Shown here piece after piece: positions 1-59,501 of a stretch of 59,501 nucleotides of DNA; position 1 is the first letter of the stretch, and every line of letters begins with the position of its first letter. This DNA comes from Candidatus Thorarchaeota archaeon. GTDB lineage: Archaea; Asgardarchaeota; Lokiarchaeia; Sigyniarchaeales; SOKP01. Position numbers and translations under genes: made by a program. Where the stretch lies: positions 1 through 59,501 of the forward strand of contig JBHLRA010000003.1 of the NCBI GenBank assembly GCA_048883045.1, given 5' to 3'. The notes beneath the pieces were generated by a model. That model was not told the DNA's origin, did no database searches, and saw only the letters and a program-made list of their open reading frames with translations.

Positions 1-11
1 AGTCTGCGGTC
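1..11. repeat. Left copy of 11-nt direct terminal repeat AGTCTGCGGTC
   Basis: Bases 1..11 are identical to 59491..59501. They lie in a GC-rich island (about 55% GC over 1..70) in an otherwise AT-rich genome. GTCTGC is repeated at 2..7 and 9..14. Hairpin GTAGCC-CCA-GGCTAC at 17..31. Confidence 0.95.
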
Positions 12-137
12 TGCATGTAGCCCCAGGCTACAAAGGACCCAAAGCCCTGATAGGCAAGCGATTCCAGGTAATTGAGTATATTATAATTAAATAATATATT
101 TTGTTTTGTTTAATGTTGTTAGTTGTATAATAATTGA

Positions 138-581
138 TCATAATATTTTATTGTTATATAAAATGCATTCTGGTTCTAGTATTGGTATTATTGGTTGAAT
201 ATAATAACCAAATTTTTCAATATTATTATTATGTATACCAGTCTCTTGGCCAATAAAAAAAGTTGTATTTATTGTTGTAATATAATGAACTACTACCTTA
301 TTTTTAGTTCCATTCTTCTTAAACCAATAATATCCAGATTCAGTGGGGCATAATTCTGGTGGTATATTACAAGGTTCAGTCTTTATTGTTGATGTATCTG
401 AAGGGTATTTTTTATCATCATGTTTGTCATATTCATATAATTTCGTTCCAGGAAGTAAAAAAGTTATTTCTTTTATTTTATCTAATACATCAATATAAGA
501 TGCAGTAAGTGCTCCATTTTCATCTAATTTATCAAGTATGTTCAATAATACTATTTTTAAATTTGGACCTATTTCTATCAT
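138..581 (-). CDS. Hypothetical protein; C-terminal half is paralogous to ORF 59240..59425
   Basis: 147-aa ORF with ATG preceded by GGGAGG. Shares SGYYWF...FGYYIQPIIPI with DGYYRF...YGSYFLEPIEPI of the 61-aa ORF across the contig junction. Confidence 0.5.
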   Translation of the reverse strand: MIEIGPNLKIVLLNILDKLDENGALTASYIDVLDKIKEITFLLPGTKLYEYDKHDDKKYPSDTSTIKTEPCNIPPELCPTESGYYWFKKNGTKNKVVVHYITTINTTFFIGQETGIHNNNIEKFGYYIQPIIPILEPECILYNNKIL

Positions 582-608
582 TGTATTTACCTCCCTGGAA
601 ATATGTTA

Positions 609-962
609 TTATTGATTAAGAACTATCTGCCGCCACGCTACTAATTCATTAAATCTTCTTCCCAGTTCCAGAATTATCTTGTCATAACAATCATTGAGAT
701 AATCGATTGTATCAAAATAAAAACGTTTAAAATTAGTTATGTTCTCTTTTGCAGTGACTTCTATTATGCCATTAGGTTGAAATATTCCATAGGGTGTATT
801 TGGATTTATATTAAGCCCTGGCAAAAGTTTTGAGGTGGCCAAAACAGCTCCCTGAGGTCCATCAAATTCAAATCCACCTATAACTATGTAATCTGGGTTT
901 CCTGTTTCTTTATTTGCGAATACACCAACTACAGTGTTCAATGGGTCATGTTGAAAACTCAT
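609..962 (-). CDS. Hypothetical protein
   Basis: 117-aa ORF with ATG preceded by GGGAGG. 4-nt overlap with the upstream gene end. Confidence 0.5.
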   Translation of the reverse strand: MSFQHDPLNTVVGVFANKETGNPDYIVIGGFEFDGPQGAVLATSKLLPGLNINPNTPYGIFQPNGIIEVTAKENITNFKRFYFDTIDYLNDCYDKIILELGRRFNELVAWRQIVLNQ

Positions 963-1648
963 AATTGCACCTCCCAGCGATTATGTATATATGAGAAATA
1001 TGGTTTATACGGTTTATTAAGTTGAATCCAGGGATATTTTGAGATAATATTCCGGATAGAGATAATATATTTGAAATATTCAAGTTTATGTGATAGGGGT
1101 AATAGCAATGATGAATCTATATAGTCGTAATTGTCATTTACTGGATATATTAAATATCCATGGATAATGTCTTGTCTCGCATCATGGCCATAGTTAGGGT
1201 ATGATTTGATAATTGATAGAGTTGAGCCAGTATCCATGTCTAATTTTTTATGTCGGAAATGAGAGTGATTTAGGTAGAATTTAAAGCCTATGCGATGTTG
1301 TGTATTGTTGATATAAAGTAATACGCGATCATGAAATTTGATGTCCAGTTTTTCGAGCAATGGAAGTGAGAATTCAAGCGAAAAATTGTTGAAGATAATA
1401 TAATCGGATTTGGTTAAGTGGATCTGGGAAATTTTGTTTATGTCGTGTTTTTGGGGGATGAAATATTTAGAAATATGTTTGTTCTTTTTTGATTTTATGT
1501 TATTTTCAGGGTATATTTTCCACGACTTGTTTGATTGTCTTAGCATATTACATATCCTCAGTTGGTAAATAAAATCTTTTATGTATGAATAGTCTTGTAT
1601 CATTAATTTTTTCTTTTTCCAAGATGGATCAAGTCGTAATAAACTCAT
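959..1648 (-). CDS. Hypothetical protein (paralogue family with 1923..2327)
   Basis: 229-aa ORF. Shares HRIGFKFY / YRLGFLFH and KYPWI motifs with ORF 1923..2327. Confidence 0.55.
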   Translation of the reverse strand: MSLLRLDPSWKKKKLMIQDYSYIKDFIYQLRICNMLRQSNKSWKIYPENNIKSKKNKHISKYFIPQKHDINKISQIHLTKSDYIIFNNFSLEFSLPLLEKLDIKFHDRVLLYINNTQHRIGFKFYLNHSHFRHKKLDMDTGSTLSIIKSYPNYGHDARQDIIHGYLIYPVNDNYDYIDSSLLLPLSHKLEYFKYIISIRNIISKYPWIQLNKPYKPYFSYIHNRWEVQL

Positions 1649-1922
1649 TAATTATTATCCTCTTTTTATATATAATACTAATGACGAAATTTCTAATTTT
1701 ATCTTCTATCATTTACTATAGTTAACTATTTGTTTTTATTAATTTTTACCTATCAAAAATTAAATTTAATACAACGTTGAATCCTACCTCAGTACAAGCA
1801 TATATTACTAATATATCGAGACATGTATTAAAAAAATGCGGTCATGTTGACCGTTTGTATCTATACAAAACAGCCGTTGTGTATATACAAGAGCGTTTTG
1901 TATAAATATATATTTCACTACA

Positions 1923-2327
1923 CTAATTTGATGTATCATTTGTATATGCGTCCCTATCAAGGGTTATGAACCAAAAACTAGCTTCTTTTTTAGGTTTAAA
2001 TCGTCTTTTTTTGATATCTGGATTTTTTGATATTTTGTTTATCCAAGGATATTTTTTATTTAAGGAATATGCTGAAATAGAAAATGTATTATTTTGCCGA
2101 GTTATTTTAAATTTATGTTCCATGTCATGTTCATCATGAAATAAGAAACCAAGTCTATAATTTTTTTCGTCTATAAAACAACTAATATAACTAGACCAAT
2201 TAAGGCCTTCTTTTTCAAGCAATTTCACGAATTCATGATTGAATTTAATTTGCCACGAATTAAGTGTTATTTGTGGCTGTGTTGATCTTTTGAATTTAGC
2301 TGTTTTCCATGTAAATATTTCAAACAT
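1923..2327 (-). CDS. Hypothetical protein (paralogue family with 959..1648)
   Basis: 134-aa ORF with ATG preceded by a GGGGG-type SD. Shared motifs RLGFLF and KKYPWI. Confidence 0.55.
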   Translation of the reverse strand: MFEIFTWKTAKFKRSTQPQITLNSWQIKFNHEFVKLLEKEGLNWSSYISCFIDEKNYRLGFLFHDEHDMEHKFKITRQNNTFSISAYSLNKKYPWINKISKNPDIKKRRFKPKKEASFWFITLDRDAYTNDTSN

Positions 2328-2434
2328 ATAACCCCCAATGGTATAATATTAATATAAAAAGTAATGTTTTATTATATATGTTACATATGCTATATATTAA
2401 TATTATACCATTGTTATTAGGTTTTTACAATAAA

Positions 2435-2806
2435 TTACTTTTTAAGTTCGCGGATTTTTAAATAACCGGCGCGCTCTTTTTCTTCGGTCGATTCTGTTTC
2501 TGCATCAGCTATTATTTTTGCAGCAACACCATATGCCAAAAGATTCTGTTTGAATTTATCTTTGTTAAATGTTGTATATTCTGTGCCAGGAACATAATCA
2601 ATAACATGATTTAGAAATTGAATTCCATTGATATTGTTTGCCTGGGCATAACTTGAAATTATTGATTTTTGAGCTTCGAGCTGGGATTCAAGCTCTTTTA
2701 TAGCTGATTTAATAGTGATAAAATCCATTACAGCGGCATTTAAAGCTTTTTCTTCGGTTGCTATTGTTGTTATGTCGATTATTACTTTTTCTGATTTCTT
2801 TGGCAT
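2435..2806 (-). CDS. Hypothetical protein, predicted helical/coiled-coil
   Basis: 123-aa ORF. AAGGAG SD upstream of the ATG. Confidence 0.55.
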   Translation of the reverse strand: MPKKSEKVIIDITTIATEEKALNAAVMDFITIKSAIKELESQLEAQKSIISSYAQANNINGIQFLNHVIDYVPGTEYTTFNKDKFKQNLLAYGVAAKIIADAETESTEEKERAGYLKIRELKK

Positions 2807-2863
2807 TATTTATGCTCCTTGGTTTAATTGTTTATAGTTTGTTTATACTGTTTAGTTAATTGT

Positions 2864-3076
2864 TTATAATCTCCGTAAAACCATATGAATCCATACTTTA
2901 AATTTAAGTTTAAGAGTAGCTACCTTCCAGGGTATACACATTGCATCCGTATGGTGGCCGCATTCCACAAAACACATTTTTGTTTGTGGATGAGGTTGTG
3001 AATGTCTACAATAAAATTTTGACTCACCACAATGACGGATTGAATAAGATTTGTTACAAATGAATTTATCAATCAT
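2864..3076 (-). CDS. Small Cys/His-rich protein (possible zinc-binding)
   Basis: 70-aa ORF with 7 Cys and many His. SD GGAGAG upstream. Confidence 0.45.
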   Translation of the reverse strand: MIDKFICNKSYSIRHCGESKFYCRHSQPHPQTKMCFVECGHHTDAMCIPWKVATLKLKFKVWIHMVLRRL

Positions 3077-3155
3077 AATTTATCTCTCCAAATTAATGAT
3101 ACTAAATAAATATATATACCGATTTCTAAACCGGTGATAATGATAATTGCACAAT

Positions 3156-5801
3156 TCATTTATTTATTCCCTTCATTTCAAGCCAATTATATCCGTATTT
3201 TTGATCTACACGGACTGGAACACTTAAAGTTATTGCATTTTCCATGATAGATTTAATAATCGGTGCTACTTCCTCAATGATATCTTCTGATACATAATAT
3301 AATAAATCATCATGAATTTGCATGACTGGTTGGACAATATATTTACCCCCTTGAGTTAATTCGTCGTGCACCTCCCTTAAATCAATCATTGCTTGTTTTA
3401 TTATTTGCCCTGCTCCGGATTGCGCTGGAGCATTTACAGCTTGTCTTAGAGCTTCGTTTTTTATATATGTTAGATTTGATTTAGCTCCAGGCAATAAACG
3501 ATACCTACCACAGAAATCTTTAACTTTGCCAGTTGTCCTTGCTTCATATTGACATATCTCCATAAATCTTTTTACGCCTTTGTAAATTCTGAACCATTCA
3601 AGAATTAATTTATCACAATAATCTTCTGAAAAATTTAGGCCCTCTGCACGGAGAATATCACTTAAACCAACGCCAGAAATACCATAAATAACACCAAATC
3701 CAACACGTTTACAAGGATAACGTTCAAGCTGTGGATCAATATCTTGTTCGGATTTGTCAAAAATCCAAGATGCAGTTTTTGTATGGATGTCTTGACCGGC
3801 GTTAAAGATATCAATCATAGTTTGGTCTTGGGAATCATGTGCTGTTAATCGCATTTCAATTTGGGAGTAATCAGAAGATAATAAAATACAATTTTCTAGT
3901 GCTATAAAAGCTTTTTTAATTTTACGGCCTGTTTCGGTACGCATTGGAATTGTTTGGAGCGGGGGTTCTTGAACACTAAGACGCCCTGTAGCTGTTTTTA
4001 TTGTGTTGATTTGAGATTTTATTATATTGTTCTTATCAGCATATAAAGGGAGTTTTTCAGAATATGTTCCTTTGAGTTTTTTGAGTTCACGGTAATCTGT
4101 TATGATATTTACGATTGGGTGTTTTGTACGGATCTTGTCTAATGTGTGTGAATCTGTAGATGATGTTTTGGATTTAACTAGACCTAAATTATACAATAAC
4201 TCAGCTATTTGCTGTGTTGATGATGGGTTTATATATTTATGATCAGTATTTTGTTCTGCAGCGTACATACATTCTATTTGGAATCGTAATTCATCCATAG
4301 TCATATCAAAGTAATTGGTTAAGTCTTTCAAATATGCTACATCAATCAACATGCCATGTTGCTCTGCTGAGATAAGCCAGCGTATAATACCTAAGTCTCG
4401 GTTATATGTTTCTTCTAGCCCAGAATCGATTATACGCAATTTCAGGTAAGGATAAATTGCTAATGTTGCTGAAGCGTCACGGCAAGCATATTTTAAAGCA
4501 TCTGAAAAAGGTATGTCTGCGAGGGTAGCATCTGGCATTAGGCCTAATTTATCCTGGACCATTTTACGGCCTTCAGCTAAGCCAATATTGTGCCATCGCT
4601 TTTTTAGGTCTAAATCTGGGTTTTTGTTATAATCATTTAGTATTCTTAATACTTTTTTAGATATATTTTGAGGGCGCTTTATGTGATGTTTACCATTAGG
4701 GAGAATTTGTGGAAAAGGTTCTGGATCCGGCCAGGGATATTGTAATATCTCGCATAGGTAATTGAGAGATTTGTTGGTTTGAGCTAGCGCAATTGTATCA
4801 TCATAATCTTCCATTTTTATGTTAGCTATGCGATAAGCTAATGGTTTTAAGCCACGGGGAAGATCTTGGAGAAGATAAGCCATGATCATTGTATCTTCAA
4901 ATTTGTTGATTTTAATGCCCATAGATTCAAGGATAGGTATGTCATATTTGGCATTGTGTAAGATGATTGTTTTGTTTTTTATCCATTCATTAAATTTATT
5001 CAAAACTTGGCTATTATCAGAACGTATCATATATGCTGATTTATTATGCAGACTAAATGTTAAACACCAAGGATTATTATTTTCTGATTCTGTATCTATT
5101 GCTATTAAAGAACTATCACAATTAGGCATTAATGTTAATAGTTCCGATAATTGTCTTATTTCAAAATAATTATTATATTTCCCTGCATCATACCCCAATT
5201 CCCTGGGTATTTCATTTTTATATATCACATTTCCTAAAGCTCTATAATCACTTTCAATAAATATCATATTTCTACTTTTATCTTGGCCATGCAAGCCATA
5301 TGCTGGATGATACATTGGGATTATAATTCTGTGACCAATATGTGTATTATTAGGCAAAAAATCGCACCAAAAAGGAATTCCATGTATGGTTTCCATGTCT
5401 ATATCCCGCCCGAGAAACCATCGTGAAGCAATACGGCCTAAACAAGCTATATATTGTGTTTTGACAACTTCTAGTTCTTGTTTTAAGATATAGCTACAGC
5501 AATTAATTTCATGGTCTGTTGGATCTCTGTTTTCTGGTGGTCTACATTTACAGATATTAGTAACATATGTATTATTACGATAAATACCTATATCTTTGCT
5601 ATACCGGGTATCTTCTATTCCTGCTTTACCACAAAAAGGAATGCCTTTTTTGACTTCTGTAGCACCAGGAGCTTCACCAATTTTAATTAACTGCGCTGAT
5701 AAAGGACCATCTGGGGGAACAAATGTTTTAAATCCAGGCATATATAGGGTGCAGGATTTGCAACGTTCTAAATTTATTTGTATGTGATCGGGAATATTCA
5801 T
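3156..5801 (-). CDS. Family A DNA polymerase with 3'-5' exonuclease domain and N-terminal family-4 uracil-DNA-glycosylase-like domain
   Basis: 881 aa. UDG-like motifs: CKSC, GEAPGATE..GIPFCGKAG, CKCRPP, HPAYGL. Exo motifs: IAIDTES, HNAKYD, YACRDA. Pol A motifs: SSDYSQIEMRL, RYPCKRVGFGVIYG, QIHDDL. Confidence 0.9.
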   Translation of the reverse strand: MNIPDHIQINLERCKSCTLYMPGFKTFVPPDGPLSAQLIKIGEAPGATEVKKGIPFCGKAGIEDTRYSKDIGIYRNNTYVTNICKCRPPENRDPTDHEINCCSYILKQELEVVKTQYIACLGRIASRWFLGRDIDMETIHGIPFWCDFLPNNTHIGHRIIIPMYHPAYGLHGQDKSRNMIFIESDYRALGNVIYKNEIPRELGYDAGKYNNYFEIRQLSELLTLMPNCDSSLIAIDTESENNNPWCLTFSLHNKSAYMIRSDNSQVLNKFNEWIKNKTIILHNAKYDIPILESMGIKINKFEDTMIMAYLLQDLPRGLKPLAYRIANIKMEDYDDTIALAQTNKSLNYLCEILQYPWPDPEPFPQILPNGKHHIKRPQNISKKVLRILNDYNKNPDLDLKKRWHNIGLAEGRKMVQDKLGLMPDATLADIPFSDALKYACRDASATLAIYPYLKLRIIDSGLEETYNRDLGIIRWLISAEQHGMLIDVAYLKDLTNYFDMTMDELRFQIECMYAAEQNTDHKYINPSSTQQIAELLYNLGLVKSKTSSTDSHTLDKIRTKHPIVNIITDYRELKKLKGTYSEKLPLYADKNNIIKSQINTIKTATGRLSVQEPPLQTIPMRTETGRKIKKAFIALENCILLSSDYSQIEMRLTAHDSQDQTMIDIFNAGQDIHTKTASWIFDKSEQDIDPQLERYPCKRVGFGVIYGISGVGLSDILRAEGLNFSEDYCDKLILEWFRIYKGVKRFMEICQYEARTTGKVKDFCGRYRLLPGAKSNLTYIKNEALRQAVNAPAQSGAGQIIKQAMIDLREVHDELTQGGKYIVQPVMQIHDDLLYYVSEDIIEEVAPIIKSIMENAITLSVPVRVDQKYGYNWLEMKGINK

Positions 5802-5803
5802 TT

Positions 5804-6430
5804 CTATAACAACTCACCTAACTGAGGTTTCAAAAACTTTCTTATTTTATTAATCCTTGTCTGCACCATCTCATAACTATTATAATGATATTTCTTTGCT
5901 AAACCTTCCATGGTTATTTTCTTGCCTGAAAATCCGCAATAATCATTAAATATTAGCCAATAATGTTGGCCAAATTCTTTTATTATTATTTTTTTTAAAT
6001 TGGCTATTAATTCTTTGTTATATATTTTAGTCTCAATATCACATTCATTTAAATCTATGTGATCCGGAACACCTATATAGATAGTCCGAATATCTTTATT
6101 ATTGACTGTCATTTTTGAGACTGTTATAGGCTTAACATATTTTCCATAATATATAGCAAAACTATTAAGGATATGGCCACGGGACCAACAAATAAACCTG
6201 CCCCGTTCTGGATCAAATTTATGGATCTTATCTAATAGGTATAAATGAGCATGTGCTATAGCATCTTCACAATGATACAGAAAAAGGTTATTATGGTTAC
6301 GTTGCATGAGATAAGCTATATAACTATGAATAGATAGAATTAGTTCATGGGCAGCTTCTAATTTCTCATGTGCACCCCGCTTGAATTTTTTTATAGTTTG
6401 ATTATAATTAAAATTTTTATCATTATTCAT
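5804..6430 (-). CDS. Sigma-70 family-like transcription factor
   Basis: 208 aa. Region-2-like segment (KFDPERGRFICWSRGHILN) and a C-terminal HTH-like region-4 segment (MEGLAKKYHYNSYEMVQTRINKIRK). Confidence 0.55.
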   Translation of the reverse strand: MNNDKNFNYNQTIKKFKRGAHEKLEAAHELILSIHSYIAYLMQRNHNNLFLYHCEDAIAHAHLYLLDKIHKFDPERGRFICWSRGHILNSFAIYYGKYVKPITVSKMTVNNKDIRTIYIGVPDHIDLNECDIETKIYNKELIANLKKIIIKEFGQHYWLIFNDYCGFSGKKITMEGLAKKYHYNSYEMVQTRINKIRKFLKPQLGELL

Positions 6431-6675
6431 CGTGATATCCCAGGTTTTGTATGATTGACATAAACACTCAATTCATCTTCAGTTATTGTTAATCCTAAAG
6501 GCAACCAAAGAGAAGGAATACGTAATTGATAAGATGATATTTTTTGTTTATTTATGGTCTTAGTGGCTGTTCGACGATAATTGCCCATATGATTATGAAT
6601 TCGGCATCTGATTTGTACAGAATCAGCATGTAATTCTTTCATATTTAAGATAAAGTCGTTATGTAAAATAGTCAA
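6427..6675 (-). CDS. Hypothetical protein (TTG start)
   Basis: 82-aa ORF. The track start is TTG, preceded by GAGGAG at about 8 nt. ATGA overlap with the downstream gene. Confidence 0.4.
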   Translation of the reverse strand: MTILHNDFILNMKELHADSVQIRCRIHNHMGNYRRTATKTINKQKISSYQLRIPSLWLPLGLTITEDELSVYVNHTKPGISR

Positions 6676-6687
6676 TTATATATCTCC

Positions 6688-6876
6688 TCAGTTAATAGGT
6701 GAATGCCAAGGCTCCAGATCTTCTTTTAATTCTACAGCTAGTGACCATAATTCATTAATTAAATCTTGGGTTGTTCCTTCATTGTTTCTCAATAATTCCA
6801 TAATTTGTGCAGCTTGATTAATTTTCTCAATTGTTCCTAAGGCTGCATCAATTAATGAATTATATTTATCTGCCAT
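6688..6876 (-). CDS. Hypothetical small protein
   Basis: 62-aa ORF with ATG start. Confidence 0.45.
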   Translation of the reverse strand: MADKYNSLIDAALGTIEKINQAAQIMELLRNNEGTTQDLINELWSLAVELKEDLEPWHSPIN

Positions 6877-6878
6877 GA

Positions 6879-7037
6879 TTATACCTCATGTATCTTAGGT
6901 TTGATTATTAATGTATCAATATCTTGATATTCCCTATAACCTTGGAGATCTTTAAGACAATCATTGGTATCTTTGTAATCCCCTAGAAGATATTCACAAT
7001 GCCCATCATTAAAGATTATGTCAATATCATATAACAT
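6879..7037 (-). CDS. Hypothetical small protein (not in ORF track)
   Basis: 52-codon ORF MLYDIDIIFNDGHCEY.... Its ATG overlaps the upstream stop as TAATG. Its stop is 2 nt before the next ATG. Confidence 0.45.
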   Translation of the reverse strand: MLYDIDIIFNDGHCEYLLGDYKDTNDCLKDLQGYREYQDIDTLIIKPKIHEV

Positions 7038-7288
7038 TAGCCTAGTTTCTTTAACGTTTCAATAACACTTTTCTCACAAGCATTTCTTACAATGGCTTGA
7101 ATTTCCGCGGCAAGTTCCGTTTGTTTCCAGGTTTCATCATATTCAACTATAAGTTCACCAATTTCTGCAGCGCGGGGATCTTCATGGCCAATAAGGTATT
7201 CAATATCTTCTTTGGTATATTCGGTTGTTATGAATCGGATTTCAGAATCGCCATTGGTATATTCTATTTTTGCTTTGATTTTTGCCAT
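7037..7288 (-). CDS. Hypothetical small acidic protein
   Basis: 83-aa ORF with ATG start. Confidence 0.5.
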   Translation of the reverse strand: MAKIKAKIEYTNGDSEIRFITTEYTKEDIEYLIGHEDPRAAEIGELIVEYDETWKQTELAAEIQAIVRNACEKSVIETLKKLG

Positions 7289-7300
7289 GGGATTAATCTC

Positions 7301-7402
7301 CTATGTTACAAGTTTATAAAGTATCATCAAACATATTATGAGAATTATACTACCCCAGCCTAACCAGGCTAAAATAGCTTTTACTAATGCTGTAGGAATC
7401 AT
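7301..7402 (-). CDS. Hydrophobic micro-ORF (33 aa, one predicted TM helix)
   Basis: MIPTALVKAILAWLGWGSIILIICLMILYKLVT. AGGA upstream. Fills the gap between two genes. Confidence 0.35.
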   Translation of the reverse strand: MIPTALVKAILAWLGWGSIILIICLMILYKLVT

Positions 7403-7448
7403 ATTATATCCTTTCTTTAGTTAAATCTCTTATTCATGACGATTTGAT

Positions 7449-7799
7449 TTATATTTTAAATTCAAAAATTCTTTCTTTGAATTTAGAATTTTTATTGATT
7501 ATTGTTAACCTTATTCCAGCCTCTTTCATGGCTTTCTTAATAATTAGAAATTTTTCTACATTTAAAAAAGCTCCTTTAAACAACCAGAAATTATTGTTCG
7601 CATCTTTTGATATACTTATTCTTAGCTGTTTTAGTCCTCCATATTCTGTTTCATGAAAATATGGTCTTTCCTCAAAATATTCCTTAGGAAGGTCTTCTTC
7701 TGATAAAACATTTTCCCAATCCAAAATTTGAAAAGCTAATTCTTTTCCCTGCCCCCAAGAATGCCCAGTTATCTTTATTTTTAATATAGCTTGTTTCAT
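7449..7799 (-). CDS. Hypothetical protein
   Basis: 116-aa ORF with ATG start. Confidence 0.5.
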   Translation of the reverse strand: MKQAILKIKITGHSWGQGKELAFQILDWENVLSEEDLPKEYFEERPYFHETEYGGLKQLRISISKDANNNFWLFKGAFLNVEKFLIIKKAMKEAGIRLTIINKNSKFKERIFEFKI

Positions 7800-7816
7800 T
7801 TTGAATTTTCCTTTCT

Positions 7817-8020
7817 TTAGTTAAATCTCTTGTTCATGACAATCTGCCCCGTCGGGGTAATAGTAGCTTTTATCTCATACACAGCCAGGAAATGTTTAAT
7901 ATAATCTTCTGTAGTACATACTTTTATTGTACCATGATTCTCACAGATAATAACATCTTGTTCCGAATCATGTGCTAATTTTCGAGCTTGTACCGTGTCA
8001 ATTTCTTCACTTTGTAGCAT
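7817..8020 (-). CDS. Hypothetical small protein
   Basis: 67-aa ORF with ATG start. First gene after the non-coding stretch 8021..8234. Confidence 0.5.
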   Translation of the reverse strand: MLQSEEIDTVQARKLAHDSEQDVIICENHGTIKVCTTEDYIKHFLAVYEIKATITPTGQIVMNKRFN

Positions 8021-8234
8021 GATTATTATCTCCTTTCATTTTTGGTTTATTTCCCGCTCTATTTATATTATCGGTTATTTTGTTTATTTTCTTCATACTT
8101 ATATAATGCATGTATTATGCCATATAACTTATATACCGTTTTGTGTAATTGGTTTGCAATTCGAGCATATATCAGTTTTTCTGTTTTTATTTATGTTCAT
8201 TTTTTAAACATTACTGTTTTAAAATTTTATCAAT

Positions 8235-8270
8235 AAAAAAAAAGCGGACCAAAATTAATCAGCCCGCTTT
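8235..8270 (-). terminator. Rho-independent terminator after gene 8292..10043
   Basis: 7-bp stem AAAGCGG/CCGCTTT (8241..8247 with 8264..8270), followed on the minus strand by a run of about 9 T (A-run 8235..8243 on plus). Confidence 0.6.
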
Positions 8271-8291
8271 TAATTAATATTTCATTATATC

Positions 8292-10043
8292 CTACTGTTC
8301 TGTTTGATCTACTATATAAAAATAAGAATTCATTCCGCTTATTTCATTTATTATATAGCCTTCATTGGGATGTGTTAAATCTCCATTTACGGTTTGCAAC
8401 CAATAATATGACCCATCATTAGGATCAATTCCGCACAATAAAACCGGATTACCATTATCTGAATATAAAACAAATCCAGGGTATGTTCCAAATCCCCACA
8501 TCTTATTACAATTTGCATGGGGCTCATATTCTCTGTATAATATTTCTTTACCTGTTATTGCATACTCTAAATTATCGCCAGTATACCAACTAAAATATCC
8601 ATAATTTGGTTCTAATCTTTCTCCTGTTAATAATGGAACCATATAATAACAACTTCCAGTTCCATAATACCATAAATTAGGATTAGGTTCACCAAAATCA
8701 CTTAAGTAAGTTTCATAATTTTCTACACCAAGTGATATAGTCCTATAATATCCATTAACAAAAGTGATAAAAGACATTGTATCTTTTGGAATCCAAAAAT
8801 CAAAAAATTTTATAAGAGGGGTTTCTCCTGAACAATAAGTCCCAGCTAAAAATAATCTTTTCTGACTAATAGGCATTTCTTTAGATTCTAGATAAACACT
8901 ATCTCTTGTATAAATACAAGATTCCAAAAGAACAAAAGGATCATTATAATAATCTGATGATGCTATTTCTTTGATTCTATTTAATCTCATCTCATCAGAT
9001 CTCATAGAAATTACTTTTACGATAGTATTTTCAGGTAACCATGGAAATTGTTCACCGATGGTATAATAACAATAAGATAGATAGATATCATTTTCAATCA
9101 ATTTTACATCAATACTTATTACACGACCATCTATATTAAAAATATATGTGGGTATAATTTGATTGAATTCCAAATCTAAAACTTTAACTATTATCTTGTC
9201 TTTTTCATTATCAATATAATCTAATTTTTGAGTAGCTATAATTATTATATCATTTTTAACTTCTATACCAATGTCAAACTGATTGTCATAATATTGACTT
9301 ACATTTAAATATTTTGTTTTTATATATTCTCCTGCTGTATTATATTTCTTTATAGCTATAAATTTGAGAGGATGTATATTACAATCGAGAGCAACATATA
9401 CATAATTGCCTGAGACTTGTAAATCTCTAAAAATTGGATCAAGAATTTGTGTTATTATACTCCATTCAGGACCGTAATAAAAGTGATTATATGATAATTT
9501 GTATAATATTGCACAATTGCTTTCATATTCACTATAACCTAAATAAATATCTCCATTATCCGCAATTATAGTTTTTAAATTAAATACATCATGATTAATA
9601 TACCAATTAGATATACTGGTATATTGCGATATAAAATCTAATGTTATATAAGTTCTGATTGGTCTATAAATTAGATGCCCCTCAAATAATCCAGTTTTAT
9701 AACCTGATAAAAAAATAAAATTTAAGATTACTTTCATATCAGTATAATGTATTTCACTATTAGGATCTGCAGGGATATTTATATCTTCTAAAATCATATT
9801 AGTAGATTTGTCTATTTTTGATATTTTATGAGTATATGGTGATTTATCATTCGATGTTAAAAGAAATAAAAAATCATCATATTCAATTGTTTTAATTGTA
9901 ACTCCATTTCGATTATAAGTAAATTCTCGTTCGGGTGTCTCAACAAAATATGCATGGCATATATAACGAGATAGAGAATTAAACAAAAACATTAAGCTTA
10001 AAGCTAGGATTACAATTAAGATTAATTTACTACAACTACGCAT
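8292..10043 (-). CDS. Large secreted or membrane-anchored Tyr/Asn-rich protein, unknown function
   Basis: The track ORF starts at TTG 10058. ATG at 10043 (MRSCSKLILIVILALSLMFLF, signal/TM-like) has GGAGG 7 nt upstream. 583 aa, beta-rich and Y/N/I-rich. Confidence 0.6.
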   Translation of the reverse strand: MRSCSKLILIVILALSLMFLFNSLSRYICHAYFVETPEREFTYNRNGVTIKTIEYDDFLFLLTSNDKSPYTHKISKIDKSTNMILEDINIPADPNSEIHYTDMKVILNFIFLSGYKTGLFEGHLIYRPIRTYITLDFISQYTSISNWYINHDVFNLKTIIADNGDIYLGYSEYESNCAILYKLSYNHFYYGPEWSIITQILDPIFRDLQVSGNYVYVALDCNIHPLKFIAIKKYNTAGEYIKTKYLNVSQYYDNQFDIGIEVKNDIIIIATQKLDYIDNEKDKIIVKVLDLEFNQIIPTYIFNIDGRVISIDVKLIENDIYLSYCYYTIGEQFPWLPENTIVKVISMRSDEMRLNRIKEIASSDYYNDPFVLLESCIYTRDSVYLESKEMPISQKRLFLAGTYCSGETPLIKFFDFWIPKDTMSFITFVNGYYRTISLGVENYETYLSDFGEPNPNLWYYGTGSCYYMVPLLTGERLEPNYGYFSWYTGDNLEYAITGKEILYREYEPHANCNKMWGFGTYPGFVLYSDNGNPVLLCGIDPNDGSYYWLQTVNGDLTHPNEGYIINEISGMNSYFYIVDQTEQ

Positions 10044-10069
10044 TACTACTACCTCCAAGGTTTTAGATT

Positions 10070-10822
10070 TTATTTTACGATCAAATCAGAATTGACTTGA
10101 TCTATTTGGGCTTGATAATCAGAAGGAAGGGGTAGATTGTGTTTTCGATAAAGTTTCTCATTTATTTTGTTGGATATGATTGATTTATAAATGATGGGAT
10201 ATGATTTAGGAATAGTTAAATGTAATTTAAGAAGAATGTTGCGAAAATATTCATAACATAATAATTCGCGGAAATCAATAAGACAAGCTATATTGTCTGG
10301 ATGAGTGTGCAAGAGCTGATTGGACCGACATAAGATTTCTTGTGTATACCAATAACATAACTGAAAATCTGAGTAATTATGTAAATAATCAGCCAATTTT
10401 GTCAAAGATAAATTACAATCAGACATTAAATACCAATGTATACCCGTCTTTGTCCTTCCCGGGATATCGTCTAATCTATACATAGATAAAGCAACTTGTA
10501 TTGGATCTCTATGTAATATGATAATCTCAATATCACTATTCAATTCCAGCATTGGTTCTATAAATCCCTTACCGAAGCTATGGCATGTCTCTATATAAGT
10601 TGATTTGTTATTTTCTTCTAGTAATTGATCTATAGCATTGAGTTTTATTTTACAGAATTCTTTTACATTAAAATTGTGCCGGGTTTTAAGATAAACAAAT
10701 GCATCAGAAAATAAGGGTTTGGGTTCATGTTCTGCATGGACTTGTGGTAATGGGCGCAATAGTTCTGTTAACAAAGCTGTACCGCTTCTGCCTGTTGTGA
10801 GTGTAAAAATTATACGTTTCAT
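10070..10822 (-). CDS. Sulfotransferase-fold protein (paralogue of 53442..54194)
   Basis: The N-terminus MKRIIFTLTTGRSGTALL resembles the 5'-PSB loop, followed by HEP and HRDP motifs. The track start at 10846 is TTG. ATG 10822 overlaps the stop of micro-ORF 10819..10890 as ATGA. Confidence 0.5.
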   Translation of the reverse strand: MKRIIFTLTTGRSGTALLTELLRPLPQVHAEHEPKPLFSDAFVYLKTRHNFNVKEFCKIKLNAIDQLLEENNKSTYIETCHSFGKGFIEPMLELNSDIEIIILHRDPIQVALSMYRLDDIPGRTKTGIHWYLMSDCNLSLTKLADYLHNYSDFQLCYWYTQEILCRSNQLLHTHPDNIACLIDFRELLCYEYFRNILLKLHLTIPKSYPIIYKSIISNKINEKLYRKHNLPLPSDYQAQIDQVNSDLIVK

Positions 10823-10890
10823 TGACAAATTATTTCGCTTATCCAATAAATTACAACACCTGATATAATACCTAATAAATACATTACCAT
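10819..10890 (-). CDS. Hydrophobic micro-ORF (23 aa)
   Basis: MVMYLLGIISGVVIYWISEIICQ. Starts 2 nt after the upstream stop. Its TGA overlaps the next ATG. Confidence 0.3.
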   Translation of the reverse strand: MVMYLLGIISGVVIYWISEIICQ

Positions 10891-10892
10891 TT

Positions 10893-11615
10893 TTATTTCC
10901 CTCCTTTTTGCAAAGATTCTACAATCTTACATGCAAGTTTCTTGCCAATACCGGGTATTTCTCTCCAATCATCCTCACTAGCCATACACATTTCTAATAC
11001 AGATCCGAATTTATTATTAATTAAACCAGCCTTCTTCCTACCTATCCCGTCTAATTCCTTAGCAACTCGTTTAAGCAATGTTGGCTTAACAAAGCTTATT
11101 TCAGGCTCATGTTCTTGCATCAATGCTCTATGTTCATCATATTCTTTATCTGTCCACCAACTATACAGGCTGGTAATAAATTGAACAGTTTCTTTTGGAG
11201 ATGTAGTAAACCATATCCTAACATTTCCCATGATAGATAAAGTTAATAAATATTTTATTATATGTGAAGTCTTATGAAAACGGTGATCAAATTTATAATC
11301 TTGCCAGCCAGTGTGAGTATACATTTGAACTAAACCATCTGTGGGGGATGTACGCCATATTCCCTCAATGATTATCCAGATATAATTATAAGTTGATAAT
11401 AGCCCTGGAAGTTGATGCCCTACTAAACGCCCAGATGTCATTGAACTTATTAAATCTGACATAACTTTTCGTTCAATAGCTACAGAGACTATGCCAGTTG
11501 GTCCATTGCCAAAAAATATGAAATCACCAAAATCTAAATTGTCTAATTGCGCTGTATTTTTGGGAAAATATTTTAATAATTCCTTTGAGCCTGTGCGATT
11601 ATCTATAATAATCAT
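10893..11615 (-). CDS. ERCC4 (XPF/Mus81/Hef)-type structure-specific nuclease with C-terminal helix-hairpin-helix
   Basis: 240 aa. GDFIFF...VAIERKVMSDL matches the GDx(n)ERKxxxD signature. C-terminal IPGIGKKLACKIVESL is HhH-like. Confidence 0.7.
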   Translation of the reverse strand: MIIIDNRTGSKELLKYFPKNTAQLDNLDFGDFIFFGNGPTGIVSVAIERKVMSDLISSMTSGRLVGHQLPGLLSTYNYIWIIIEGIWRTSPTDGLVQMYTHTGWQDYKFDHRFHKTSHIIKYLLTLSIMGNVRIWFTTSPKETVQFITSLYSWWTDKEYDEHRALMQEHEPEISFVKPTLLKRVAKELDGIGRKKAGLINNKFGSVLEMCMASEDDWREIPGIGKKLACKIVESLQKGGK

Positions 11616-12412
11616 TAACTCAATATCAAACTCTTTAAAGTCTCAAAGCTGGCATCTTCATTCACCAACTCCACACCATCAAATTGAGCTGTATCTCTAC
11701 AATCCAATATCTTGACTATAAAATCACTATCTTTTTTATAGCATTCACAATTAACCTGGACTATGTGTGGAAATTTTCTATAACCATCGAGCAATCTTCT
11801 ACCTGTTTTCATTTCCTTTACCTGCCCATTTGGCATAGTATATTTTTTATATTCGTCTTTCATTTCATGGATAGTTATTAAGTTTTTTATAGGTTTGCCT
11901 TCTTTGCGGTCATATACTGATTTGAATAACGCAGCAAGTTCTATATATACTGGACCATACAAAAATGGATCAACTTGGCCCAATTTACCAAATCGAGCTA
12001 CACAGATTAATTGATAAATTTCCGTAGCATTATCAATTCCAATGGTTTTAATATCATTATCTCTTAAAGCTTCTCGGAAATCAGATTTATAAGTTTCCCA
12101 AATATCAATAGCTTCATCGATATTGTATTTCAAGGGATTACTGGTTTCTGCTTCTGCAGCTTTTCTTGAAATAGCTTTGGATATTTTCTTTATCTCAAGT
12201 GGAATGTGATATTGTTTAAGGTAGATATCTTTTTCTTTTGCAAATTTTTGAGCTACTCCATATGTACCCATATTGGTGCTAAGTAATCCTATTGGCCCCG
12301 GAGCTGTTAAGAGCTGATATGTTCGGCCTTTTTTCTGTTCTCCGCGGTAATCTACTACTAGATTAGGTTCCCGGTGGGTTGTGGCTTTGGTAAAACCTCT
12401 ATTTTGTAACAT
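11615..12412 (-). CDS. Hypothetical protein
   Basis: 265-aa ORF with ATG start. Overlaps the upstream gene by 55 nt. No Walker A motif recognised. Confidence 0.5.
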   Translation of the reverse strand: MLQNRGFTKATTHREPNLVVDYRGEQKKGRTYQLLTAPGPIGLLSTNMGTYGVAQKFAKEKDIYLKQYHIPLEIKKISKAISRKAAEAETSNPLKYNIDEAIDIWETYKSDFREALRDNDIKTIGIDNATEIYQLICVARFGKLGQVDPFLYGPVYIELAALFKSVYDRKEGKPIKNLITIHEMKDEYKKYTMPNGQVKEMKTGRRLLDGYRKFPHIVQVNCECYKKDSDFIVKILDCRDTAQFDGVELVNEDASFETLKSLILS

Positions 12413-13623
12413 TTATTTTCTCCCATTTTTTTTTCTTTTATTAATTCTTTGTATTTTTGGTATGCTTCACTTTTAGGTTGTGCTTGACCTAATCCCTTAC
12501 ACCAGTAATCATTACGTAATAATACCTTACATAATCTCCTCCAAGAAGGTGCCCAACATTTACTTTCCAATTCATAAGGAGCTTCATCTGGTATTTCTTT
12601 ATAACCTCTCTGATGCCATCCCCAAATAAATTTTTTAAATCTATTAATATAATGTTTTTTTGTTTTTTCTGGCATTGTTTGAAGTAATAAATTACAAAAA
12701 CTACGCCAAGTATGATTATTTGGTTTGGTTATTTTGTTATAACCAGTCATATTACCTTTCTCTTGTATATATAATGCACCAGAATTTGCACCGTTGACTC
12801 TAGCAATTAATTTAAACCAAGTATTTGGCTCTAAAATATGATATAACCATAATCCTTGACGTTGATCATCCCCATAAGGTTGGCAAAGTCTTTGTTGGCT
12901 TAATTTTACACCTGCCATATTCATTTTATCATAAATTTTATTATAAGGTTTGTCCTGATGTCTAGCATGATATACCCAAATATCTTCAGTTTTCCAATCA
13001 TAAATAGGATAAATATTGTATGTGTGTTTAGATGTTTTTGTTGTCCAACGGTGATTATTAAACATCAAATCTTTTTTTTCCCAAGTAGCTATTGCACAAT
13101 ATCTATGCAGACTTTCATCCGCTCGTATTCCAACAAAAATAGCTGTGTTTTTTCCTCCACTATACCAATTACCGAATAAAGGCACAAATTCTTCAAATTC
13201 CATAGGAGGGATATAAAAGGAATAGTCATTTTCTGTTTTTGCCCATACTGGTTTTTCTCGCACCCAAATATCTTTCTTGTTTTCTTCCCAACAAATCCAA
13301 CGTGGTTCAAAATTAGAAACTGCATTTCTTAATAACATAGGAACGCAAACCCAATGTGGATCAATATAATCAGAATAAATATTAAATATATTCTTTAAAT
13401 GTGTTATTGTGTCTGCATATTGTGCTTCCATATCAATAAATAATAATGCTACTTTTCTATTTCTTTTTATAGCCTCTTCAAGTACTAGATGTACCATAAC
13501 AGTACTATCCTTACCTCCAGAAAAAGAACATGAAATATGTTCAAAATTATCAAAAACAATACTAATGCGTTTTTTGGAGGCTGTCAAAACATCTGTATTA
13601 TTATACTTTTTTACTTTTAACAT
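12358..13623 (-). CDS. PAPS-reductase-family PP-loop protein (IbrA-like)
   Basis: 421 aa. PP-loop SFSGGKDSTVM near the N-terminus. Long Trp-rich C-terminal extension. Adjacent to a ParB-like gene. Confidence 0.75.
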   Translation of the reverse strand: MLKVKKYNNTDVLTASKKRISIVFDNFEHISCSFSGGKDSTVMVHLVLEEAIKRNRKVALLFIDMEAQYADTITHLKNIFNIYSDYIDPHWVCVPMLLRNAVSNFEPRWICWEENKKDIWVREKPVWAKTENDYSFYIPPMEFEEFVPLFGNWYSGGKNTAIFVGIRADESLHRYCAIATWEKKDLMFNNHRWTTKTSKHTYNIYPIYDWKTEDIWVYHARHQDKPYNKIYDKMNMAGVKLSQQRLCQPYGDDQRQGLWLYHILEPNTWFKLIARVNGANSGALYIQEKGNMTGYNKITKPNNHTWRSFCNLLLQTMPEKTKKHYINRFKKFIWGWHQRGYKEIPDEAPYELESKCWAPSWRRLCKVLLRNDYWCKGLGQAQPKSEAYQKYKELIKEKKMGENKCYKIEVLPKPQPTGNLI

Positions 13624-13624
13624 A

Positions 13625-14773
13625 TCAATACAAACTCATCTGATTAGTAGAAATAGCTTCTTCCATAGAAATTTCTTTTCTACCATTATTAACTAACCAT
13701 TTATTTAAATACTTTAATGCTATTTCATTTGCATGCATTTGCTCTTCCTGTGATAATAAATTAAATCCTCCTCGAAATGTAGCAGGTATACCCGTTGCAT
13801 AACACATTGCTGCTTGTCCCAACCATGCTATTCTATTTAGAGCTGAATTAGTTAAATAATGTTCACATGAATATTTCCATTCAGTTATTACACAGTTTAA
13901 TGTCTCACTAAATATTTCATGATTATTTAAGAAATCATGATAAGCTTGTTCACATTCTTCTTTTTTCATTCCTTCCATAGTTGTAGCATAAAACCCTGCT
14001 TTATAACATTCCCATTTACTATAATGGTGAAAGATTCTATTCTCATCATTTGTATTAATAGTTCTAAATTTTTCAGTTTCACTTTGATCATATGTTGTTA
14101 TATCATCTGATAATTCTTCTTTTTTATCATCAAATTCAGAATCGATAATATCCCATGATTTAGAAAATTCTTGATCTGTAAATAATTTTGCAAGTCCTGT
14201 TATTTGACATAATCTTAATATTTCATCTTCGTCCATTCCTAATTGTTTAGCTATTCTTTCATTAGTCCAATTTCTATTTTTTAATTCTAAAATAATATCT
14301 GACATACCTAAAACTGTATGTTTACCCCTTGCCCTATTATGTCTAATAGTAGAAGCTATTCTATCACCCTTTTCAGATCGTTCATCATTTATTACTGTTA
14401 CAGGTAGATAATCATGAATACGCTTTTTAATCTGTTTATATTCTTTTCCAACTCTATTTCTATGGAATCCATCTATTACTTCATAATGATCATCATTTTT
14501 CCATGCTACTATTGGTTGCGTATATCCATCATTTTCAATAGACACTTTTAATAATTCCATTTCAGGTGGAGCAACAATATTAGGATTATAATCATTTGCC
14601 TTAACTTTATTATTTTTTACCCAAATAACACAATCTACAGGTTCTTCTTTAAAAGGACTTATTTTGTGTAATTCTTTTTTTATTATATTAATATATTTTA
14701 TTTTATCATCTATTTCTAATTTACTTATATCATAAATTAAATCATTTATAGAATTTAAAATTTTATCAATCAT
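13625..14773 (-). CDS. ParB/Srx-fold N-terminal domain protein (IbrB-like) with extended C-terminal domain
   Basis: 382 aa. VIDGFHRNR matches the ParB-type DGxHR motif. HTH-like NERIAKQLGMDEDEILRL. About 170-aa Cys/Trp-containing C-terminal region. Confidence 0.7.
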   Translation of the reverse strand: MIDKILNSINDLIYDISKLEIDDKIKYINIIKKELHKISPFKEEPVDCVIWVKNNKVKANDYNPNIVAPPEMELLKVSIENDGYTQPIVAWKNDDHYEVIDGFHRNRVGKEYKQIKKRIHDYLPVTVINDERSEKGDRIASTIRHNRARGKHTVLGMSDIILELKNRNWTNERIAKQLGMDEDEILRLCQITGLAKLFTDQEFSKSWDIIDSEFDDKKEELSDDITTYDQSETEKFRTINTNDENRIFHHYSKWECYKAGFYATTMEGMKKEECEQAYHDFLNNHEIFSETLNCVITEWKYSCEHYLTNSALNRIAWLGQAAMCYATGIPATFRGGFNLLSQEEQMHANEIALKYLNKWLVNNGRKEISMEEAISTNQMSLY

Positions 14774-15326
14774 TAATCATAGTCCTTGCATGTTCTAATA
14801 ACATATCCCAGTTATTTTGTAATTCTTCATCTGTAAATTCTAATAAAAAAGGTATACATTTAGGCCCTGTAAATTTATAATCCCCCATAATATACAAAAC
14901 ATGAAATCTTGCAATGTTATATCCAGAAACATAACAATACGCTTTAATTTGTACCATCCATTTCCATACATTCCAAGGCTTTGTTTTTGTACTTCTCCAT
15001 GTACATTTATATTCATCAACAATTTCTTGTTCTGGCTTAATACCATCAGGAGAACATGCTATACCATCTTTATGAATTGCTTTTGGCCTAAAACCTAATA
15101 AAGATTTAAATGCTAATGTTAAACATTCTTCCCAAATAAAACCAATAACAGCAAACCAAGGATTACTAAATCCTTTTTTTCTTTCATATTCTTTAGGATA
15201 TAATATTTTTTCTATATCATTTATTATAGCAGTTAAATGCAAATCTTTACTTCTTGGACCTGTTGTATTATATATTTTTTCTACTATATCATTAGCCATT
15301 ATTTCAGGTAATTCAATAGTTGTCAT
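14766..15326 (-). CDS. PD-(D/E)XK-type nuclease (candidate recombination exonuclease)
   Basis: 186 aa. CSPDGI...IVDEYKCTW fits D-x(n)-E-x-K. Confidence 0.5.
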   Translation of the reverse strand: MTTIELPEIMANDIVEKIYNTTGPRSKDLHLTAIINDIEKILYPKEYERKKGFSNPWFAVIGFIWEECLTLAFKSLLGFRPKAIHKDGIACSPDGIKPEQEIVDEYKCTWRSTKTKPWNVWKWMVQIKAYCYVSGYNIARFHVLYIMGDYKFTGPKCIPFLLEFTDEELQNNWDMLLEHARTMIND

Positions 15327-15601
15327 TTAAAATATCCTCTACGTTTCTTCTTAGTATATATTTCACAAGCCACACTTGATCTTTCTTTATGTTGCTGTGC
15401 CACCATCTTATTATTTTTTCTTTGCATGAACCAAACTCTTATCTTATAAAATCTTTGCGGTATCTGAAAATGATAAAATCCCAATGTCAATACCACCAAT
15501 AAACCGTCTAAAATATTGGCCCAACCAGTCAACCAATATAACAACCTAGATAATGCTGGATTTATATTCCCAAAATGTCTTAATTTATATTTTTTAAACA
15601 T
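15323..15601 (-). CDS. Small membrane protein
   Basis: The track start at 15604 is GTG. The adjacent ATG at 15601 has GGAG upstream. Hydrophobic segment LLYWLTGWANILDGLLVVLTLGFY. Confidence 0.45.
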   Translation of the reverse strand: MFKKYKLRHFGNINPALSRLLYWLTGWANILDGLLVVLTLGFYHFQIPQRFYKIRVWFMQRKNNKMVAQQHKERSSVACEIYTKKKRRGYFK

Positions 15602-15610
15602 CACATCTCC

Positions 15611-15646
15611 ACTAAAAGAGGTGGGGGATTTTCACCCCCCAAACCT
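15611..15646 (-). terminator. Candidate attenuator/terminator hairpin after gene 15646..16446
   Basis: AGGT-GGGGG ... CCCCC(C)-AA-ACCT stem (15619..15646), followed on the minus strand by CTTTTAG. G/C-rich stem in an AT-rich context. Confidence 0.4.
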
Positions 15647-16446
15647 CATGATTTAAGTTTTACAGTATTACTGGCTTCATCATATTCATATGGCATATCT
15701 TCAGCTTTAAGTACAGCATCTTGAATAATCTTAACACCTATCTTAACTTGATCAGGATCGCCTTTAAGATCTGGATCACCAAAAACCAAAGGTGATATCT
15801 TATTCTTGAGCAAACCATCCGGATTTTCACTAAGATATTTAATCAAATACTCTTTTGCTCTTTCTACAATTTCATCAGGAGAAGAAGATGCTTTCTGTGT
15901 ATTCTTTGTTGTGCCGGCCTTTTTCTTACCATTAGTTTTTCCGCCTGAAATATGTTCCGGTAATTCATAAATCTTAGTAACAATAGTCACAGAATATTTA
16001 CCGTCTTTTCCTATCGTTGACTTGCCGGAATCAATCTCTTTGGATTCAAAATGGCATTTAAGACCAATCAGCAATTTCTTGACATCTACTTCGCCTTTCA
16101 TGGCACTGGGCGGATAATTTGCATTTTTGATTGACGTGAGAAATTGCATTCCTGCACATTTATCAGAAAATCCACCAAATCCTTCAACAACAGCCTTGAA
16201 TCCGGTTTTACTTTCATTTGGAGCTATTTGATTCGGGGAACCCATTTTAAAAAACTTAGGAACAGGCTCAAATCCTTCCTCCAAATCGACAACAATATTA
16301 AAACCCACCAAGGCCTCACCATTGTTATAATTATCATTTTGGTATATTGTTGTCCCTGCATCAATAATCTTTCCGTCTACATTATCCAGATATCCAAAAT
16401 GTACTGCATCATCTGGATCTAAACTCAATAAAATCTCTTCTGCCAT
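15646..16446 (-). CDS. Hypothetical protein (position compatible with a DNA-binding/recombination partner, not recognised)
   Basis: 266-aa ORF. GGAGG SD. Followed by a hairpin. Confidence 0.5.
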   Translation of the reverse strand: MAEEILLSLDPDDAVHFGYLDNVDGKIIDAGTTIYQNDNYNNGEALVGFNIVVDLEEGFEPVPKFFKMGSPNQIAPNESKTGFKAVVEGFGGFSDKCAGMQFLTSIKNANYPPSAMKGEVDVKKLLIGLKCHFESKEIDSGKSTIGKDGKYSVTIVTKIYELPEHISGGKTNGKKKAGTTKNTQKASSSPDEIVERAKEYLIKYLSENPDGLLKNKISPLVFGDPDLKGDPDQVKIGVKIIQDAVLKAEDMPYEYDEASNTVKLKS

Positions 16447-16484
16447 AATTCCTCCATGGATGGAATAAAGGTTTATAGGGTTGA

Positions 16485-16781
16485 CTAATATTTCATGTTT
16501 TGCCAGGCATCACCTCCCCAACGACGGCCCAGGTTTATAGGGCGTTTGATTGGTATAGTTGCAGGGTTTATTTGTTTCATTATAGGTGTCCAATATTTTG
16601 AGAACAGATAATAACGGGTAAACATGATACCAACCTGTGGCGGTTTTAATTTTGTAGGTAAGTATTGTATATTAGTATATTTGAATGTAGTAAAATCCAG
16701 ATACCAAGTGCAGAACCAATCACAGATATTTGATTTTATGTATGCTAGTTTTAAAAATATGTGCCCGCGTAATGATAACAT
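16485..16781 (-). CDS. Hypothetical protein
   Basis: 98-aa ORF. AGGGAGG SD. Confidence 0.45.
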   Translation of the reverse strand: MLSLRGHIFLKLAYIKSNICDWFCTWYLDFTTFKYTNIQYLPTKLKPPQVGIMFTRYYLFSKYWTPIMKQINPATIPIKRPINLGRRWGGDAWQNMKY

Positions 16782-16805
16782 AATGCTTGCCTCCCTGTAA
16801 AATGA

Positions 16806-16976
16806 TTATGTTAATTTCCCTATATAATCTTTTGTTAATACATAAATATCTGCTTCTTTTGCCAAATCGTTATATAACTCTTTAGCCCATATTTCAGGTC
16901 TAGGTTTCAAATTAGCTGCCACTATTCGTTTTATACTATCTTCTAATATTTCTATTATAAATTCTTCATTAAGCAT
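16806..16976 (-). CDS. Hypothetical small protein (not in ORF track)
   Basis: 56-aa ORF MLNEEFIIEILEDSIKR.... Its ATG overlaps the helicase stop as TAATG. Confidence 0.4.
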   Translation of the reverse strand: MLNEEFIIEILEDSIKRIVAANLKPRPEIWAKELYNDLAKEADIYVLTKDYIGKLT

Positions 16977-18556
16977 TATAATTTCTCTTGTGGTTCTGGT
17001 ATTGTATTACTTTGCCTCAATAATCTCTTAAACCATCTATGCATAAATCTTTCATTCTTTTTCTTAAACCATAACCAATGATTATCAATAATAGAAGTCT
17101 CGCATCTATCATTCTCAAATCTCCAACCTCTACCACATGCCTGCTCCAAAGTTATCATAGTCATGTTATTATAATAATCCGGGTTTAATTCTCTTCGGAT
17201 CTTGTCAACTTTGCGCCGAGCATCAGGGAAAAATATTTTTGTAATGATTTGGTATTCGCATTCTCGCCCTGGAAAATCATAACCCGTAGTTATAGAAGGT
17301 GATAGTAAAATATTTGGTGGATTATCTTTATTCGATTTAAAATACTGAATCATTTTTTCTCTATCTTTTGAATCATGAATTATCATTTGATCTGAATATT
17401 CACTTTGAGCATAAATTATTTTACAATTATCATAACTAACAGAATGTATTATTCCATTTCTATCTAATCTATTACCTATTATATTATCAATTCTACTTAA
17501 CCAAATTCTATAATCTTGTTCCTTCATTCTATATTTGCCGTAAACTCTCACTGTAGGTATAAAAGTTATAGGATGATTCTTTGCCGGAAAATAGCTATCA
17601 AATTCATAATAAGTAATATCTTCTTTATCTGGCCCAAGATATTCAACCATCCCAGAATTAATTGTAGCTGAAGTTAATAAAATCTGGCTAATATCTTTGA
17701 ATAACATTTCCTCTGCAAAATCCAAAGGTTGTATAGGATCAAATGTCAAAGCTTTGCCTGTGTGTTCTACAACCCACTGTGTCGGATCGGCATCGATAAT
17801 TATATTTGCAAATCTTTGGGCAAAATCACATATTGCCTGAAATCTTTTATCATTTATTTTCTCTCTAAGAATATGTTTGTCTTTTGATATCTGTTCTACA
17901 TAAGCAATTGTTTGTTTACTTATATCTTTTATCCAGGACCAATAATGCTCGTCACCAAGATTATTATCTGGCAAATCAATTTTAAGTATATTTTCACATG
18001 TCCATTGGGTCAATGTTAAACTTAAAGCATCCAACATTTTTGAGGTAGTGTCATGTGCTTCATCACATACCAAGAAATCAATAGGCCCGATAGCTTCAAA
18101 TAATCTCCGATGTTTAAACCAAAAAGCATAATTTGTTATTATTATATTTGAATTCCGCGCCTTAGCTAAATTATCATAATAAGGACACCCAGACTTTTTA
18201 TAGCTACATGCTAGCCCAAATCTACAAGGACCATATTCGCAAGATATCGGGAATAACTGACATTTATATTCATTTTTGCCCATAACTATAGTTGCGCCAG
18301 GTTCCTGGCCAAAATCTCTATATAGTTGGTGTTGTAATCCTTTTGTCGATGTTAATATAGCTGTACGTTTTCCGGATAGAATTGCCGCAGTAATATAATC
18401 AAGAGATTTTCCCCCACCTGTAGGTTTATTTGAGATAGTGAAACGTGTCTCAGGTTGAGATATTAATAATATTGCACGTTCTTGATCCTGCCGCCAGGAG
18501 GTAAATTTAACGGGCAGGCCGAATGCTTCTGGTGGTGGTAGTTGATATTGATTCAT
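16976..18556 (-). CDS. Superfamily-2 DEAH helicase of the Rad3/XPD/DinG type with Fe-S cluster cysteines
   Basis: 526 aa. Walker A KPTGGGKS. DEAH box VCDEAHD. Cys cluster CQLFPISCEYGPCRFGLACSYKKSGC between motifs I and II. Confidence 0.8.
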   Translation of the reverse strand: MNQYQLPPPEAFGLPVKFTSWRQDQERAILLISQPETRFTISNKPTGGGKSLDYITAAILSGKRTAILTSTKGLQHQLYRDFGQEPGATIVMGKNEYKCQLFPISCEYGPCRFGLACSYKKSGCPYYDNLAKARNSNIIITNYAFWFKHRRLFEAIGPIDFLVCDEAHDTTSKMLDALSLTLTQWTCENILKIDLPDNNLGDEHYWSWIKDISKQTIAYVEQISKDKHILREKINDKRFQAICDFAQRFANIIIDADPTQWVVEHTGKALTFDPIQPLDFAEEMLFKDISQILLTSATINSGMVEYLGPDKEDITYYEFDSYFPAKNHPITFIPTVRVYGKYRMKEQDYRIWLSRIDNIIGNRLDRNGIIHSVSYDNCKIIYAQSEYSDQMIIHDSKDREKMIQYFKSNKDNPPNILLSPSITTGYDFPGRECEYQIITKIFFPDARRKVDKIRRELNPDYYNNMTMITLEQACGRGWRFENDRCETSIIDNHWLWFKKKNERFMHRWFKRLLRQSNTIPEPQEKL

Positions 18557-19110
18557 ATATTACCCCATTGTACAGCCATTGCTTCAGCTATGCCCTTATA
18601 TGTTCTACTTCTATTTTTCCATCTATCCTTATTTGGTGACATTTTGAATACTTTTTGCTCACGCCCACTTACAACATTTGTCGGTTTTAACTTTGGTAAA
18701 TTCTTTAACCAAAGACAAGTAGCTTTAGTTTCACCATGCCCAAACATCCATGGCTGGATTATTTGATCTGGTTTTCTGTATTTTGTGCTCATAACCCCTA
18801 TTGGATTTTCAATTGCTATTTTTGATATTGGAGCATGTACTAATTTCATAAAGAAATTGATCGCTTCTTTTTGCTCTGTTTGCTTATATTTGAACCAACG
18901 GCCCCCACTTCTGGCCAGATGTGTGCAGGGGGGAAAAGCAATTAACATATCCCAGCTATCATTTAACCACCATCCTACATTACCTTCTAAATGATAACCC
19001 TTTTCTGCACTTTCTGTGGGTAGTAAATCACAACTCCAAGCATCGTGTTTTTTTAAACGGAATGCATCGCGTACTATACCAGAAAATTCGCAAGCAACCA
19101 ATATTCGCAT
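18553..19110 (-). CDS. Short DNA (cytosine-5) methyltransferase-like protein
   Basis: 185 aa. N-terminal MRILVACEFSG (motif I-like) and FPPCTHLARSG (PC motif IV-like). Too short for a canonical C5-MTase. Confidence 0.4.
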   Translation of the reverse strand: MRILVACEFSGIVRDAFRLKKHDAWSCDLLPTESAEKGYHLEGNVGWWLNDSWDMLIAFPPCTHLARSGGRWFKYKQTEQKEAINFFMKLVHAPISKIAIENPIGVMSTKYRKPDQIIQPWMFGHGETKATCLWLKNLPKLKPTNVVSGREQKVFKMSPNKDRWKNRSRTYKGIAEAMAVQWGNI

Positions 19111-19115
19111 ATTAT

Positions 19116-19625
19116 TTATCCCACAAATTTAAGATTAACATCTAACATCCCATACCCCAAATTATTCACTACTTTTTCAATCACATTCGGATCTAACACT
19201 AATACCTCTTTCTCTTGCACCCCCCACTTTTCCGCACTTTCTCTATCTTTCATCCAGATGTCTAATTGTCCTCTTTTTCTCTTATGCATCCGATCATCAA
19301 TCACAAATTCATTACCATCAATATATACCTTACACCCCCTCCCCAACCCTAATTCTTCTAGATCCCTACTAACTGCTACCATACCATCATATACAGGATT
19401 ATTCCAAGCCGCAATATGTGGTGTATCATCTGTCTGACATACTTCAGAATTATAAGCTGTAACTTTTGACTTGATACACAACACAGGAATCTCTGTCTGT
19501 TGTGATAACTTACCTGATATCTCATAGATTATCAATGTCTTTGGTGGTGTATAATTCTTATACATCATACAGCACAAAGTTATTACAACAATTATAACAC
19601 ATAAAAATAAACAAAATCGTAACAT
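19116..19625 (-). CDS. 3D-domain (MltA/RlpA-like) cell-wall hydrolase with N-terminal membrane anchor; candidate lysis enzyme
   Basis: 169 aa. N-terminal TM segment. VTAYNSEVCQTDDTPHIAA...VAVSRD...IDDRMHKRKRGQLDIWM resembles the 3D domain. Confidence 0.55.
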   Translation of the reverse strand: MLRFCLFLCVIIVVITLCCMMYKNYTPPKTLIIYEISGKLSQQTEIPVLCIKSKVTAYNSEVCQTDDTPHIAAWNNPVYDGMVAVSRDLEELGLGRGCKVYIDGNEFVIDDRMHKRKRGQLDIWMKDRESAEKWGVQEKEVLVLDPNVIEKVVNNLGYGMLDVNLKFVG

Positions 19626-19628
19626 AAT

Positions 19629-20171
19629 TTATTTCTTTTCTTTATATAATAATTCAATATCATCAATAGAATCTAATAATTCTTTATATTCATTCAATAT
19701 TCTTTGTTCATAATGATTTCTCCAGTCCTCATCTTTTAATTCTCTTGCAATTCTTAGTATATCTAAAACATGCCGTGCTGCTCTTCTTGGTAACTTCTTA
19801 CTCTTACAATAAGCAACTCTTTTCCCAAGTTCAATCATAACATCATTAAACCCGGTTAACATTGTCTCTTCTATCATAAGATTTCTCATGCTCTCTATGC
19901 GCTTTAAATCCGATGTGGGTAGCTGTTTATCCGGGATAGTATCTATCCAAGTAAACAACATATATAAAGCATGTCTTACAATCTGTCCCCGGTTTATATA
20001 TGGATATTTTTTAAACTTAACCATGCGGTCCATTTGGGCTATCCAAGTTTTTGGCAAAGGTGTTTTTTCTGTGACATTATGGCCTTTGTCATCATCTGCA
20101 CCTGGGATAATCCACTCATTTGCATAGTCAAGGATTAATTCACGATATACATGTTTACCATTATCTGACAA
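19629..20171 (-). CDS. Hypothetical protein (TTG start)
   Basis: 180-aa ORF. TTG start preceded by AAGGGGG. Confidence 0.45.
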   Translation of the reverse strand: MSDNGKHVYRELILDYANEWIIPGADDDKGHNVTEKTPLPKTWIAQMDRMVKFKKYPYINRGQIVRHALYMLFTWIDTIPDKQLPTSDLKRIESMRNLMIEETMLTGFNDVMIELGKRVAYCKSKKLPRRAARHVLDILRIARELKDEDWRNHYEQRILNEYKELLDSIDDIELLYKEKK

Positions 20172-20184
20172 TCAAAATACCCCC

Positions 20185-20421
20185 TTATAATCTCCAAATT
20201 AAAAGACTTACAGAAGATACCAAACCACCAAAAAATCCACCAATAGCTGAATATGTTTTGCTCCAAAAAGAATGGCTTTTGAGTTTCTTGTCTATCTCAT
20301 CAAGTCTTTCAAGTATTTTTTCGTCTTGTTTACACATTTTATAAGTTCTATCATATAATACGCCAAGTTTAGACTTATCATCCATACAATCAAATGTTTC
20401 GCGGCTTACTTCACCGTTCAT
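20185..20421 (-). CDS. Small protein with C-terminal TM segment (holin-like topology, unproven)
   Basis: 78 aa. C-terminal YSAIGGFFGGLVSSVSLLIW. Confidence 0.4.
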   Translation of the reverse strand: MNGEVSRETFDCMDDKSKLGVLYDRTYKMCKQDEKILERLDEIDKKLKSHSFWSKTYSAIGGFFGGLVSSVSLLIWRL

Positions 20422-20987
20422 ATTTCCTTCAACTCCTTTAATAATTCTTTTTTTAGGGCCAATCTTTGCTTATTGCTATTGCCAAATTTAAGTTTATTAA
20501 TAGCTTTTTTTAATTTTAAACTAATACAAGCACGTGTGCAATGCATAATTTCTGCTATATCTTTTAATGATCTTGATTTACCATCAAAACCATAATATAA
20601 TTTTATGAGATTTATTTCAGCATAAGTTAAACATTGGCTCATTAATTTATTAAGTAAATCAAAAATTTTATCTAATTGTGATTCATCTTTTATTTTTTCT
20701 GGTATATATAAATCAAGTAATATATTATTATCAATATGTGTTTTTCTATATTCATCTACTATAGCCCATTTTAGATTATTACGTATATGAGCTGCAACAT
20801 AAGCTCGGAAATCTGGATCATTATCTATATTTATTTTTTTCTTATATGTACTGATAGCTTTGAGTATAGCCAAAAAACCTATTTGGAATAGTTCTTCTTG
20901 GTCATATTCTTTAAAATCATCATATAATATTTTATATAGGATTTTAGTATATGCCATTGCTATTTCATTACGTTCTTCTATCGTCAT
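20418..20987 (-). CDS. Sigma-70 family-like transcription factor
   Basis: 189 aa. Region-2-like LFQIGFLAILKAISTY. Region-4-like HTH SRSLKDIAEIMHCTRACISLKLKKAINKLK. Confidence 0.6.
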   Translation of the reverse strand: MTIEERNEIAMAYTKILYKILYDDFKEYDQEELFQIGFLAILKAISTYKKKINIDNDPDFRAYVAAHIRNNLKWAIVDEYRKTHIDNNILLDLYIPEKIKDESQLDKIFDLLNKLMSQCLTYAEINLIKLYYGFDGKSRSLKDIAEIMHCTRACISLKLKKAINKLKFGNSNKQRLALKKELLKELKEI

Positions 20988-20989
20988 AA

Positions 20990-21175
20990 TTATCTTTTAA
21001 AAATTTCTTCTATTTCTTTATTTATTAGAAAATTACTTAAACATTCTTTTGAACATATTGGGGGTTCAATGGGCAAACCTTGACAACTACAATCTCGTCC
21101 TGAGCAACAAAATCTAGGTATATAATTATCAACTGGCTTATCACAAATTATACAATAATATTTCATTACGTTCAT
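20990..21175 (-). CDS. Small Cys-rich protein (zinc-ribbon-like)
   Basis: 61 aa with 10 Cys (YCIICDK...FCCSGRDCSCQG...ICSKEC). Confidence 0.45.
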   Translation of the reverse strand: MNVMKYYCIICDKPVDNYIPRFCCSGRDCSCQGLPIEPPICSKECLSNFLINKEIEEIFKR

Positions 21176-21186
21176 CTATTGTCACT

Positions 21187-21339
21187 TTATCTGCCCTTCA
21201 AAACATTTTGTAGATAATTTAATTCTAATTTACTTAATTCTCTATGATAAGTCAGACAATACAAACAATCTTTGCAAAATAATAATCTAATATTTTCTAT
21301 AGTAACTTCTATACAATTAGTATGTCTACATTTATCCAT
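21187..21339 (-). CDS. Small Cys-rich protein (not in ORF track)
   Basis: 50-aa ORF MDKCRHTNCIEV...FCKDCLYCLTYH.... Its ATG overlaps the upstream stop as TAATG. Confidence 0.4.
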   Translation of the reverse strand: MDKCRHTNCIEVTIENIRLLFCKDCLYCLTYHRELSKLELNYLQNVLKGR

Positions 21340-22556
21340 TATATTAATCCCGGTAATATTTTGTCATACCAATCTTCTATTGACAGTTTTTGTTCAGCTA
21401 CTATTTTGAGTCTATGCGCTATACATTCTTTATTTGTTTTTATATCATCCAACATTCCTTTTAATACTTCCCATTTATCACCCACTTCTGCACGATATTT
21501 TATATATTTCTCTGCTATTTCTGGACCACCAAACATATAAGTAGCAAGTATTCTATTTCTTGCCATGTCGTCATAATACCAATTATAACCCCGGGAAATA
21601 TATTTATTGGCATAATGATAGCATGGTTCTCCAGGATAAATCCATTTATTTTTCCCAAGAATAGCTAAAGTAAAATTTATGAAATGCTCACCTCCACCAT
21701 AGACACCTAATTCTTTGGGCCAACCTCCCAATAAGTCGTACAATCCCCTCTCCATAAACATGAAGCAGGTTGACATGCATGGCACTTTATATGGTTGACT
21801 AAAGCTTTTTCTGTATTTTGTAAATGAGTAGTGATATTCTCCAGCATCTCTGGCGTTAATTTCATTCCAGGGAAGGACACAGTTTTTCCGTCGGTTGTAA
21901 TCTTGCACGTCTTTTTCATTCATGCCTCCTTTGAATTTATATATTAATTCCCCACCTTGCCGTTCGCACATATAAGCTATTGGGATATGTAAAGTGCCAT
22001 TGAGTCTTTTATAACTATCAGCGTAATAAAAGAAAGCTTTTCGGATACTACTTTGACTAGGGATTATATGTGCATCACAAAAGAAAAGAATATCACCTGT
22101 GGAAGCTGCAACACCTGCATTTTTGGCTTGCCAGTGAGAAAGTTTTTTATCATAAGTTATATATTTTAGCCATGGCCTACAACCCCCTGCAAGCTCTTTC
22201 ATGCGGGGTGTGCCTGGATCTTGTGTACGATGAATATCATAGCCTTTATCTAATAAATCTTTAATATTAACCAATGCCTCTTTATATGGAACCTGTAATT
22301 CAGGATATAGAGATAATGCATTTTGCACACGTTGTCCAAAATTATTGATAAAATCTTCAATTAGAATTGCATTCGGATATTTTTCCCCCCGTTTTACTGT
22401 TTGTTGTGCTGCTTCTTCACACCAGTTATCAATAAGTATAATTTCAAAATCATGCCCAACATGTACAACTGATCTAAGCTCATTCCACAAAGCTTGTACT
22501 GTGAATTCAATTTGAGGATATTCTATGCAATATGGGATTATGACAGAGAGTTTCAT
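21339..22556 (-). CDS. GT-A fold (family 2-like) glycosyltransferase with DxH motif
   Basis: 405 aa. N-terminal KLSVIIPYC...EIILIDNWC. LFFCDAH (DxH). Confidence 0.7.
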   Translation of the reverse strand: MKLSVIIPYCIEYPQIEFTVQALWNELRSVVHVGHDFEIILIDNWCEEAAQQTVKRGEKYPNAILIEDFINNFGQRVQNALSLYPELQVPYKEALVNIKDLLDKGYDIHRTQDPGTPRMKELAGGCRPWLKYITYDKKLSHWQAKNAGVAASTGDILFFCDAHIIPSQSSIRKAFFYYADSYKRLNGTLHIPIAYMCERQGGELIYKFKGGMNEKDVQDYNRRKNCVLPWNEINARDAGEYHYSFTKYRKSFSQPYKVPCMSTCFMFMERGLYDLLGGWPKELGVYGGGEHFINFTLAILGKNKWIYPGEPCYHYANKYISRGYNWYYDDMARNRILATYMFGGPEIAEKYIKYRAEVGDKWEVLKGMLDDIKTNKECIAHRLKIVAEQKLSIEDWYDKILPGLI

Positions 22557-22684
22557 AAAAGCTCCTTAATCTGGGCTATCTGCACCTCTAGGCTTACAAT
22601 CTTGTGTATACACACCCCAGCCACTACACACCCAAGAATTAACAGAAAATAGATAAACATATTTATCATAATAAGGATATTTCA

Positions 22685-23458
22685 TTATTTATTCCCTTTC
22701 ACTTTTATATATTCTGTAAACCAAGCCTTACTTCCCTTTTTCCTGTATCCGTTTTTAATCATCCATGGCCGGCCAATATCTCTCACTATAGGACCTTTAC
22801 CTCTCATACCCCATACACCATATCTATTAAGGTCTTGAAATAAATGTTTAAATTTTTGGTTTTTGCCTTTGATTTGTTTCTCTGGATTACGATTAGGATT
22901 AAGCTGGGGTGCAATTTCATTAATAAAAGATTGTCTAATAAGAGATGGATGGCCAGTAAAACCCAATAAGCCTCGTTCATTTGGTGGTATTTCATAAAAT
23001 ATACCATTCCAGGGTATATATTTATTCCAATTTTTTGTCCAATAAGTACCCCCCTTGAAAGCATTAAGGCGTAATATTTGCAAAGTTGGGAATTTTTGCA
23101 TAATTCTAATAAGATTGAGCAAATCTACAGATTGTAATAATTCCCAATCATCCTCAAGATGGAAAGTGAAATCAGCAGGAGTAGCATTACAACACCATGT
23201 ACGCCAAAAAGCTTTTCCAAAATGTGCTTTAATCGGTTCATGAATACCTATATCACTTTTTGGAAACATTTTTCTAAATATATATCTGGTTTCTTCTTTT
23301 GTGCCCTCTCCAATTGGATCTAAATTAATATATATACCAATTTTTAATCTTGGATCTTTTTCCATTGCTGGATAAAACATCTTCTCACAAAAGCTTTTTA
23401 ATACTCTTTCATGTAATTCTGGCCGTCGTATTGCTGTCATTGTTATATTAATGATCAT
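22685..23458 (-). CDS. Putative GT-A-like glycosyltransferase
   Basis: 257 aa. HLEDDWELL acidic motif. Located inside the glycosyltransferase cluster. The call is weak. Confidence 0.35.
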   Translation of the reverse strand: MIINITMTAIRRPELHERVLKSFCEKMFYPAMEKDPRLKIGIYINLDPIGEGTKEETRYIFRKMFPKSDIGIHEPIKAHFGKAFWRTWCCNATPADFTFHLEDDWELLQSVDLLNLIRIMQKFPTLQILRLNAFKGGTYWTKNWNKYIPWNGIFYEIPPNERGLLGFTGHPSLIRQSFINEIAPQLNPNRNPEKQIKGKNQKFKHLFQDLNRYGVWGMRGKGPIVRDIGRPWMIKNGYRKKGSKAWFTEYIKVKGNK

Positions 23459-23637
23459 AATATTTCCCTTAATTTTGATTCAGATGTTGTTAAAAATGAA
23501 TATAATAATTTATTTTCATGCCATAATTCTACTACCATATCAGATAATCTATTATCAATTATTCGTATATTAAATTCATTCTTTTTTAAGTTTATATTTT
23601 TTATATACGAGTTATGACATTTTAATTTTATTTCCAC
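23455..23637 (-). CDS. Hypothetical small protein (GTG start)
   Basis: 60-aa ORF. The start codon is GTG. Confidence 0.35.
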   Translation of the reverse strand: MEIKLKCHNSYIKNINLKKNEFNIRIIDNRLSDMVVELWHENKLLYSFLTTSESKLREIL

Positions 23638-24278
23638 TTTTCTAACCTTTCAAAATACATAAGATTTTGATAATATGCTTTGATGCCTTTTTTATTTCGC
23701 CATTTTTGCCATTTAAATTGTAATAAAGTTTCTACAGGTCTTATTTGTTGTAAAGTATTATCTACATATTCATCGATCAAAATGTCTGGTCTTATATAAT
23801 TTTTATCTTTAAATTTTTGTTCCCAATATTCTTTTGGTTGACAATTATGATGATGTATTCCACCTTGTCCCGGACCTGCTGCTGAAAATAAAATCCTATC
23901 TGATAATGAATATAAATTATCTAAGAAAATATTTGTGTATTCTGGCTCTATGTGTTCAGCAACTTCAAAGCAAATAGCAAGATCAAATTTTCTGAAAGTA
24001 AACGGATGTTCTATTTTATCTTTTCGTAAATCATATATCCAAATCCTATCAAAATTTTCTACATCAGATAATGCATTAACCGTGCCCTCAATACCAAATG
24101 TTTGTATATTTCTATTAATAAATCCTTTAACAAGATCCCCATTACCACAGCCTATATCAATTACACTTTTAGGTTTTAAAACATCAATTATAGCATCACA
24201 AACAATAGGTATCCGCCAAGCTAAAGATTTACGCCTAGTAAAGAATTTTTTTGAATAAGCTTTGTCTAGATTATACAT
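23628..24278 (-). CDS. Class I SAM-dependent methyltransferase
   Basis: VIDIGCGNGDL (motif I) and CFEVAEHIEP. The track start at 24296 is GTG. ATG 24278 overlaps the stop of micro-ORF 24278..24340 as TAATG. Confidence 0.7.
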   Translation of the reverse strand: MYNLDKAYSKKFFTRRKSLAWRIPIVCDAIIDVLKPKSVIDIGCGNGDLVKGFINRNIQTFGIEGTVNALSDVENFDRIWIYDLRKDKIEHPFTFRKFDLAICFEVAEHIEPEYTNIFLDNLYSLSDRILFSAAGPGQGGIHHHNCQPKEYWEQKFKDKNYIRPDILIDEYVDNTLQQIRPVETLLQFKWQKWRNKKGIKAYYQNLMYFERLEKWK

Positions 24279-24340
24279 TATGCTATTAAGCTCCACATAA
24301 ATAATATACCTAATATAAACCCAAATATAAAAAGCATCAT
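24278..24340 (-). CDS. Hydrophobic micro-ORF (20 aa)
   Basis: MMLFIFGFILGILFMWSLIA. ATGA overlap with the upstream GT stop and TAATG overlap with the downstream ATG. Confidence 0.3.
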   Translation of the reverse strand: MMLFIFGFILGILFMWSLIA

Positions 24341-25509
24341 TTTAATTTCCCCAAATTTTCCAATACTGTTTTAAAATCACCAGATTGAACATTCTTTATA
24401 GCATTAATCAAACTTGCCATTCTTGGCAATGCAACCTCCCACAAACCATTTACAGAATGATACCATTTGACTAATTCTGATCTATATATATTAAAAGACA
24501 TCCAATTTGTCGGTATCTTTGCCCAAGCCCTCTCAATTGCCTTTTCCCAATCCAGAATATAATGACTATTACATATAGTTACAAATTCATTTTCCTGCAT
24601 CCATGGACTATATCTTTTAGGATCTTTTATCATTATAGGAATACCACATGATAAAGCTTCTAATACACTTCGGTCATTTTGCCCCCCAGGGCCAGCATGA
24701 ATTAGAAGCTTGGAGTTGTTCATAAGTTTAGCAAGACAAGATCTTTTTTGCGCCCCAGGTTTATATAACCAGATCGGCCAGGATTTATTTATTAGATCAT
24801 TTGTTTTGGCCCGGATCATTCCTCCTGGCATTATGTAATGAAGATCTTTGAATTTTTTGTCTTTTGCGGCTAAGGCATTGCAAGCTTGAAGTGCCAAGAA
24901 TTGACCTTTTTTGGTATGAATGTGGGAGGCACCCAACATAATGTCATATTTGTGTTGCGCGGGTATTATTGGCTTGAAGATATATTCATTTACAGGTTTG
25001 CGATAAGGAAAAACTAATCTTTCTTTTTTATTTTTTATATTAAAATAAAAATCTGTCCAGGTATCTTTTTCTTCAGGAATTAAATCATTTAATATAATAT
25101 CCCAATATGGCCAATGACCATGATTTGTATTTGCACGGTAATATAACTTCCAATATTCCTTTTTATCTAATTTATTCAAAAATGGAAGCCATGATCTAAA
25201 TCCACCTCTAAAAAATAATACATCTCTTTTTGTGGCTACATTATTAAAGCATTCTATTGTTGGAACGCAATATATTGTACTCGTCGTCGTAGGCCTTAAA
25301 GTTCCATTTCCCCTTTTTGAATCTATAATATGATATACATGATCAACAGTACCAGTTACAGCTAATAAATCCAACAATGCAAATACACCATCGGATTGAA
25401 GATTAATAGCAAATTTATTGGTTGCAGGCTGTTCTAATTCAGATAAAGAAATAGAGCGGTTGCAGGGTTGATCACTCACATAGAAAAAGATTAGATTCAT
25501 TATATCCAT
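24337..25509 (-). CDS. GT-B fold glycosyltransferase-like protein
   Basis: 390 aa. C-terminal HAGPGGQNDRSVLEALSCGIPIM resembles the GT-B nucleotide-sugar-binding segment. An alternative in-frame ATG at 25500 overlaps the upstream stop. Confidence 0.5.
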   Translation of the reverse strand: MDIMNLIFFYVSDQPCNRSISLSELEQPATNKFAINLQSDGVFALLDLLAVTGTVDHVYHIIDSKRGNGTLRPTTTSTIYCVPTIECFNNVATKRDVLFFRGGFRSWLPFLNKLDKKEYWKLYYRANTNHGHWPYWDIILNDLIPEEKDTWTDFYFNIKNKKERLVFPYRKPVNEYIFKPIIPAQHKYDIMLGASHIHTKKGQFLALQACNALAAKDKKFKDLHYIMPGGMIRAKTNDLINKSWPIWLYKPGAQKRSCLAKLMNNSKLLIHAGPGGQNDRSVLEALSCGIPIMIKDPKRYSPWMQENEFVTICNSHYILDWEKAIERAWAKIPTNWMSFNIYRSELVKWYHSVNGLWEVALPRMASLINAIKNVQSGDFKTVLENLGKLK

Positions 25510-26876
25510 CCTCTACTCGCAGCCATTATTGGAGCATAGTAATACTTATACAATGCATCTAAATTATAACTTTTTATGAAGTGATTTTTTGATCTCAAAG
25601 CTTTGTTCAAATCAAATTCATGTAAAATAACCTTAGCTATTTCTTTCAAATAAGCTGGCAAATCAGGAGCATTAAAAGTCACTTCATGGCTTCCCATGGC
25701 AAAGAATAAAGCATTAAAATCTGTTATTTCTTTCATAACATCAAGAGATTTATTGAGGACCAATAAATTACCAAATAAAGCAGCTTCCGCAATTGCAAGC
25801 CCAAATGTCTCTTCTTTTGTGAGACTAATATAAATATTTGTATAGTGGAGCAGATCAAATATTAAATCATGACTTATTCCAACCTCACATTTACCTTTAT
25901 CAAAATCACTTGTAAAGAATAAATCTTTATTTGGTATAAGTCCCAGATCAATAGCTGCTTTTTTATAGCGGTCAACTTTATCACGATATTTATCAACATT
26001 ACACCATTGATTCGCAATTATCAAACAAACTTCCCGCCCTAAGCGTTTCATCTCTGCAAAGATATGGATATTTTCTAAAACTCTTTTGGACTCAAATCTA
26101 TCTACTGCAGCCATATATAATTGCTTGATATCTGCTGTCAATAGCCCTGGACACCAATCCAAAAACTTTAATGTTTGATCTGAATTTAACTGCCCAAATG
26201 TCCGGAAATCTTTAGGGTGGGGTATTACCAGTACATCTTTTTTCCATCCTTTGAATTGTTCCGCGCAACGTAAAGAATCCGACTCGTTCGGATATACAAG
26301 TTTATGCTGGCCCCCATATAAAGCAATATTCCAATAGTCGCGACCATTTGGGCCAACATTGGGAACACTATGAATCCAGTGCATAAAACGGGTATCAGGT
26401 AACTCTTTTGAAGCTTCAGCACAGGCTAGGCCGTATGGTAGATTCCAGCCCTGAAAAATCCAGTCATGAGTAAAAGCCAACTTGATCTCAAGTCGTCTAA
26501 ATTCTTTCCGAAGCATTTGGGCAGTATTATTTTTTAATAATAATAATTCTGGTATCTTTTTTGCTTCTGTGGGGTCTGCTGGGATAGTTACTGTTTGACC
26601 ATTGTTTGTTTTGAAACTAAAACCTTCTTTAAGTTTCCGGGCATAGTCTAAACTGAATTGCTGTAACGATTGAAAATCGAATAAATGCCCCTTGGGAACT
26701 TTCTTTTCAAGAATCACACCTTCAGGTAATGGTTCTGTATCTTCGTATGTTTCTAACACATATAGATGGACCTCATGCCCGTTTTTTATCAGCATTGTTG
26801 CTTGGTCTTTTGCAATACCTACCAGGGAATAACCGCGTCTAAAATCACCGAAGTTTGTTAAGATAGCGACTTTCAA
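25500..26876 (-). CDS. GT4-like (GT-B) glycosyltransferase
   Basis: 458 aa. N-terminal (TTG)KVAILTNFG...GHEVHLYV. EETFGLAIAEAALFG (E-x7-E motif). Confidence 0.75.
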   Translation of the reverse strand: MKVAILTNFGDFRRGYSLVGIAKDQATMLIKNGHEVHLYVLETYEDTEPLPEGVILEKKVPKGHLFDFQSLQQFSLDYARKLKEGFSFKTNNGQTVTIPADPTEAKKIPELLLLKNNTAQMLRKEFRRLEIKLAFTHDWIFQGWNLPYGLACAEASKELPDTRFMHWIHSVPNVGPNGRDYWNIALYGGQHKLVYPNESDSLRCAEQFKGWKKDVLVIPHPKDFRTFGQLNSDQTLKFLDWCPGLLTADIKQLYMAAVDRFESKRVLENIHIFAEMKRLGREVCLIIANQWCNVDKYRDKVDRYKKAAIDLGLIPNKDLFFTSDFDKGKCEVGISHDLIFDLLHYTNIYISLTKEETFGLAIAEAALFGNLLVLNKSLDVMKEITDFNALFFAMGSHEVTFNAPDLPAYLKEIAKVILHEFDLNKALRSKNHFIKSYNLDALYKYYYAPIMAASRGWI

Positions 26877-27172
26877 TTATTTTGCCTCCCATGACTGAAT
26901 TTGTTTCTTATCCTCTTTAACCATGATATTTTCTTTAAATACCTTGGATCAATGTTTTTTAAATCATCTTCTAATATTGTCAAATCATTACATATAAATT
27001 CGATCTGATAAACTCTTTGCTTCATATGCACAAACTGCGCCACATTAACCTTAATTCCTGGTTTATTTCGCCATTTAGTAAAAACCTGCCACACATCAGA
27101 AGGAATTATGTCATAACAAATCAAACTGATTGCATTGTTTTTTACAAGACGTTTATGCAATTTTTTATTCAT
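26873..27172 (-). CDS. Hypothetical protein (99 aa)
   Basis: The true start is taken as ATG 27172 (MNKKLHKRLV...). The upstream part of track ORF 26873..27370 is read-through of the stop-free repeat array. Confidence 0.55.
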   Translation of the reverse strand: MNKKLHKRLVKNNAISLICYDIIPSDVWQVFTKWRNKPGIKVNVAQFVHMKQRVYQIEFICNDLTILEDDLKNIDPRYLKKISWLKRIRNKFSHGRQNN

Positions 27173-27423
27173 GACCCTGACCATGCTCCTGATCCTGATC
27201 TTGCCCATGCTCCTGACCCTGACCTTGCCCATGACCATGCCCCTGACCCTGACCATGACCATGCTCCTGATCCTGACCCTGACCCTGACCATGACCTTGC
27301 TCCTGACCATGACCATGACCATGACCTTGACCTTGACCATGACCTTGCTCCTGACCATGACCATGACCATGATCTTGACCTTGACCTTGTTTTTTTGGAT
27401 AATTGTCTTTTACTGATAAACAT
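27169..27423 (-). CDS. Candidate Ser-X dipeptide-repeat peptide, copy 1 (84 aa); coding frame and strand uncertain
   Basis: Conserved ATG: MFISKRQLSKKTRSRSRSWSWSWSGARSW.... The TGA overlaps the ATG of 26873..27172 (ATGA). Confidence 0.35.
   Translation of the reverse strand: MFISKRQLSKKTRSRSRSWSWSWSGARSWSRSRSWSWSWSGARSWSGSGSGSGAWSWSGSGAWSWARSGSGAWARSGSGAWSGS
27173..27389. repeat. Imperfect hexanucleotide array 1 (minus-strand unit G[G/A][T/G]CA[T/A/G])
   Basis: About 36 units punctuated by CAGGAGCA. Open in 5 of 6 frames. Confidence 0.9.
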
Positions 27424-27425
27424 AC

Positions 27426-27644
27426 TCATGACCCTGACCATGACCTTGCTCCTGACCCTGACCATGACCTTGCTCCTGACCATGACCATGACCTTGCTCC
27501 TGACCATGACCATGACCATGATCTTGACCTTGCTCCTGACCATGACCATGACCATGACCTTGACCTTGACCATGACCTTGCTCCTGACCATGACCATGAC
27601 CATGACCTTATTCTTTTGGATAATTGTCTTTTATTAATAAACAT
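27426..27644 (-). CDS. Candidate Ser-X dipeptide-repeat peptide, copy 2 (72 aa); coding frame and strand uncertain
   Basis: Track ORF MFINKRQLSKRIRSWSWSWSGARSW.... Its stop is 2 nt before the copy 1 ATG. Confidence 0.35.
   Translation of the reverse strand: MFINKRQLSKRIRSWSWSWSGARSWSRSRSWSWSWSGARSRSWSWSWSGARSWSWSGARSWSGSGARSWSGS
27429..27608. repeat. Imperfect hexanucleotide array 2
   Basis: Same unit as array 1, about 30 units. Confidence 0.9.
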
Positions 27645-27663
27645 AATATATAATCCTATAATA

Positions 27664-27933
27664 TTATGGTATTACTTTAGTTATAAAATATGATTCTATT
27701 GAATTAAGTCTGATACATAATTCATTAGTAGGTAATTTTTGACAATCATTCCATGATTTGTTTTGCCATGCGCCGGTTTCATAGACAATGTAGGGATTTT
27801 TTAAGATCAAAAAATTATCATTTATAGCAATCAATGTACCTGTGTAATGATAAATTCCGCAAAAAATGAACAGTTGTTGATCCAGATATACTTCTAATTC
27901 TTGTTTAGTTTCAGTTTCAATTATTCTTTTCAT
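27664..27933 (-). CDS. Hypothetical protein
   Basis: 89-aa ORF with a strong SD AAAGGGAGG. Lies between arrays 3 and 2. Confidence 0.55.
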   Translation of the reverse strand: MKRIIETETKQELEVYLDQQLFIFCGIYHYTGTLIAINDNFLILKNPYIVYETGAWQNKSWNDCQKLPTNELCIRLNSIESYFITKVIP

Positions 27934-27960
27934 AAATGCCTCCCTTTTTGGTGTTAAATA

Positions 27961-28128
27961 TTATCCTGATCTTGACCATGACCTTGACCTTGACCCTGAC
28001 CATGACCATGCTCCTGATCCTGACCCTGACCCTGACCATGATCTTGACCTTGACCATGCTCCTGACCTTGACCTTGACCCTGATCTTGACCCTGCTCTTC
28101 TATATAATTTCCTTCTATTGATAAACAT
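27961..28128 (-). CDS. Candidate Ser-X dipeptide-repeat peptide, copy 3 (55 aa); coding frame and strand uncertain
   Basis: ATG 9 nt after the stop of 28138..28980: MFINRRKLYRRAGSRSGSRSRSGAWSRSRSW...; TAA stop. Confidence 0.3.
   Translation of the reverse strand: MFINRRKLYRRAGSRSGSRSRSGAWSRSRSWSGSGSGSGAWSWSGSRSRSWSRSG
27964..28096. repeat. Imperfect hexanucleotide array 3
   Basis: Same unit, about 22 units. Confidence 0.9.
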
Positions 28129-28137
28129 AGTATTATA

Positions 28138-28980
28138 TTACCAATCGTATGTCAAAGTTGCATATACTGTCTCATCATTTGTAACCCTGTTGATCCTATA
28201 TCCAACAAATCCAGCCCATCCCCAGGAGCCTCTTGATTGTTTGACACCATGTCCAATTGATGTATATGTATTATCTATTGTCATTCTGGAGATATGGTCT
28301 ATTCCGTAAGCGTTATCAAAATTAACTTTAACCCGGCCCAATTCCAGCCCATTGACAGATTTGAATATGATATTACCAAATGCCCAATATGTACCTTTTG
28401 GGAAAGTGACAATAACTTCTGTGGATGCAGTCCCATTATCATGATCAATTGTTATTTCAGGAGATAATATTTTTATATTTGGCTGATCACCAGCTATTTT
28501 TAACGTTATAGGCGAGTCAGAAGTAACAGTGATGTGAAACTGTGCAAAGCCGTCTGGTTTTACCTTTGCTATTACCTGCGCAGGATTAAAATAAAGTTTT
28601 GTATAATTAACAAATAGTCCAGATCCAGGGGATGCAATTGGTGCACCATAATATTTTGCATTTGTGATTTGATTATAATTTAAGGAATCGGCTTCGGAAT
28701 TTATATCATTATGAAGCTGTATAGCTTGATTTTCAATGACACCAGAATTGTCAATATTAATATAATTATTCGTAGTAGAATTTATACTATGATCATAATT
28801 ATATGTTTGATCCACATCATAATGATAATCCGTATCATTATAATTATTGTACGTGTTTTCGGTAGTGTTATAAGTGCCATAATCATAATAATTATCATTA
28901 TGGTGTGTTGCTCCATCTGCAAAACAATTTACTGCAAAACAAAGCAGAATACAAAGAATAAGTATGATTGATCTTTTCAT
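28138..28980 (-). CDS. Secreted protein with N/Y/D/T low-complexity region and beta-rich C-terminal domain
   Basis: Start moved to ATG 28980 (MKRSIILILCILLCFAVNCFA, signal peptide), preceded by AAAGGGAGG. 280 aa. Confidence 0.65.
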   Translation of the reverse strand: MKRSIILILCILLCFAVNCFADGATHHNDNYYDYGTYNTTENTYNNYNDTDYHYDVDQTYNYDHSINSTTNNYINIDNSGVIENQAIQLHNDINSEADSLNYNQITNAKYYGAPIASPGSGLFVNYTKLYFNPAQVIAKVKPDGFAQFHITVTSDSPITLKIAGDQPNIKILSPEITIDHDNGTASTEVIVTFPKGTYWAFGNIIFKSVNGLELGRVKVNFDNAYGIDHISRMTIDNTYTSIGHGVKQSRGSWGWAGFVGYRINRVTNDETVYATLTYDW

Positions 28981-28997
28981 GTTGCCTCCCTTTAAAT

Positions 28998-29051
28998 AAA
29001 AAAAAATATATCTGGAGTTGATAATATCTACTAATATCAACTCCAGATATA
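28998..29051 (-). terminator. Rho-independent terminator immediately upstream of gene 28138..28980
   Basis: Perfect 17-bp inverted repeat TATATCTGGAGTTGATA / TATCAACTCCAGATATA (29007..29023, 29035..29051). Followed on the minus strand by 9 T. Confidence 0.6.
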
Positions 29052-29082
29052 ATGTATCACTTGGCTTAGGCCGGTATAGATA

Positions 29083-29133
29083 TTACAACATTATTTTATT
29101 TTTTAAATTTATCTTTCGGCTAAATGGATTCAT
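29083..29133 (-). CDS. 16-codon micro-ORF with perfect SD (candidate leader peptide)
   Basis: AAAGGAGGTGA, then 7 nt, then ATG: MNPFSRKINLKNKIML. Ends 31 nt before the terminator hairpin. Confidence 0.3.
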   Translation of the reverse strand: MNPFSRKINLKNKIML

Positions 29134-29436
29134 ATATAAAATCACCTCCTTTATTATTTATTTTTAGTCTGGGCATTACCGAAATTTATTATTTGTTCTA
29201 TATCCTAGCAATGCCCAGACTTTTGTAATACATTCTTTAACCTAACTTACTTTAACCTAAAAATAATAATACTCTTTGCTGATAATAATAATTTCATTTC
29301 AGCATCATTACCATATATGCAACACCTGTGCCAAACCATTAACTAATTGAAAAATAAAACAATCATTTTATAAACATTACCAATTTATCTATTTATTTGT
29401 TCAAATATTAATCAACCATGCTCAAAAAAGGGAGGC

Positions 29437-29469
29437 GGGAGAAGCTTTGATATTATCTCTGCTTCTCCC
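29437..29469 (-). terminator. Candidate stem-loop/terminator after gene 29516..30376
   Basis: 9-bp stem GGGAGAAGC / GCTTCTCCC with a 15-nt loop. The T6 run on the minus strand begins 7 nt after the stem, which is non-ideal spacing. Confidence 0.3.
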
Positions 29470-29515
29470 TGGCATCATAGGATATATGATGTTTCTCTAT
29501 ATATTAACCCAACAC

Positions 29516-30376
29516 CTATGGTCCAGGTGGGGGAGGGGTTGTACTAGTTGTGGTATTAGATGTGGTGCTAGTACAAGTGCTGGAAAGTGTTGATGTTGTT
29601 GAAGTTTCCGTGCTTGTCGTGGTAGATTCCGACGAAATTGTCGAGGTCGAGGATTCTGTTGAAGAACAGGAACTTGTACTTGATTCGGTTGACTGGGAAC
29701 TTGTCGACGAAATTGTCGAAGAACAGGAACTTGTACTGGAAATCGTTGAAATCGTTGAACTACAGGAACTTGTAGAACTCTGAGTGGAAAGTGTAGATGT
29801 TGAGGATTCAGTAGAACTACAACTTGATGTCGACGAAATTGTCGAAGTTGATGATTCAGTACTTGAACAACTCGAAGTTGTTGAAATTGTTGAACTACAA
29901 GAACTTGTAGTTGATTCTGTACTCGCTGTGGAACAAGAACTTGAACAAGAACTTGAACATGTTGATGTACAAGTACTTGAGCTTGTAGTACTTAGTGTAC
30001 TCGCTGTACTTAGTGTACTTATTGTAGAACAAGAACTTGAACAACTTGAGCTACAAGAACTTGTACAAGATGAGGTAGAGCATGTTGAGGTACAACTTGA
30101 GGTACAACTTGTGGTGCAAGTCGTTGAACATGTTGTAGTACAAGTACTTGTACAAGAACTTGTGCAGCTTGAAGTCGAACAGGTGCTTGTCGTTGTGCTG
30201 GTACATGTACTGGTCGATGTAGTCGTCGTCGTAGTAGAAAACCCAAATAATTCATATACTTGCTCTAATGTAGCTTGCTTTGTAGTTCCTGTATGATTTT
30301 GGTGAACTATTATTCTATCTTGCCAACGCGCTTTATCAACAATTGGATATGCGTTAAAATCACTCATTTTGGGCAT
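29516..30376 (-). CDS. Ser/Thr/Cys-tract protein (45-aa N-terminal domain plus 240-aa low-complexity tract ending PPPPGP); candidate fibre
   Basis: 286-aa ORF. AGGGAGG SD. The tract is almost entirely S, T and C. Confidence 0.7.
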   Translation of the reverse strand: MPKMSDFNAYPIVDKARWQDRIIVHQNHTGTTKQATLEQVYELFGFSTTTTTTSTSTCTSTTTSTCSTSSCTSSCTSTCTTTCSTTCTTSCTSSCTSTCSTSSCTSSCSSSCSSSCSTISTLSTASTLSTTSSSTCTSTCSSSCSSSCSTASTESTTSSCSSTISTTSSCSSTESSTSTISSTSSCSSTESSTSTLSTQSSTSSCSSTISTISSTSSCSSTISSTSSQSTESSTSSCSSTESSTSTISSESTTTSTETSTTSTLSSTCTSTTSNTTTSTTPPPPGP

Positions 30377-30393
30377 ATATTAACCTCCCTTCT

Positions 30394-32013
30394 TTAAAAA
30401 ATATAAGTTAAACCTTCCCATCGTGTAGGATATTCATTTATAGGTAAAGTAAAATTATGTCTCCAGAGTTGAGTAGATGATATACCAGCATGTTTTCTTA
30501 TATTAGCTCTTTGATATGTATCATCCCAATGTAATGATAATAAATTTCCATCCGGATCAATACCAAGACCCCTTGCGCTAAAATCATTTATATCTTCAAT
30601 CCATTCTGTGACTATTGAAGTTAAATTCATACCATTACATTGTCTAATTCTGGATTGAAATAATACCGCCCCCCCAGGGCCTGATTGTGTAATACCATCT
30701 AAATAACATATAATTAAATCCCCATTCCAAATTGTACAACCATTTATATATGATATTGATGTACCAACACTGGGAAGATATGAACGTGATTTTTCTGAGT
30801 TAGTAAACCCATTTAATACCTGAAGATATGCTTGTAAGGATACAGTATCATAACCAACTGTAAAAACATCACCATCGGGGGTAACATCAACACCACGCAT
30901 ATATTGAGAGAATCCAGAAAGATCAATTTCACTACGAGTTGTATTTCCATCTACATCTCTAAACCATATTCTATTACCTGTAGTATTTATTAATATTTCT
31001 TTTGTATCATGCCACCAACCTAAGCCATAAGGATCTCTCCAAGTATTAATAGTTTTTATTAATTCATGACCAGGATATCCACAAATATAAATTGTATTTG
31101 TTGTGCCTGTGCCTTGGCGTTGAGCTATGGCATAATAACTATAATTACAAGCTTTTGGATTAGTTTCAAAACCAATAATGCGGGGGTTTGTATGGTCCTG
31201 AGATATAAATTCAACAACAACACGATCATCTACTTTAAAGACCAAACCATCACAATCCATGTAAACTATAGGCACATCTGTTAAAGTATTAGTAACATTT
31301 ACATCAAGTTGCTGTACCGTACTTGTAGCAGCATCCAAAGTTATATTTGCTGTATCTTGTGTTGGTTTGGCTGTGATTATTCCAACCCGATAAGTAGGTT
31401 TCCATTTTTGCCAACCCGGAAACATGGCGTAATTGTAATAAACTCCTGGAGCTGTTGAACTTACTACTTGTTGTAATTGTCCATCACGGGAAGCAGAATA
31501 AATTGCAGCTCCATCATATCCAGGCCTAACTTGTACATCATTTGTTCGTTCATTCGGGATTTCTATTGTTCCAACATTGCCGGTTAAATCTTCAGTCAAA
31601 TCAGCACACCAGGCTTGCACTGTCGGTTCAGGATTTTCAGCTAATTTATTCTCTATGTATTCTTTACGTTTTTGTAATGATTTTTGTCTTAATTGTGCTC
31701 CCCACCAGGTACGGTCATATTCAACATATAAACGATATTTAGAATTTGTATCTGCCACGGCCGCTGCTACTTGTTCTTTTGTTGCTGTACCAGATATGTA
31801 ATGATTTATTATTATATTCATTTTGGATTTAGCACTATCATACATTGCCCAGGCTGTACCACGACTTGCATGTAATTCTATGATAGTTGTATTGAGCTGT
31901 AATATTGATGCATCTAAATTTATTATTGATTGTTGGGCTCTGGAATCGTCAATATCTAATATAATATTATATTGACCATCTGCTATATGATTTACTATAG
32001 TTCCTTTGCCCAT
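30394..32013 (-). CDS. Tail tip/baseplate-associated protein (unknown family)
   Basis: 539 aa. Position downstream of the tape measure and distal tail genes. The C-terminal half is beta-propeller-like by composition. Confidence 0.55.
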   Translation of the reverse strand: MGKGTIVNHIADGQYNIILDIDDSRAQQSIINLDASILQLNTTIIELHASRGTAWAMYDSAKSKMNIIINHYISGTATKEQVAAAVADTNSKYRLYVEYDRTWWGAQLRQKSLQKRKEYIENKLAENPEPTVQAWCADLTEDLTGNVGTIEIPNERTNDVQVRPGYDGAAIYSASRDGQLQQVVSSTAPGVYYNYAMFPGWQKWKPTYRVGIITAKPTQDTANITLDAATSTVQQLDVNVTNTLTDVPIVYMDCDGLVFKVDDRVVVEFISQDHTNPRIIGFETNPKACNYSYYAIAQRQGTGTTNTIYICGYPGHELIKTINTWRDPYGLGWWHDTKEILINTTGNRIWFRDVDGNTTRSEIDLSGFSQYMRGVDVTPDGDVFTVGYDTVSLQAYLQVLNGFTNSEKSRSYLPSVGTSISYINGCTIWNGDLIICYLDGITQSGPGGAVLFQSRIRQCNGMNLTSIVTEWIEDINDFSARGLGIDPDGNLLSLHWDDTYQRANIRKHAGISSTQLWRHNFTLPINEYPTRWEGLTYIF

Positions 32014-32016
32014 GAC

Positions 32017-32529
32017 TTATGTTCCTGTAATTTCGATTGTAGCTTGACGTGAATTAATAGTATAGGTTATCTGCTCTGCTGTGATATTTGCATAAGCCCC
32101 GGCAATAATTGTGTCAGCCGGTTCAGGATTATTTATTATGCTACAACGAATTGATGTTTTATTTGTAGTGCCTATATAAGAATAATCCTGTAAGGTTACA
32201 GTTGTGGGGGATAAGTTAGAATACGTACGATGTCCAGAAAGTGTGATTGATTTATTATTTGGCCCAATATATGTATAAATATTCTCCAAATCAACCCAGG
32301 CTATCAATCTCCAAATTCCTGTACCTATTATTTTTTTATATAAATACATATCACCATCGGATCGAGAATTTATTGCTGATAATTGGCCATAATAATCTGG
32401 AATAGTTACTTGCATATAAGTTGGATCACCAGAACGAATACGAGTCGAAGCTGAAGAAATTGGAATAGTGACATTTCCTTCACCTGAATGAACCAAAACA
32501 AATTTTATTCTATATCCATAAATACTCAT
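32017..32529 (-). CDS. Tail-module protein, unknown function
   Basis: 170-aa ORF tightly coupled to its neighbours. Confidence 0.5.
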   Translation of the reverse strand: MSIYGYRIKFVLVHSGEGNVTIPISSASTRIRSGDPTYMQVTIPDYYGQLSAINSRSDGDMYLYKKIIGTGIWRLIAWVDLENIYTYIGPNNKSITLSGHRTYSNLSPTTVTLQDYSYIGTTNKTSIRCSIINNPEPADTIIAGAYANITAEQITYTINSRQATIEITGT

Positions 32530-34026
32530 TTATGACCAATCAATATATAAAGCTGCTTTGTAACTTGCTCCCCGATCTATATTAGAGAAACTTCTAAATG
32601 CCCCTGTTGATGATCCATTTTCCATGACTAATATTTGAATATCATTTCCAGATGCCCAACCCCCACGATTAACAATTTCCTGTATAATAGTTTTAATATC
32701 CGGAGAATCATATGCAGTATCTAAAGTCCAGGCCCCCTCATTATTCCAATTAACACTTGCTGTTGTTAAATTCATTGCCACAACATCTGCACAACTTGTT
32801 GGTGTTGTAGCTGTGTCTTCGTCTTCACCTTTCATTAACCATGCAATGCTGGTTCCTGAATCTGAATCTCCGGCTGTTATTGTTATTTTAGCTGAATCAA
32901 TCGTGGCAGAATTGGGAATATTTATATTTTCAAATTTACATCCCCACGACCAAATCCAATCTCCTGCACCATCACGTCCTATATCATCAATAGAATCTGT
33001 ATTATTAAATGTAACTTCAGTAGAATTAAATACCCAATCATCATTACTGGAATCTGGGTAAAATGTACCTTCTGTTGGTGGGGGAGGTGTACTGGAAGTT
33101 GTTGAATTTGTTGATAAAGTGCTGGCTGAAGATGCCGTGGAACTCTGGGTTGATGTCGACGATTCTGTCGAAATTGTGCTGGAGCAAGTGGAAGTTTGAG
33201 TCGTGGAAGACTGGCTGGAAACCGTTGATTCCGTGGAGGTACAAGAACTAGTGCTGGTACAAGTGCTTGAATTTGTTGATTGTGTACTGATTGTAGATTC
33301 CGATGATTTTGTCGAGGACTGGCTGGAGGTCGACGAAATTGTCGAACAACTAGAACTACAACTGGAAGTAATTCGGGTGGTGCTGGTGCTTGTAGATGAC
33401 TGGCTGGAAATAGTTGATGCTGTAGTGGTTTCAGTGGTACTACTCGTAGATGTACAACTGGTGCTGGATTCCGATGACTGGCTGGAACCTGTTGATATTG
33501 TTGAGCTACAGGTTGACGTACAAGATGTAGTATGTGTTGTGGTGCAGGTACTAGATATAGTGGTGTGACTGGAAGTGCTTGTGCAGCTTGAGGTTAGTGT
33601 TGTCGAGCAAGAACTTGAACAGGAACTTGTACAAGTGCTAGTCGTAGTGGTTGTTGTAGTTGTGGGTACAACCCAATCTGACAGAGAAGATTCAACCATA
33701 AAAGTAATCGTAACTAAACCATGTTCGTTTCTTAACTGACTTAAATTTCCTTGATATGCACCATCCGGGGTCGTAAGCGTCAATACATAATAATTTTTAT
33801 GTAGAGTATAAAGAGTATTATATTGTTCTTGTGTCACATTAGCCTGGAACGTAAATGTACGATCTCCATGTGACCATCCATTGTCCCGGATGTTTATACC
33901 TGTATCAAGTGTTGCCGTTTTGTTGACTCGTCTTGATAAGTCTTGATAGTTGGAACCTGACTCCAACACATCTAAGTTTATATAATCATCCAGGGAAAAA
34001 GTTTGCGCTGATATTGATATTTTCAT
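32530..34026 (-). CDS. Distal-tail-position protein with internal 197-aa Ser/Thr/Cys tract and C-terminal beta-sandwich-like domain
   Basis: 498 aa. Its start overlaps the tape-measure stop. The tract is aa 121..317 (33076..33666) and ends TPPPP. Confidence 0.65.
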   Translation of the reverse strand: MKISISAQTFSLDDYINLDVLESGSNYQDLSRRVNKTATLDTGINIRDNGWSHGDRTFTFQANVTQEQYNTLYTLHKNYYVLTLTTPDGAYQGNLSQLRNEHGLVTITFMVESSLSDWVVPTTTTTTTTSTCTSSCSSSCSTTLTSSCTSTSSHTTISSTCTTTHTTSCTSTCSSTISTGSSQSSESSTSCTSTSSTTETTTASTISSQSSTSTSTTRITSSCSSSCSTISSTSSQSSTKSSESTISTQSTNSSTCTSTSSCTSTESTVSSQSSTTQTSTCSSTISTESSTSTQSSTASSASTLSTNSTTSSTPPPPTEGTFYPDSSNDDWVFNSTEVTFNNTDSIDDIGRDGAGDWIWSWGCKFENINIPNSATIDSAKITITAGDSDSGTSIAWLMKGEDEDTATTPTSCADVVAMNLTTASVNWNNEGAWTLDTAYDSPDIKTIIQEIVNRGGWASGNDIQILVMENGSSTGAFRSFSNIDRGASYKAALYIDWS

Positions 34027-36539
34027 TATGGATTTATCCCCAACAAGAAGTCTTGTTGTTCTTCATTAACTCTTATTTGTATTTGTTCTAATATATAAAA
34101 GAATATTGCTTCAAGATGGGGTTCAAGGCCTTCAGCATTTATTGTGATTAGAGGGTCACCGCGGTTAAATGCTGTAATACGGGCTTGTAATGCTGCAATC
34201 TGGGCTTCTGTTAATTCTTTTTGGAGTTTAAGTGATTCTTCACGTCGTTCATTTTCTTGCCGAATTTGTTCTTCTATATTCCATCTAGTTATAAAGTCCA
34301 TATCTCCTTCAGCAAGTAATCCGAATAATTCTGATAAAACATCGCCAGTGGATTCTATAGCTACATTCACTGATTCAAAAGCAGCTTCAATGCGTTTTGT
34401 ATCTGCTTCTATTTGAGCAATGTCTATTTCAGCTCTGAGTTCTAAGGATTTCTCAAGAATCTTTGCTTCAGTTTCAAGTCGTTCTTTTATACGTGCTAAT
34501 TCATCTGGAGCAGTTACAGGTTTTACTTTTACTTCACGGGTTTTTGGTATAGTTGCATCCATTTGTTCTTGTACTATTCCAGCTTGTAATGTATCCCAAG
34601 CAGCACCAGTTTGTATTATTTTAGAATCAGGAATTGATTCATCAATTTGAGTTCCTACTTTTTTGACTTCGTCAGTCATTTCTTTTGCTGCAGATCCTAC
34701 GGCAAAAGTAGTTTCATTCCAGGCATCTGATATCACACCTGCGCGTTCTTTTATATCTTCCCATCCACCTTTTACAAATTCATCTGTAGCTTCTTTGGCA
34801 TTTTTTATTGTATCAACCATACCAAAAGTTGCAGTATTAGCAAATGATAATAATGTATCAACAAATAATGCCCAGGATAAAATCCATGTATCCATGATAA
34901 TTTGAGCACCTTGATATAATGTTATTAAACTATCATGGATTACTTCAAAAGAATCAGATAATTTAAAACTTGAATCTTTCATAGATAATAAAGCTGTGCC
35001 AAGATATAAACCTGCTTCTTGTAATATCACAGCTCCAGCTAATAACTTACCTATTGTACTTGAACTTTTGTCATCTAAAGCCGTAAATGATTCCACACTT
35101 TCATATATTTTAGTAAACAAGCTACCAAAAACAGGAATCATTCCGTTTGTAACATCAATCAATGTTGCTATTATATTAACTATGCCTTGTAATATTTCAT
35201 ATAGACCTTCAGGTGTTGTAAGATCTAAATCAAATAAATCTTGTATAGATTTTGATGTTCCACTTAATGCTTCAGTAATAACACTAAAATCCATACGAGA
35301 TAAAGTTTCTGGGATTACATCTGCCACACCTTTTAAGAATTCTGTAAGTTTGGCAATAAAATCATCATAAGCATTAAATAAAACATCAAAAGAACCCTCA
35401 TTAATTCCTTTTGTTAATACTTGGAATATTTGAGAAATAATATTTACAGCCTTACCATAACCCTCTTCTAAAGATGTACCAATAGTGACTAAAAGAATAT
35501 CTAGATTATTAAGAAATCTTTGATTAACTAATTCAAAATTATTCTGCATTTTTTCAAACGCAACGCCTACAACTCCAGCACGGTTTGACATTCCTTCAAG
35601 AGCCGTTGCCATATATCCAGCATTATCTCCACCTATGACAAGGGCAGACCCTAAACCTCTGACATTACCAAATAATTCTGCAACCGCTCCAGCATTTCCT
35701 TGTACTTTATTGAATACATCTTGCATAATAGCTACAAAACCATCAGATCTTAATCTAGCTGCATCAAATTGTATTCCAAGTGTTTTTGCTGCTTCTGCTG
35801 CTTCTCCTGAAGGTTTAAGAATATTACTTATAGCTGTTCTAATAGAAGTCATTGCTTTCGATGTTGGCAAACCTGCTGCTGTCAATGTTGCTACCGCCGC
35901 CGCTACTTCATCAAAAGATATACCCGCTGGAGCTGCTACCGCTGTTACCATAGCAAAAGAATCTGCCAACTCCGGTAATGTCGTCAAACCATATTTAACA
36001 GTTTGAAAAAATACATCAGAATAATCACCAGCCTCGGATGCAGCCGCACCGTAAGCATTCATTGTTGATACAAGAGCTTTAGTGGTACTCTCTAAATCTC
36101 CCCTACCTGCAATAGCTAATTTTTCAGCTTCTCGGACAAAATCAATAGAATCTTTATAATCAATTTGGCCAGATACAGCCATGTACAAAGCGCCGGTTAT
36201 GTCTTCTAAACTCTTAGAAGAATCAGCACCATAAGCTAAAATCTGAGTTCTATATTGTTCCAGATCTGCCGTACTGGCATCAATTAAAGTTGATATTTCT
36301 GCAAATGCATCATTAAACTCACCAGACTTTTTTATAGATAAAGCCATGCCGCCAACCGCCAAAGCTGTCAAAGCTGCATCCGCCGCAATAATACCCTTTC
36401 CAATTTGCGCGAACGGATCAACAATTTTCATTGCCATTCGGTCAAGCTGGTCTAATGATGCCGTAATATTCTTAACCGCAGTTGTGACTTTATCATCTGC
36501 ATTAAATATTATATCAACTGTTCTACTTACATTTGCCAT
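34026..36539 (-). CDS. Tail tape measure protein
   Basis: 837 aa. Ala/Gly-rich helical N-half and coiled-coil C-half. Immediately downstream of the frameshifted chaperone gene. Confidence 0.85.
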   Translation of the reverse strand: MANVSRTVDIIFNADDKVTTAVKNITASLDQLDRMAMKIVDPFAQIGKGIIAADAALTALAVGGMALSIKKSGEFNDAFAEISTLIDASTADLEQYRTQILAYGADSSKSLEDITGALYMAVSGQIDYKDSIDFVREAEKLAIAGRGDLESTTKALVSTMNAYGAAASEAGDYSDVFFQTVKYGLTTLPELADSFAMVTAVAAPAGISFDEVAAAVATLTAAGLPTSKAMTSIRTAISNILKPSGEAAEAAKTLGIQFDAARLRSDGFVAIMQDVFNKVQGNAGAVAELFGNVRGLGSALVIGGDNAGYMATALEGMSNRAGVVGVAFEKMQNNFELVNQRFLNNLDILLVTIGTSLEEGYGKAVNIISQIFQVLTKGINEGSFDVLFNAYDDFIAKLTEFLKGVADVIPETLSRMDFSVITEALSGTSKSIQDLFDLDLTTPEGLYEILQGIVNIIATLIDVTNGMIPVFGSLFTKIYESVESFTALDDKSSSTIGKLLAGAVILQEAGLYLGTALLSMKDSSFKLSDSFEVIHDSLITLYQGAQIIMDTWILSWALFVDTLLSFANTATFGMVDTIKNAKEATDEFVKGGWEDIKERAGVISDAWNETTFAVGSAAKEMTDEVKKVGTQIDESIPDSKIIQTGAAWDTLQAGIVQEQMDATIPKTREVKVKPVTAPDELARIKERLETEAKILEKSLELRAEIDIAQIEADTKRIEAAFESVNVAIESTGDVLSELFGLLAEGDMDFITRWNIEEQIRQENERREESLKLQKELTEAQIAALQARITAFNRGDPLITINAEGLEPHLEAIFFYILEQIQIRVNEEQQDFLLGINP

Positions 36540-37158
36540 TATTTTTTAACTTTCTTTGTCTTGGCGTTTAAATCTTTTAAATATGCATCCCATAAAAGAA
36601 TCTCATCTCTTGTCAAAAATCCATAAGGAAATAAATCCGGTCTTACTTGAAACAAAAATTGCCCCCTGACATGACATAAAGCAAGAGCTACCCTCACTTC
36701 TGGGTCTTGCCAGAGGGCTTGGCTTTTCCCAATTCTGAACCAAGTCCTGTGAGTCTAGTTATTGCGTTTGTTAAGTCATAAAATTCTATTGGAAAACATC
36801 TACAAAGTTTTTTAGCTAAACTCAAATCAACTTTGGGGTCTACACTACCAAGCTGTATCATTTCTAGTCTACGTGCTATATCATCTGGTACTTTTGCGTC
36901 TGATGTACCTATAGTTTGTTTTATTGCTTCTATTTTATCTCTATCAATATTACTTAATAATCCATCAAGAATAGCTGCTACATTTTTATTTTTCTGTACT
37001 GCCTGGTTAACCCGACCAAGTTCTTCACCTGTGAGATTACGAACTTTAAAAATTGGATCTTCTTTTGGATCAAAATAATCTCTTAAAACTTCCATTTTTA
37101 CAGATTCTATTCGTTCTATAAATTTTGCATTTTGAAATTTATTAACATCAAATCCCAT
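36539..37158 (-). CDS. Tail assembly chaperone, -1 frameshift-extended form (lambda gpGT analogue)
   Basis: After a slip at 36724..36730, the -1 frame stays open for 61 codons (SQALWQDPEVRVALALCH...NAKTKKVKK). Its TAA overlaps the tape-measure ATG (TAATG). Confidence 0.65.
36694..37158 (-). CDS. Tail assembly chaperone (lambda gpG analogue)
   Basis: 154 aa. Lies between the tube gene and the tape measure. Contains the in-frame slippery heptamer G_GGA_AAA. Confidence 0.75.
   Translation of the reverse strand: MGFDVNKFQNAKFIERIESVKMEVLRDYFDPKEDPIFKVRNLTGEELGRVNQAVQKNKNVAAILDGLLSNIDRDKIEAIKQTIGTSDAKVPDDIARRLEMIQLGSVDPKVDLSLAKKLCRCFPIEFYDLTNAITRLTGLGSELGKAKPSGKTQK
36724..36730 (-). promoter_or_regulatory. 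Programmed -1 ribosomal frameshift slippery site G_GGA_AAA
   Basis: X_XXY_YYZ heptamer in the zero frame (TTG GGA AAA), 10 codons before the gpG-like stop. Confidence 0.7.
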
Positions 37159-37177
37159 GATAGCCTCCCATAATTTG

Positions 37178-37207
37178 GCCGGGGAGACGTTGGACTATCT
37201 CCCCGGC
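37178..37207 (-). other. GC-rich stem-loop between the tube gene and the chaperone gene
   Basis: Perfect 10-bp stem GCCGGGGAGA / TCTCCCCGGC with a 10-nt loop. No U-tract on either strand. Confidence 0.7.
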
Positions 37208-37225
37208 ATTATCCAACAATTTATA

Positions 37226-38245
37226 CTATGCGGACATCTCTACAGAAACAATACTTGCCGATATTGTGCAAGATAATGTTATACTACCATCTGCAGGAAA
37301 TGCCCGTGTGACTCCAAGTTTTCCTTGACATAACAAATAAGGATCTTTATATTGATCCGGAAAGAATTTAAAAACAAGTTTCTGATTCTTCAATGTTGCT
37401 AGCGGATCTGTTATTCCATCTTGACCGTATGAAGTAAACGAACCTTGATTTATACTCGAAGAACTAGACCCAATGACTCCACCGTAAACTTGTTGGGATG
37501 AGACAGAATGCGATTCATCCGGCGGCACAAAATCAGATACAGGTCTTGCTTCAGAATATATGACATCATAATACTCTGCATAGACTCCTTTGACAACAGG
37601 ACCCACATGGTCAAGCCCCAAAGCTGAAACAAAGCTAATCGATCCCCCATCTGTTGCGTCTTTTTCTGTGGGTAGATAATTGATTTCCCATATAGGATAA
37701 TCCCAACGCTCTTGATGGACACCAATAACTTGATAGATTTCGTCTTCGGCCACGACTGCTGCTACAGAAGAATCAAACCAGATTTGGCCCACTTCGATGT
37801 AAGAAACTGTGATGAGAGGTGGACCGCCAGCGGCCCCGCGCGTGGTTGAAAATGCACCACCATCAACACCAGCAACTTCAGCATATGCCCCTAAATTTGT
37901 GACACATATAGAATCTTTCTTGTGAGTTGCTCCACCACCACCAGCAGGCCGTGTGCAAGCTATAGACGCAGCAATTACAGAAGTTTCAACTCCAGCCAAA
38001 TAACAAGTACATGCCGCAATATCTACAGTATCATTTACTAAAGCATCATCAGGTGTAATAGCACCACCTGTTATAACTCCATCTGGCTTAACATCTGGAC
38101 TATAACCACTCTGGTCTGACCAGACTGTGCCATTAGACGTGAATGTGATATGATCACCTGAATCTGTCAAAGCCTCCATGGCATAAAAAGTATGACCTGC
38201 TTCATATTGCAATTTAGCATTTTCAGCAGTATTCGAACTTAACAT
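37226..38245 (-). CDS. Major tail (tube) protein
   Basis: 339 aa. Position directly upstream of the G/GT chaperone. Strong SD GGAGGT. Followed by a stabilising hairpin. Confidence 0.65.
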   Translation of the reverse strand: MLSSNTAENAKLQYEAGHTFYAMEALTDSGDHITFTSNGTVWSDQSGYSPDVKPDGVITGGAITPDDALVNDTVDIAACTCYLAGVETSVIAASIACTRPAGGGGATHKKDSICVTNLGAYAEVAGVDGGAFSTTRGAAGGPPLITVSYIEVGQIWFDSSVAAVVAEDEIYQVIGVHQERWDYPIWEINYLPTEKDATDGGSISFVSALGLDHVGPVVKGVYAEYYDVIYSEARPVSDFVPPDESHSVSSQQVYGGVIGSSSSSINQGSFTSYGQDGITDPLATLKNQKLVFKFFPDQYKDPYLLCQGKLGVTRAFPADGSITLSCTISASIVSVEMSA

Positions 38246-38261
38246 ATTATATTACCTCCGT

Positions 38262-38954
38262 TTAAACGTATGGATTGTCGAATGCTGTCGTATATTGCAT
38301 TCTTATATTTAAGACTACTTCGATTATTTTTTCCCCTGGATCTGGAGATATGTCTATTCCGGCTTGATCATAAATAACCTGGCCAACTGCAGTGCCATAC
38401 GGATATATGCGGTCTGAGTCACCCGCTATTGTTGCAGAATCAATACCTGAGACTTGGATTAATTCAGATTGATAATTTCCATCTTGATAGCGAAGTTTGA
38501 GGGTACCGTAAGCATTTGCAGTTGCCCAAGATCCACCATTGATTGTTACATCTGTAACAATAGAAGTTGCTCCACTAATTTTACCTGTTATTGTATTACC
38601 TTCTGAAATTTCATGATCACCTAAAGTGAAATCTAACTCATAAATAGGATTGAACACATTTATTATTAAATCACCTAGAAGAGTTTCACCTAGAACTGAT
38701 GGGTTTTGACTACTTGTAAATTCTCTATATGCTTTGATCTCCACCGGCATATCATGTACAGCTTCAGAATATCTTTTCTCTATATTTTCAAGTCCAGGGA
38801 TGACTAATATAGCAGGTAGTTCAGATTCGTGAATTTGATTACGGCCGCGAATTATTTTAGCATCTGCAAAAGTATTATTATAACCATAAGTAGATTTAAT
38901 ATATTTGAGTTGAGTTATAAGATTCTGAATTACTGTTTCTCGAATAGTATTCAT
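38262..38954 (-). CDS. Neck/tail-terminator-position protein carrying an inserted GSWA module
   Basis: 230 aa. Occupies the lambda gpU position. Residues ~117..170 match a module shared with 46232..47170 and 40286..41908. Confidence 0.4.
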   Translation of the reverse strand: MNTIRETVIQNLITQLKYIKSTYGYNNTFADAKIIRGRNQIHESELPAILVIPGLENIEKRYSEAVHDMPVEIKAYREFTSSQNPSVLGETLLGDLIINVFNPIYELDFTLGDHEISEGNTITGKISGATSIVTDVTINGGSWATANAYGTLKLRYQDGNYQSELIQVSGIDSATIAGDSDRIYPYGTAVGQVIYDQAGIDISPDPGEKIIEVVLNIRMQYTTAFDNPYV

Positions 38955-39142
38955 TAAAATTTTATTCCTTTGGTATCAAGATCAATATTAGCAGCTTTGC
39001 ATAATCTTTGTGATATATCAATCAATTCATTTATAGTTAATTTACGATCTGCAATAGCTTTTTCTATTGTTTCTAAGACTTGAACTTTATCTGCCATTGA
39101 TATAAATTTTATTGCTATTGTTAAATACTTTAAATATTTCAT
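38954..39142 (-). CDS. Hypothetical small protein
   Basis: 62-aa ORF. AGGGAGG SD. Confidence 0.45.
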   Translation of the reverse strand: MKYLKYLTIAIKFISMADKVQVLETIEKAIADRKLTINELIDISQRLCKAANIDLDTKGIKF

Positions 39143-39163
39143 TTTTTAACCTCCCTTACTGCT

Positions 39164-39763
39164 TTAAAGTCTAGATAACATATAATCAATTTGTGATGCA
39201 AGTTGTTTGTCAAGTCTAGCATTTGCTTTTTCTTGCACACGATCAAATGTTGCTTTATTTGATAAAACGTCTGGAATACGAGATCCATATAATTGTTTTA
39301 TTACTGACCGTCCTGTTCGGCTTGTTCGTGGTGGTTGTTCTATTTCAAATAACCCAACATGGCCAGACGGCATTGTCATTCTAAAAGCATGAGCTAATAA
39401 TGTTTTACCCCGGTTTCTTTGTATTGTCACATAAACTTTCTTTGCAAAACTGGCTTTATTTCCACGTTGATTACTATATTGAATTAATGGAACATTTGCA
39501 CTTTTTGTTGAAATAGATCCCCATAGTTTCAGACTTGATGCATAACTAAAAACAAAAGTTTTTTCTGCATCTTTACCAGTTTGTTTATTGAGAAAAGTTT
39601 TAGTAAGATTTACATCTGCTACTATCTCGTTACTTACATCAGTTTTAACACCATTAAGAGTATTATTGATGGCCCTAGTTAATACACCAGGGCCACCGTG
39701 ATAAATTGCATCAAGTAAAGCTTGAGTTTGTTTTAATTCAACTTGTATTGTTACATTGGCCAC
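39164..39763 (-). CDS. Tail completion protein (lambda gpZ-like), GTG start
   Basis: 199 aa. The N-terminal pattern (ANVTIQVE...AINNTLNGVKTDVSNEI) and the position resemble the minor tail protein Z family. Confidence 0.45.
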   Translation of the reverse strand: MANVTIQVELKQTQALLDAIYHGGPGVLTRAINNTLNGVKTDVSNEIVADVNLTKTFLNKQTGKDAEKTFVFSYASSLKLWGSISTKSANVPLIQYSNQRGNKASFAKKVYVTIQRNRGKTLLAHAFRMTMPSGHVGLFEIEQPPRTSRTGRSVIKQLYGSRIPDVLSNKATFDRVQEKANARLDKQLASQIDYMLSRL

Positions 39764-39768
39764 AATCT

Positions 39769-40284
39769 TTATTTTTGTTTAGGTACTGTATCTAAACTAT
39801 TCTGAGGATATAGAGTTATTTTATCTTTCATTTTACTAATAATTTCTGCCTTTTCAGATGTAGTTGCTAAATCATCTTCTAAAATTACAATATCTTCATG
39901 TGTAAAATCTTCTACAGTAAATTTATATTTAGGTTGCACATGGATTTCATACCAATCCGGAGGCGTTGCATTTTCGTCAAACCAATATTTTACAAGATCT
40001 CCTTCATCATTGTAAAATCTAGCTGTTTCAACTTGGATTAAATCAGTTAAAGTTGTCAATTCTATTTTTGTCATATTAGCAATGTGGATAATTTCAAATA
40101 ATTCATAACCTGGCCCTGTTAAATCAACATCATCATCCTGTATTTCTACAATATCCCATATATCACAGATTCCTTCACGTTCAGTTTCCAAACCAATACA
40201 AACTAATTGAACAGCTTGACATGTTGTAACAATACAAAAACATAAAATTAATAATACTACTAACATTTTAATAAATCTTTTCAT
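39769..40284 (-). CDS. Secreted paralogue of 41909..42313
   Basis: Start moved to ATG 40284 (MKRFIKMLVVLLILCFCIVTTCQA). Shares IQDDDVDLTGPGYELFEI and YW..........WYEI..PKY with the 134-aa ORF. Confidence 0.55.
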   Translation of the reverse strand: MKRFIKMLVVLLILCFCIVTTCQAVQLVCIGLETEREGICDIWDIVEIQDDDVDLTGPGYELFEIIHIANMTKIELTTLTDLIQVETARFYNDEGDLVKYWFDENATPPDWYEIHVQPKYKFTVEDFTHEDIVILEDDLATTSEKAEIISKMKDKITLYPQNSLDTVPKQK

Positions 40285-40285
40285 A

Positions 40286-41908
40286 TTATAGCCTTTCGTC
40301 ATTGTCAATATCATCCCATAATGGTAGATTTGCGTCGGATGATAAATTTGTACCATGTGCCTGCGCCAATGTATCACCCGCACCTAAATGGAAATCATCT
40401 CCACCTTCATTATTAAAGGTTACATCCCCAAAAATATTGGTACATACTGCATAATTTTTCCCAGATATAAAAATATCATCATTTAATCCAAGTTTACCTA
40501 TACCTGCTTCTGCTATAGATGTTACATATGTATATGTTGTATCAGTTGTGTTTCTTACAACATTGCCAACTATTATACCTGAAAATGTTTCCCCTGAATC
40601 TACTAATTTATTTGCTTCTGTTCCATCTGCTGTTCCAGTTGTATGACTTGTAACAGATGCAACATAAGCAATTTGTGAATTTCCTATATTATAACTAGAT
40701 GCTATATTTATAGCACCATAAAAGGGGTATCCCGTTGCATATATATCATTTACAATACAATTATGTACTATTAAACTAGTGAATCCTTGCATCCCATTAG
40801 AGCAATTGAATATAGTAATATTGTATGCGTATCCTTGCATAGATATAGCTATATTACCATCTTTTGCCCCATTTTCCCAATCATATATAATACAATTATA
40901 TGCATATGTAATATTATTATTATTTATACCATATGCATTATTATCCCCACCTGTTAAGGTAGCTTTAATTATAGAATAACCAATATGTACATAACTTGCA
41001 GTCCCATATACTCCAACACATCCACTACCACTATTATTATATAATTGTAAATTTTCTAACTTTACATGTCCATCCGAAACAGTTATTAAATCTCCTGTTC
41101 CTGTTTCCAAGAACCATTTATTCCCATTCCATATTCCAGAATGTTTTTGGTCATTTACACTTTCTTCATTTCCTTGTGGTGCAAAAACATATAATGTATG
41201 TTCCACATCTGTTGTAGCTCCATCAATAGTTACATTTGTGCTGTCTGCTGTTTGGTCATCATGATCATAATAGAGACAAATATGTGCCATAATATCAGCA
41301 TTACCAGCAGTCAAATTAGTATCATTTATATGATTTGCATCTAAATATCCTGCCTCTGCTGCCGATAAAGAAGCATATTCATGATGAATAGAATTAACAG
41401 TTTCAGGCCCAGCAACATTACCTGCATCTGTTCCATCTGGATCTTTAACAACAAATTCATCAACCATGTTACCTTGCAAAGTGCTATTTGTTGTTAATAT
41501 ATTTGCAGATCTAGTTGGCCGGACACGATTTATATTTTCTCCAGATTGAAATGTTCCTATAACTTTGCGGAAATAAATATAACCTGCTGCATCAGTTCCA
41601 GCCCAAGAACCAGATGATAATTCTACAGCTCTGACAATTCCTATTGCTCCAGATGTTACACCTCGAAGCTTATTATTTATTAATGGTTCGACTGACCCAG
41701 AATTAAAAGCTATACGGCATGGTGCAATATAAACAAGAGTTGGCCCTGATCCAAAATCAATACAATCTCCTGCACCGATATTACCTGTTTGGTCTACAGT
41801 TAAAGTTGCAACTCCTGACGTTATAGATAATGTAGGTGATCCTGTTTTTATATCACCTGTTCCGAAAGGTGACGCACTAAAAAATACTACATTTGCCGCC
41901 GTTGCCAT
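40286..41908 (-). CDS. Beta-helix-like fibre/spike protein (possible glycan-binding or depolymerase) with N-terminal SGSWAG module
   Basis: 540 aa. Repetitive N-x-I/N-C-I turns (NNITYAYNCIIYD, YNITIFNCSNG, IVHNCIVNDI). Residues ~78..128 carry the shared module. Confidence 0.45.
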   Translation of the reverse strand: MATAANVVFFSASPFGTGDIKTGSPTLSITSGVATLTVDQTGNIGAGDCIDFGSGPTLVYIAPCRIAFNSGSVEPLINNKLRGVTSGAIGIVRAVELSSGSWAGTDAAGYIYFRKVIGTFQSGENINRVRPTRSANILTTNSTLQGNMVDEFVVKDPDGTDAGNVAGPETVNSIHHEYASLSAAEAGYLDANHINDTNLTAGNADIMAHICLYYDHDDQTADSTNVTIDGATTDVEHTLYVFAPQGNEESVNDQKHSGIWNGNKWFLETGTGDLITVSDGHVKLENLQLYNNSGSGCVGVYGTASYVHIGYSIIKATLTGGDNNAYGINNNNITYAYNCIIYDWENGAKDGNIAISMQGYAYNITIFNCSNGMQGFTSLIVHNCIVNDIYATGYPFYGAINIASSYNIGNSQIAYVASVTSHTTGTADGTEANKLVDSGETFSGIIVGNVVRNTTDTTYTYVTSIAEAGIGKLGLNDDIFISGKNYAVCTNIFGDVTFNNEGGDDFHLGAGDTLAQAHGTNLSSDANLPLWDDIDNDERL

Positions 41909-42313
41909 TTATTTTTTCTTCTTTGCTGGAGGTTCTTGTTCGTCATTATTTTCTGGTAATAATGTAAATGCTGTCAAAATTGTATCTATTATTGCTAATT
42001 TTGTAGCTTTATCGGTATTAGGATTTTTTAATTTATTCAGATCACCTACTGAAACACCTGTAAGATTATGATTATATTTTGGCATATTATTAATTTTATA
42101 CCAAATTAAATCTTCTGAATTTAACCAATAACGACCACCATTTTCAAATTTTCTATCCGGCCATTTTTCATTGAATATGGATTTAATTTCAGCTTTTGTA
42201 ACATTAGGGATATCAAATATTTCAAAATTGGCATAACCTGCCCCAGTTAATTCAACATCATCATCATGAATCTCTGTTATATTATAATTAGTGTCTAAGA
42301 CTGCCCTAGCCAT
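41909..42313 (-). CDS. Hypothetical protein, paralogue of 39769..40284
   Basis: 134 aa. IHDDDVELTGAGYANFEI motif. Confidence 0.55.
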   Translation of the reverse strand: MARAVLDTNYNITEIHDDDVELTGAGYANFEIFDIPNVTKAEIKSIFNEKWPDRKFENGGRYWLNSEDLIWYKINNMPKYNHNLTGVSVGDLNKLKNPNTDKATKLAIIDTILTAFTLLPENNDEQEPPAKKKK

Positions 42314-44744
42314 TATCAGCTCCTATTGACCAACCTGGCCCTGTAGTGGTTGTCGTGGTTGAGGTTGAAGTGCAAGATGTTGTTGTCGATGCCGTTTCTT
42401 CTGGAGAAGATGCCGTGGAACTGCAACTAGAACTACAAGTTGAGGTTTGGGTTGACGTGGAAGTTGTTGAAATTGTTGATAATGTAGACTCTGATGATTC
42501 TGTGGAGCTACAAGTTGATGTCTGGCTGGAAATCGTTGATTGACTTGACTCTGTAGATGCACTGCTAAAACTACTTGAGCAACTTGTACTTTCAGTCGTT
42601 GAAGTTTCAGTTGTCTGTGTAGTTTGAGTACTTGTACAAGATGTGGTATGTGTTGTTGATTCGGTACTATATGTTGATTCCGTTGATTCAGAAGTTTCAG
42701 ATGTTACACTGGTGCAACTCGACGAGCTGGTCGAGGTATGGGAAGTTTTTGTCGTTTCCGTAGAGGTACAGGTTGAGGTCTGGGTTGTCTGGCTACTGGT
42801 AGAGCTGGTACATGTGGTGGAATGGGTAGTAGGTTCTTGATATTCAGTTACAGATGATGTGCTACAACTGCTTGAAGTACAAGAGGTTTCAGTTGATTCG
42901 CTGGAAATTGTTGATTCCGTTGATGTTTCTGACGTGCTACAAGATGTAGTAGAAGTATGTGTTGAGGTACAAGATGTAGTATATGAGCTACAAGTACTTG
43001 TTTTTGTTGAAGTAGATGTAGATTCAGTACTTGAACTCGACGAAATTGTCGAAGTTGAAGATTGTGTACTTGCTGTAGATTCAGTCTGGCCAGTAGTGCT
43101 GCAAGTGCTTGATTCTGTTGATGTTGATGTAGAAATAGTGGATTCTGAACTCTGGGAACTTGTTGAAGTTTGAGTTGTCTGAGTAGAAGTACAAGATGTT
43201 GTGGATGTGCAAGTAGATGAACCACTAGATATGGTAGTTTCCGTCGTTTCCGTTGATGTGCTTGAGGTTTGGGTGCTTGAAGTCTGTGTGGTGGAAGTTT
43301 CCGTAGTTCCTGATGTCTGGCTGGAACTGCTTGAGCTAAACGTAGTTTCAGACGTAACACTGGAAACTGTTGATGTACTTGAAGTTTGAGACGTTTGTGA
43401 ACTTTGGGATGTAGAACTTTGTGTGGTGGAAGTTTCTGTTGTCTGAGAGGTTTCGGTCGAGGTGGAAGATGTTTCTGTGGTTCCTGTAGAAATTGTTGAT
43501 CCTGTTGAACTTTGAGTCGATACACTAGATATTGTGGTTTCTGTACTGGTAGAGCTACAAGATGTGGTGTGGCTGGAAATACTTGATGTAGAAGAAGTTT
43601 GGGTAGTTTCCGTGGAACTGCTTGAGCTGAGCGTGGTTACAGAAGTTGAGCTACAAGTGCTTGAAATTGTTGACTCTGTAGATGTGCTACAAGATGTAGT
43701 GGTTTCTGTTGAGCTGGTACTAGATATTGTGGATTGACTTGAAACTGTTGATTCTGTTGATGTACAGCTTGAAGTACTTGTCCCACTTAAAGTTTGAGTT
43801 GATGAACTACAAGTAGTTGAAATTGTTGATTTTGTTGAACTTGTAGTAGATTGGCTTGAAACAGTTGATTGACTTGTAGTTTCAGATGTGGTGCAAGATG
43901 TAGAAGTACAAGTTGTTGATTCTGTTGAAATTGTAGATTCTGTCGTTTGTGTAGTTGTAGAAGTTTGAGTCGTAGTAGAAGTTGTCGTCGTGGCATTATA
44001 TTCTAATACCTCAACCATATAAAAATCTGCATTATCATGGACTACAACTTGCTGTATCTCATAAGTTGCTCCATGAGTTATTATTCTATCACGTTTCTTA
44101 GGGTCACGGCTTAGACTTGCAATATCAGATTTTAGTAATTCTATTCCAATTAATTCTGTAACAGCAAAATTGCCACCATAACCAGGCTGGTTTGTTGATT
44201 CCTTTATATAATCAATTCCAGTTAAAGTTATATTCGCCTCACCAGTAATTGGAACATAAATTGCTGTATCACCAAATTCAAATAAATCCAAAGCCGCAGA
44301 ATGAATTATATCATCTAATGTTTGTTCAAGTGTTGGATTTGAAGCTGTTCCAGATATCATTACAGCCACAGTATAAAAATCATTATCACTTGCAATTATT
44401 TGTTTTATTGTATATATGGTTTCGTCGGTTTGAATCTGGTCAAATTCTACTGGATCGCGGCCAAGACTAGAAATATCTGATTTCAAGAATTCGATAGAAA
44501 TATATTGTGCTACTGTATAATTTGAGCTGTAACCTGGTTGTTCAGTTAAATTATCAGTAATATCAATACCCGTTAATAAGATTGATGAACCGCCGCCATA
44601 AGGTACATAGACGGCGGCATCACCAAAATTAAAAAGCTGGCTGGCGGATGCAGTTATACTACTGCTTATCGTCATGAATAATACGCCCAAGATGATCACG
44701 GATAGTATTACCCGTGTTATCAAGGATTTTTCTTTTATCCGCAT
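42306..44744 (-). CDS. Signal-peptide protein with duplicated N-terminal domain and about 550-aa Ser/Thr/Cys tract
   Basis: 812 aa. N-terminal hydrophobic segment. Two ~95-aa repeats (FGDAAVYVP... / FGDTAIYVP...). The tract is aa 251..801 (42342..43994). Confidence 0.7.
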   Translation of the reverse strand: MRIKEKSLITRVILSVIILGVLFMTISSSITASASQLFNFGDAAVYVPYGGGSSILLTGIDITDNLTEQPGYSSNYTVAQYISIEFLKSDISSLGRDPVEFDQIQTDETIYTIKQIIASDNDFYTVAVMISGTASNPTLEQTLDDIIHSAALDLFEFGDTAIYVPITGEANITLTGIDYIKESTNQPGYGGNFAVTELIGIELLKSDIASLSRDPKKRDRIITHGATYEIQQVVVHDNADFYMVEVLEYNATTTTSTTTQTSTTTQTTESTISTESTTCTSTSCTTSETTSQSTVSSQSTTSSTKSTISTTCSSSTQTLSGTSTSSCTSTESTVSSQSTISSTSSTETTTSCSTSTESTISSTCSSTSVTTLSSSSSTETTQTSSTSSISSHTTSCSSTSTETTISSVSTQSSTGSTISTGTTETSSTSTETSQTTETSTTQSSTSQSSQTSQTSSTSTVSSVTSETTFSSSSSSQTSGTTETSTTQTSSTQTSSTSTETTETTISSGSSTCTSTTSCTSTQTTQTSTSSQSSESTISTSTSTESSTCSTTGQTESTASTQSSTSTISSSSSTESTSTSTKTSTCSSYTTSCTSTHTSTTSCSTSETSTESTISSESTETSCTSSSCSTSSVTEYQEPTTHSTTCTSSTSSQTTQTSTCTSTETTKTSHTSTSSSSCTSVTSETSESTESTYSTESTTHTTSCTSTQTTQTTETSTTESTSCSSSFSSASTESSQSTISSQTSTCSSTESSESTLSTISTTSTSTQTSTCSSSCSSTASSPEETASTTTSCTSTSTTTTTTGPGWSIGADNG

Positions 44745-44816
44745 CTTCCATCCATGGAGGGACTAAATAAATAGGCTCCAATATAATTTCTCTCTGGGGG
44801 ATAATCGTTTCTACCG

Positions 44817-45149
44817 TCATTTATTATCCCCCGAAGCTATATAAAGAGAATAAGTTTTTGCTGCATCATAACCAGTAGGTGTAAATTTTACTCCATCAAG
44901 TAAAGCATTTATCTGTAATGTATAAGGACCGTTGATTAGATCAATTGTGCTTGCCATGTCTTCATATGTATCAGATCCAGGTGTTTTAATTGATACTGTC
45001 ATAGTTCCGGCAATTACAGGTGTAGCAGATGGTACAAATTGAATTTGATGAAATAAAGCACCATTGGCATCGGTTAGGCTGACGGTTTGTGCGCCGTCAG
45101 CCTGTGACTTATCCTCAACTGAATTTTTAATAGTTCCGATATATGGCAT
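44817..45149 (-). CDS. Hypothetical head-module protein
   Basis: 110-aa ORF directly after the capsid gene. GGAGG SD. Confidence 0.5.
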   Translation of the reverse strand: MPYIGTIKNSVEDKSQADGAQTVSLTDANGALFHQIQFVPSATPVIAGTMTVSIKTPGSDTYEDMASTIDLINGPYTLQINALLDGVKFTPTGYDAAKTYSLYIASGDNK

Positions 45150-45167
45150 AAGGTTAAACCTCCAATC

Positions 45168-46184
45168 TTAGGTGGATGAATAAACCCTTACACATAATTC
45201 GGGACGGGATACAACCGGCAAAGGATTAGATTGAGTGTGGATATCTATACCTCGGTTAAAATCTCTTGCTTGTTGTTTAGCATAATAAGGCAAACCAAGT
45301 GTATTTACAGTTTCCATAAAATCAGCCGGGGCATAATAACAATTAAAGGTATTGGTTGTACCTTCAGGGAAAGCTATACAATCTTTTGAAGATAAGAATT
45401 TGCGGACTGTTCCATCTTTATCAAAGGTGGTTCCTTCATATTCTTCAAAAGTTAAACCACAGAAATAAAAACCTTTGCGGTCATCTTGGCGTAAAAATGT
45501 TCCTGCTTCCCAACGTTCATAAGCTTCAATAACTTTGGCATGGTTTGTTAAAGAATCCATGAAATCCTTGTCACAAAGAACACGAACTCCGGTCATACGT
45601 TCACCCTGTAAATGAGTTTCTATATGACGTAAGACTTCCTTACATTTGGCTTTGATGTTGGTTGTAGATGTTCCCAAAACAAAATCAACTTCTTTTTTGT
45701 TCTGAAGGAACTCTTTATGAAAGTTATAAATTACTGTACTAGCATCTGAATCATAAACAATACCTTTCAAAGCCCCCATCATGAGCCATTCAAGAGTTTG
45801 GTCATGTTTATTTTTCAGGGTTTGTAAATGATCATTCATTATACTAGCTAGAGTTTCATTAACATTTTCTTGACCAAATGCCCGAATACCATCATATTCT
45901 GAAGCTAAGATTGTATCATCAAGAGGAAAATGGGGGATAACAAGAGATTGCGTTCTGCGGGTTCCTTTAGTATTTTTCAATCCAGGCGAACCAACCGGCA
46001 TATTATCAAGAATATTGATAACTCCATCTTTATGGTCAATTAAGACAGTACGTGTCGAAACGCTCTTAGTCCTAAATAATCCCATTTGCATCACTCGACC
46101 ATAAAGATTAGGGAGTTTATTGATTGCTTGAACCATGCTAACTAAGTTAAAAGCATCGGTTCCAAACGGATTTAACATTGGCAT
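45168..46184 (-). CDS. Major capsid protein, lambda gpE family
   Basis: 338 aa. The N-terminus FGTDAFNLVSMVQAINKLPNLYGRVMQMGLF is typical of the gpE family. Synteny with protease, decoration and portal genes. Confidence 0.85.
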   Translation of the reverse strand: MPMLNPFGTDAFNLVSMVQAINKLPNLYGRVMQMGLFRTKSVSTRTVLIDHKDGVINILDNMPVGSPGLKNTKGTRRTQSLVIPHFPLDDTILASEYDGIRAFGQENVNETLASIMNDHLQTLKNKHDQTLEWLMMGALKGIVYDSDASTVIYNFHKEFLQNKKEVDFVLGTSTTNIKAKCKEVLRHIETHLQGERMTGVRVLCDKDFMDSLTNHAKVIEAYERWEAGTFLRQDDRKGFYFCGLTFEEYEGTTFDKDGTVRKFLSSKDCIAFPEGTTNTFNCYYAPADFMETVNTLGLPYYAKQQARDFNRGIDIHTQSNPLPVVSRPELCVRVYSST

Positions 46185-46231
46185 AATTAATTTTACCTCA
46201 CTAAATAAAGGTTACTATCAAAGTTTTAGAA

Positions 46232-47170
46232 TTAACCAGAAGTCCTTGTTACAATTCCTTTGTCTGCAAGCTGATTCAAAGCTGCTGTTTTTTGAGCTGC
46301 TGTGGCCCCTGACGGCCATTCGAGATAATCCGAAACTATCTCTGCATCTCTTACAATTGCTACTCCAGGTTGATCCGTGGCAGCAGTGGCCGTCATTGCA
46401 CCCGCAATTGTTGCTACATTAGTATTACCACCAACATTGAGATTTTCGGCAACAAATGTCCCATTATGAGTATCAACAGTTAAAGTTCCCGCTGCATCAC
46501 CTCCAGCCCAAGAACCAGATGATAAAGAAACAGCCACAACACGGGCAGTTGCAGCAGAGGTTGCACCTACAACAGTATCATTGGGGATAATCTCATAAGT
46601 TCCACCAGATGTGAAGGTTCGGGTATACTCACCTGAAGCTGAAGCATCAACGGCATCATATAAGATTCCGTAAGCTATTGCTGAACCATCTACACCTGAA
46701 AAATTAATAGCACGGACCTGGCCACCACCGGCAGGAACAGCAATTGTAAAGGTATCACCATAAACAAAATCAGTTCCCGCATCAGTCAATGTGAAATTAA
46801 TTTCATCACTCGTAAAAACACCTGTTTGACCTGCACCAGGATCAATAGCACAAATTCCAATGGTTTCACTATTGGGATTGACTACTGAAAAAACACCGCC
46901 ATTAGCTACTGCTTGAATACAAGTTAGGGTATAAGTTCCTACTATTACATTGACTCCACCAGTAACAGCAGTACAGGTTCCATTTCCTGTATTAGTTCCG
47001 CCGGCGGTTCCGGTAGTGGGTACGGTTCCAGCAGTTATTTTACCCAGAACTGCAGCAACACCTAAATCCTGAGCTGCTAGCACAGTTACTTCTTCACGGG
47101 AATGTAATACATCACTTTCCCATTTTAGGGTTCTTTGAATATCATAAGATTGTGTTGTATCAGTTGGCAT
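46232..47170 (-). CDS. Head decoration-like protein with large insertion
   Basis: 312 aa. gpD-family-like ends (EEVTVLAAQDLGVAAVLGKITAG ... AIVRDAEIV). Insertion includes the SGSWAG module (aa ~195..250). Confidence 0.5.
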   Translation of the reverse strand: MPTDTTQSYDIQRTLKWESDVLHSREEVTVLAAQDLGVAAVLGKITAGTVPTTGTAGGTNTGNGTCTAVTGGVNVIVGTYTLTCIQAVANGGVFSVVNPNSETIGICAIDPGAGQTGVFTSDEINFTLTDAGTDFVYGDTFTIAVPAGGGQVRAINFSGVDGSAIAYGILYDAVDASASGEYTRTFTSGGTYEIIPNDTVVGATSAATARVVAVSLSSGSWAGGDAAGTLTVDTHNGTFVAENLNVGGNTNVATIAGAMTATAATDQPGVAIVRDAEIVSDYLEWPSGATAAQKTAALNQLADKGIVTRTSG

Positions 47171-47502
47171 TAATTATCCTCCTTATTTACGCAATCACAT
47201 GAATTGTATTCATGTTTTCTGTTTTCTGCATTTTGAATTAAAGGGTTATCTATTTCAGCGTTATTACCTCCACTAGCAGCTTCAAAAGATCCATTATGAG
47301 AGGAGCAATGCGATCGGGCGGCTGAAGCTGTCCAGATTCGTTTTGGATAACGGTATGCTTGAATTTCTGACTTGCCAGATTTTATGCCATAAATAACATC
47401 CAGGCATTTTCCCCCGGATTTCATATCACAATTTTTACGTCTCATTGTATCATATTTATCCGGAGAATTTAATCGGCAAGCATGTTCATTTGGATATGGC
47501 AT
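47170..47502 (-). CDS. Hypothetical head-module protein (EHACRL motif)
   Basis: 110-aa ORF between the protease and decoration genes. Confidence 0.5.
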   Translation of the reverse strand: MPYPNEHACRLNSPDKYDTMRRKNCDMKSGGKCLDVIYGIKSGKSEIQAYRYPKRIWTASAARSHCSSHNGSFEAASGGNNAEIDNPLIQNAENRKHEYNSCDCVNKEDN

Positions 47503-47505
47503 AAT

Positions 47506-48723
47506 TTAGCGTCCTATATGTTCTTGTGCCCGTTTCTCAGCATCTTTGATAAGTATATTATCATTTATTGAAGTTGAATCATTATTAGGATTAGATGATA
47601 TAGATTCGATTTTAGATTCCAATGTCTTAGCTTGCATTATCAATGCTGCGGCCTGATCAGGAGTATTACCATTTTTTATTAGGTCAAATGCAAGATCAAT
47701 TTTCTGGCTGATAATACATTTATCTAAAATAGATAATATACGATCTACTTCAACTATTTGCCCGTTTTTTGTGGCTTCTGCAATCATTGCTGGAATTGCA
47801 TCTTCCATTTCTTTGGTATCTTTTTTATAGATATCAAATTCGGTCTGTAATTTAATTAGATCTGTTTTTGTTTTGTCTAGTTCTGCTTGTAAATCCATAT
47901 TATTGCCTCCATAAGTATTAATTACATTATCAAAAGTTGTCACTTTATCGGCAAGACCAAGTTCTACAGCTTTTTGGCCTTCATAAACTTGGGCCTCGGT
48001 ATTGTATATTGATTCTGGAGCAAGTCCACGATTCCTGGCTACTGTTTGCACAAATAAGTTATATGTATCATTGACACGGCTTTGTATAGACGATTTAGCT
48101 TGATCAGATAAAGGTTTATAAGGTGAACCATCATCTTTATATTTTCCAGCTTTGATTGCTGTATATTTTATGCCGTCATTTTCAAGTTTTTTGGAGATGT
48201 CAGCGTGAAGAGCAATGACACCAATTGAACCAACACCGGCTGTACGAGTTACATAGATTTTATCTGCGGCTGAAGCTATAGCATAAGCTGCAGAGTAAGC
48301 AGATTCATTTGATATAGCTATAATGGGTTTTGTACCGCGGGATGCATAGATATGATCTACTAAGTCAAAACATCCGTTAACCTGGCCGCCATTGCTATTG
48401 ATATTTAATAAAATTGTATGTATAGATGGATTATTTAAAGCTTGATCAAAATTAGCTTGAATTGATTGATAACTCATAAGGCCAGATTGAGAATTTACTC
48501 CTGTCATTGGAGCATGTGTCAATGTTCCATTTATAGGAATTATTGCTAGTCCAGATTCAGAATAAGGATTCTGTATATTATTACTGTTTTCTAATATGCT
48601 AATATTATTATTTTCTAAACCTATTCGTGGCCCAATAGCTTCTAAAATTTCATATAATTTTTCTTCAGTAATTATTAATGGCTGATTATATATTAAAGAA
48701 GCTATATGTGGTAATTTACCCAT
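47506..48723 (-). CDS. S49 (SppA/ClpP-fold) prohead protease with C-terminal scaffold-like region (lambda gpC analogue)
   Basis: 405 aa. INSNGGQVNG...KPIIAISNESAYSAAYAIASAADKIYVTRTAGVGSIGV. The C-terminal part is helical. Confidence 0.85.
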   Translation of the reverse strand: MGKLPHIASLIYNQPLIITEEKLYEILEAIGPRIGLENNNISILENSNNIQNPYSESGLAIIPINGTLTHAPMTGVNSQSGLMSYQSIQANFDQALNNPSIHTILLNINSNGGQVNGCFDLVDHIYASRGTKPIIAISNESAYSAAYAIASAADKIYVTRTAGVGSIGVIALHADISKKLENDGIKYTAIKAGKYKDDGSPYKPLSDQAKSSIQSRVNDTYNLFVQTVARNRGLAPESIYNTEAQVYEGQKAVELGLADKVTTFDNVINTYGGNNMDLQAELDKTKTDLIKLQTEFDIYKKDTKEMEDAIPAMIAEATKNGQIVEVDRILSILDKCIISQKIDLAFDLIKNGNTPDQAAALIMQAKTLESKIESISSNPNNDSTSINDNILIKDAEKRAQEHIGR

Positions 48724-48725
48724 AT

Positions 48726-50207
48726 CTAAAAACCTCCAGTTGATTTGCTGTGCTGTGTTCCTGTTTGATTTACTTTGCGACCGTCCGAATCAAGTTGTAA
48801 TCCAAGTTCATCTGCCAAGGAATTATCTTTTGCTATTTCCTTCATTACATCTCGTGAATTCTTACCCCGCTCACCTAATGATTCATCAAGAGATTTACGG
48901 CCTGATCTTATAGCTAAGATTTCAGCTTTTTCCGATTTAAGCGGGTCAACCCATTCCCAACCATCAATGTCCCATTTCATTTTTGAGATAAAAGATTTGC
49001 GACGATCAAGATAATTTTGTATTTTAATTATGCTGGATACATAAGCTATATCAAGCCATTCTTGAGCTATTGGACGGCACATTTGCTGGATAATTATGTG
49101 GTTTTGGAACATTCTGAATAAACGGCGGACTTCTATATAACCAGCTCGGATAGACGAATAATTAACTTTAGATAAATCTCCAGTAAGTTGCTCACGTGTT
49201 ATTCCCATACCTTTGGCTATTGAACACAGATTCCGATCGATAAAAGCTTCATAATTACCACCAACATCTGCAGGTAATGAAACATTCATTTTCTCACCAG
49301 CATTAAGATATGTCATTAATCCTGGTTCTATATATTGCACATCTTCGGTTTCGCCATCTGAATTTGTAGCTTCTATTGTCTCACCACCAAGGCCTACGTC
49401 TGGATCTCCATCGGGAGTTTCTACAAAATAAGCAACCATAGCTGCCATTTTCTTACGTGTTAATTCTGCATCTTCATATTCATCAAATTGATGCATTCTA
49501 GCTATAATAGGTGATAAGGTAGGATAACCGCGGATCTGCCCTGGACGTCGTATACGATATATATGTAAGATTTTATTTGCTGGAATACGAATAGTTGTTG
49601 TATCTGAAAATATATAAGTCTCGCCTGGATGATTTTTATATAAATGATAAGCTACACGCCTATTTGATCTATTAAATTCTATTCCTAATTTTAATGTATT
49701 TCCATTGGGGAGAATATAGCTACTTAAATCGTTTAAATGATCACATTCTAAAAGTTTTATTTGGAATGGAACTGTTAATCCAGATTTAAGAGTACGATAA
49801 ATATATTGGACAAGAATTTCACCGGATATACTTATTGTGTCTGTTGCTAAAGCTTGTAGACCATAGAAATCTAATTGCTCATTTGCATCTATCTCTAGAG
49901 CGGATTGGTCCCATAGTTCTTTTATTGTATCTGAGATGTCATCTATATTCCAACGAGGAGTTATACCACGACCAATTATATTTGCTGTTTTTGTATCTAT
50001 GCCACCTGATATTTCTGGGTTGTTACGGTGGAGATCACGGGTACGATTTACAAGATTTGTACGTGATCCGGATAAAGCTGTATTGATACCTGAAGATGAT
50101 AAGCCCCAGGTTCTAAGGCGTCGAGTTTGGCTTGCTCCTTCATAGTCTGTTGACATAGAAGTGTTGATGTTCATTTTTTTAACTAACCAAGATAGTAATC
50201 TGTTCAT
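48726..50207 (-). CDS. Portal protein, lambda family
   Basis: 493 aa. Position between gpW and the S49 protease. Lambda-portal-like sequence character. Confidence 0.8.
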   Translation of the reverse strand: MNRLLSWLVKKMNINTSMSTDYEGASQTRRLRTWGLSSSGINTALSGSRTNLVNRTRDLHRNNPEISGGIDTKTANIIGRGITPRWNIDDISDTIKELWDQSALEIDANEQLDFYGLQALATDTISISGEILVQYIYRTLKSGLTVPFQIKLLECDHLNDLSSYILPNGNTLKLGIEFNRSNRRVAYHLYKNHPGETYIFSDTTTIRIPANKILHIYRIRRPGQIRGYPTLSPIIARMHQFDEYEDAELTRKKMAAMVAYFVETPDGDPDVGLGGETIEATNSDGETEDVQYIEPGLMTYLNAGEKMNVSLPADVGGNYEAFIDRNLCSIAKGMGITREQLTGDLSKVNYSSIRAGYIEVRRLFRMFQNHIIIQQMCRPIAQEWLDIAYVSSIIKIQNYLDRRKSFISKMKWDIDGWEWVDPLKSEKAEILAIRSGRKSLDESLGERGKNSRDVMKEIAKDNSLADELGLQLDSDGRKVNQTGTQHSKSTGGF

Positions 50208-50432
50208 TTAATAACCTTTGCCAGTTGCAACATAACGATGTCTTGCATTTCCGGCGGTTAAATTTATATCACGTTTTATTAAAGCTCTAAGTTTTATTAA
50301 ATCATCAAGATTAGATTCTGAATATTGTATTGTTTTACCTGAAGAAAAACGTACTAAGACAACACGGGTGCCTGTACTAAGATCTGTTATTGCTGATTCT
50401 ACAGAAGTTAGATCTGAAGATGTAAAAGCCAT
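50208..50432 (-). CDS. Head-to-tail joining protein, lambda gpW-like
   Basis: 74 aa. Position immediately upstream of the portal. Pattern L..VE.AI..L..G..VV.V....G..I.Y. Confidence 0.6.
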   Translation of the reverse strand: MAFTSSDLTSVESAITDLSTGTRVVLVRFSSGKTIQYSESNLDDLIKLRALIKRDINLTAGNARHRYVATGKGY

Positions 50433-50498
50433 GATAACATCCTTTGAATGATATATGATTATATAAAAATTCTTTTCTATATATATAATACAATAATT

Positions 50499-50527
50499 TT
50501 TAGATTTTTACAATATTTTGGCATAAT
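50499..50527 (+). promoter_or_regulatory. Candidate sigma-70-type promoter for the plus-strand cassette
   Basis: TTTAGA, then 17 nt, then extended -10 TGgCATAAT. About 120 nt upstream of ATG 50648. Confidence 0.3.
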
Positions 50528-50647
50528 ATATGCATAGTAATTGGGATAGAAATTAAATTGTAATTAAATTGAAGAGAATTAAAAAAGTTGCCGATAATAT
50601 AAATAGAGCAGGAAATAAGATAACTTAACCGAAAGGGGAATAAGAAA

Positions 50648-50854
50648 ATGTACTTAGATAAACCTAATTATGAAGATTATAAAAATCACTGTCATATTTC
50701 TATTATTTTTGAAAGCAAAACCAGTTCTAAAAAATTAAGATTATTAACCAATCTAACTACCCTTCAATCACTTTTTGAAGTCACATATAACTTAACTTAT
50801 AGACAATTTAATATATTAAAAAATGCAATTGATTTTTATAATAAATTACCATAA
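50648..50854 (+). CDS. Hypothetical small protein (plus-strand cassette)
   Basis: 68-aa ORF. AAGGGG SD. Confidence 0.5.
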   Translation: MYLDKPNYEDYKNHCHISIIFESKTSSKKLRLLTNLTTLQSLFEVTYNLTYRQFNILKNAIDFYNKLP

Positions 50855-50867
50855 GGAGACAGACAAA

Positions 50868-50969
50868 ATGACAATCTCAACCAAATTATCAATAGATTTT
50901 AGAAATATTTATTATGGTAGTTGGGCAGGTATTTTAATTATTGGTATTATTTGTTTAGCTATTCTATAA
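50868..50969 (+). CDS. Hydrophobic micro-ORF (33 aa, plus-strand cassette)
   Basis: AAGGAG SD. MTISTKLSIDFRNIYYGSWAGILIIGIICLAIL. Confidence 0.4.
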   Translation: MTISTKLSIDFRNIYYGSWAGILIIGIICLAIL

Positions 50970-51000
50970 TAATAAATTTCTAAGAAAGGAGATAAATAAA

Positions 51001-51222
51001 ATGTCACATCAAATAAATTTAATAAAAGATTTAGCAGATATTAAATACGAAATAGTTCTAGCATCATCAAAAGAAGATGGTAAAAAATTGACAGCTATTT
51101 GCAGACCATTTTCTAAGACTTATACTTATCGTTTATATTATGAATGGGGAATTAGTAGCAAAAACCCATTTGATGAACATATAGATTTAAGAACAGCAGT
51201 AGCAGCATATAACAATATTTAA
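51001..51222 (+). CDS. Hypothetical small protein (plus-strand cassette)
   Basis: 73-aa ORF. AAGGAG SD. Confidence 0.5.
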   Translation: MSHQINLIKDLADIKYEIVLASSKEDGKKLTAICRPFSKTYTYRLYYEWGISSKNPFDEHIDLRTAVAAYNNI

Positions 51223-51238
51223 TTACAGGTAGCCAATA

Positions 51239-51331
51239 ATGTCAAATAAAACTGAAAGCTGGGAAGAATGTATTGCTTGGATTAATAAAATAATAGAAGA
51301 TTATAAAAAAACTAAAAAAGAAAGGGGGTGA
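51239..51331 (+). CDS. 30-codon ORF (plus-strand cassette)
   Basis: MSNKTESWEECIAWINKIIEDYKKTKKERG. Weak SD. Confidence 0.25.
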   Translation: MSNKTESWEECIAWINKIIEDYKKTKKERG

Positions 51332-51430
51332 TATTATGTATTAGTTTAACCCAAAATAAATGTTTGATCAGTCATAAACCAAAACTTTAACATCTAACAG
51401 TCAAATGAATCAGCATTATTATCTTTTTAA

Positions 51431-51464
51431 AGCGTATAATCAATTTCGATTATACGCTTTTTTT
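51431..51464 (+). terminator. Rho-independent terminator of the plus-strand cassette
   Basis: Perfect 11-bp stem AGCGTATAATC / GATTATACGCT with a 6-nt loop, followed by T7. Overlaps the convergent terminase stop codon. Confidence 0.7.
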
Positions 51465-53340
51465 ATCGCATTCTTGTTTTTAATCTTTTTCTTTTTGGGC
51501 TGGATTTAATAATTTTTGTAGGTCTATTTTTGGGGTCGAATTGTTTCATAAGTTTCCGACCAAGTCCAATTCTTAAAGCTGCAGCCAATGCATATACCTC
51601 ACAATCCAAAGCTTCATTTCTTGAACCTGAAGGCAAAACCCAATTATAACTCGGAAATCCATCTTTATATTTTATAACACGTTTTTCCGAGGTAAGCTGA
51701 AGATAATAATCATCATCAAGACCTTGCGGAAAGTGCATCATACCAGGACCTGGTTGTTTTATTGTTAGCCTAGAATAAATCAATGACTTTGCTGTATCTG
51801 TACCTATTGGCCATAATTCAACACCATGTTTTATTACAGTTCCTTTATAATTGACATCTTGTTTCGTTGGGCGACCTAGAACTGGTTTACGAGGTTGTGC
51901 CATTCCTTTTAATGCCATAGGCCGAAGAATTGATTTTGAGCGTACATAATTATATACATCATGTGTATGATAACCTGTATCTATTCCGGAACATTGTATT
52001 AATAATGGATGTTGATCATTATTTCGTATAAGTGTTCTATTCATCAATCCTGTTAATTCATCCCAAGTTGATTTGTCTTTAGGATCTCCAAATATTTCAC
52101 CCCAGAAAATAAGCCATGATTCTAAATCATTGCCCCAGGCTTTTATTATTACAGCTAGACGGTCATCTTGAACATCAACACCAGCAGTGAGGACAAGACC
52201 ACCTTTAGGAATTGTTAGTGGTTGGTATTGCTCAGCACGATTTCGGATTATTTCCCAGTTTGGCCGGTCTGCTTCAGTTCCAGATGGTTCACCAAGACGG
52301 GTGTTGATCCATGCTTTTATTGATTCAGGGTATTTTTTAGCTTCAAGAAATTCCTGGACCATTTGTGGCCAGGATACCCAACCAACAGGACTATATAGAG
52401 AAGATAATTGATATCCTCGGCTTATTTCTGATCGTTCCGGATGAGTTGATATCCATTTACCTTTAGATAACATTTCTGTTTTTGAAGTTTCATATATAGG
52501 TTCATGGCATTCTTTACAGATATAGCAGACTGATTCAGGGATTAATTGACCAACTTCATCACGTTCAAATTTTATTCCATGTTTTATTTCAGGACCGCCC
52601 CAGATTAGACGCTGCATAAAACCACAATGTGGGCAAGGAACATGATAATATCTTTGGTCAGATTCTTTAAAAAGTTTTTCTATGCGGGAAATATCACGTT
52701 CAGTTGGAGTACTAACATAATATAATTTTTTATCATTTCCAAATGCATCAGTCCTCTTAGGAAATAATATTAACGGATCGCCTTGTCCATCCATATCTTG
52801 TGGGAATTCATCAATATCATCTAACATCATGTAACAAACTGATACAGAACGTGCAGAAGCCCCAGAATTTGCACCTGTAAAAGCTGTTGACCCACCAGGA
52901 AATTCTTTTAACAATAAAGTATTTCCTGATGATTTTTTCGACGGATCTCCAAAAATATTTAATAATTCAGGTACTTGTTTTATAGACGGACCAAATTTTT
53001 TTTTACTATGTTTTTCTGCCATATCAACAGTTGGTAAAGTCATCATACAGGGTCTAGGATATCTATGTGCAATATACAAGAACCAATTATTTCCAACTTC
53101 AGTAGCTCCAATTTGCGTTGGTTTCATGAATATTACACGTTGTATAGGAGACCCAACACTAAGACATTCCATTATTTCTCTTAAATATGGTGTCCGAGAC
53201 GTTGAATATTTTCCGTATTCATGTGCAGCTTCTTTTGGGAGATAACGGTAAGTATCAGACCAATCAGGGAGGGATATATCAGGGTCCGGGGTTAAGCCAA
53301 GTTTTATGTATTTTGTATAGAGTTGGTAGCCGTCTTGCAT
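51463..53340 (-). CDS. terL: Terminase large subunit, lambda GpA family
   Basis: 625 aa. YHVPCPHCGFMQRLIW zinc-finger-like element. Walker B-like MMLDDIDEF. Size and synteny are typical of the GpA family. Confidence 0.9.
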   Translation of the reverse strand: MQDGYQLYTKYIKLGLTPDPDISLPDWSDTYRYLPKEAAHEYGKYSTSRTPYLREIMECLSVGSPIQRVIFMKPTQIGATEVGNNWFLYIAHRYPRPCMMTLPTVDMAEKHSKKKFGPSIKQVPELLNIFGDPSKKSSGNTLLLKEFPGGSTAFTGANSGASARSVSVCYMMLDDIDEFPQDMDGQGDPLILFPKRTDAFGNDKKLYYVSTPTERDISRIEKLFKESDQRYYHVPCPHCGFMQRLIWGGPEIKHGIKFERDEVGQLIPESVCYICKECHEPIYETSKTEMLSKGKWISTHPERSEISRGYQLSSLYSPVGWVSWPQMVQEFLEAKKYPESIKAWINTRLGEPSGTEADRPNWEIIRNRAEQYQPLTIPKGGLVLTAGVDVQDDRLAVIIKAWGNDLESWLIFWGEIFGDPKDKSTWDELTGLMNRTLIRNNDQHPLLIQCSGIDTGYHTHDVYNYVRSKSILRPMALKGMAQPRKPVLGRPTKQDVNYKGTVIKHGVELWPIGTDTAKSLIYSRLTIKQPGPGMMHFPQGLDDDYYLQLTSEKRVIKYKDGFPSYNWVLPSGSRNEALDCEVYALAAALRIGLGRKLMKQFDPKNRPTKIIKSSPKRKRLKTRMR

Positions 53341-53445
53341 TTAATAAATATATTCTTCCTCTTCTTCATCCCAATAATTATTTTTTTCATCATCTTCATC
53401 ATCTTCCAACCATAAATCTTCTGGGTCTATATAATCTTCTATCAT
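53341..53445 (-). CDS. Highly acidic 34-aa micro-ORF abutting terL
   Basis: MIEDYIDPEDLWLEDDEDDEKNNYWDEEEEEYIY. ATGA overlap with the upstream stop. Its TAA is directly followed by the terL ATG. Confidence 0.45.
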   Translation of the reverse strand: MIEDYIDPEDLWLEDDEDDEKNNYWDEEEEEYIY

Positions 53446-54194
53446 AACACTTTCTCCTCTACTTTATTTATAAAATCCTGGCCAATTACATTTATTACGT
53501 CTTGTTTATCTGAATCTGACCATTTTTCCCAATTTGGCATTTTTCCACGTTTAGCGGTATTAAAACGAATAGATCTAACAAAATCATAATATGTTCGAGG
53601 CGTAAATCTTAATCCCAAAAATCCAACCATTTTATACCAACCATTGCCCATTTCACTGTATAGATCTTTTATATCAAATATACAATCAGCAGAATCTATA
53701 TAACATGATATCTTTTCTTTCCAATACCATGCAAGTTGTTTTTTTCCTGTATCAATTTTTGGATCATTACTTTTGAGCCAACTTACACCATTCTCATATC
53801 CTCGATTAGCCATAGAAGGAATAAAAGTTCTATAATCACGTACAAGACCAACTATTTTGCAACCAGGAAAAGTTTTCCGCAATGGTTCAGCCAAAGAGAA
53901 TAAATTATGATTACATTCAATATAATAGCATTTTTTATAGAGAATCCTGGCACAGCGCACATTCGCCATACGAGCTTTGCGACATGCCCGGACTGCATCA
54001 TTAAATTTAAGTTTTTTGGCATGATACAATAAACCGATCGGTTTTATCATAGGTGGCGGTTCATGTACTGCTAAGACTGAATTGTAACAAACATTTAATG
54101 CCCATGCAAGCCATTGTGTTGCTGTGCGACCAGTTGATAAGAAGAAGATTGGTGTTACAGGGCCTGAGATATGTTTATTTTGGAGCATAATCAT
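53442..54194 (-). CDS. Sulfotransferase-fold protein (paralogue of 10070..10822)
   Basis: 250 aa. IFFLSTGRTATQWL...HEPPP...YIECNH...GLVRD...AWYWKEKI parallels IFTLTTGRSGTALL...HEPKP...YIETCH...ILHRD...CYWYTQEI. Confidence 0.45.
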   Translation of the reverse strand: MIMLQNKHISGPVTPIFFLSTGRTATQWLAWALNVCYNSVLAVHEPPPMIKPIGLLYHAKKLKFNDAVRACRKARMANVRCARILYKKCYYIECNHNLFSLAEPLRKTFPGCKIVGLVRDYRTFIPSMANRGYENGVSWLKSNDPKIDTGKKQLAWYWKEKISCYIDSADCIFDIKDLYSEMGNGWYKMVGFLGLRFTPRTYYDFVRSIRFNTAKRGKMPNWEKWSDSDKQDVINVIGQDFINKVEEKVL

Positions 54195-54376
54195 AATTCA
54201 ACCTTAGTAAATATTAAATCGATATCAGGATCTTGAGCTTCTATATGTATAAACTTGCCATTTTCTAATCTCAAAGTAAGAGATGATAATCTAAATTCTG
54301 ATCCTTTTGTCAAAAATGTGGCCGTTTTTCCATCTAATTCAGCAACATTTTTACCATTTAATTCTTCTGTTTTCAT
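54191..54376 (-). CDS. Hypothetical small protein
   Basis: 61-aa ORF. ATGA overlap downstream. Confidence 0.45.
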   Translation of the reverse strand: MKTEELNGKNVAELDGKTATFLTKGSEFRLSSLTLRLENGKFIHIEAQDPDIDLIFTKVEL

Positions 54377-54393
54377 AATTTATATTCTCCCAT

Positions 54394-54555
54394 TTATAAA
54401 GAAATATATTCTTTTATTTGATCTTCGGTATATCCTAGATCTGTCAATAATTTTTTAAATACAATTATGCAATCTGTTAATTCCGTTGGCCATTTATCAT
54501 TTTCAGTTACTTCTATTATATTACCTCCAATTGAACCTAATGTTATCTTAATCAT
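54394..54555 (-). CDS. Hypothetical small protein (not in ORF track)
   Basis: 53-aa ORF MIKITLGSIGGNIIEVTEND.... ATGA overlap with the upstream stop. Confidence 0.4.
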   Translation of the reverse strand: MIKITLGSIGGNIIEVTENDKWPTELTDCIIVFKKLLTDLGYTEDQIKEYISL

Positions 54556-55070
54556 AATTTATATTCTCCTATTCCTATAGTATCACACCAAGGCTTGATG
54601 CCATTATTATATATCTCTAAAGGTTTTATATTCACCCAGGAAAACAAAGTCTTCATTCCGTCTGGCAATATACGCCAATAATCAGGTTTATGGTGTTCCG
54701 GCCCTGTGCCTGGAGCTATGAGACATATTAAACATCCTTTTGGATCTGCTACAGATATAAGTGATTGCATGAACATGAAATGATTGTCAACATGTTCAAG
54801 AGTCTGGCCAGAGATAATGATATTGAATTTCATTATAAGTTGAGATCCTAGATAATCTTTTGGGCTAACTATTATATCAACATTCGGGCCATCAACAATA
54901 TCAACTCCAAGATAACTACAAGAGAATTCAGTATGCTTCTGTAATAGATTATTATAGGTCTTGTGGCCATGAACAGAAAGCGAACCTATATCAAGTATAT
55001 TATAAAATTTATTCTTTATTGGATATTTAGTAAAAAAATTATCCATTTCTTTTAAGCTGCTTTTATGCAT
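54552..55070 (-). CDS. Class I SAM-dependent methyltransferase
   Basis: 172 aa. ILDIGS (motif I-like). IIISGQTLEHV. Confidence 0.6.
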   Translation of the reverse strand: MHKSSLKEMDNFFTKYPIKNKFYNILDIGSLSVHGHKTYNNLLQKHTEFSCSYLGVDIVDGPNVDIIVSPKDYLGSQLIMKFNIIISGQTLEHVDNHFMFMQSLISVADPKGCLICLIAPGTGPEHHKPDYWRILPDGMKTLFSWVNIKPLEIYNNGIKPWCDTIGIGEYKL

Positions 55071-55753
55071 TTAAGATAACCTCCAGAGTTATAAGTTATT
55101 CCAAATCGCTCACAAGTTCTATCAACAAGAAACCGGCCACAATAATTAAGAAATTCGTCCACAGCTTCAGCAGGGCCAGGTTTAGGACCTGTGTTAAGTC
55201 CGTGGTAGCATATTGTATCTTCGACGATGTAATATTGGTCTAAAGTAATGAATTGAGAATATATGTTAAGGTTTGCAAGTGTGTCAGCATAAGTATGGGA
55301 GCCGTCATCAATAACCATAATTTTAGGATTATCATGTTTTAAAAAATGTCCTAATCTCCAGCCATTTTTTATTAAATAGTCCAAATCACTTATTACTTTT
55401 TCATCAGTGGCTTTACCTTTTAAATATGAAATACCATCATAATTCATTGTATTATGATTACCTGGATCAATCGTAATTATTGTTGCAAATCGCTCTTGCC
55501 CATGAATAGCAGTTAATAAATTCCGTAAATATTTAGCCGATCCTCCTTTATAAGTTCCAATCTCAATAATAATATCAGGTTTAGTACGATAAATGATTTC
55601 TTGATATATAAATAAATCAAGTGGGTTTTTCAAGATCGGCAAGCCACAATAATGAGATTGCTGCAAAGCTTTATGAAACATAGGCAAAAAATCTTTTAGT
55701 TTCATGTTTAATAATGATTCAAGTTTTTGTGGTTGGGCTTGTTTTGGCATCAT
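55052..55753 (-). CDS. CmcI-family (cephalosporin hydroxylase-like) methyltransferase
   Basis: 233 aa. GLPILKNPLDLFIYQEIIYRTKPDIIIEIGTYKGGSAKYL closely follows the CmcI family signature. Confidence 0.75.
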   Translation of the reverse strand: MMPKQAQPQKLESLLNMKLKDFLPMFHKALQQSHYCGLPILKNPLDLFIYQEIIYRTKPDIIIEIGTYKGGSAKYLRNLLTAIHGQERFATIITIDPGNHNTMNYDGISYLKGKATDEKVISDLDYLIKNGWRLGHFLKHDNPKIMVIDDGSHTYADTLANLNIYSQFITLDQYYIVEDTICYHGLNTGPKPGPAEAVDEFLNYCGRFLVDRTCERFGITYNSGGYLKCIKAA

Positions 55754-55896
55754 TCACCATTCCATAATTTCTCAATAGCATTCTTAAAACCATTATTAGC
55801 AACACATACTCCAAATTCAACTGCACCTAAAGGAATCCATATTGGCGAGCCTATTATAATAACCAAACTTATTAAGATATATTTTATTACTTTCAT
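55750..55896 (-). CDS. Small membrane protein (48 aa)
   Basis: Start moved to ATG 55896 (MKVIKYILISLVIIIGSPIWIPLGAV), which overlaps the upstream stop as TAATG. Confidence 0.45.
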   Translation of the reverse strand: MKVIKYILISLVIIIGSPIWIPLGAVEFGVCVANNGFKNAIEKLWNGE

Positions 55897-56477
55897 TATG
55901 ATTGCTCCGTCCAATGAAGATGATTTTTGCCACGTTTGCGAATAATACTTAATCCGCAATGTGGTCCAGGTAATGTTACACATTCATAATTATGAAACCA
56001 AAAAGAAGGTTCGATAAATTTTTCATGCAAACTGTGACCCACTTTCCATGCATCATTACAATATCCAGGCTTAAGATATTTTTTGTTTATCGGGTAAGTA
56101 TCATGTAGTAAAATTAAACCAGTGCCGGGTGTTACAAATTCCGACCATGTGAGAAAATCTTGTTTTAATGAATTATAAGCATGATTTGCATCGATGTATA
56201 ATAAATCTATTGTCAAATCTTCTGGCCAGAGTTTAGCAGCTTCTTGGGTTGATTTTTCAATAACTTGTATTGATATCTGTTTCTTAATCCAAGCATCCTC
56301 TTTTTTGAGATCTATATATTTTTTTAAGTTTATATCACACCCAAACGCATAACTTTGAACATATGGCACAACAGCATTAAAAACATAACCTGCTGCAATT
56401 CCAAGTTCTACATAAACTTTAGGTTTAAAAAGACGTGCAAGTTCTACAATTAATGGTTTGTGTTCATTCTGTGTCAT
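55896..56477 (-). CDS. Class I SAM-dependent methyltransferase (Methyltransf_24-like)
   Basis: 193 aa. VYVELGIAAG and LLYIDANHAYNSLKQD motifs. Confidence 0.65.
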   Translation of the reverse strand: MTQNEHKPLIVELARLFKPKVYVELGIAAGYVFNAVVPYVQSYAFGCDINLKKYIDLKKEDAWIKKQISIQVIEKSTQEAAKLWPEDLTIDLLYIDANHAYNSLKQDFLTWSEFVTPGTGLILLHDTYPINKKYLKPGYCNDAWKVGHSLHEKFIEPSFWFHNYECVTLPGPHCGLSIIRKRGKNHLHWTEQS

Positions 56478-56673
56478 TTTTTACCTCGCAATATTCACAA
56501 TTATTTCCAGCCCAGGAATATATACATTTAGTCCAACTATCAAATATTTTTGTATTAATTTTAACCAATATTTTAAAATGTTCTGACATATTCTCTGGCA
56601 TAGAAAACGCGATATCAACAGGTTTAAACTTGCATACGTTTCTATGTATACAATATAAGCAACTTTTATTCAT
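56464..56673 (-). CDS. Small Cys-rich protein
   Basis: 69 aa. CLYCIHRNVC ... CEYC. C-terminal KNDTE overlaps the next start. Confidence 0.5.
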   Translation of the reverse strand: MNKSCLYCIHRNVCKFKPVDIAFSMPENMSEHFKILVKINTKIFDSWTKCIYSWAGNNCEYCEVKNDTE

Positions 56674-56685
56674 TTATTGCTCCCA

Positions 56686-56898
56686 CTATTTTGTTATTAA
56701 TTTATATAAGTCAGGATATTTAAAATTTACTTCATCAGCAATTTTACAAGGTTCTTTCCATCCATTATGTGTTCTTTTCCAATTATCATCTCCCCATTGA
56801 CCTAAACTTATTGGAGTTTCACCGCATTTCACACATATTGGTAATTCCCCCCGATACCACAAGTGTGTATTATCATACTTATGTCTATTCTGTGTCAT
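56686..56898 (-). CDS. Small Cys-containing protein
   Basis: The track start at 56907 is GTG. ATG 56898 (MTQNRHK) has AAGGTGG upstream and repeats the junction seen at 56477. Confidence 0.5.
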   Translation of the reverse strand: MTQNRHKYDNTHLWYRGELPICVKCGETPISLGQWGDDNWKRTHNGWKEPCKIADEVNFKYPDLYKLITK

Positions 56899-57070
56899 TT
56901 TTACCACCTTCAGCTTCTTTTAACTCACATCTCATAACATACGGGCATGATTCTTTATTGCCACAGATTTTAATACCATCATATGATCCAATAACATAAT
57001 CACATTTGGCAGGCTCTTGGACAGTGCAAATATCTAACGTGCTGTTGAAAATATCAATTTTGTTTGACAT
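56885..57070 (-). CDS. Small Cys-rich protein
   Basis: ATG 57070 (MSNKIDIF...) follows the upstream TAA by 1 nt and has an SD. The alternative start is ATG 57085. The C-terminus is KNDTE. Confidence 0.5.
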   Translation of the reverse strand: MSNKIDIFNSTLDICTVQEPAKCDYVIGSYDGIKICGNKESCPYVMRCELKEAEGGKNDTE

Positions 57071-57071
57071 T

Positions 57072-57239
57072 TTATTTCCCTTCATATTTTGTCAATTTAT
57101 ATGTTTCCTGGTAAAAACAATTTTGTGTATAAAGACATAAGCTAATGTAACATCCTGCTGCTATATGTGCTCTATTATTACAGTTAGCACATGAATTAAC
57201 CACATTTAAAGTACAAATTTTTATTTTTGCATCTTCCAT
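57072..57239 (-). CDS. Small Cys-rich protein (not in ORF track)
   Basis: 55-aa ORF MEDAKIKICTLNVVNSCANCNNRAHIAAGCYISLC.... AAAGGGGG SD. Confidence 0.4.
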   Translation of the reverse strand: MEDAKIKICTLNVVNSCANCNNRAHIAAGCYISLCLYTQNCFYQETYKLTKYEGK

Positions 57240-57240
57240 T

Positions 57241-57318
57241 TTATGCCCCCTTTAAACAAAATACTATGAATGCCAAGACTAAAAAACAAATTGTGAACGG
57301 TCCTAAGATATTAGTCAT
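57241..57318 (-). CDS. Hydrophobic micro-ORF (25 aa)
   Basis: MTNILGPFTICFLVLAFIVFCLKGA. Overlaps the GT gene end by 8 nt. Confidence 0.3.
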   Translation of the reverse strand: MTNILGPFTICFLVLAFIVFCLKGA

Positions 57319-58054
57319 TTTTATTTCCTTCTCTCCATTTTCGGATTGCTCTTAAGTAACTTTTATGTTCTTCACGTCTGCGTTTAGATAAATGCAAATT
57401 GTGTGCCGAAAGATCTATTTTAAGCTGTGTTGATGTAATATGGCCATGATGATATACATAATTTCCATAGTTAATGTTTATGCTATAGCCTAATCTGCGT
57501 AAATGTGACATGATCCAGTTATCACCATACCAGATTTTACACTCTTCCGGAAAAGGAGGAATTTCATCAAATATTTGTCGAGGGATAAACCAGGCGTATC
57601 CATTTCGTGTTTTAGTTTTGCGCACTTTGTATGATACTTGAACATCTTGTAATTTAGATAATTTTCCCACAGTTTGGGGATAGAGAAGAGATATATTTTT
57701 ATGTGTATTATATGAGAGAGAAATATTTTGTATGAAGTAGGGTGATATTTCTATATCATCGTTTAAAAAACCTGCAATACCATAATAAGGAATATATTTA
57801 GCTAATATATCATAACCTAGTGTCCAAGCTTCATTTGTTCCTAGATCAGGCATATAATATCCGCGGTTACATTGCGGGGGATAACGTCTATATGCTATAT
57901 CTAAATCAAAATGAGGATTTATTATTCCCTGTCCATATTCGCTAACATCTATAATAATTAATTTATCAGGTTTTACAGTTCCTTGAGCTAATTGTTCGAT
58001 TAATTTCTTTGCAAGTTCTGTTTGTACTACTGGGATTATTATGCCAATTTTCAT
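57311..58054 (-). CDS. GT-A fold (family 2-like) glycosyltransferase
   Basis: 247 aa. MKIGIIIPVV...LIIIDVSE. FLNDDIE (DxD-like). Confidence 0.65.
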   Translation of the reverse strand: MKIGIIIPVVQTELAKKLIEQLAQGTVKPDKLIIIDVSEYGQGIINPHFDLDIAYRRYPPQCNRGYYMPDLGTNEAWTLGYDILAKYIPYYGIAGFLNDDIEISPYFIQNISLSYNTHKNISLLYPQTVGKLSKLQDVQVSYKVRKTKTRNGYAWFIPRQIFDEIPPFPEECKIWYGDNWIMSHLRRLGYSININYGNYVYHHGHITSTQLKIDLSAHNLHLSKRRREEHKSYLRAIRKWREGNKND

Positions 58055-58055
58055 T

Positions 58056-58217
58056 TTATCCCCTTATTATTAAATAAAATATTCCTAGTAAAAAACTTCC
58101 GCCTATTGCTATAAATAAACAACTTGGATAGTTTCGTTTAAAAATTGTATTATTAACATCTATGATACTTGCTGAAATCCACATTATTGCATGTGCCCAA
58201 AACCAAATATTATTCAT
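58056..58217 (-). CDS. Small membrane protein (53 aa, not in ORF track)
   Basis: MNNIWFWAHAIMWISASII...FIAIGGSFLLGIFYLII. ATGA overlap with the upstream stop. Confidence 0.35.
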   Translation of the reverse strand: MNNIWFWAHAIMWISASIIDVNNTIFKRNYPSCLFIAIGGSFLLGIFYLIIRG

Positions 58218-58672
58218 TTTACTAAATCCTCCAATATTTTATTTATTTCTTCGCCTACTATCTTCTTAGTTTCTTTATCGGCAAATTTATTTTTTATCAT
58301 CAATAAAGCATCACGTATTTTGCGCCCTTGTTCAAATGCTGCTTTTTTAACATCGACCACTGAACACAATTCATTCTCTTCCTGTTTGTATTGTAGTTCC
58401 GCGCGTGCTGCTTTCATTTCTTCATGTTTGGCACGGGCAGAATGATATCTTTGCACATAATCGCGTGTTAATGAATCTGCAGGGCCGGTTTTAAGTTTAT
58501 GTGCATTATGGCCAGTACCTCCACGTTTCGCCAATTCATCAAAATTTTTGTCTAAATCAATATAACCATCTTCATCTCTTGTTATTTTTCCAGCTTTGAT
58601 TAATTGAGTTATACGAGAACGGTTTAGACCTAATTCCCGCGCCAAGTCTGCTGGCTTTAATTTTATACCCAT
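58214..58672 (-). CDS. HTH protein, candidate terminase small subunit (lambda Nu1-like)
   Basis: 152 aa. N-terminal HTH (LKPADLARELGLNRSRITQLIKAG) followed by a helical charged region. First recognisable packaging-type gene inside the putative cos end. Confidence 0.45.
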   Translation of the reverse strand: MGIKLKPADLARELGLNRSRITQLIKAGKITRDEDGYIDLDKNFDELAKRGGTGHNAHKLKTGPADSLTRDYVQRYHSARAKHEEMKAARAELQYKQEENELCSVVDVKKAAFEQGRKIRDALLMIKNKFADKETKKIVGEEINKILEDLVK

Positions 58673-58676
58673 AATT

Positions 58677-58781
58677 CTATCTTAAATCATAAAAAATAGA
58701 AATTATTATTGTCGCAATAAATATTCCTAATGAGAAATACACTAATGCTGTACATAAATTACTAACTTCAAAAATTGTCAT
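58677..58781 (-). CDS. Hydrophobic micro-ORF (34 aa)
   Basis: MTIFEVSNLCTALVYFSLGIFIATIIISIFYDLR. Confidence 0.3.
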   Translation of the reverse strand: MTIFEVSNLCTALVYFSLGIFIATIIISIFYDLR

Positions 58782-58803
58782 GATTAGCACCTGGACTTCC
58801 TAA

Positions 58804-59208
58804 TTATTGATTAACTTCTATATTTTCAATTTGGATAATACTTTTAATCCTAAAACTCCCCGGTACTGGAGGAGCTCCGGTCTGATTCTGATTTACTTCA
58901 TTCGAACTATCGGAAGTCAAACCATCATTATCATATGCCCTAAGTACCCAATAATAATTCTTTCCATCCGGAACATTTTGCAAAGTGTATTCCCGTGCCG
59001 TGGCATCTTCTATTGTAGCTATTGGTGCTTCAAAATTATATGCTCCTGTTTCCCCTTCACGTTGAAATAATTTAAAACCAGCAAGATCGGGAACAGTTTG
59101 CATTCCCCAGGCAAAAGTAATTCCGGTTGTTGCATGGGATAGTGATGTAACACTCAAAAAAATAAAACATGTTAGCAATAGAATTAAAATAATTTTAAAA
59201 CTTCTCAT
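58804..59208 (-). CDS. Secreted fibronectin type III-like domain protein
   Basis: 134 aa. Signal peptide MRSFKIILILLLTCFIFLSVTSLSHA. FN3-like YYWVLRAYDNDGLTSDSSNEV. Confidence 0.6.
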   Translation of the reverse strand: MRSFKIILILLLTCFIFLSVTSLSHATTGITFAWGMQTVPDLAGFKLFQREGETGAYNFEAPIATIEDATAREYTLQNVPDGKNYYWVLRAYDNDGLTSDSSNEVNQNQTGAPPVPGSFRIKSIIQIENIEVNQ

Positions 59209-59239
59209 ACTCTAAACCTCCCTAGAAAATTGCCAGGTG

Positions 59240-59425
59240 CTAATCAAATTTTATTGGCTCTATAGGTTCAAGGAAATAAGATCCATAATCCATTTCTTCT
59301 TTAATAGAATAACCATGATCTCCATATACATAAAAAATTAATTCACCTTCTTTTTTAACTACTGTGTTCTTATCACAATCAACGTCATAAAAACGATAAT
59401 ATCCATCTTGTTCAGGAATCTTCAT
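59240..59425 (-). CDS. Hypothetical small protein, paralogous to the C-terminal half of 138..581
   Basis: The track start at 59446 is TTG. ATG 59425 (MKIPEQDGYYRF) has GGGAGG 5 nt upstream. Confidence 0.5.
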   Translation of the reverse strand: MKIPEQDGYYRFYDVDCDKNTVVKKEGELIFYVYGDHGYSIKEEMDYGSYFLEPIEPIKFD

Positions 59426-59490
59426 TCTTACCTCCCATCTGTTCAAAAACTAAACAAAAAACATACCCTTTTACGTGCCCTATTTTCGCA

Positions 59491-59501
59491 AGTCTGCGGT
59501 C
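59491..59501. repeat. Right copy of 11-nt direct terminal repeat AGTCTGCGGTC
   Basis: Identical to 1..11. Confidence 0.95.

Follow-up and report, generated by a model that had tools for sequence, protein, structure and literature searches.

Described Glycosylation Systems

Giant viruses supply their own glycosylation machinery; examples are the capsid glycans of the chlorovirus PBCV-1, which contain O-methylated sugars, and the fibrils of mimivirus. In bacteria, GT4-family enzymes glycosylate Ser-rich adhesins in the cytoplasm, i.e., GtfA/GtfB act on serine-rich repeat (SRR) proteins and SdgA/SdgB on SD repeats. The closest phage precedent comes from mycobacteriophages Che8, Corndog and Myrna, for which three papers summarize phage-encoded O-glycosylation of capsid and tail-tube proteins (PMC12363180, PMC12619734, PMC13445384); the Che8 system consists of gp108-gp110 (Freeman et al. 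2023, via the same three papers). By these accounts, the sugars are added in the cytoplasm of the host by soluble, phage-encoded glycosyltransferases; the targets are capsid and tail proteins of the phage itself, and C-terminal parts of virion proteins serve as acceptors.

We analyzed a window of 59,501 nucleotides (the whole stretch of DNA considered here) from an uncultured, tailed phage. The window has a GC content of about 33%, and its proteins have homologues in metagenome-assembled genomes (MAGs) labelled Deltaproteobacteria and Thermodesulfobacteriota; on both counts, the hosts are not actinobacteria.

The mode of action described for the mycobacteriophages is the one that we propose for the window phage, and their C-terminal acceptor sites match the many C-terminal Ser/Thr tails found in this study. 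However, neither the window enzymes nor the profiles of their families showed any detectable sequence similarity to Che8 gp108-110. Long Ser/Thr tracts are absent from the ends of the Che8 capsid and tail-tube proteins, whereas the candidate acceptors in the window have tracts of 200-560 residues. Of the five glycosyltransferases of the window, the candidate initiator is GT27-like, and they are joined by three or four methyltransferases and a questionable sulfotransferase. The adhesin systems share with it cytoplasmic GT-B/GT4-type E-x7-E enzymes and repetitive Ser-rich acceptors that are modified before they reach the surface. This likeness is at the family level only; the window lacks accessory Sec genes, its candidate acceptors are virion proteins and its dipeptide-repeat open reading frames (ORFs) are not linked to the enzymes. 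Giant viruses likewise use their own glycosyltransferases and sugar methyltransferases to decorate virion surface proteins without needing the host secretory machinery, but they are eukaryotic viruses with different enzymes and linkages, and no specific homology to them was seen.

Two other systems are relevant. The serotype-converting and receptor-masking phage glycosyltransferases, namely the Gtr systems and TarP of Staphylococcus aureus prophages, are phage-borne GT-A enzymes, and TarP is both a structural and a profile neighbour of window enzymes. They act on envelope polymers, usually in lysogens and with membrane partners, whereas the window enzymes are all soluble, multiple and tied to Ser/Thr-tract virion genes. 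Eukaryotic mucin-type O-glycosylation (CAZy GT27) resembles the phage system in its GT-A fold, in a metal site made of D-x-H and a distal His, and in a (W)GGE Gal/GalNAc-transferase motif, and the long, low-complexity Ser/Thr-rich tracts of the candidate acceptors are reminiscent of mucin tandem repeats. However, the mucin-type enzymes work in the Golgi and the phage enzyme would work in the cytoplasm; the latter has no ricin-type lectin domain and no membrane anchor, and its model has a helical hairpin inserted around residues 63-104 and ends in a helical bundle.

The Enzyme Genes

The island at positions 21339-26876 has all five of the glycan-enzyme genes that an initial annotation, made from the sequence alone, had placed there (Table 1). 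They encode two GT-A and two GT-B glycosyltransferases and one SAM methyltransferase. The genes are tightly, translationally coupled, with overlaps of 1-10 nt, and their products are soluble.

Table 1. Enzyme genes and candidate acceptor genes in the window.
Feature	Position	Strand	Motif or match
GT4-like GT-B glycosyltransferase, 458 aa; cassette anchor gene	25500..26876	-	E-x7-E (E356, E364)
Orphan GT-B-like protein, 390 aa	24337..25509	-	Profile match to PDB GT-B C-terminal domains
Class I SAM-dependent methyltransferase, 222 aa	23628..24296	-	Pfam Methyltransf_23/_12/_11
Unannotated GT-A-fold glycosyltransferase, 257 aa	22685..23458	-	Invariant EDD motif (E102-D103-D104); AlphaFold + Foldseek
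Polypeptide-GalNAc-transferase-like GT-A, 405 aa	21339..22556	-	D161-x-H163, GGGE287-290, H314
Third GT-A-type (GT2-like) protein, 247 aa	57311..58054	-	Homologue inside L011 cassette carries PF00535
Methyltransf_24 methyltransferase, 193 aa	55896..56477	-	Pfam E = 2.9e-11
Sugar O-methyltransferase, CmcI/rhamnosyl O-methyltransferase family, 233 aa	55052..55753	-	PF04989, E = 7.8e-30
Possible methyltransferase, 172 aa	54552..55070	-	Methyltransf_23, E = 1.1e-3, below cut-off
Sulfotransferase-like protein (tentative), 250 aa	53442..54194	-	Sulfotransfer_3, E = 1.7e-3, below cut-off
Candidate acceptor, FII-like head-tail protein	42306..44744	-	PF05354, E = 4.3e-10
Candidate acceptor, directly after tape measure	32530..34026	-	Internal Ser/Thr/Cys tract of ~200 aa (residues 113-315)
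Candidate acceptor, small protein	29516..30376	-	45-aa N-terminal domain, then Ser/Thr/Cys tract

The 405-aa enzyme, annotated as GT2-like with an FFCDAH motif, matches Pfam GT2 above the cut-off (E = 8.5e-8), and D161, H163, G287-G288-G289-E290 and H314 are invariant among 47 homologues. All of the 50 best PDB matches that Foldseek returned for its AlphaFold model (mean pLDDT 93.5) are polypeptide GalNAc-transferases (ppGalNAc-Ts) of family GT27, with E values from 2e-14 to 6e-11 and identities of 12-15%. The family profile also aligns with ppGalNAc-Ts in the PDB at the DxH, the WGGE(N) and the metal-binding His of TgGalNAc-T3, and its best PDB match by sequence profile is TarP, a wall-teichoic-acid glycosyltransferase. 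The modelled structure thus bears out the suggested kinship with mucin-type enzymes: the protein appears to be a structural relative of the ppGalNAc-Ts and is a candidate initiating enzyme.

The 257-aa protein has no sequence match in Pfam, PHROG or the PDB. The EDDW motif noted in it does hold up, with E102 and D104 invariant and D103 nearly so, and its AlphaFold model (pLDDT 93.5) has a GT-A fold with RmlT, K4CP, TarP, TarS and WrtF as Foldseek neighbours (E = 3.5e-7 to 2e-5); mimivirus R699 appears at rank 50. As a counterpoint to a virion target, the nearest structures (RmlT, TarP, TarS, K4CP) are mostly polysaccharide and teichoic-acid transferases.

The remaining island genes are more conventional. 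The three methyltransferase families matched by the 222-aa protein are all above their Pfam cut-offs, as expected of the class I enzyme that was annotated. In the GT4-like protein both glutamates of the annotated E-x7-E motif are invariant; its own Pfam match is below the cut-off and BshA-type GT4 structures are a weak profile match, but many of its 336 homologues have PF00534 or PF13439. The 390-aa protein belongs to a closed family of 149 representatives, and its GT-B assignment is weak: Glycos_transf_1 falls below the Pfam cut-off (E = 0.0047), although the family profile matches the GT-B C-terminal domains of WbaZ (E = 0.0015) and CapJ (E = 0.0017). Two tiny ORFs wedged between the genes had been described as hydrophobic, which is true of the one at 24278-24340 (MMLFIFGFILGILFMWSLIA) and not of the one at 22566-22685 (39 aa); both are absent from every other cassette locus.

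A second group of enzyme genes at 53.4-58.1 kb sits between terS and terL, the 247-aa protein gene included, and supplements the island. The structural module is thus bracketed by two enzyme groups (terS, enzymes, terL ... tail genes, island) with the same orientation as the virion structural genes. Two of the three methyltransferases annotated in this group are solid, and the match of one of them to the CmcI/rhamnosyl O-methyltransferase family implies a methylated sugar. The third methyltransferase and the sulfotransferase are below the Pfam cut-offs, and so sulfation is weakly supported. The additional GT2 has no Pfam match of its own and owes its assignment to the homologue in prophage locus L011. 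None of the ten enzymes has a predicted transmembrane segment. Among the window proteins searched against PHROGs or Pfam, a set that left out several small ORFs, no integrase was recognized, in agreement with the initial annotation; nor did the window proteins searched include any for making nucleotide sugars.

Conservation and Mobility of the Cassette

The GT4-like gene was found in 86 loci, and the other four island genes recur in 45-60 of them: the ppGalNAcT-like gene in 60, the 390-aa GT-B-like gene in 49, the 257-aa GT-A gene in 48 and the 222-aa methyltransferase gene in 45. Phage backbone genes (polymerase, helicase, tape measure) are present in at most 8 of the 86. Selecting loci on the ppGalNAcT-like gene instead recovers the GT4-like gene in 59 of 72. 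Two of the distal genes lie within the cassette in other phages; the 247-aa GT-A-type gene is present in 31 of the 86 loci and the 193-aa methyltransferase gene in 26, the latter inside the cassette in L002 and L011. The surroundings are unrelated and include a lambda-like syntenic phage, the end of a prophage and a Mu-like phage. The island is, therefore, a conserved and horizontally mobile phage cassette of soluble enzymes. In L011 it lies at the prophage border next to a gene for an Acyl_transf_3 membrane O-acyltransferase, a type of protein that is typical of serotype conversion.

Candidate Acceptor Proteins

Three virion proteins in the window together have about 1,000 residues of Ser/Thr tract. 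In the largest, two head-tail attachment domains of the lambda FII type precede a tract of about 560 aa (37% T, 37% S, 4% C). The N-terminal 121 aa of the protein encoded after the tape measure are kept at the same place in L009, a related phage. The small protein has a tract of some 245 aa (43% S, 33% T, 10% C); in L006-L008, analogous ORFs with a short leader and poly-S/T are the immediate upstream neighbours of the GT4-like gene.

Across unrelated phages there is a strong association between the cassette and such genes, as the initial annotation would lead one to expect of its proposed acceptors. ORFs with at least 16 Ser/Thr in 20 residues are present in 61 of the 86 cassette loci (6.67 per 100 kb; 13,035 tract residues) and in 4 of 120 random IMG/VR loci (0.38 per 100 kb; 130 residues); after de-duplication the numbers are 49 of 69 versus 4 of 120 (odds ratio 71, Fisher p = 3e-24), the controls being shorter, randomly placed and not matched to tail regions, lineage or position. 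Over equal amounts of DNA, 79 of 83 tract ORFs are upstream of the cassette and four downstream. The carriers identified include a head decoration protein (E = 1e-19), a tail-fibre-like protein and a structural protein, and the tract is C-terminal in 47 of 90 distinct carriers. On the other side, 20 of the 69 non-redundant cassette loci have no tract in the available flanks, and just two of 120 poly-Thr loci have a cassette match. Viral contigs without a nearby cassette commonly hold Ser/Thr tracts.

Proposed Function and Alternatives

Taken together, the comparative and structural evidence suggests that these enzymes most plausibly glycosylate phage proteins and methylate the resulting glycan; this much of the glycan originally predicted stands, while its sulfation is doubtful. 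O-glycosylation of the Ser/Thr tracts of the virion is the best reading, and we consider it reasonably probable. The enzymes would work in the cytoplasm of the host, modifying virion proteins of the phage itself either ahead of assembly or while it is under way. The ppGalNAcT-like GT-A, with its D-x-H...H metal site intact, would start the glycan by passing a sugar from a nucleotide-sugar donor to the Ser and Thr hydroxyls of the tracts, the EDD GT-A and the two GT-B enzymes would lengthen the glycan and the methyltransferases would O-methylate it. The outcome would be three virion proteins densely covered by a mucin-like brush of glycans: the FII-like head-tail joining protein, the product of the gene after the tape measure and the small fibre-like protein. 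The phage thus probably gives its particle a coat of mucin-like sugars; if so, the coat presumably helps it to resist proteases, to stay hydrated or to adhere to surfaces of the host or the environment.

The cassette could instead modify a glycan of the host envelope (O-antigen, capsule, teichoic acid or S-layer glycan) in a serotype-converting or TarP-type manner, blocking superinfection or altering receptors, with the Ser/Thr tracts as unrelated linkers. The structural neighbours of the 257-aa GT-A and the TarP profile match of the 405-aa family fit this alternative, as do the position of the cassette where the tail module ends and accessory genes are typically found, the acyltransferase gene beside the L011 cassette and the occurrence of the family in temperate backgrounds (Mu-like phage, prophage). 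We still regard it as unlikely. There are no membrane proteins, flippase or polyprenol-linked glycosyltransferase with these uniformly soluble enzymes, the window proteins searched include no integrase match, the enzyme genes bracket co-oriented structural genes, the top 50 structural matches of the 405-aa model are exclusively protein-directed and the tract association is left unexplained. It is less likely again that these are auxiliary glycosyltransferases without a dedicated phage substrate, e.g., ones that alter the glycoconjugates of the host or its nucleotide-sugar pools. Common descent or a common habitat of the phages sampled would then account for the tract association, and the loci do come from environmental metagenomes of related types and the controls were unmatched for lineage and genome position; however, the cassette is present in unrelated backbones, its genes keep a consistent order and orientation with respect to the tract genes, and the 46-51 homologues compared in each of the DxH, EDD and E-x7-E families keep their active-site residues.

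Two further alternatives concern other substrates than those in virion tracts. Glycosylation and methylation of modified DNA bases, shielding the DNA from host restriction, is highly improbable, even though DNA-glycosylating phage GT-B and GT-A enzymes are well known and diverse (Pyle et al. 2024, cited in PMC12619734), and the window elsewhere has genes of the DNA-modification type, for a PAPS-reductase-like protein together with a ParB-like protein and for a DNA methyltransferase. The window proteins searched include neither a dNMP hydroxymethylase nor a thymidylate-synthase-like protein, the CmcI-type methyltransferase belongs to a family of sugar O-methyltransferases, and the cassette tracks Ser/Thr-tract virion genes while moving among phages with unrelated replication modules. 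Least probable of all is that the cassette glycosylates (Ser-X)n repeat peptides, of the SD-repeat or glycocin type, the product being a glycopeptide and not a modified virion. Three tandem small ORFs at 27169-28128, with a conserved leader and 39-44% Ser, do lie between the tail genes and the island, and staphylococcal GT4-family enzymes glycosylate Ser-X repeats. The dipeptide-repeat ORFs had been listed as candidate substrates downstream of the island, but they are upstream in the direction of transcription. Related phage L009 has the cassette and at least six (Ser-X)n ORFs; there the GT4-like gene and the arrays are about 8.6 kb apart, the arrays being downstream and past the helicase gene. 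Among the cassette loci, arrays are found in L009 and L010 only, 84 of the 86 having none, and we rejected the dipeptide-repeat ORFs as cassette-linked substrates. They are real genes in the Ser frame, and viral contigs often carry (GGTCAN)n/(Ser-X)n ORFs. Among 120 loci selected for the hexamer array, cassette enzymes occur in one and an 89-aa protein family in 19; by these counts, the ORFs belong to a separate, widespread module with the 89-aa protein.

The enzymes of the island

The island at 21339-26876 consists of five overlapping minus-strand genes, consecutive as the initial annotation had described them. It is almost certain that this conserved cassette encodes four glycosyltransferases plus one methyltransferase. 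PDB searches with single island sequences returned only noise (spike-protein fragments, PRP19), and family profiles were required.

The 405-aa protein, first noted as a GT2-like enzyme with an FFCDAH motif, has a Pfam GT2 match, and D161-x-H163 of this motif, G287-G288-G289-E290 and H314 are invariant among the 47 family sequences aligned. The family profile aligns with polypeptide GalNAc-transferases (ppGalNAc-Ts) across both halves of the catalytic domain. In the profile alignment the DxH motif falls on 'LDAHCE' and H314 on the His of 'VGHVF' of TgGalNAc-T3, D-x-H and the distal His being the Mn2+ ligands in ppGalNAc-Ts; the invariant Y286-G-G-G-E290 aligns with the Gal/GalNAc-T motif 'WGGEN', with Tyr in place of Trp. 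The AlphaFold model (pLDDT 93.5, pTM 0.89) has the GT-A catalytic fold with an inserted helical hairpin and a bundle of helices at the C-terminus, and its best 50 Foldseek matches in the PDB are all ppGalNAc-Ts (E = 2e-14 to 6e-11), at 12-15% identity and TM-scores, normalised to the query, of 0.49-0.60. The matched structures are human T1, T2, T4, T7, T10 and T12, Drosophila PGANT9 and Toxoplasma T3. Neither a C-terminal ricin-type lectin domain (Pfam) nor a transmembrane segment or type II anchor was found in the protein. Taken together, the profile and the model indicate that both the architecture and the active site of this enzyme are GT27-like; its membership in GT27 and its transfer of GalNAc to Ser/Thr are putative.

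The 257-aa protein gave no match in Pfam, PHROG or PDB sequence searches. Its model (pLDDT 93.5) has a GT-A fold, and the Foldseek matches (216 at E <= 1e-3) include RmlT, K4CP, TarP, TarS and WrtF. The EDDW motif, noted in the initial annotation, lies at the DxD position after beta-4; E102-D103-D104 is conserved, and E102 and D104 are invariant. The 222-aa protein is a class I SAM methyltransferase by Pfam, as annotated. The 458-aa, GT4-like protein belongs to a family of at least 336 members, many of them with PF00534/PF13439, in which E356 and E364 of the annotated E-x7-E motif are invariant. The window protein itself has a sub-threshold PF13439 match only (E = 0.0067) and lacks PF00534, though many close homologues carry it; the family profile matches BshA-type structures weakly (E ~0.04). 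The label 'GT-B-like' for the 390-aa protein is plausible but weak, because the only PDB matches of its profile (a closed family, 149 representatives) are GT-B C-terminal domains (WbaZ, CapJ) at E ~1.5e-3, and its Pfam score is under the cut-off. The idea that the 390-aa and 458-aa proteins are paralogues is unsupported (hhalign probability 12.5%).

The further genes at 53.4-58.1 kb, annotated as a GT2, three methyltransferases and a sulfotransferase-like gene, hold up unevenly: the CmcI-type and Methyltransf_24 enzymes are clear, and the other three are weaker. No transmembrane segment was predicted in any of the ten enzymes of the island and this distal group. As for the tiny ORFs wedged between the island genes, the 20-aa one is hydrophobic as claimed but the other is not, and neither is kept outside this phage. 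Tiny ORFs of 39, 20, 60, 50 and 99 aa were rejected as parts of the cassette, since their matches lie only in L001, a near-identical contig.

Genome layout and relatives

The window is an uncultured tailed phage of ~33% GC with nearly all genes on the minus strand. By sequence comparison, none of the cultured phages resembles it: the nearest cultured TerL (Wolbachia phage WO) is only 43% identical, and searches of 50,697 phage records with the island (blastn) and the 458-aa and 405-aa proteins (tblastn) gave zero matches. The same island is present on L001 (Logan contig SRR30758841_1146). As the distal enzyme group sits between terS and terL, two groups of glyco-enzyme genes flank the entire structural module. 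Between 20.0 and 30.5 kb, predicted promoters and terminators were no more frequent than in shuffled DNA, and searches of the whole window for Rfam families and tRNAs gave no matches.

Features of the window, with coordinates on the forward strand
Feature	Position	Strand	Remarks
terS	58672-58214	-	
Distal group, five enzyme genes	58054-53442	-	Inserted between terS and terL
GT2-like protein	57311-58054	-	Recognised via L011 homologue
Methyltransf_24	55896-56477	-	E = 2.9e-11
CmcI/rhamnosyl O-methyltransferase	within 53442-58054	-	E = 7.8e-30
Weak methyltransferase candidate	within 53442-58054	-	
Sulfotransferase-like protein	within 53442-58054 (53.4 kb)	-	Pfam under cut-off
terL	53340-51463	-	
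Portal, protease, decoration protein, major head protein	50207-45168	-	
FII-like protein	44744-42306	-	561-residue tract after two lambda-FII-like head-tail attachment domains
Neck and tail genes	41908-36694	-	
Tape measure	36539-34026	-	
Protein encoded directly after tape measure	32530-34026	-	203-residue tract inside
Distal tail genes	to 29516	-	
Tract protein	29516-30376	-	245-residue tract after 45-aa N-terminal domain
300-aa protein	29040-28138	-	Signal-like N-terminus
Repeat region	28128-27169	-	(GGTCAN)n arrays
Small Ser-frame ORFs	27961-28128, 27426-27644, 27169-27423	-	ATGA-type overlaps
89-aa ORF	27664-27933	-	
Island	26876-21339	-	
405-aa DxH enzyme	21339-22556	-	
Sigma-like factor, DNA methyltransferase, helicase, ParB-like, PAPS-reductase-like, family A DNA polymerase	from 20987	-	
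Trio immediately 3' of island	20418-20987, 18553-19110, 20990-21175	-	
ParB-like and PAPS-reductase-like pair	12358-14773	-	
Second sulfotransferase-like protein (258 aa)	10070-10846	-	

Several neighbouring genes deserve mention. The 300-aa protein, which follows the tail genes, precedes the repeat module and is without a family match, has a signal-peptide-like hydrophobic segment at residues ~18-46 and a low-complexity region rich in Asn, Tyr, Asp and Thr. The trio comprises a sigma-70 region 2/4-like protein with Pfam scores just under the cut-offs, a DNA methyltransferase (phrog_757, 2e-63) and a 61-aa Cys-rich protein (phrog_19268, 1e-11). The ParB-like protein (phrog_2159, 2e-69) adjoins the PAPS-reductase-like protein (phrog_2302, 7e-90), a pair that presumably resembles IbrA/IbrB, and a second weak sulfotransferase-like protein (258 aa) lies close to it.

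A mobile cassette

The distribution of the genes indicates that the island is a mobile cassette. All window proteins were compared by tblastn with 86 loci holding a homologue of the GT4-like gene (79 from IMG/VR, the rest from assemblies). The DxH GT-A gene is present in 60 of these, the 390-aa gene in 49, the 257-aa GT-A gene in 48 and the methyltransferase gene in 45, and two distal genes are also frequent (GT2-like, 31; Methyltransf_24, 26); the backbone genes for polymerase, helicase and tape measure are each found in at most eight. Conversely, the GT4-like gene is present in 59 of 72 loci picked independently via the DxH enzyme. The settings are unrelated: L009 is a syntenic lambda-like phage, L012 is Mu-like, and in L011 the cassette lies at a prophage end beside bacterial genes. 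In L011 and another locus, L002, homologues of the GT2-like and Methyltransf_24 distal genes are interleaved among the island genes, and this implies that the two enzyme groups of the window belong to one pathway. A full-text literature search found no description of the cassette.

Some of the loci display further patterns. Periodic ORFs, possibly non-coding or unrelated to the cassette, occur in or beside it in L032 (9870-10220, (SGTK/SVTK)n) and L006 (479-574, (Thr-Tyr)n) and directly after the GT4-like gene in L019 (11652-11946, (Thr-Asp/Glu)n or (Ser-Val)n). The window proteins searched include no recognised enzyme of nucleotide-sugar synthesis. In L007, one of the loci with a distant form of the cassette (L006-L008), the DxH GT-A gene is followed by an ORF (13188-14156, plus strand) whose N-terminus, by eye, resembles short-chain dehydrogenases of the nucleotide-sugar epimerase/dehydratase type.

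Ser/Thr tracts in virion proteins

Three proteins of the structural module of the window contain ~1,000 residues of Ser/Thr(/Cys) tract. With a tract ORF defined as one having at least 16 Ser/Thr per 20 residues, all fetched loci were scanned, and tracts were found in 61 of the 86 cassette loci (6.67 ORFs per 100 kb; 13,035 tract residues). The control of 120 IMG/VR loci chosen by a random 14-mer (TerL-based selection gave 0), which are shorter and not matched for tail region or lineage, had tract ORFs in four (0.38 per 100 kb; 130 residues). After collapse of the GT4-like proteins at 90% identity, 49 of 69 cassette loci have a tract (odds ratio 71, Fisher p = 3e-24), and the other 20 have none within the available flanks.

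For equal amounts of DNA, 79 tract ORFs lie upstream of the GT4-like gene, the side on which the structural genes are located, and four downstream; almost all share its strand. Among the carriers with an identity are a head decoration protein (phrog_49, 1e-19), a protein like tail fibres and a structural protein; in 47 of 90 distinct carriers the tract forms a C-terminal tail. In L006-L008, an ORF made of a short leader and pure Ser/Thr immediately precedes the GT4-like gene.

The reverse does not hold. The cassette was matched in two of 120 poly-Thr(12) loci, a weak test as these loci are short and uncentred, and at least two further poly-Thr loci come from contigs with the cassette elsewhere. 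Ser/Thr tracts are frequent in viral contigs without this cassette nearby, and so, they do not imply its presence.

Two other features of the window tracts were noted. Their Cys content is 4-10%, as against 0.9% in the tracts of the other cassette loci and 1.6% in the other proteins of the phage. The 812-aa carrier (42306-44744) combines its tandem lambda-FII-like domain pair with a hydrophobic N-terminal segment.

Predicted function

The tract association, the identity of the carriers and the absence of transmembrane segments together favour a reading in which the phage O-glycosylates its own virion proteins in the cytoplasm and methylates the glycan. We consider it probable, by a modest measure, that the cassette glycosylates tract-bearing virion proteins, and the Ser/Thr-tract proteins among the substrates proposed initially are thus likely acceptors. 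The GT27-like 405-aa enzyme is the candidate for starting the process. The initial annotation allowed for a methylated and/or sulfated glycan; methylation is favoured, and sulfation is doubtful, its basis being two Pfam matches under the cut-offs. The wider proposal is more tentative: in hundreds of uncultured tailed phages, a mobile multi-enzyme cassette may perform eukaryote-like mucin-type O-glycosylation in the bacterial cytoplasm, with a GT27-like start and methylated glycan brushes on tracts that are hundreds of residues long and belong to neck, tail-tip and decoration proteins.

The main rival to virion glycosylation is that the cassette modifies a glycan of the host envelope. Teichoic-acid/polysaccharide transferases are also similar to the 257-aa GT-A protein and, in the sequence-profile comparison, to the 405-aa family, and an O-acyltransferase gene adjoins the cassette in L011; for these reasons, among other limits, envelope modification keeps that rank. 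Envelope modification of the Gtr type employs a flippase, a polyprenol-phosphate glycosyltransferase and a membrane serotype glycosyltransferase, whereas the two groups of the window are without such Pfam families or membrane segments. Glycosylation of DNA by these enzymes is less likely, because no hydroxymethylase-type gene was found among the window proteins searched and one of the methyltransferases is in a sugar O-methyltransferase family.

Known systems and significance

The nearest functional precedent for virion glycosylation is found in mycobacteriophages. Three reports describe how Che8, Corndog and Myrna O-glycosylate their capsid and tail-tube proteins with phage-encoded enzymes (PMC12363180, PMC12619734, PMC13445384). 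Che8 gp108-110 have no similarity to the window enzymes (nothing by hmmsearch with profiles A1-A4, and nothing under E = 0.19 by BLASTP), and the Che8 capsid and tail-tube proteins are without long tracts, unlike the carriers of the window. In mechanism, mucin-type O-glycosylation of eukaryotes comes closest: it has the same active-site architecture and acts on Ser/Thr-tract acceptors, candidates here, but differs in cellular setting and domain composition.

To our knowledge, experimental proof of phage-encoded virion glycosylation is so far limited to a few mycobacteriophages. If these readings are true, virion self-glycosylation would be widespread in environmental phages by way of a non-homologous and more elaborate enzyme set, and 'mucin-coated' virions would be a common, previously unrecognised virion type. 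The polypeptide GalNAc-transferases would gain a prokaryotic-virus branch, the long Ser/Thr tracts of phage structural proteins would have an explanation, and virion surface chemistry would have to be rethought with regard to adsorption, protease resistance, adherence to mucus and biofilm, and antibody recognition. A soluble relative of the mucin-type initiating transferases, compatible with the bacterial cytoplasm, would also be of use in glyco-engineering.

A separate dipeptide-repeat module

The dipeptide-repeat ORFs, the other substrates proposed in the initial annotation, are ruled out as cassette substrates by co-occurrence: cassette enzymes are present in just one of the 120 array loci listed. 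The (GGTCAN)n arrays are themselves common, as an IMG/VR scan for five units gave at least 120 loci. Of 53 arrays that contain Trp, 32 have an ATG close by and a stop where the array ends in the Ser frame; the counts are just 2 and 11 in the G-H/Q and V-X frames, which were rejected as coding. In the window, every repeat ORF opens with the conserved leader MFI[NS][KR]R[QK]L and continues as (Ser-[W/R/G])n, and leaders such as MNxAxLRTG[FY]D are shared across unrelated contigs. L009 (19965-21317) has at least six repeat units, each of which starts at GTG or ATG behind a strong Shine-Dalgarno sequence (GGAGGTGA), has MKRSK as its leader and ends in TGA. Homologues of the 89-aa ORF were found in 19 of the 120 array loci listed, nearly always on the strand of the array and directly upstream of it. 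The Ser-frame starts and stops, the recurring leaders, the 89-aa partner and the scarcity of the cassette indicate that the repeat ORFs are real genes of an independent two-part module rather than cassette-specific substrates. A full-text literature search found no description of this (Ser-X)n module.

L001 begins inside a (GGTCAN)n array (1-110). It thus appears that short-read assemblies break at the hexamer repeats, and the arrays are probably under-represented in contig collections.

Across phages, the module consists of one or more small ORFs (45-95 aa), in which a short basic leader precedes the Ser-X repeats; a gene for a ~85-aa protein usually lies right before them. Pfam, PHROG and PDB-profile searches with the 89-aa protein gave nothing significant; its family has the invariant residues Y30, G32, N38, V50, Y51, G54 and E80, and the sequence pattern gives the impression of an Sm-like fold. 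Even in diverged phages, Ser is encoded almost exclusively by TCA, a hint that the DNA or RNA is under a further constraint of its own.

Follow-up and report, generated by a model that had tools for sequence, protein, structure and literature searches.

The eukaryotic proteins SmD1, SmD3, SmB, and LSm4 carry C-terminal RG/RGG dipeptide-repeat tails, and LSm proteins together with such tails promote the assembly of ribonucleoproteins (RNPs). Arg-Ser dipeptides make up the RS domains of SR proteins, and the [G/S]Y[G/S]/RGG domains of FUS-type proteins are low-complexity sequences of sticker-spacer character. In Gram-positive bacteria, serine-rich-repeat glycoproteins (GspB and Fap1, with GtfA/GtfB) contain long Ser-X repeats in which X is Ala, Val, Thr, or Glu, and Trp/Arg antimicrobial peptides are known for their Trp/Arg-rich, cationic composition. 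The T4 GoF/Frd.2/MotB.1 proteins are described as small phage proteins of a Tevenvirinae family with a predicted LSm-like fold, and GoF(D25Y) as stabilising an mRNA (PMC12152347). Borg proteins are described as containing fast-evolving, disordered low-complexity regions encoded by tandem repeats that lie in frame in the DNA of a mobile genome (PMC9879509).

Here we analyse a phage locus in which three imperfect hexanucleotide arrays flank a small gene. The window, that is, the whole stretch of DNA analysed, spans 59,501 nucleotides. We consider it highly probable that the three cassettes are minus-strand Ser-X genes, that they belong to a family coupled to an Sm-like gene, and that their arrays are products of slippage and duplication. 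The features of the locus are as follows.

27961 to 28128, minus strand: cassette 3 gene (c3), predicted 55-aa Ser-X microprotein, MFINRRKLYRRAG(S-X)n, TAA stop, upstream of the Sm-like gene
27964 to 28096, minus strand: array 3, (TCA-NGG)-type hexanucleotide repeat of about 21 units
27664 to 27933, minus strand: gene for an 89-aa protein of predicted Sm/LSm fold, with a GGGAGG SD upstream, between c3 and c2; conserved partner of Ser-X genes
27426 to 27644, minus strand: cassette 2 gene (c2), predicted 72-aa Ser-X microprotein, MFINKRQLSKRIR(S-X)n
27429 to 27608, minus strand: array 2, roughly 30 hexamer units punctuated by GGAGCA
27169 to 27423, minus strand: cassette 1 gene (c1), predicted 84-aa Ser-X microprotein, MFISKRQLSKKTR(S-X)n
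27173 to 27389, minus strand: array 1, about 36 hexamer units
26873 to 27172, minus strand: downstream gene for a 99-aa protein, coupled to c1 and kept (69-80%) in relatives with or without cassettes; context, not part of the module
27167 to 28137, no strand: lineage-specific insert holding c3, the Sm-like gene, c2, and c1, in a variable slot between the gene for a 300-aa secreted protein and the 99-aa gene

Tandem Repeats Finder placed period-6 repeats at 27172-27607 (72 copies with 72% matches) and at 27967-28091 (21 copies), and a period-6 scan split the region into 27170-27397, 27416-27612, and 27952-28091. The head ATGTTTATYARTAAAAGACAATTATCC was found exactly at 27397-27423 and 27618-27644 on the minus strand, where shuffles expect none, and the third head, at 28102-28128, is diverged (MFINRRKLYRR versus MFINKRQLSKR). 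These searches confirmed an earlier note on this DNA, made from the sequence alone, which had described three arrays with conserved heads, the third diverged; its description of minus-strand ORFs of 84, 72, and 55 aa, each beginning MFI[SN][KR]R.. and continuing as a strict, cationic, Trp/Arg-rich Ser-X repeat (X = W/R/G), was also accurate. All three peptides contain 35-36% Ser and have a net charge of +13. Their basic leader of about 12 residues reads MFI[NS][KR]R[QK]L[SY][KR][KR], and its beginning, MFI[NS][KR]R.., fits the family pattern M-x-[IL]-N-..-[RK]-x-Y-[RK]-[RK]. Both tight junctions claimed in the note were seen: the TGA of c1 overlaps the ATG of the 99-aa gene (ATGA), and the TGA of c2 lies 2 nt before the ATG of c1. 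Moreover, c2 starts 19 nt past the stop of the 89-aa Sm-like gene, and c3 ends 27 nt before the start of that gene. The note had also stated that neither strand's reading has a strong SD, and we found no good SD at any of the three window cassette ATGs, compared with 36 of 58 genes of the genome that have one, and none in any cassette for the plus-strand Thr-Leu frame; translation of the cassettes would therefore depend on coupling. AGGAG-N7-ATG occurs eight times within the window arrays. The window array lengths come from a single assembly; a Logan assembly made independently from the same phage is broken within array 1, its last 89 nt being identical.

What the earlier note had not noticed is that this locus is one instance of a large family. 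By sequence comparison, the cassettes belong to a phage gene family that is widespread and essentially unannotated, and whose members show genetic coupling to the gene for an Sm-like protein of about 85 aa. The note's proposal of novel repeat peptides is borne out. Homologues of the Sm-like gene were found at 62 loci from environmental phages with 32-64% GC. A Ser-X ORF lies directly 3' of this gene at about 51 of the 59 loci with enough downstream DNA, a co-occurrence that carries detection bias because the loci were gathered via the Sm-like gene. Of 33 cases measured, 17 have the Ser-X start overlapping the Sm-like stop, often as ATGA, and 11 more have it no farther than 20 nt away. The family ORFs are 42-91 aa long and consist of a short basic leader (median 12 aa, net charge +4) followed by (Ser-X)n, in which X is Gly, Trp, or Arg at 89% of positions. 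Overall, the peptides contain 40% S, 16% G, 14% R, and 11% W, with net charges of +2 to +19, and no member has a hydrophobic segment or a signal peptide. At 16 loci there is more than one cassette, with up to five copies, and some copies lie upstream of the Sm-like gene, like c3; this layout recurs at L052 and L092. At L037, a close relative, a single 61-aa cassette, MILNRKRLYIK(S-X)n, is the positional orthologue of c2 beside an Sm-like gene 76% identical to that of the window. L021, also a close relative, carries a mini-cassette of 6 units that uses the same frame, follows a perfect SD, and is identical in three samples. The ATGA junction between the cassette and the homologue of the 99-aa gene also occurs at L021 and L037. 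The association, though nearly universal, is not strict, since L021 has a cassette without the Sm-like gene, and five loci carry the Sm-like gene but no cassette.

Six-frame translation of the arrays confirmed the note's statement that five of six frames are open, the plus-strand TGA frame alone being closed. We identify the minus-strand Ser-X frame as the gene because Ser-X is kept in other phages with lineage-dependent Ser codons, while the other frames change or close. The window, L037, L054, L074, and L094 encode Ser with TCA; L046, L050, L052, L056, L062, and L069 use TCT; L053, L055, L060, L082, and L085 use TCG; and L038, L048, L049, L084, L086, and L098 use AGC. The other five frames of the family cassettes encode unrelated peptides (GQ, LG, RG, GA, VM, ER), often with stops. 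At L081, S-[R/G/Y] is kept with NGC/TAC codons and no GG, with Tyr in place of Trp. Within the window, Ser-X is the only frame able to make stops, yet stops are avoided: internal TGA is found at none of 33 T-first X codons, compared with 22 xGA among 55 A/G-first codons (Fisher P = 5.5e-6), and the bias persists when the repeated GGAGCA punctuation is removed (0/33 versus 10/43, P = 0.004). Avoidance of a TCATGA restriction site was rejected as a cause of the missing TGA (28 observed genome-wide versus 31 expected). An ATG is in phase with the Ser-X frame in all three window cassettes, and the codon-usage score of this frame is near neutral (-0.01 to -0.10), compared with strongly negative scores for the plus-strand Thr-Leu frame (-0.8 to -1.06) and the minus-strand Val-Met frame (-1.2 to -1.4). 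Two further minus-strand frames were rejected. The Gly-His/Gly-Gln frame has the best codon usage, yet it has no start codon in any cassette, is interrupted by a TAA between the c2 leader and the array, and contains two TAA stops at L037. The Val-Met frame shares its phase with the 99-aa gene and contains internal AGGAG-N7-ATG sites; it has the worst codon usage and is also ruled out by the 99-aa protein starting M-N-K-K-L-H in array-less relatives. The note had put forward a minus-strand reading, and the homologous cassettes of other phages bear this out: by this comparison, the three cassettes are minus-strand protein-coding genes read in the Ser-X frame.

The hexanucleotide arrays are then the DNA footprint of one Ser codon and an NGG codon used repeatedly. 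Over the 800 nt upstream, L062 matches L063 exactly, and one array is longer by a single 6-nt unit; between L072 and L073 the difference is 12 nt. The arrays grow and shrink by in-frame 6-nt slippage, and whole cassettes duplicate. Across the family, 83% of X codons are NGG, including where GGG and AGG are seldom used, and this excess could mean that the X pattern comes partly from mutation, concerted evolution, or nucleic-acid-level constraint rather than peptide selection. It gives a partial echo to the note's idea of a dual constraint.

The ORF between cassettes 3 and 2, which the note had passed over, is the conserved partner gene. The Sm fold consists of an N-terminal helix and a strongly bent beta-sheet of five strands. 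An AF2 model of its 89-aa product (pLDDT 78.4) shows a helix and beta-strands, and the best 50 Foldseek matches to this model in the PDB were all Sm/LSm/SmAP proteins at probability 1.0, led by SmG (9dtr_g, E 3e-4, TM 0.66/0.82). The partner is thus predicted to have an Sm/LSm fold. Residues C25, Y28, Y30, G32, E52-T53-G54, and E80 are invariant in the alignment of the Sm-like family (A4). The Pfam LSM model, which covers the Sm1/Sm2 motifs, matched one of 26 members at E 0.042; the best weak Pfam matches of the family members were DUF6897 and DUF5846, below cut-off; a PDB profile search returned KIN17 alone (E 0.78); and five homologues searched against PHROGs v4 gave only matches of E >= 0.02. 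The classical Sm RNA-binding residues are not evident in the partner, and among 38 homologues none joins a Ser-X tail to the Sm-like domain. In a tblastn search of 50,697 GenBank phage records with a family member, we found no cultured phage and one metagenomic record.

Given this partner, we tentatively propose that the Ser-X peptides are disordered, cationic partners of the Sm-like protein in nucleic-acid binding. They would be intrinsically disordered polycations in which Trp and Arg serve as stickers, with Ser and Gly as the spacers between them. Co-produced with the Sm-like protein, the peptides would join it in acting on nucleic acid, RNA being the likeliest target, and could be a trans-encoded counterpart to eukaryotic Sm/LSm RG/RGG tails; RNP clustering is a possible outcome, and repeat number would tune valency. 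More speculatively, the locus may constitute a two-component RNP-organising module, in which an Sm-like ring and one to several sticker-spacer microproteins, their valency adjusted by slippage and duplication, condense or protect RNA (or DNA) during infection. Against these functional models stand the Pfam LSM result (E 0.04 in 1/26), the want of evident classical Sm RNA-binding residues, the lack of fusions among the 38 homologues, and the lack of pathway-indicating neighbours.

The surroundings of the locus bear on several alternatives. By blastn synteny, the flanks of the insert align at 67-80% identity to L010, L020, L022, L027, and L033, where the insert is absent, and in close relatives the same slot is occupied by membrane peptides of 28-38 aa that have basic tails. 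When 523 neighbouring ORFs from 55 loci were clustered, no conserved neighbour besides the Sm-like gene emerged; a RiPP precursor peptide was rejected because no modification enzyme is conserved among these ORFs. No relatives of the 300-aa and 99-aa neighbours were found in IMG/VR or JGI metagenomes, and the AF2 model of the 99-aa protein (pLDDT 72.6) had no significant PDB match.

Among the alternatives, the peptides might act alone as membrane-active cationic Trp/Arg peptides, antimicrobial-like or resembling phage 'disruptins', in lysis or exclusion. Their strongly cationic composition resembles that of Trp/Arg antimicrobial peptides, the slot occupied by the insert holds the membrane peptides mentioned above in close relatives, and at L038 the cassette stop overlaps the start of a gene for a 2-TM protein, behind which further small TM proteins are encoded. 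However, a peptide family that is tightly and widely coupled to a cytoplasmic-type Sm-fold protein, that includes no member with a signal peptide or hydrophobic segment, and that is about 56% Ser and Gly, unlike known amphipathic lytic peptides, makes such a role unlikely, and the neighbours are mostly early or recombination-type genes by inspection, with no lysis gene conserved nearby.

We regard it as decidedly unlikely that the cassettes are translated but functionless, either as slippage-prone leader ORFs that act as translational-coupling spacers or as selfish expanding repeats. The ATGA or near-adjacent junctions on both sides of the cassettes, the window cassette ATGs without an SD, the fast turnover of cassette length and copy number, and the NGG pattern, which resembles a mutational neighbourhood, would all suit this explanation. 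It does not account for Ser being kept at every second position through four codon types, for the G/R/aromatic X set being kept across genomes of 32-64% GC, or for the conserved basic leader; furthermore, downstream genes vary by locus, whereas the upstream Sm-like gene is constant.

The note had linked the repeats to the adjacent GT4/GT-B enzymes, and by analogy with serine-rich-repeat glycoproteins and GtfA/GtfB they could be O-glycosylation substrates of GT-B-like enzymes. Two weak GT-like ORFs do lie directly downstream (Glyco_transf_4, E 0.0067; Glycos_transf_1, E 0.0047), with a PHROG glycosyltransferase match at E 0.0012, and Ser/Thr-rich repeat genes lie directly upstream of GT homologues in L006-L008. 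We found, however, that every GT match falls under curated cut-offs, including those of Pfam, with no PDB sequence match; that GT homologues stand without cassettes in both close and distant relatives, those of L002-L008 among them, and L010 and L027 keep both GT homologues without a cassette; and that no GT neighbour is conserved across the Ser-X family. A likelier substrate in this phage group is the 286-aa Ser/Thr/Cys-rich protein encoded at 29516-30376. A serine-rich-repeat glycoprotein system as such was rejected, as the peptides have no hydrophobic N-terminus and the sub-cut-off GT-like genes are not co-conserved with the family. The proposed link is therefore very unlikely to hold.

The note had also left room for a contingency locus or a non-coding satellite, and a structural DNA or RNA element (G-quadruplex-type GG every 6 nt, SD-like arrays) belongs with these. 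Such a repeat unit opens five frames automatically, the NGG bias and the eight AGGAG-N7-ATG sites have a ready place in it, and array length is polymorphic. But the Ser codon always stands between NGG triplets and is drawn from the unconnected TCN and AGY families at 32-64% GC, which a nucleic-acid motif would not need; the conserved leader places a start codon at the partner gene's stop; L081 holds its S-[R/G/Y] repeat without GG; and no Rfam match was found apart from a chance miRNA match (E 0.77). A phase-variable contingency locus fails because the 6-nt unit is a multiple of 3 and never toggles a frame, and the observed 6- and 12-nt differences shift none. With these length differences and the retention of Ser-X through different Ser codons, all forms of this explanation are highly improbable.

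Finally, the note's plus-strand alternative, strongly hydrophobic peptides of the form (Thr-[Met/Leu])n with LFFWIIVFY at the end, antisense to all other genes, is next to impossible: its frame is open in the three window cassettes, L021, and L037, the four c1/c2 flank differences are all silent in it, as the note had said (in the minus frame their codon positions are 3, 2, 2, 2), and promoter-like TTGACC-N17-GATAAT lies on the plus strand at 27375-27403 and 27596-27624, but such sites are not enriched (34 found versus 34.2 expected in shuffles), TCT/TCG/AGC-type cassettes give unrelated antisense readings (RP, DP, PA, SS, etc.), with many stops in one antisense frame of TCT-type arrays, the Thr-Met/Leu peptide is conserved nowhere outside TCA-type arrays, its codons are rare (RSCU 0.54 for ACC and 0.14 for CTG; log-odds -0.8 to -1.06 per codon), it lacks an SD in every cassette, its stop position is not kept in L037, and all other genes of the 59.5-kb genome are on the minus strand.

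The coupled Ser-X family has largely escaped annotation. None of the three cassette genes is annotated in the NCBI record of this genome, both the Sm-like gene and the first cassette are unannotated in GenBank MW202825, and gene callers usually overlook Ser-X genes, read them out of frame, or join the array to whichever gene follows. Five Ser-X peptides had no match in PHROGs v4 at E <= 1, where HMMER composition filters may hide repeat matches; the c2 peptide had no HMMER match among 5.8 billion proteins or 1.84 billion representatives, null results for which the same filters probably account in part. Exact and degenerate leader DNA patterns had no match in IMG/VR and a single chance match, in an ABC-transporter gene, among GTDB genomes. 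The sole blastn match in GenBank phages, jumbo phage LR756500, was rejected as a chance DNA match to a (Gly-Gln)n linker within a larger protein. Literature searches with peptide strings such as SWSWSW or SGSWSGS returned IUPAC barcodes or no match, those on phage hexanucleotide repeats or small ORFs returned unrelated phage papers only, and those on phage dipeptide repeats returned nothing.

Together, these results describe a widespread phage gene family of at least 60 loci spanning 32-64% GC, often with several copies per genome, to which standard annotation is largely blind, and they indicate that low-complexity microproteins can be conserved, selected phage gene content. A strict dipeptide repeat of about 70 aa with a fixed small partner is a simple natural system in which to test, in bacteria, the dependence of nucleic-acid binding or condensation on repeat number and on Arg/aromatic/Ser/Gly composition. 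The analysis also has value as a method, as a locus in which "every frame is open" was resolved via codon-family switching between relatives.

Compared with the systems described above, the Ser-X peptides share long Ser-X dipeptide repeats with GspB and Fap1, and the window has GT-B-type glycosyltransferase-like genes nearby; in the phage family, however, X is Gly, Arg, or Trp, the peptides lack a signal peptide and a cell-wall anchor, accessory Sec genes are absent, and the GT association is not conserved. With RS and FUS-type domains they have in common Arg-Ser dipeptides, aromatic and Arg residues spaced by Ser or Gly, and a predicted nature as disordered polycations. They differ in the strict period of 2, in having Trp for Tyr (Tyr for Trp at L081), and in being free-standing, only 42-91 aa in total, with no RRM. 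Borg repeats, as described in PMC9879509, are likewise fast-evolving in-frame tandem repeats encoding low-complexity peptide, whereas in the Ser-X family composition and leader are kept across very distant phages, the repeat makes up nearly the whole protein, and the partner gene is fixed. The GoF/Frd.2/MotB.1 proteins resemble the Sm-like partner as small phage-encoded proteins of predicted LSm-like fold; the passages of PMC12152347 that describe them mention no repeat-peptide partner.

The likeness to eukaryotic Sm/LSm proteins with RG/RGG tails lies in the combination of an Sm fold with a cationic, Gly/Arg-rich dipeptide repeat of low complexity. The phage system differs in that its partner lacks recognisable Sm1/Sm2 motifs (Pfam LSM E 0.04, 1/26), and in that the repeat, in a bacteriophage setting, is a separate, translationally coupled polypeptide of Ser-X type with abundant Trp. 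If the RNP-organising module proposed here is real, it would be a minimal trans-encoded counterpart of RG-tailed Sm/LSm proteins and of eukaryotic low-complexity condensate scaffolds.

The window holds a tailed-phage genome of 59.5 kb and 32% GC that encodes terminase, portal, protease and major head protein together with DNA polymerase and sigma factor, and its minus strand carries every substantial open reading frame (ORF). The following features are used below:

34026-36539, tape measure gene
28138-29040, minus strand, 300-aa gene
27961-28128, minus strand, cassette c3
27664-27933, minus strand, 89-aa ORF (partner gene)
27426-27644, minus strand, cassette c2
27169-27423, minus strand, cassette c1
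26873-27172, minus strand, 99-aa gene

Tandem Repeats Finder placed period-6 arrays at 27172-27607 and 27967-28091. A 27-nt head, ATGTTTATYARTAAAAGACAATTATCC, was found in two exact copies (none expected by chance) and a diverged third, and five of the six frames were open across the cassettes, which bears out the earlier note on its three arrays, conserved head and open frames. From the conserved ATG, the minus strand encodes peptides of 84, 72 and 55 aa that begin MFI[SN][KR]R.. and continue as Ser-X repeats (X = W, R or G) with Ser-Gly-Ala punctuation. The unit G[G/A][T/G]CA[T/A/G] makes stops impossible in four frames and always present in one; only the Ser-X frame can gain them (CAT+GA), and it contains none internally, as had been claimed. 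Internal TGA occurred at 0 of 33 T-first codons versus 22 of 55 A/G-first codons ending in A (Fisher P = 5.5e-6), and at 0/33 versus 10/43 when the repeated GGAGCA block was left out (P = 0.004). Because TCATGA is not avoided genome-wide, restriction-site avoidance was ruled out as the cause of the missing stops. Codon usage was near neutral in the Ser-X frame, poor in the plus Thr-Leu and minus Val-Met frames, and best in the minus Gly-His/Gln frame, which was rejected because it lacks a start codon and is not continuous. The four differences between the c1 and c2 flanks, correctly described earlier as silent on the plus-frame reading, affect codon positions 3, 2, 2 and 2 of the minus frame and give S/N, K/R and T/I changes. 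With this valid counter-evidence set beside the support for Ser-X, the window alone did not close the frame. Array lengths are those of one assembly, a second assembly of the same phage breaking inside array 1.

The motif AGGAGCA[A/T]GGTCATG, present eight times at 27254-27585 and 28001-28015 (minus strand), puts an AGGAG resembling an SD 7 nt ahead of a Val-Met-frame ATG; such sites could cause spurious internal initiation, and they account for gene-caller choices such as a 103-aa call on the related contig L009. On the antisense (plus) strand, the last array unit and flank form a sigma-70-like TTGACC/ATGACC-N17-GATAAT at 27375-27403 and 27596-27624; promoter-like matches in the cassette region were not enriched over shuffles.

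The decisive evidence on the frame came from sequence comparison of loci bearing homologues of the 89-aa ORF. An alignment-based scan recovered loci encoding a partner protein of ~85 aa from JGI (8), IMG/VR (53) and GTDB (1). In ~51 of the 59 with sufficient DNA downstream, the partner gene is directly followed by a Ser-X ORF of 42-91 aa, in which (Ser-X)n succeeds a short basic leader such as MTINTIHSRYRR, MIKKSIYKRN, MISLRSIKQN or MKQLKRTRF. In one phage (L037), a 76%-identical homologue precedes a single cassette, MILNRKRLYIKSGSRSWVWSRSWSRSSRLRSW...VWA, that ends in ATGA with the 99-aa homologue, as in the window; its Gly-His/Gln frame has two TAA stops. On a much GC-richer contig (L038), a 46%-identical homologue is followed by an ATGA-overlapping MTINTIHSRYRRGSGSWSGSWSRSGSGS...YWEEL, whose Ser codons are AGC/AGT, not TCA. 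Each array uses essentially one Ser codon (TCA, TCT, TCG or AGC by lineage), and the other five frames read GQ/GH, LG, RG, GA/EA, VM, VV/VG or ER/EL across lineages, many with stops. Since only the Ser-X reading is conserved, this comparison shows the cassettes to be minus-strand protein-coding genes. The plus-strand Thr-[Met/Leu] reading raised earlier is thereby excluded, as are the contingency and non-coding readings, the Ser-X protein being kept despite changing Ser codons. Among 523 ORFs from 55 loci there was no further conserved neighbour gene; inspection showed the neighbours to be mainly small genes of early, recombination or replication type. In L038 (797-1938), the Ser-X gene is followed by several ORFs for small membrane proteins, first a 73-aa 2-TM protein that starts at an ATG overlapping the Ser-X stop, and further on TM ORFs of 43, 66 and 46 aa.

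Searches of IMG/VR, JGI metagenomes and GTDB genomes yielded no close relative of the peptide, the flank DNA or the neighbouring genes; in Logan/ENA assemblies, the 99-aa gene had relatives at 69-80% identity. Synteny marks 27167-28137, which holds c3, the 89-aa ORF, c2 and c1, as a lineage-specific insert in a variable slot that is, on this evidence, a hot spot. The slot is empty in L020 and L022, holds a basic-tailed membrane peptide of 28-38 aa in L010, L023 and L027-L032, and an unrelated 113-aa ORF in L033 and L034. Between the 300-aa and 99-aa homologues it spans:

9900-10001, slot in L010
1-112, slot in L023
3884-4000, slot in L027
3667-4008, slot in L033

The slot peptides are single-TM with basic tails (for example MTGKIIAIILSILSICMSSYAIIIIYKTNKIYKKLRKR), the tail NK..YKK resembling the cassette leader, and the slot ORFs of relatives are each tightly coupled to the 99-aa gene. 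Another relative, L021, has a mini-cassette in the Ser-X frame, MGNYYFLNTLNNIILYIMVINKRRLYKKSSRSWAGSGSWS, behind a perfect SD; it is identical in three samples, and its stop (TGA) overlaps the ATG at which the 99-aa homologue starts.

Comparison of loci shows that the family evolves by 6-nt slippage and cassette duplication. L062 and L063, identical over 800 nt upstream, are one 6-nt unit apart, and L072 and L073 are 12 nt apart; such differences between near-identical loci mean that the arrays slip in frame. Two to five cassettes occur in 16 loci, and in L052 and L092 a cassette precedes the partner gene, as in the window's c3 - partner - c2 - c1. Three to five Ser-X genes lie within 6 kb at 128-3678 of L072/L073 and 3406-4067 of L075-L077; multi-copy genes are both tandem and dispersed, their paralogues differing mainly in repeat number.

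An AlphaFold2 model of the 89-aa protein (pLDDT 78) gave only Sm/LSm proteins among its top 50 PDB matches, including SmG, Lsm3 and archaeal SmAPs (probability 1.0, TM up to 0.82). Similar structures in BFVD were small phage barrels that are uncharacterised, and one protein bearing the name 'RNA binding protein'. Pfam LSM was reached by one of 26 partner members (E 0.04), and PHROG gave no match above threshold. As sequence models barely detect it, the partner is classed as Sm-like by predicted fold only.

We tentatively propose that the peptides are disordered nucleic-acid-binding polycations. Their Arg and Trp residues, with Ser and Gly as spacers, would bind both nucleic acid and one another. 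Synthesis would keep pace with that of the Sm-like protein, with which the peptides would act jointly on RNA, and valency would be set by the number of repeats and of gene copies. Family composition is S 40%, G 16%, R 14% and W 11%, with X positions G 37%, W 26% and R 26%; net charge is +2 to +19, and the leader (median 12 aa) contributes +4. A stand-alone membrane-active peptide is unlikely, and a hydrophobic segment was found in no family member. Less likely again is a translational-coupling spacer. The cassettes are indeed coupled to the Sm-fold protein gene (the peptide start overlaps the partner stop in 17 of 33 measured cases, 13 by the 4-nt ATGA, and lies within 20 nt in 11 more); a spacer would have to accommodate the conserved Ser-X composition.

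That the peptides are glycosylation substrates is very improbable. Downstream of the locus, 24337-26876 and 21339-24296 (minus strand) hold a cluster of weak glycosyltransferase-like ORFs, all under Pfam cut-offs, and methyltransferase-like ORFs, kept in relatives with or without cassettes. A likelier substrate is a 286-aa repeat protein rich in Ser, Thr and Cys (29516-30376, minus strand), which has a conserved domain at its N-terminus, ends in PPPPGP and is conserved in the relatives L010 and L021; on related Logan contigs, its open antisense frame had been annotated as a gene (207 and 142 aa). Distant phages that encode a homologue of the 458-aa glycosyltransferase-like protein have Ser/Thr-rich repeat coding sequence just upstream of the gene for it (L006 7387-7465, L007 7446-7729, L008 7901-7961). 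The 300-aa protein begins with a signal-peptide-like segment, contains a region rich in Asn, Tyr and Asp, and ends in ...TLTYDW, a C-terminus resembling an outer-membrane beta-barrel signal; it is kept in relatives at 274-296 aa and had no match in Pfam or PHROG. At 12358-14773 (minus strand), a PAPS-reductase-like protein (phrog_2302, E 7e-90) adjoins a ParB-like nuclease-domain protein (phrog_2159, E 2e-69), and the two may be a DNA-modification pair.

The least probable of these four alternatives is a nucleic-acid-level element, on which codon choice bears. Across the arrays of the window and of loci L037-L100, NGG (GGG, TGG, AGG, CGG) makes up 83% of 1,053 X codons, and this codon box encodes exactly G, W and R. 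The bias persists in the AT-rich window genome, where GGG and AGG are seldom used; Gly is GGG in 89% and Arg AGG/CGG in 93%, irrespective of genome GC. L081 is an exception, with NGC/TAC codons and Tyr in place of Trp. The bias may reflect the mutational neighbourhood of TGG under concerted evolution, or a second, nucleotide-level constraint.

The Ser-X peptides had no match in PHROG or in two very large HMMER searches, their repeat strings none in literature string searches, and the partner only sub-threshold Pfam and PHROG matches. Among 50,697 GenBank phage records, a collection from which the window's NCBI record is absent, the module occurs in one, the metagenomic MW202825, where neither the Sm-like gene nor the first cassette is annotated and the second cassette is labelled 'hypothetical'. 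None of the three cassettes is annotated in the window's record, and on related contigs gene-calling software picked incorrect frames or ran the array into the following gene. The sole blastn match of the locus in GenBank phages, LR756500.1 (L001), was rejected as chance similarity; at 2997-3120 this 462-kb uncultured jumbo phage encodes a (Gly-Gln)n linker of GGTCAA/GGACAG repeats inside a larger protein.

The nearest described things include the RG tails of SmD1/D3/B and LSm4, RS domains, FUS-type sticker-spacer domains and, further, serine-rich-repeat glycoproteins; the cassettes fall outside each of these classes. They likewise stand apart, on the parts of the two sources drawn on here, from the T4 GoF family of LSm-like-fold proteins (PMC12152347) and from Borgs, in which tandem repeats create disordered regions (PMC9879509), both among the nearest described systems.

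Follow-up and report, generated by a model that had tools for sequence, protein, structure and literature searches.

A putative phage tail filament with a conserved head, a patterned Ser/Thr/Cys tract and a syntenic glycosyltransferase cassette

The stretch of DNA analysed here (59,501 nucleotides; the window) contains an open reading frame for 286 amino acids of which all except a short N-terminal head is dominated by Ser, Thr and Cys. Such a composition raises the questions whether the frame is a gene, what its product is and how its side chains may be used. The window probably represents a lambda-like siphovirus from an anoxic-sediment metagenome, and the product of this gene is probably a filament at the tail end. 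A preliminary description gave no strand for the gene, which is encoded on the minus strand. Its parts and signals are the following:

29516..30376, minus: gene of the Ser/Thr/Cys filament protein, 286 aa, with an ATG start (ORF listing)
30239..30376, minus: head, a putative anchor domain, codons 1-46 (MPKMSD...YELFGF), with low pN relative to pS and kept in distant relatives
29537..30238, minus: Ser/Thr/Cys tract, codons 47-280, delimited by composition, residue spacing and Tandem Repeats Finder
29516..29536, minus: C-terminal PPPPGP and stop codon, part of the conserved end motif ...STCTSTTSNTTTSTTPPPPGP
30384..30392, minus: ribosome-binding site GAAGGGAGG, read from the sequence, with the same motif in relatives
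29424..29469, minus: terminator-like hairpin GGGAGAAGC / GCUUCUCCC, then a U6 run (predicted fold)
Loci L005, L007/L008 and L010/L011: homologues of the filament gene (frame comparison)

Composition and reading frame of the filament gene

The tract (234 aa) consists to 88% of Ser, Thr and Cys. Together with the C-terminal tail (240 aa) it contains 43.8% Ser, 33.8% Thr and 10.4% Cys, compared to 8.9%, 8.8% and 1.7% in the 18 largest ORFs of the window, pooled as a baseline. The sequence and the PPPPGP end are as described before, but the tract is not pure, since about 12% of the residues of tract and tail are Ile, Glu, Pro, Leu, Ala, Gln, Asn or Gly, with Pro confined to the terminal PPPPGP. 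The sporadic other residues had been placed in the later part of the tract, and they occur only beyond approximately its first 70 residues. The head comprises 46 aa up to ...YELFGF instead of the 45 aa counted earlier, and the N-terminus (MPKMSDFNAYP...) has no hydrophobic leader.

The gene caller used for the public contig chose two antisense ORFs rich in Val, Glu, Leu, Asp and Gln (29550-29783 and 29784-30296, plus strand), and it took shifted or antisense frames in L005, L010 and L013. This would fit a chance frame in low-complexity DNA or real antisense genes; moreover, the wobble positions of both frames coincide, and third-position variation alone cannot separate sense from antisense. 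Against this, the head is contiguous with the tract and, judged from substitution patterns, under purifying selection, with a pN of 0.04-0.20 against a pS of 0.31-0.80 and a dN/dS of 0.05-0.18 in the five pairs with finite dS. The filament frame is open from end to end in four homologues (241, 242, 286 and 321 aa) and is the only frame open throughout in all of them, while the antisense frame is broken by 2-8 stops. The motif GAAGGGAGG lies 7 nt 5' of the ATG and is kept in all relatives, including L005, L007 and L010, in agreement with the strong Shine-Dalgarno sequence noted before. All remaining genes of the window are on the minus strand, and Ser in the tract uses all six codons (TCN and AGY) with genome-like preferences. 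We conclude that the filament ORF is a genuine gene whose head is conserved; the opposite reading is effectively refuted by head selection, the conserved ribosome-binding site, antisense stops, strand and codon use, and we leave it next to no probability.

Ser and Thr together make up 77% of the tract, which is fast-evolving in sequence and variable in length (195-275 aa among relatives, with indels of whole units). Its synonymous sites are saturated (pS 0.5-0.8), and its composition is nonetheless retained. Compared to another sequencing run the tract differs by indels that are multiples of three, including in-frame deletions of 18 nt, and the length polymorphism that had been suggested as a check was found both here and among the relatives. 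The composition and spacing of the tract are under selection.

A downstream domain reached by read-through or frameshift was considered and rejected, as no minus-strand ORF of at least 40 aa is present at 29040-29516 and the stop codon is followed by the terminator-like element, a 9-bp G+C-rich hairpin with a loop of more than 8 nt and the U6 run.

The filament protein was absent from the protein databases searched, an exact-sequence look-up of the window protein was empty, and none of five family members (0/5) was present in a collection of 15 billion proteins. The family is missing from these databases because its genes are mis-called as antisense or shifted frames. This systematic mis-calling stands regardless of glycosylation, and viromes probably contain more low-complexity structural genes of this kind than are counted.

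Tail-end family and patterning of the tract

The filament gene lies at the distal end of the tail module, past the genes for the tape measure and the tip. Tape measure (PF10145), 498-aa protein, 170-aa protein, 539-aa protein and filament gene follow one another in this order, and then come the hairpin and U6 run, so that the gene closes the tail block as the preliminary description had it. The synteny holds in L005, L007, L010, L013, L018 and L019. Three further virion or tail proteins are relevant here:

32530..34026, minus: 498-aa protein directly after the tape measure (translation and tract scan)
30394..32013, minus: 539-aa tail protein immediately upstream of the filament gene (homologues, structure model)
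42306..44744, minus: 812-aa protein with two tandem head-tail attachment domains (PF05354) and a tract (domain and tract scans)

The earlier proposal of a short N-terminal anchor carrying a filament gains weight from two observations. The head is the only part conserved at the sequence level, where it is under purifying selection, and it is common to much longer tail-end proteins of other phages. It is kept in distant proteins of L013/L014, L018 and L019, which have 669-1047 aa, contain Ser/Thr tracts as well as globular domains and share the end motif, and the head alignments A1 and A3 have a mean column identity of 80% and 72%. The end motif ...STCTSTTSNTTTSTTPPPPGP is kept in L005, L007 and L010 and reads ...TTCTTTSTPP[GP] in L013, L018 and L019; the post-tape-measure protein of L013 closes with it as well. 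By sequence comparison, phage tail-end proteins that share this head form a wider family, built of head, Ser/Thr stalks and a conserved ...TTSTPP end, with distal parts from 195 to ~1000 aa. The longer members carry one or two globular domains of ~180 aa, which are found only in L013, L018 and L019 and in none of the window's clade. The window copy, which is without a distal receptor-binding domain, is the minimal, Cys-rich form of the family. This wider family was absent from the preliminary description.

Searches with the head gave no candidates in a word-index homology search, only junk repeat proteins in an exhaustive phmmer search against 1.84 billion representatives, nothing significant for a head profile against PDB sequences and no detectable relative in Pfam or PHROGs. 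GenBank phages yielded no match by megablast and tblastn; a scan of reference genomes for the head yielded nothing and one of metagenomes the L019 contig alone, again. No Pfam family matched the globular domains found in L013 and L018 or the C-terminal domain of the 498-aa protein, and in raw reads from two runs of the same study the phage was absent at the sampled depth.

The 539-aa neighbour has 362 homologues, which mainly share its N-terminal half. In the structure model this conserved part (~290 aa) consists of a hairpin, a long coiled coil and a beta domain, and fold matches identify the variable C-terminal part as a putative beta-propeller, for which fold searches returned generic beta-propellers only. 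In L002 the slot after the 539-aa homologue is occupied by a 680-aa ORF, which by its position and sequence would be a tail fibre.

The tract is not unique to the filament gene, a point that had been overlooked together with its regular patterning. We took as genes 55 ORFs of at least 100 aa (54 listed on the minus strand plus 36694-37158, also minus). A 20-aa window with at least 70% Ser, Thr and Cys occurs in 3/55, and all others peak at no more than 45%, including the major capsid protein (45168-46184) and the putative major tail protein (37226-38245) with peaks of 35-45%. The three tract-bearing genes all lie in the virion module. The 498-aa protein consists of an N-terminal domain, an internal Ser/Thr/Cys tract of ~200 aa (about 33040-33669) and a C-terminal globular domain; its tract spans ...P-T8 to ...STPPPP and is conserved in L005, L007 and L010, and the C-terminal domain recurs beside a Thr-rich tract in L023. 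In the 812-aa protein a tract of ~550 aa (about 42330-43994) is composed of Ser, Thr, Cys, Gln and Glu, and its L007 homologue closes in a tract of this kind. As an origin of the three tracts, recent duplication was rejected, since they share only patches of 20-54 nt.

The tract of the filament protein is quasi-periodic, with one non-Ser/Thr residue followed by two or three Ser/Thr. Its proximal third consists of C-x-x-x repeats. The remainder is made up of x-[ST]2-3 units and shows traces of a repeat of 16 aa; in agreement with this, Tandem Repeats Finder reports periods of 9, 12 and 48 nt in the tract DNA. A Cys-Cys spacing of 4 occurs 13 times compared to a shuffle maximum of 7. The dominant spacings of non-Ser/Thr residues are 3 and 4, never 2, and gaps of 2 or less number 0/47 (shuffle mean 17, minimum 8). 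Such gaps number 0-1 in the filament protein and three close homologues, and 7 and 12 in the two other tract proteins of the window, where ~23 and 61 are expected.

Since a spacing of 3 or 4 is so far above chance, the tract could be a folded periodic fibre, glycosylated or not, with every third or fourth residue in a multi-chain or solenoid core. The forms considered are a polyproline-II-type bundle and a disulfide-laddered beta-helix as in insect Thr/Cys antifreeze proteins, with the chains stapled by the proximal C-x-x-x block. The clustering of the Cys spacing of 4 beside the head in all four close homologues, and the preference of the variable positions in the units (Cys, Ile, Val, Gln, Glu, Leu or Ala) for Ile, Val, Leu, Gln, Glu and Cys, would fit this possibility. 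We nevertheless regard it as improbable, since tract length is free to vary by whole units, the tract has no Gly or Pro periodicity of the kind that known polyproline-II bundles need, and in distant relatives non-Ser/Thr residues make up only 9-14% of the tract and the patterning is weaker. Cys is likewise limited to 0-3% of the tracts in distant members, which makes high Cys a trait of the clade and not a requirement of the family.

The downstream cassette and modification of the tract

A five-gene cassette starts 2.6 kb downstream of the filament gene, and a second group of methyltransferase genes is located elsewhere in the window:

25500..26876, minus: GT4-like GT-B glycosyltransferase, 458 aa, first cassette gene (weak Pfam/PHROG matches, homologues, fold)
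24337..25509, minus: 390-aa protein, a weak second GT-B candidate (PF00534 E = 0.005, below the curated cut-off)
23628..24296, minus: SAM-dependent methyltransferase, 222 aa (several Pfam methyltransferase families, three above cut-offs; conserved in the cassette)
22685..23458, minus: conserved cassette protein of 257 aa, with homologues in all seven cassette-bearing loci
21339..22556, minus: GT2-family glycosyltransferase, 405 aa (PF00535 E = 8.5e-8, above cut-off; conserved in the cassette)
54552..56477, minus: second methyltransferase gene group (Pfam)
55052-55753, minus: member of the rhamnosyl O-methyltransferase/CmcI family (PF04989 E = 8e-30)
55896-56477, minus: Methyltransf_24 member (PF13578 E = 3e-11)
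54552-55070, minus: weak methyltransferase (Pfam)

The 458-aa protein has 336 homologues, many with PF00534 or PF13439 and named 'glycosyltransferase family 4'. As modelled (pLDDT 96), this first enzyme has a GT-B fold, with BshA, MshA, glycogen synthase and OtsA as top Foldseek matches. The 390-aa protein has weak NCBIfam glycosyltransferase matches and is conserved across the cassette; the gene at its position in L015 has an unmarked PF00534 match and 30% identity to the window protein by tblastn. No match was obtained for the 257-aa protein in Pfam, PHROG, NCBIfam or PDB. For the cassette proteins, sequence and profile searches against PDB were uninformative and only the fold search gave matches, and NCBIfam gave neither GtfA/GtfB or glycocin matches nor any other specific one.

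Cassette and filament gene are syntenic, a linkage missing from the preliminary description. In L010, L013/L014, L018 and L019 the filament gene carries a tract and the cassette follows it immediately on the 3' side. In L015 and L017, whose cassettes contain Methyltransf_24 genes, a gene with a tract is found no more than a few kb away, and the DNA of L016 starts with the cassette. The G+C content of these loci ranges from 33 to 53%. Of nine sampled lineages with a GT4 homologue, seven have Ser/Thr tracts of 38 aa or more in neighbouring tail-region genes, while in L021 and L022 (GT4 alone in L022) no tract was found up to 10 kb from the homologue. Three loci with the same tail module have neither tracts nor, in the DNA examined, a cassette, but L001 and L003 are weak controls because their DNA ends only ~2.7 kb past the start of the tail-protein match.

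On balance, we favour the reading that the filament protein is an O-glycosylated bottle-brush tail filament modified by the co-inherited cassette. We infer a protein present in the virion, in which the 46-aa head as the folded part probably docks on the tail tip or baseplate beside the 539-aa beta-propeller protein. The remaining 240 residues would form an extended, non-globular stalk capped by the conserved ...TTSTTPPPPGP. Most likely this stalk is O-glycosylated by the cassette enzymes in the host cytoplasm, before or during assembly, giving a mucin-like bottle brush; further sugar O-methyltransferase-like genes are present outside the cassette. The cassette would likewise modify the tract of the 812-aa protein and the linker of the 498-aa protein, resulting in a virion with glycan-coated filaments at several sites. 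Related phages attach one or two globular domains to this kind of stalk, while in the window protein the stalk itself would be the working part, either in reversible adhesion to host surface or matrix polymers or in shielding, with a conceivable role for the Cys residues.

The cassette travelling with Ser/Thr-tract tail genes in several lineages is circumstantial support for glycosylation. Against it, the glycosyltransferases of the cassette have no specific similarity to known protein O- or S-glycosyltransferases, L021 and L022 carry the GT4 homologue without a tract nearby, and the head has no detectable homologue of known structure or function. The absence of a distal domain from the stalk was also counted against it. 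Furthermore, the linkage of cassette and filament gene could reflect shared late expression and not a relation of enzyme and substrate.

A plainer explanation, possible if rather unlikely, takes the tract as an unglycosylated flexible spacer or entropic bristle, a hydrophilic linker similar to polyserine linkers, and assigns the cassette to another purpose, such as a change of host surface polysaccharide (superinfection exclusion, serotype conversion) or modification of phage DNA. A linker role between globular domains is clear for the tract of the 498-aa protein and for those of L013, L018 and L019. GT4 and GT2 enzymes act mostly on lipids, polysaccharides or small molecules, and the non-protein acceptors usual for these families agree with the top structural matches of the 458-aa protein; the missing protein-glycosyltransferase signature and the tract-free GT4 loci fit a spacer as well. 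However, the cassette keeps its place directly downstream of, or a few kb from, tract genes in loci of 33-53% G+C, and the strict spacing of non-Ser/Thr residues exceeds what a plain spacer needs. Pfam scans of the window ORFs revealed no membrane flippase, GtrA-like gene or DNA-hypermodification enzyme (e.g. hydroxymethylase) that would serve the alternative purposes. In addition, modification of virion proteins assembled in the cytoplasm would need just such cytoplasmic, nucleotide-sugar-dependent enzymes.

The preliminary description had raised thioether cross-linking and S-linked glycosylation, by a GT2 as in glycocins, as possible modifications of the tract. Such RiPP-like chemistry (lanthionine thioether, thiazole/oxazole) or GT2 S-glycosylation is suggested by a Ser/Thr/Cys composition and C-x-x-x spacing that recall lanthipeptide and azole-peptide cores, and the cassette indeed encodes a GT2. 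The required enzymes were not found in the ORFs scanned: Pfam scans covered 54/55 ORFs of at least 100 aa (39769-40383 with a shortened start; 15646-16446 and others gave no match), and among these nearly all minus-strand ORFs no LanB, LanC, LanM, LanKC, LanL, YcaO, dehydrogenase or radical-SAM family was matched. S-glycosylation likewise gained no specific support, since the similarity of the GT2 is limited to the generic GT2 nucleotide-binding region, and phmmer against PDB sequences gave chance-level matches only, with no glycocin-type enzyme among the 60 matches listed. As family members outside the clade are also almost free of Cys, we consider this chemistry very unlikely.

We return to the O-glycosylated filament, which may be part of a broader picture. 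There is an outside chance that sediment phages, widespread and missed by annotation, build a virion 'glycocalyx' of filaments at neck, baseplate and tail tip that are glycosylated and methylated by the cassette, with the Cys of the low-G+C clade S-glycosylated or cross-linked. If this were true, combined O- and S-linked glycans, or else a thiol-stapled glycoprotein shaft, would be described for a phage structural protein for the first time. Glycosylated tracts would carry protein glycosylation in phage virions well beyond the capsids and tail tubes of actinobacteriophages, to an uncultured environmental phage group and to another kind of virion architecture, in which dedicated mucin-like filaments occur at several sites. 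This would bear on phage adhesion to host envelopes, biofilm matrix and sediment particles, and a compact cytoplasmic glycosylation cassette with a simple repetitive acceptor could be useful for glyco-engineering.

Comparison with known systems

The stalks of the serine-rich repeat adhesins of Gram-positive bacteria are glycosylated in the cytoplasm and project a binding region from the surface. Like these adhesins (Fap1, GspB, SraP, with the O-GlcNAc transferases GtfA/GtfB), the phage encodes a long Ser-rich, presumably non-globular stalk together with a GT-B (GT4) enzyme and further glycosyltransferases. The adhesins follow a dipeptide (S-x) period, whereas the filament tract has a period of 3-4 residues, and they offer no counterpart to its Cys content. 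The cassette proteins scanned have no NCBIfam match to GtfA/GtfB, those of the 458- and 390-aa proteins being weak and unrelated and the GT-B fold of the 458-aa protein generic, and the filament has no signal peptide or LPXTG anchor and the Pfam scans no SecA2/SecY2.

With mucin/PTS domains and with the O-glycosylated Ser/Thr-rich linkers found in modular carbohydrate-active enzymes (polyserine and fungal cellulase linkers) the family shares low-complexity Ser/Thr sequence of variable length between globular, possibly lectin-like domains (L013, L018, L019 and the 498-aa protein), and a fast evolution of sequence at conserved composition. Unlike the proposal made here, these proteins are secreted, and their glycosylation takes place outside the cytoplasm or along the eukaryotic secretory pathway. 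Their Pro content is high, whereas the window tracts have Pro at their ends only, and they do not have the regular x-[ST]2-3 pattern with Cys of the filament tract.

Phage tail and decoration fibres (collagen-like, BclA-like) combine a conserved N-terminal adaptor with a variable distal part. The filament gene resembles them in its short conserved N-terminal segment for putative docking, its repetitive variable shaft, its position at the end of the tail module and its triplet-like periodicity, while it differs from collagen-like fibres in having no Gly-X-Y repeat and, in the window copy, no distal receptor-binding domain. In the beta-helical antifreeze proteins of the Tenebrio molitor type the repeat unit is 12 residues long, a Cys occupies every sixth position, and the disulfide ladder is defined. 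The filament, known here from its sequence, shares with them short repeats dominated by Thr, Ser and Cys and regularly spaced Cys; the biology is unrelated.

Virion glycosylation in mycobacteriophages is a further parallel. According to Freeman et al. (2023, Cell Host Microbe; as cited in PMC10877033 and PMC13313380), capsids and tail tubes are modified by phage glycosyltransferases, and the pairing of a glycosyltransferase with a methyltransferase is taken to indicate virion glycosylation. There the modification takes place in the cytoplasm of the infected cell, as proposed here. The window, which is known from its genes, similarly places phage glycosyltransferases and a methyltransferase beside presumed virion targets, and it encodes a GT2, a GT4-like GT-B enzyme, a SAM methyltransferase and a PF04989 member. 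The targets would differ: unlike the capsid and tail-tube subunits reported as targets in mycobacteriophages, the major capsid protein and putative major tail protein of the window have no Ser/Thr tract, and the candidate targets are instead tracts of ~200-550 aa in three accessory proteins.

A probable filament gene closing the tail module

The window, which derives from a sediment metagenome and has a G+C content of ∼33%, is a lambda-like siphovirus genome. Almost every ORF of ≥100 aa is on its minus strand, and each of the nine plus-strand entries in the ORF list lies within or overlaps a minus-strand ORF.

Virion genes of the window (strand given where noted)
51463-53340: gpA-type terminase
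48726-50207: lambda-family portal
47506-48723: S49 protease
46232-47170, minus: lambda D-like decoration protein, 312 aa
45168-46184: E-type major capsid protein
39164-39763 and 38262-38954: tail completion and tail terminator proteins
34026-36539: tape measure
32530-34026, minus: 498-aa protein
32017-32529: 170-aa protein
30394-32013, minus: 539-aa protein, directly upstream of the filament gene
29516-30376, minus: filament gene, 286 aa, ATG start

The decoration protein is much longer than the 116-position Pfam model, matches it in two stretches and contains Gly/Thr/Ala-rich segments. The 539-aa protein is modular. Its conserved 290-aa N-terminal part (a beta hairpin, two ∼50-residue helices and a beta domain) is common to at least 362 proteins, while the variable C-terminal part is modelled here as a beta-propeller with only moderate confidence; such a layout is typical of receptor-binding tail proteins.

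The preliminary description had reported the filament ORF as a 45-aa head with a 240-aa pure Ser/Thr/Cys tract. The ORF lies where it was placed, on the minus strand, and ordinary N-terminal sequence is indeed followed by an S/T/C tract. The head, however, has 46 residues (MPKMSD...YELFGF), and besides 43.8% Ser, 33.8% Thr and 10.4% Cys the tract holds 12% other residues (large window ORFs: 8.9% Ser, 8.8% Thr, 1.7% Cys). As described, other residues (I, E, P, L, A, Q, N, G) are sporadic and come late, after ∼70 residues of S/T/C only, the protein ends in PPPPGP, a strong SD (GAAGGGAGG) precedes the ATG by 7 nt, and the gene is the last of the tail block, after the tape measure, 498-aa, 170-aa and 539-aa genes. 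Just past its stop lie a G+C-rich hairpin of 9 bp and a U6 run. The anticipated variation in tract length was found among the relatives, with proteins of 242 aa (locus L005), 321 aa (L007/L008) and 241 aa (L010/L011). The observation is confirmed and exceeds chance; its interpretation as a mucin-like, possibly glycosylated or cross-linked filament is partly supported.

Elsewhere on the minus strand, 3156-5801 encodes an 881-aa family-A DNA polymerase that has a uracil-DNA-glycosylase-superfamily domain at its N-terminus as well as a 3'-5' exonuclease domain, a fusion also present in the unrelated GT4-bearing locus L021. A 258-aa protein (10070-10846) has weak sulfotransferase-domain matches (E ∼5e-4, below cut-offs). 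The region 12358-14773 encodes a PAPS-reductase/DUF3440 protein and, after it, one with a weak ParB-N match (E = 7e-4, below the Pfam cut-off); we take the two to resemble the IbrA/IbrB-type pair of some prophages.

Coding status of the filament frame

On a public contig with identical sequence, the gene caller picked two V/E/L/D/Q-rich antisense ORFs instead of the filament frame (170 aa and 77 aa; window 29550-30296, plus strand). Filament-type genes are also miscalled, in antisense or shifted frames, in L005, L010 and L013 (in L013 as a 391-aa antisense call), and L004 is likewise listed among loci with Ser/Thr-tract genes replaced in this way. We located relatives via homologues of the 539-aa neighbour. 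Each relative locus that extends far enough (L005, L007/L008, L010/L011) carries the gene at the corresponding position, with the same head, a Ser/Thr/Cys tract of differing length, a ...TTPPPP(GP) end and a conserved ribosome-binding site.

In all four versions the filament frame is the sole frame open throughout, and the in-register antisense frame contains 2-8 stops. The head has a pN of 0.04-0.20 versus a pS of 0.31-0.80, with dN/dS of 0.05-0.18 where dS could be estimated. Synonymous sites of the tract have reached saturation (pS 0.5-0.8) and its composition is kept, the figures being rough for such a low-complexity alignment. Ser is encoded by all six codons with the usual genome preferences, which rules out slippage of a single nucleotide repeat as an explanation. 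A variant contig from another run shows two in-frame 18-nt deletions relative to the window; the third-position bias of its differences is non-discriminating, because the wobble positions of the sense and called antisense frames coincide.

Judged by ribosome-binding-site conservation, the sole open frame, the antisense stops, head pN versus pS, Ser codon use and the in-frame deletions, the filament ORF is a genuine gene whose protein product is under selection. That it is not a gene is effectively ruled out by the frame open in 4/4 versions, the antisense stops and purifying selection on the head. Because gene callers substitute antisense or shifted ORFs, the family is missing from protein collections (none of five members was found in a collection of 15 billion proteins), and protein searches with the head therefore gave no genuine match.

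Tract patterning, wider family and other tract proteins

Non-Ser/Thr residues are never adjacent in the filament tract: 0 of 47 gaps are ≤2 (shuffles: mean 17, minimum 8) and 30 are exactly 3 or 4, a spacing shared by three close homologues. Cys-Cys spacing of exactly four occurs 13 times (shuffle maximum 7), mostly in the head-proximal block (CTSSCTSSCTSTCTTTC...), while a spacing of three prevails for the other variable residues (I, V, Q, E, L, A); farther along, a 16-aa unit (C-SST-x-SS-x-ST-x-SST-SS) is discernible. From these spacings the tract is read as units of one variable residue and two or three Ser/Thr. Such patterning could be an enzyme acceptor pattern, an extended amphipathic helix that turns once every three residues, or a means of avoiding aggregation. 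A folded periodic shaft is a rival but less likely reading of the tract.

By scanning contexts of glycosyltransferase homologues, followed by a DNA-level search with the head alignment, we found longer proteins with the same head in L013/L014 (807 aa), L018 (1047 aa) and L019 (669 aa), all from phages of 45-46% G+C. Their head consensus is MPKITQYD.V..LHW.DQLVV.Q.G.T.RCTIEQIYELMGH. The head is followed by a 340-450-aa Ser/Thr tract, one or two ∼180-aa globular domains, each succeeded by a further tract, and the end motif TTCTTTSTPP[GP]. The globular domain, bounded by YWCE... and ...CPDG(x)2-4W, always lies between Ser/Thr tracts and occurs in two kinds of protein.

Proteins with the ∼180-aa YWCE domain
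L013: 6748-9171, head-family protein; 461-3874, post-tape-measure protein
L018: about 10001-13144, head-family protein; 4115-7657, post-tape-measure protein
L019: 10001-12010, head-family protein; 4788-7736, post-tape-measure protein

It belongs to no Pfam family and gave only a very weak DUF1349 match (E = 0.026, below cut-off); we regard it as a candidate lectin-like module. A scan of reference genomes of cultured or binned species detected no member of the head family. Compared with the longer proteins, the window protein is a minimal, Cys-rich member with head, stalk and cap and without the distal domain. The longer tracts have A and L where the window clade has C, I, Q, E and V, and contain 0-3% Cys. 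This difference fits genome G+C in part (GCN codons versus TGT, ATT, CAA, GAA); the orderly placement of Cys speaks against drift alone.

RiPP-like or S-glycosyl chemistry on the tract is a further, unlikely rival. For S-glycosylation or cross-links count the six-fold Cys enrichment, the regular spacing and the clustering by the head in 4/4 close homologues. On the other hand, no lanthipeptide, YcaO or radical-SAM enzymes were found among the window ORFs scanned, no specific likeness of the window GT2 to glycocin enzymes was seen in NCBIfam or among the 60 PDB sequence matches listed, and the wider family manages with nearly no Cys, which counts against any specific Cys chemistry. As a plausible candidate role, the proximal Cys block may staple oligomer chains together after release.

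Positive GC skew at two further window sites pointed to other tract genes. The 498-aa protein has an N-terminal domain, ∼200 aa of S/T/C (6% Cys) framed by P-T8...STPPPP, and a globular C-terminal domain. A 39%-identical relative of the latter (aa 364-497; 32530-33039, minus) occurs in another phage lineage, L023 (2614-3693), where it adjoins a Thr-rich tract and lies upstream of a GT4 cassette. Between capsid and tail genes, an 812-aa protein carries two tandem head-tail attachment domains (PF05354) and then a ∼550-aa tract. With the annotated start (44670-44744, minus), this protein gains a hydrophobic N-terminal stretch of 24 residues (MRIKEKSLITRVILSVIILGVLFM); translation may instead begin at an internal Met (MTISSS...). 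In all remaining ORFs of ≥100 aa taken as genes, among them those of the major capsid and putative major tail proteins, S/T/C stays at or below 45% in every 20-aa window. The tracts are kept in L005, L007 and L010. Since DNA similarity among the window's three tracts is limited to 20-54-nt patches, they are not recent copies of one another.

The glycosyltransferase cassette and the probable nature of the filament protein

The filament terminator is followed by the gene of a secreted 300-aa protein, one or two small ORFs and five cassette genes.

Cassette and further methyltransferase genes (all minus strand)
54552-56477: three methyltransferase genes upstream of the terminase, one of the rhamnosyl-O-methyltransferase/CmcI family (PF04989, E = 8e-30)
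25500-26876: GT4-like GT-B enzyme, 458 aa (weak Pfam and PHROG matches; fold model)
24337-25509: 390-aa weak GT-B candidate (the L015 gene at this cassette position has a PF00534 match)
23628-24296: SAM methyltransferase (Pfam)
22685-23458: 257-aa protein, no match in Pfam, PHROG, NCBIfam or PDB
21339-22556: GT2 enzyme (Pfam)

Many of the 336 homologues of the 458-aa protein have PF00534 or PF13439 and are named family-4 glycosyltransferase; its model (alignment of 117 sequences, pLDDT 96) best matches the GT-B enzymes BshA, glycogen synthase, MshA and OtsA. The PF04989 gene suggests that any glycan made by the phage would contain a methylated deoxyhexose. The 300-aa ORF between terminator and cassette (28138-29040, minus; probable start at an internal MKRS) has a signal peptide, an N/Y/D/T-rich region and a weak WGxxGxxG-family match; kept in the close relatives L005, L007 and L010 only, it could be a moron or secreted factor. 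Directly after the cassette, and at the same position in L010, lies a sigma-70-like factor (20418-20987, minus) with weak region 2 and region 4 matches, both just under the Pfam cut-offs.

By tblastn, cassette homologues in conserved order were found in seven loci (L010, L013/L014, L015/L016, L017, L018, L019). All five genes were detected in L010, L013/L014, L015/L016 and L019; L017 lacks the methyltransferase, and the L018 DNA searched yielded no GT2 homologue. The cassette lies directly 3' of the filament gene in L010, L013/L014, L018 and L019, and a few kb from a different Ser/Thr-tract gene of the tail region in L015 and L017. In L023, a GT4-homologue context, the protein sharing the C-terminal domain of the 498-aa protein contains a 109-aa Thr-rich tract. 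L001-L003 share the tail module and showed neither tracts nor cassette matches in the DNA covered, of which just L002 reaches far enough downstream to serve as a control. The association of tract and cassette is strong, among lineages that are not independent. It is not absolute, because L021 has glycosyltransferases with no tract within 10 kb and the Mu-like phage L022 has a GT4 homologue alone, with no tract. L021 and L022 count in favour of the less likely rival in which the tract is an unmodified spacer and the cassette acts on another target.

The gene closes the tail module, and its conserved docking-type head precedes a distal part that varies; in longer relatives the stalk bears globular domains, and the tract recurs in a head-tail-attachment-domain protein and a post-tape-measure protein. 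All of this points to a virion appendage. The co-inherited enzymes, soluble glycosyltransferases of the nucleotide-sugar type and methyltransferases, are of the kinds that cytoplasmic glycosylation of the tract proteins would require. Mycobacteriophages are an established case of virion proteins glycosylated by phage-encoded enzymes, as cited in PMC10877033 and PMC13313380. We therefore lean slightly towards an O-glycosylated, mucin-like bottle-brush filament, which, like all biochemistry ascribed here to the protein, we infer. Neither the substrate architecture nor the protein family seems to have been described in the databases and literature searched; in kind, the filament gene is best placed with phage virion glycosylation involving mucin-like stalks.
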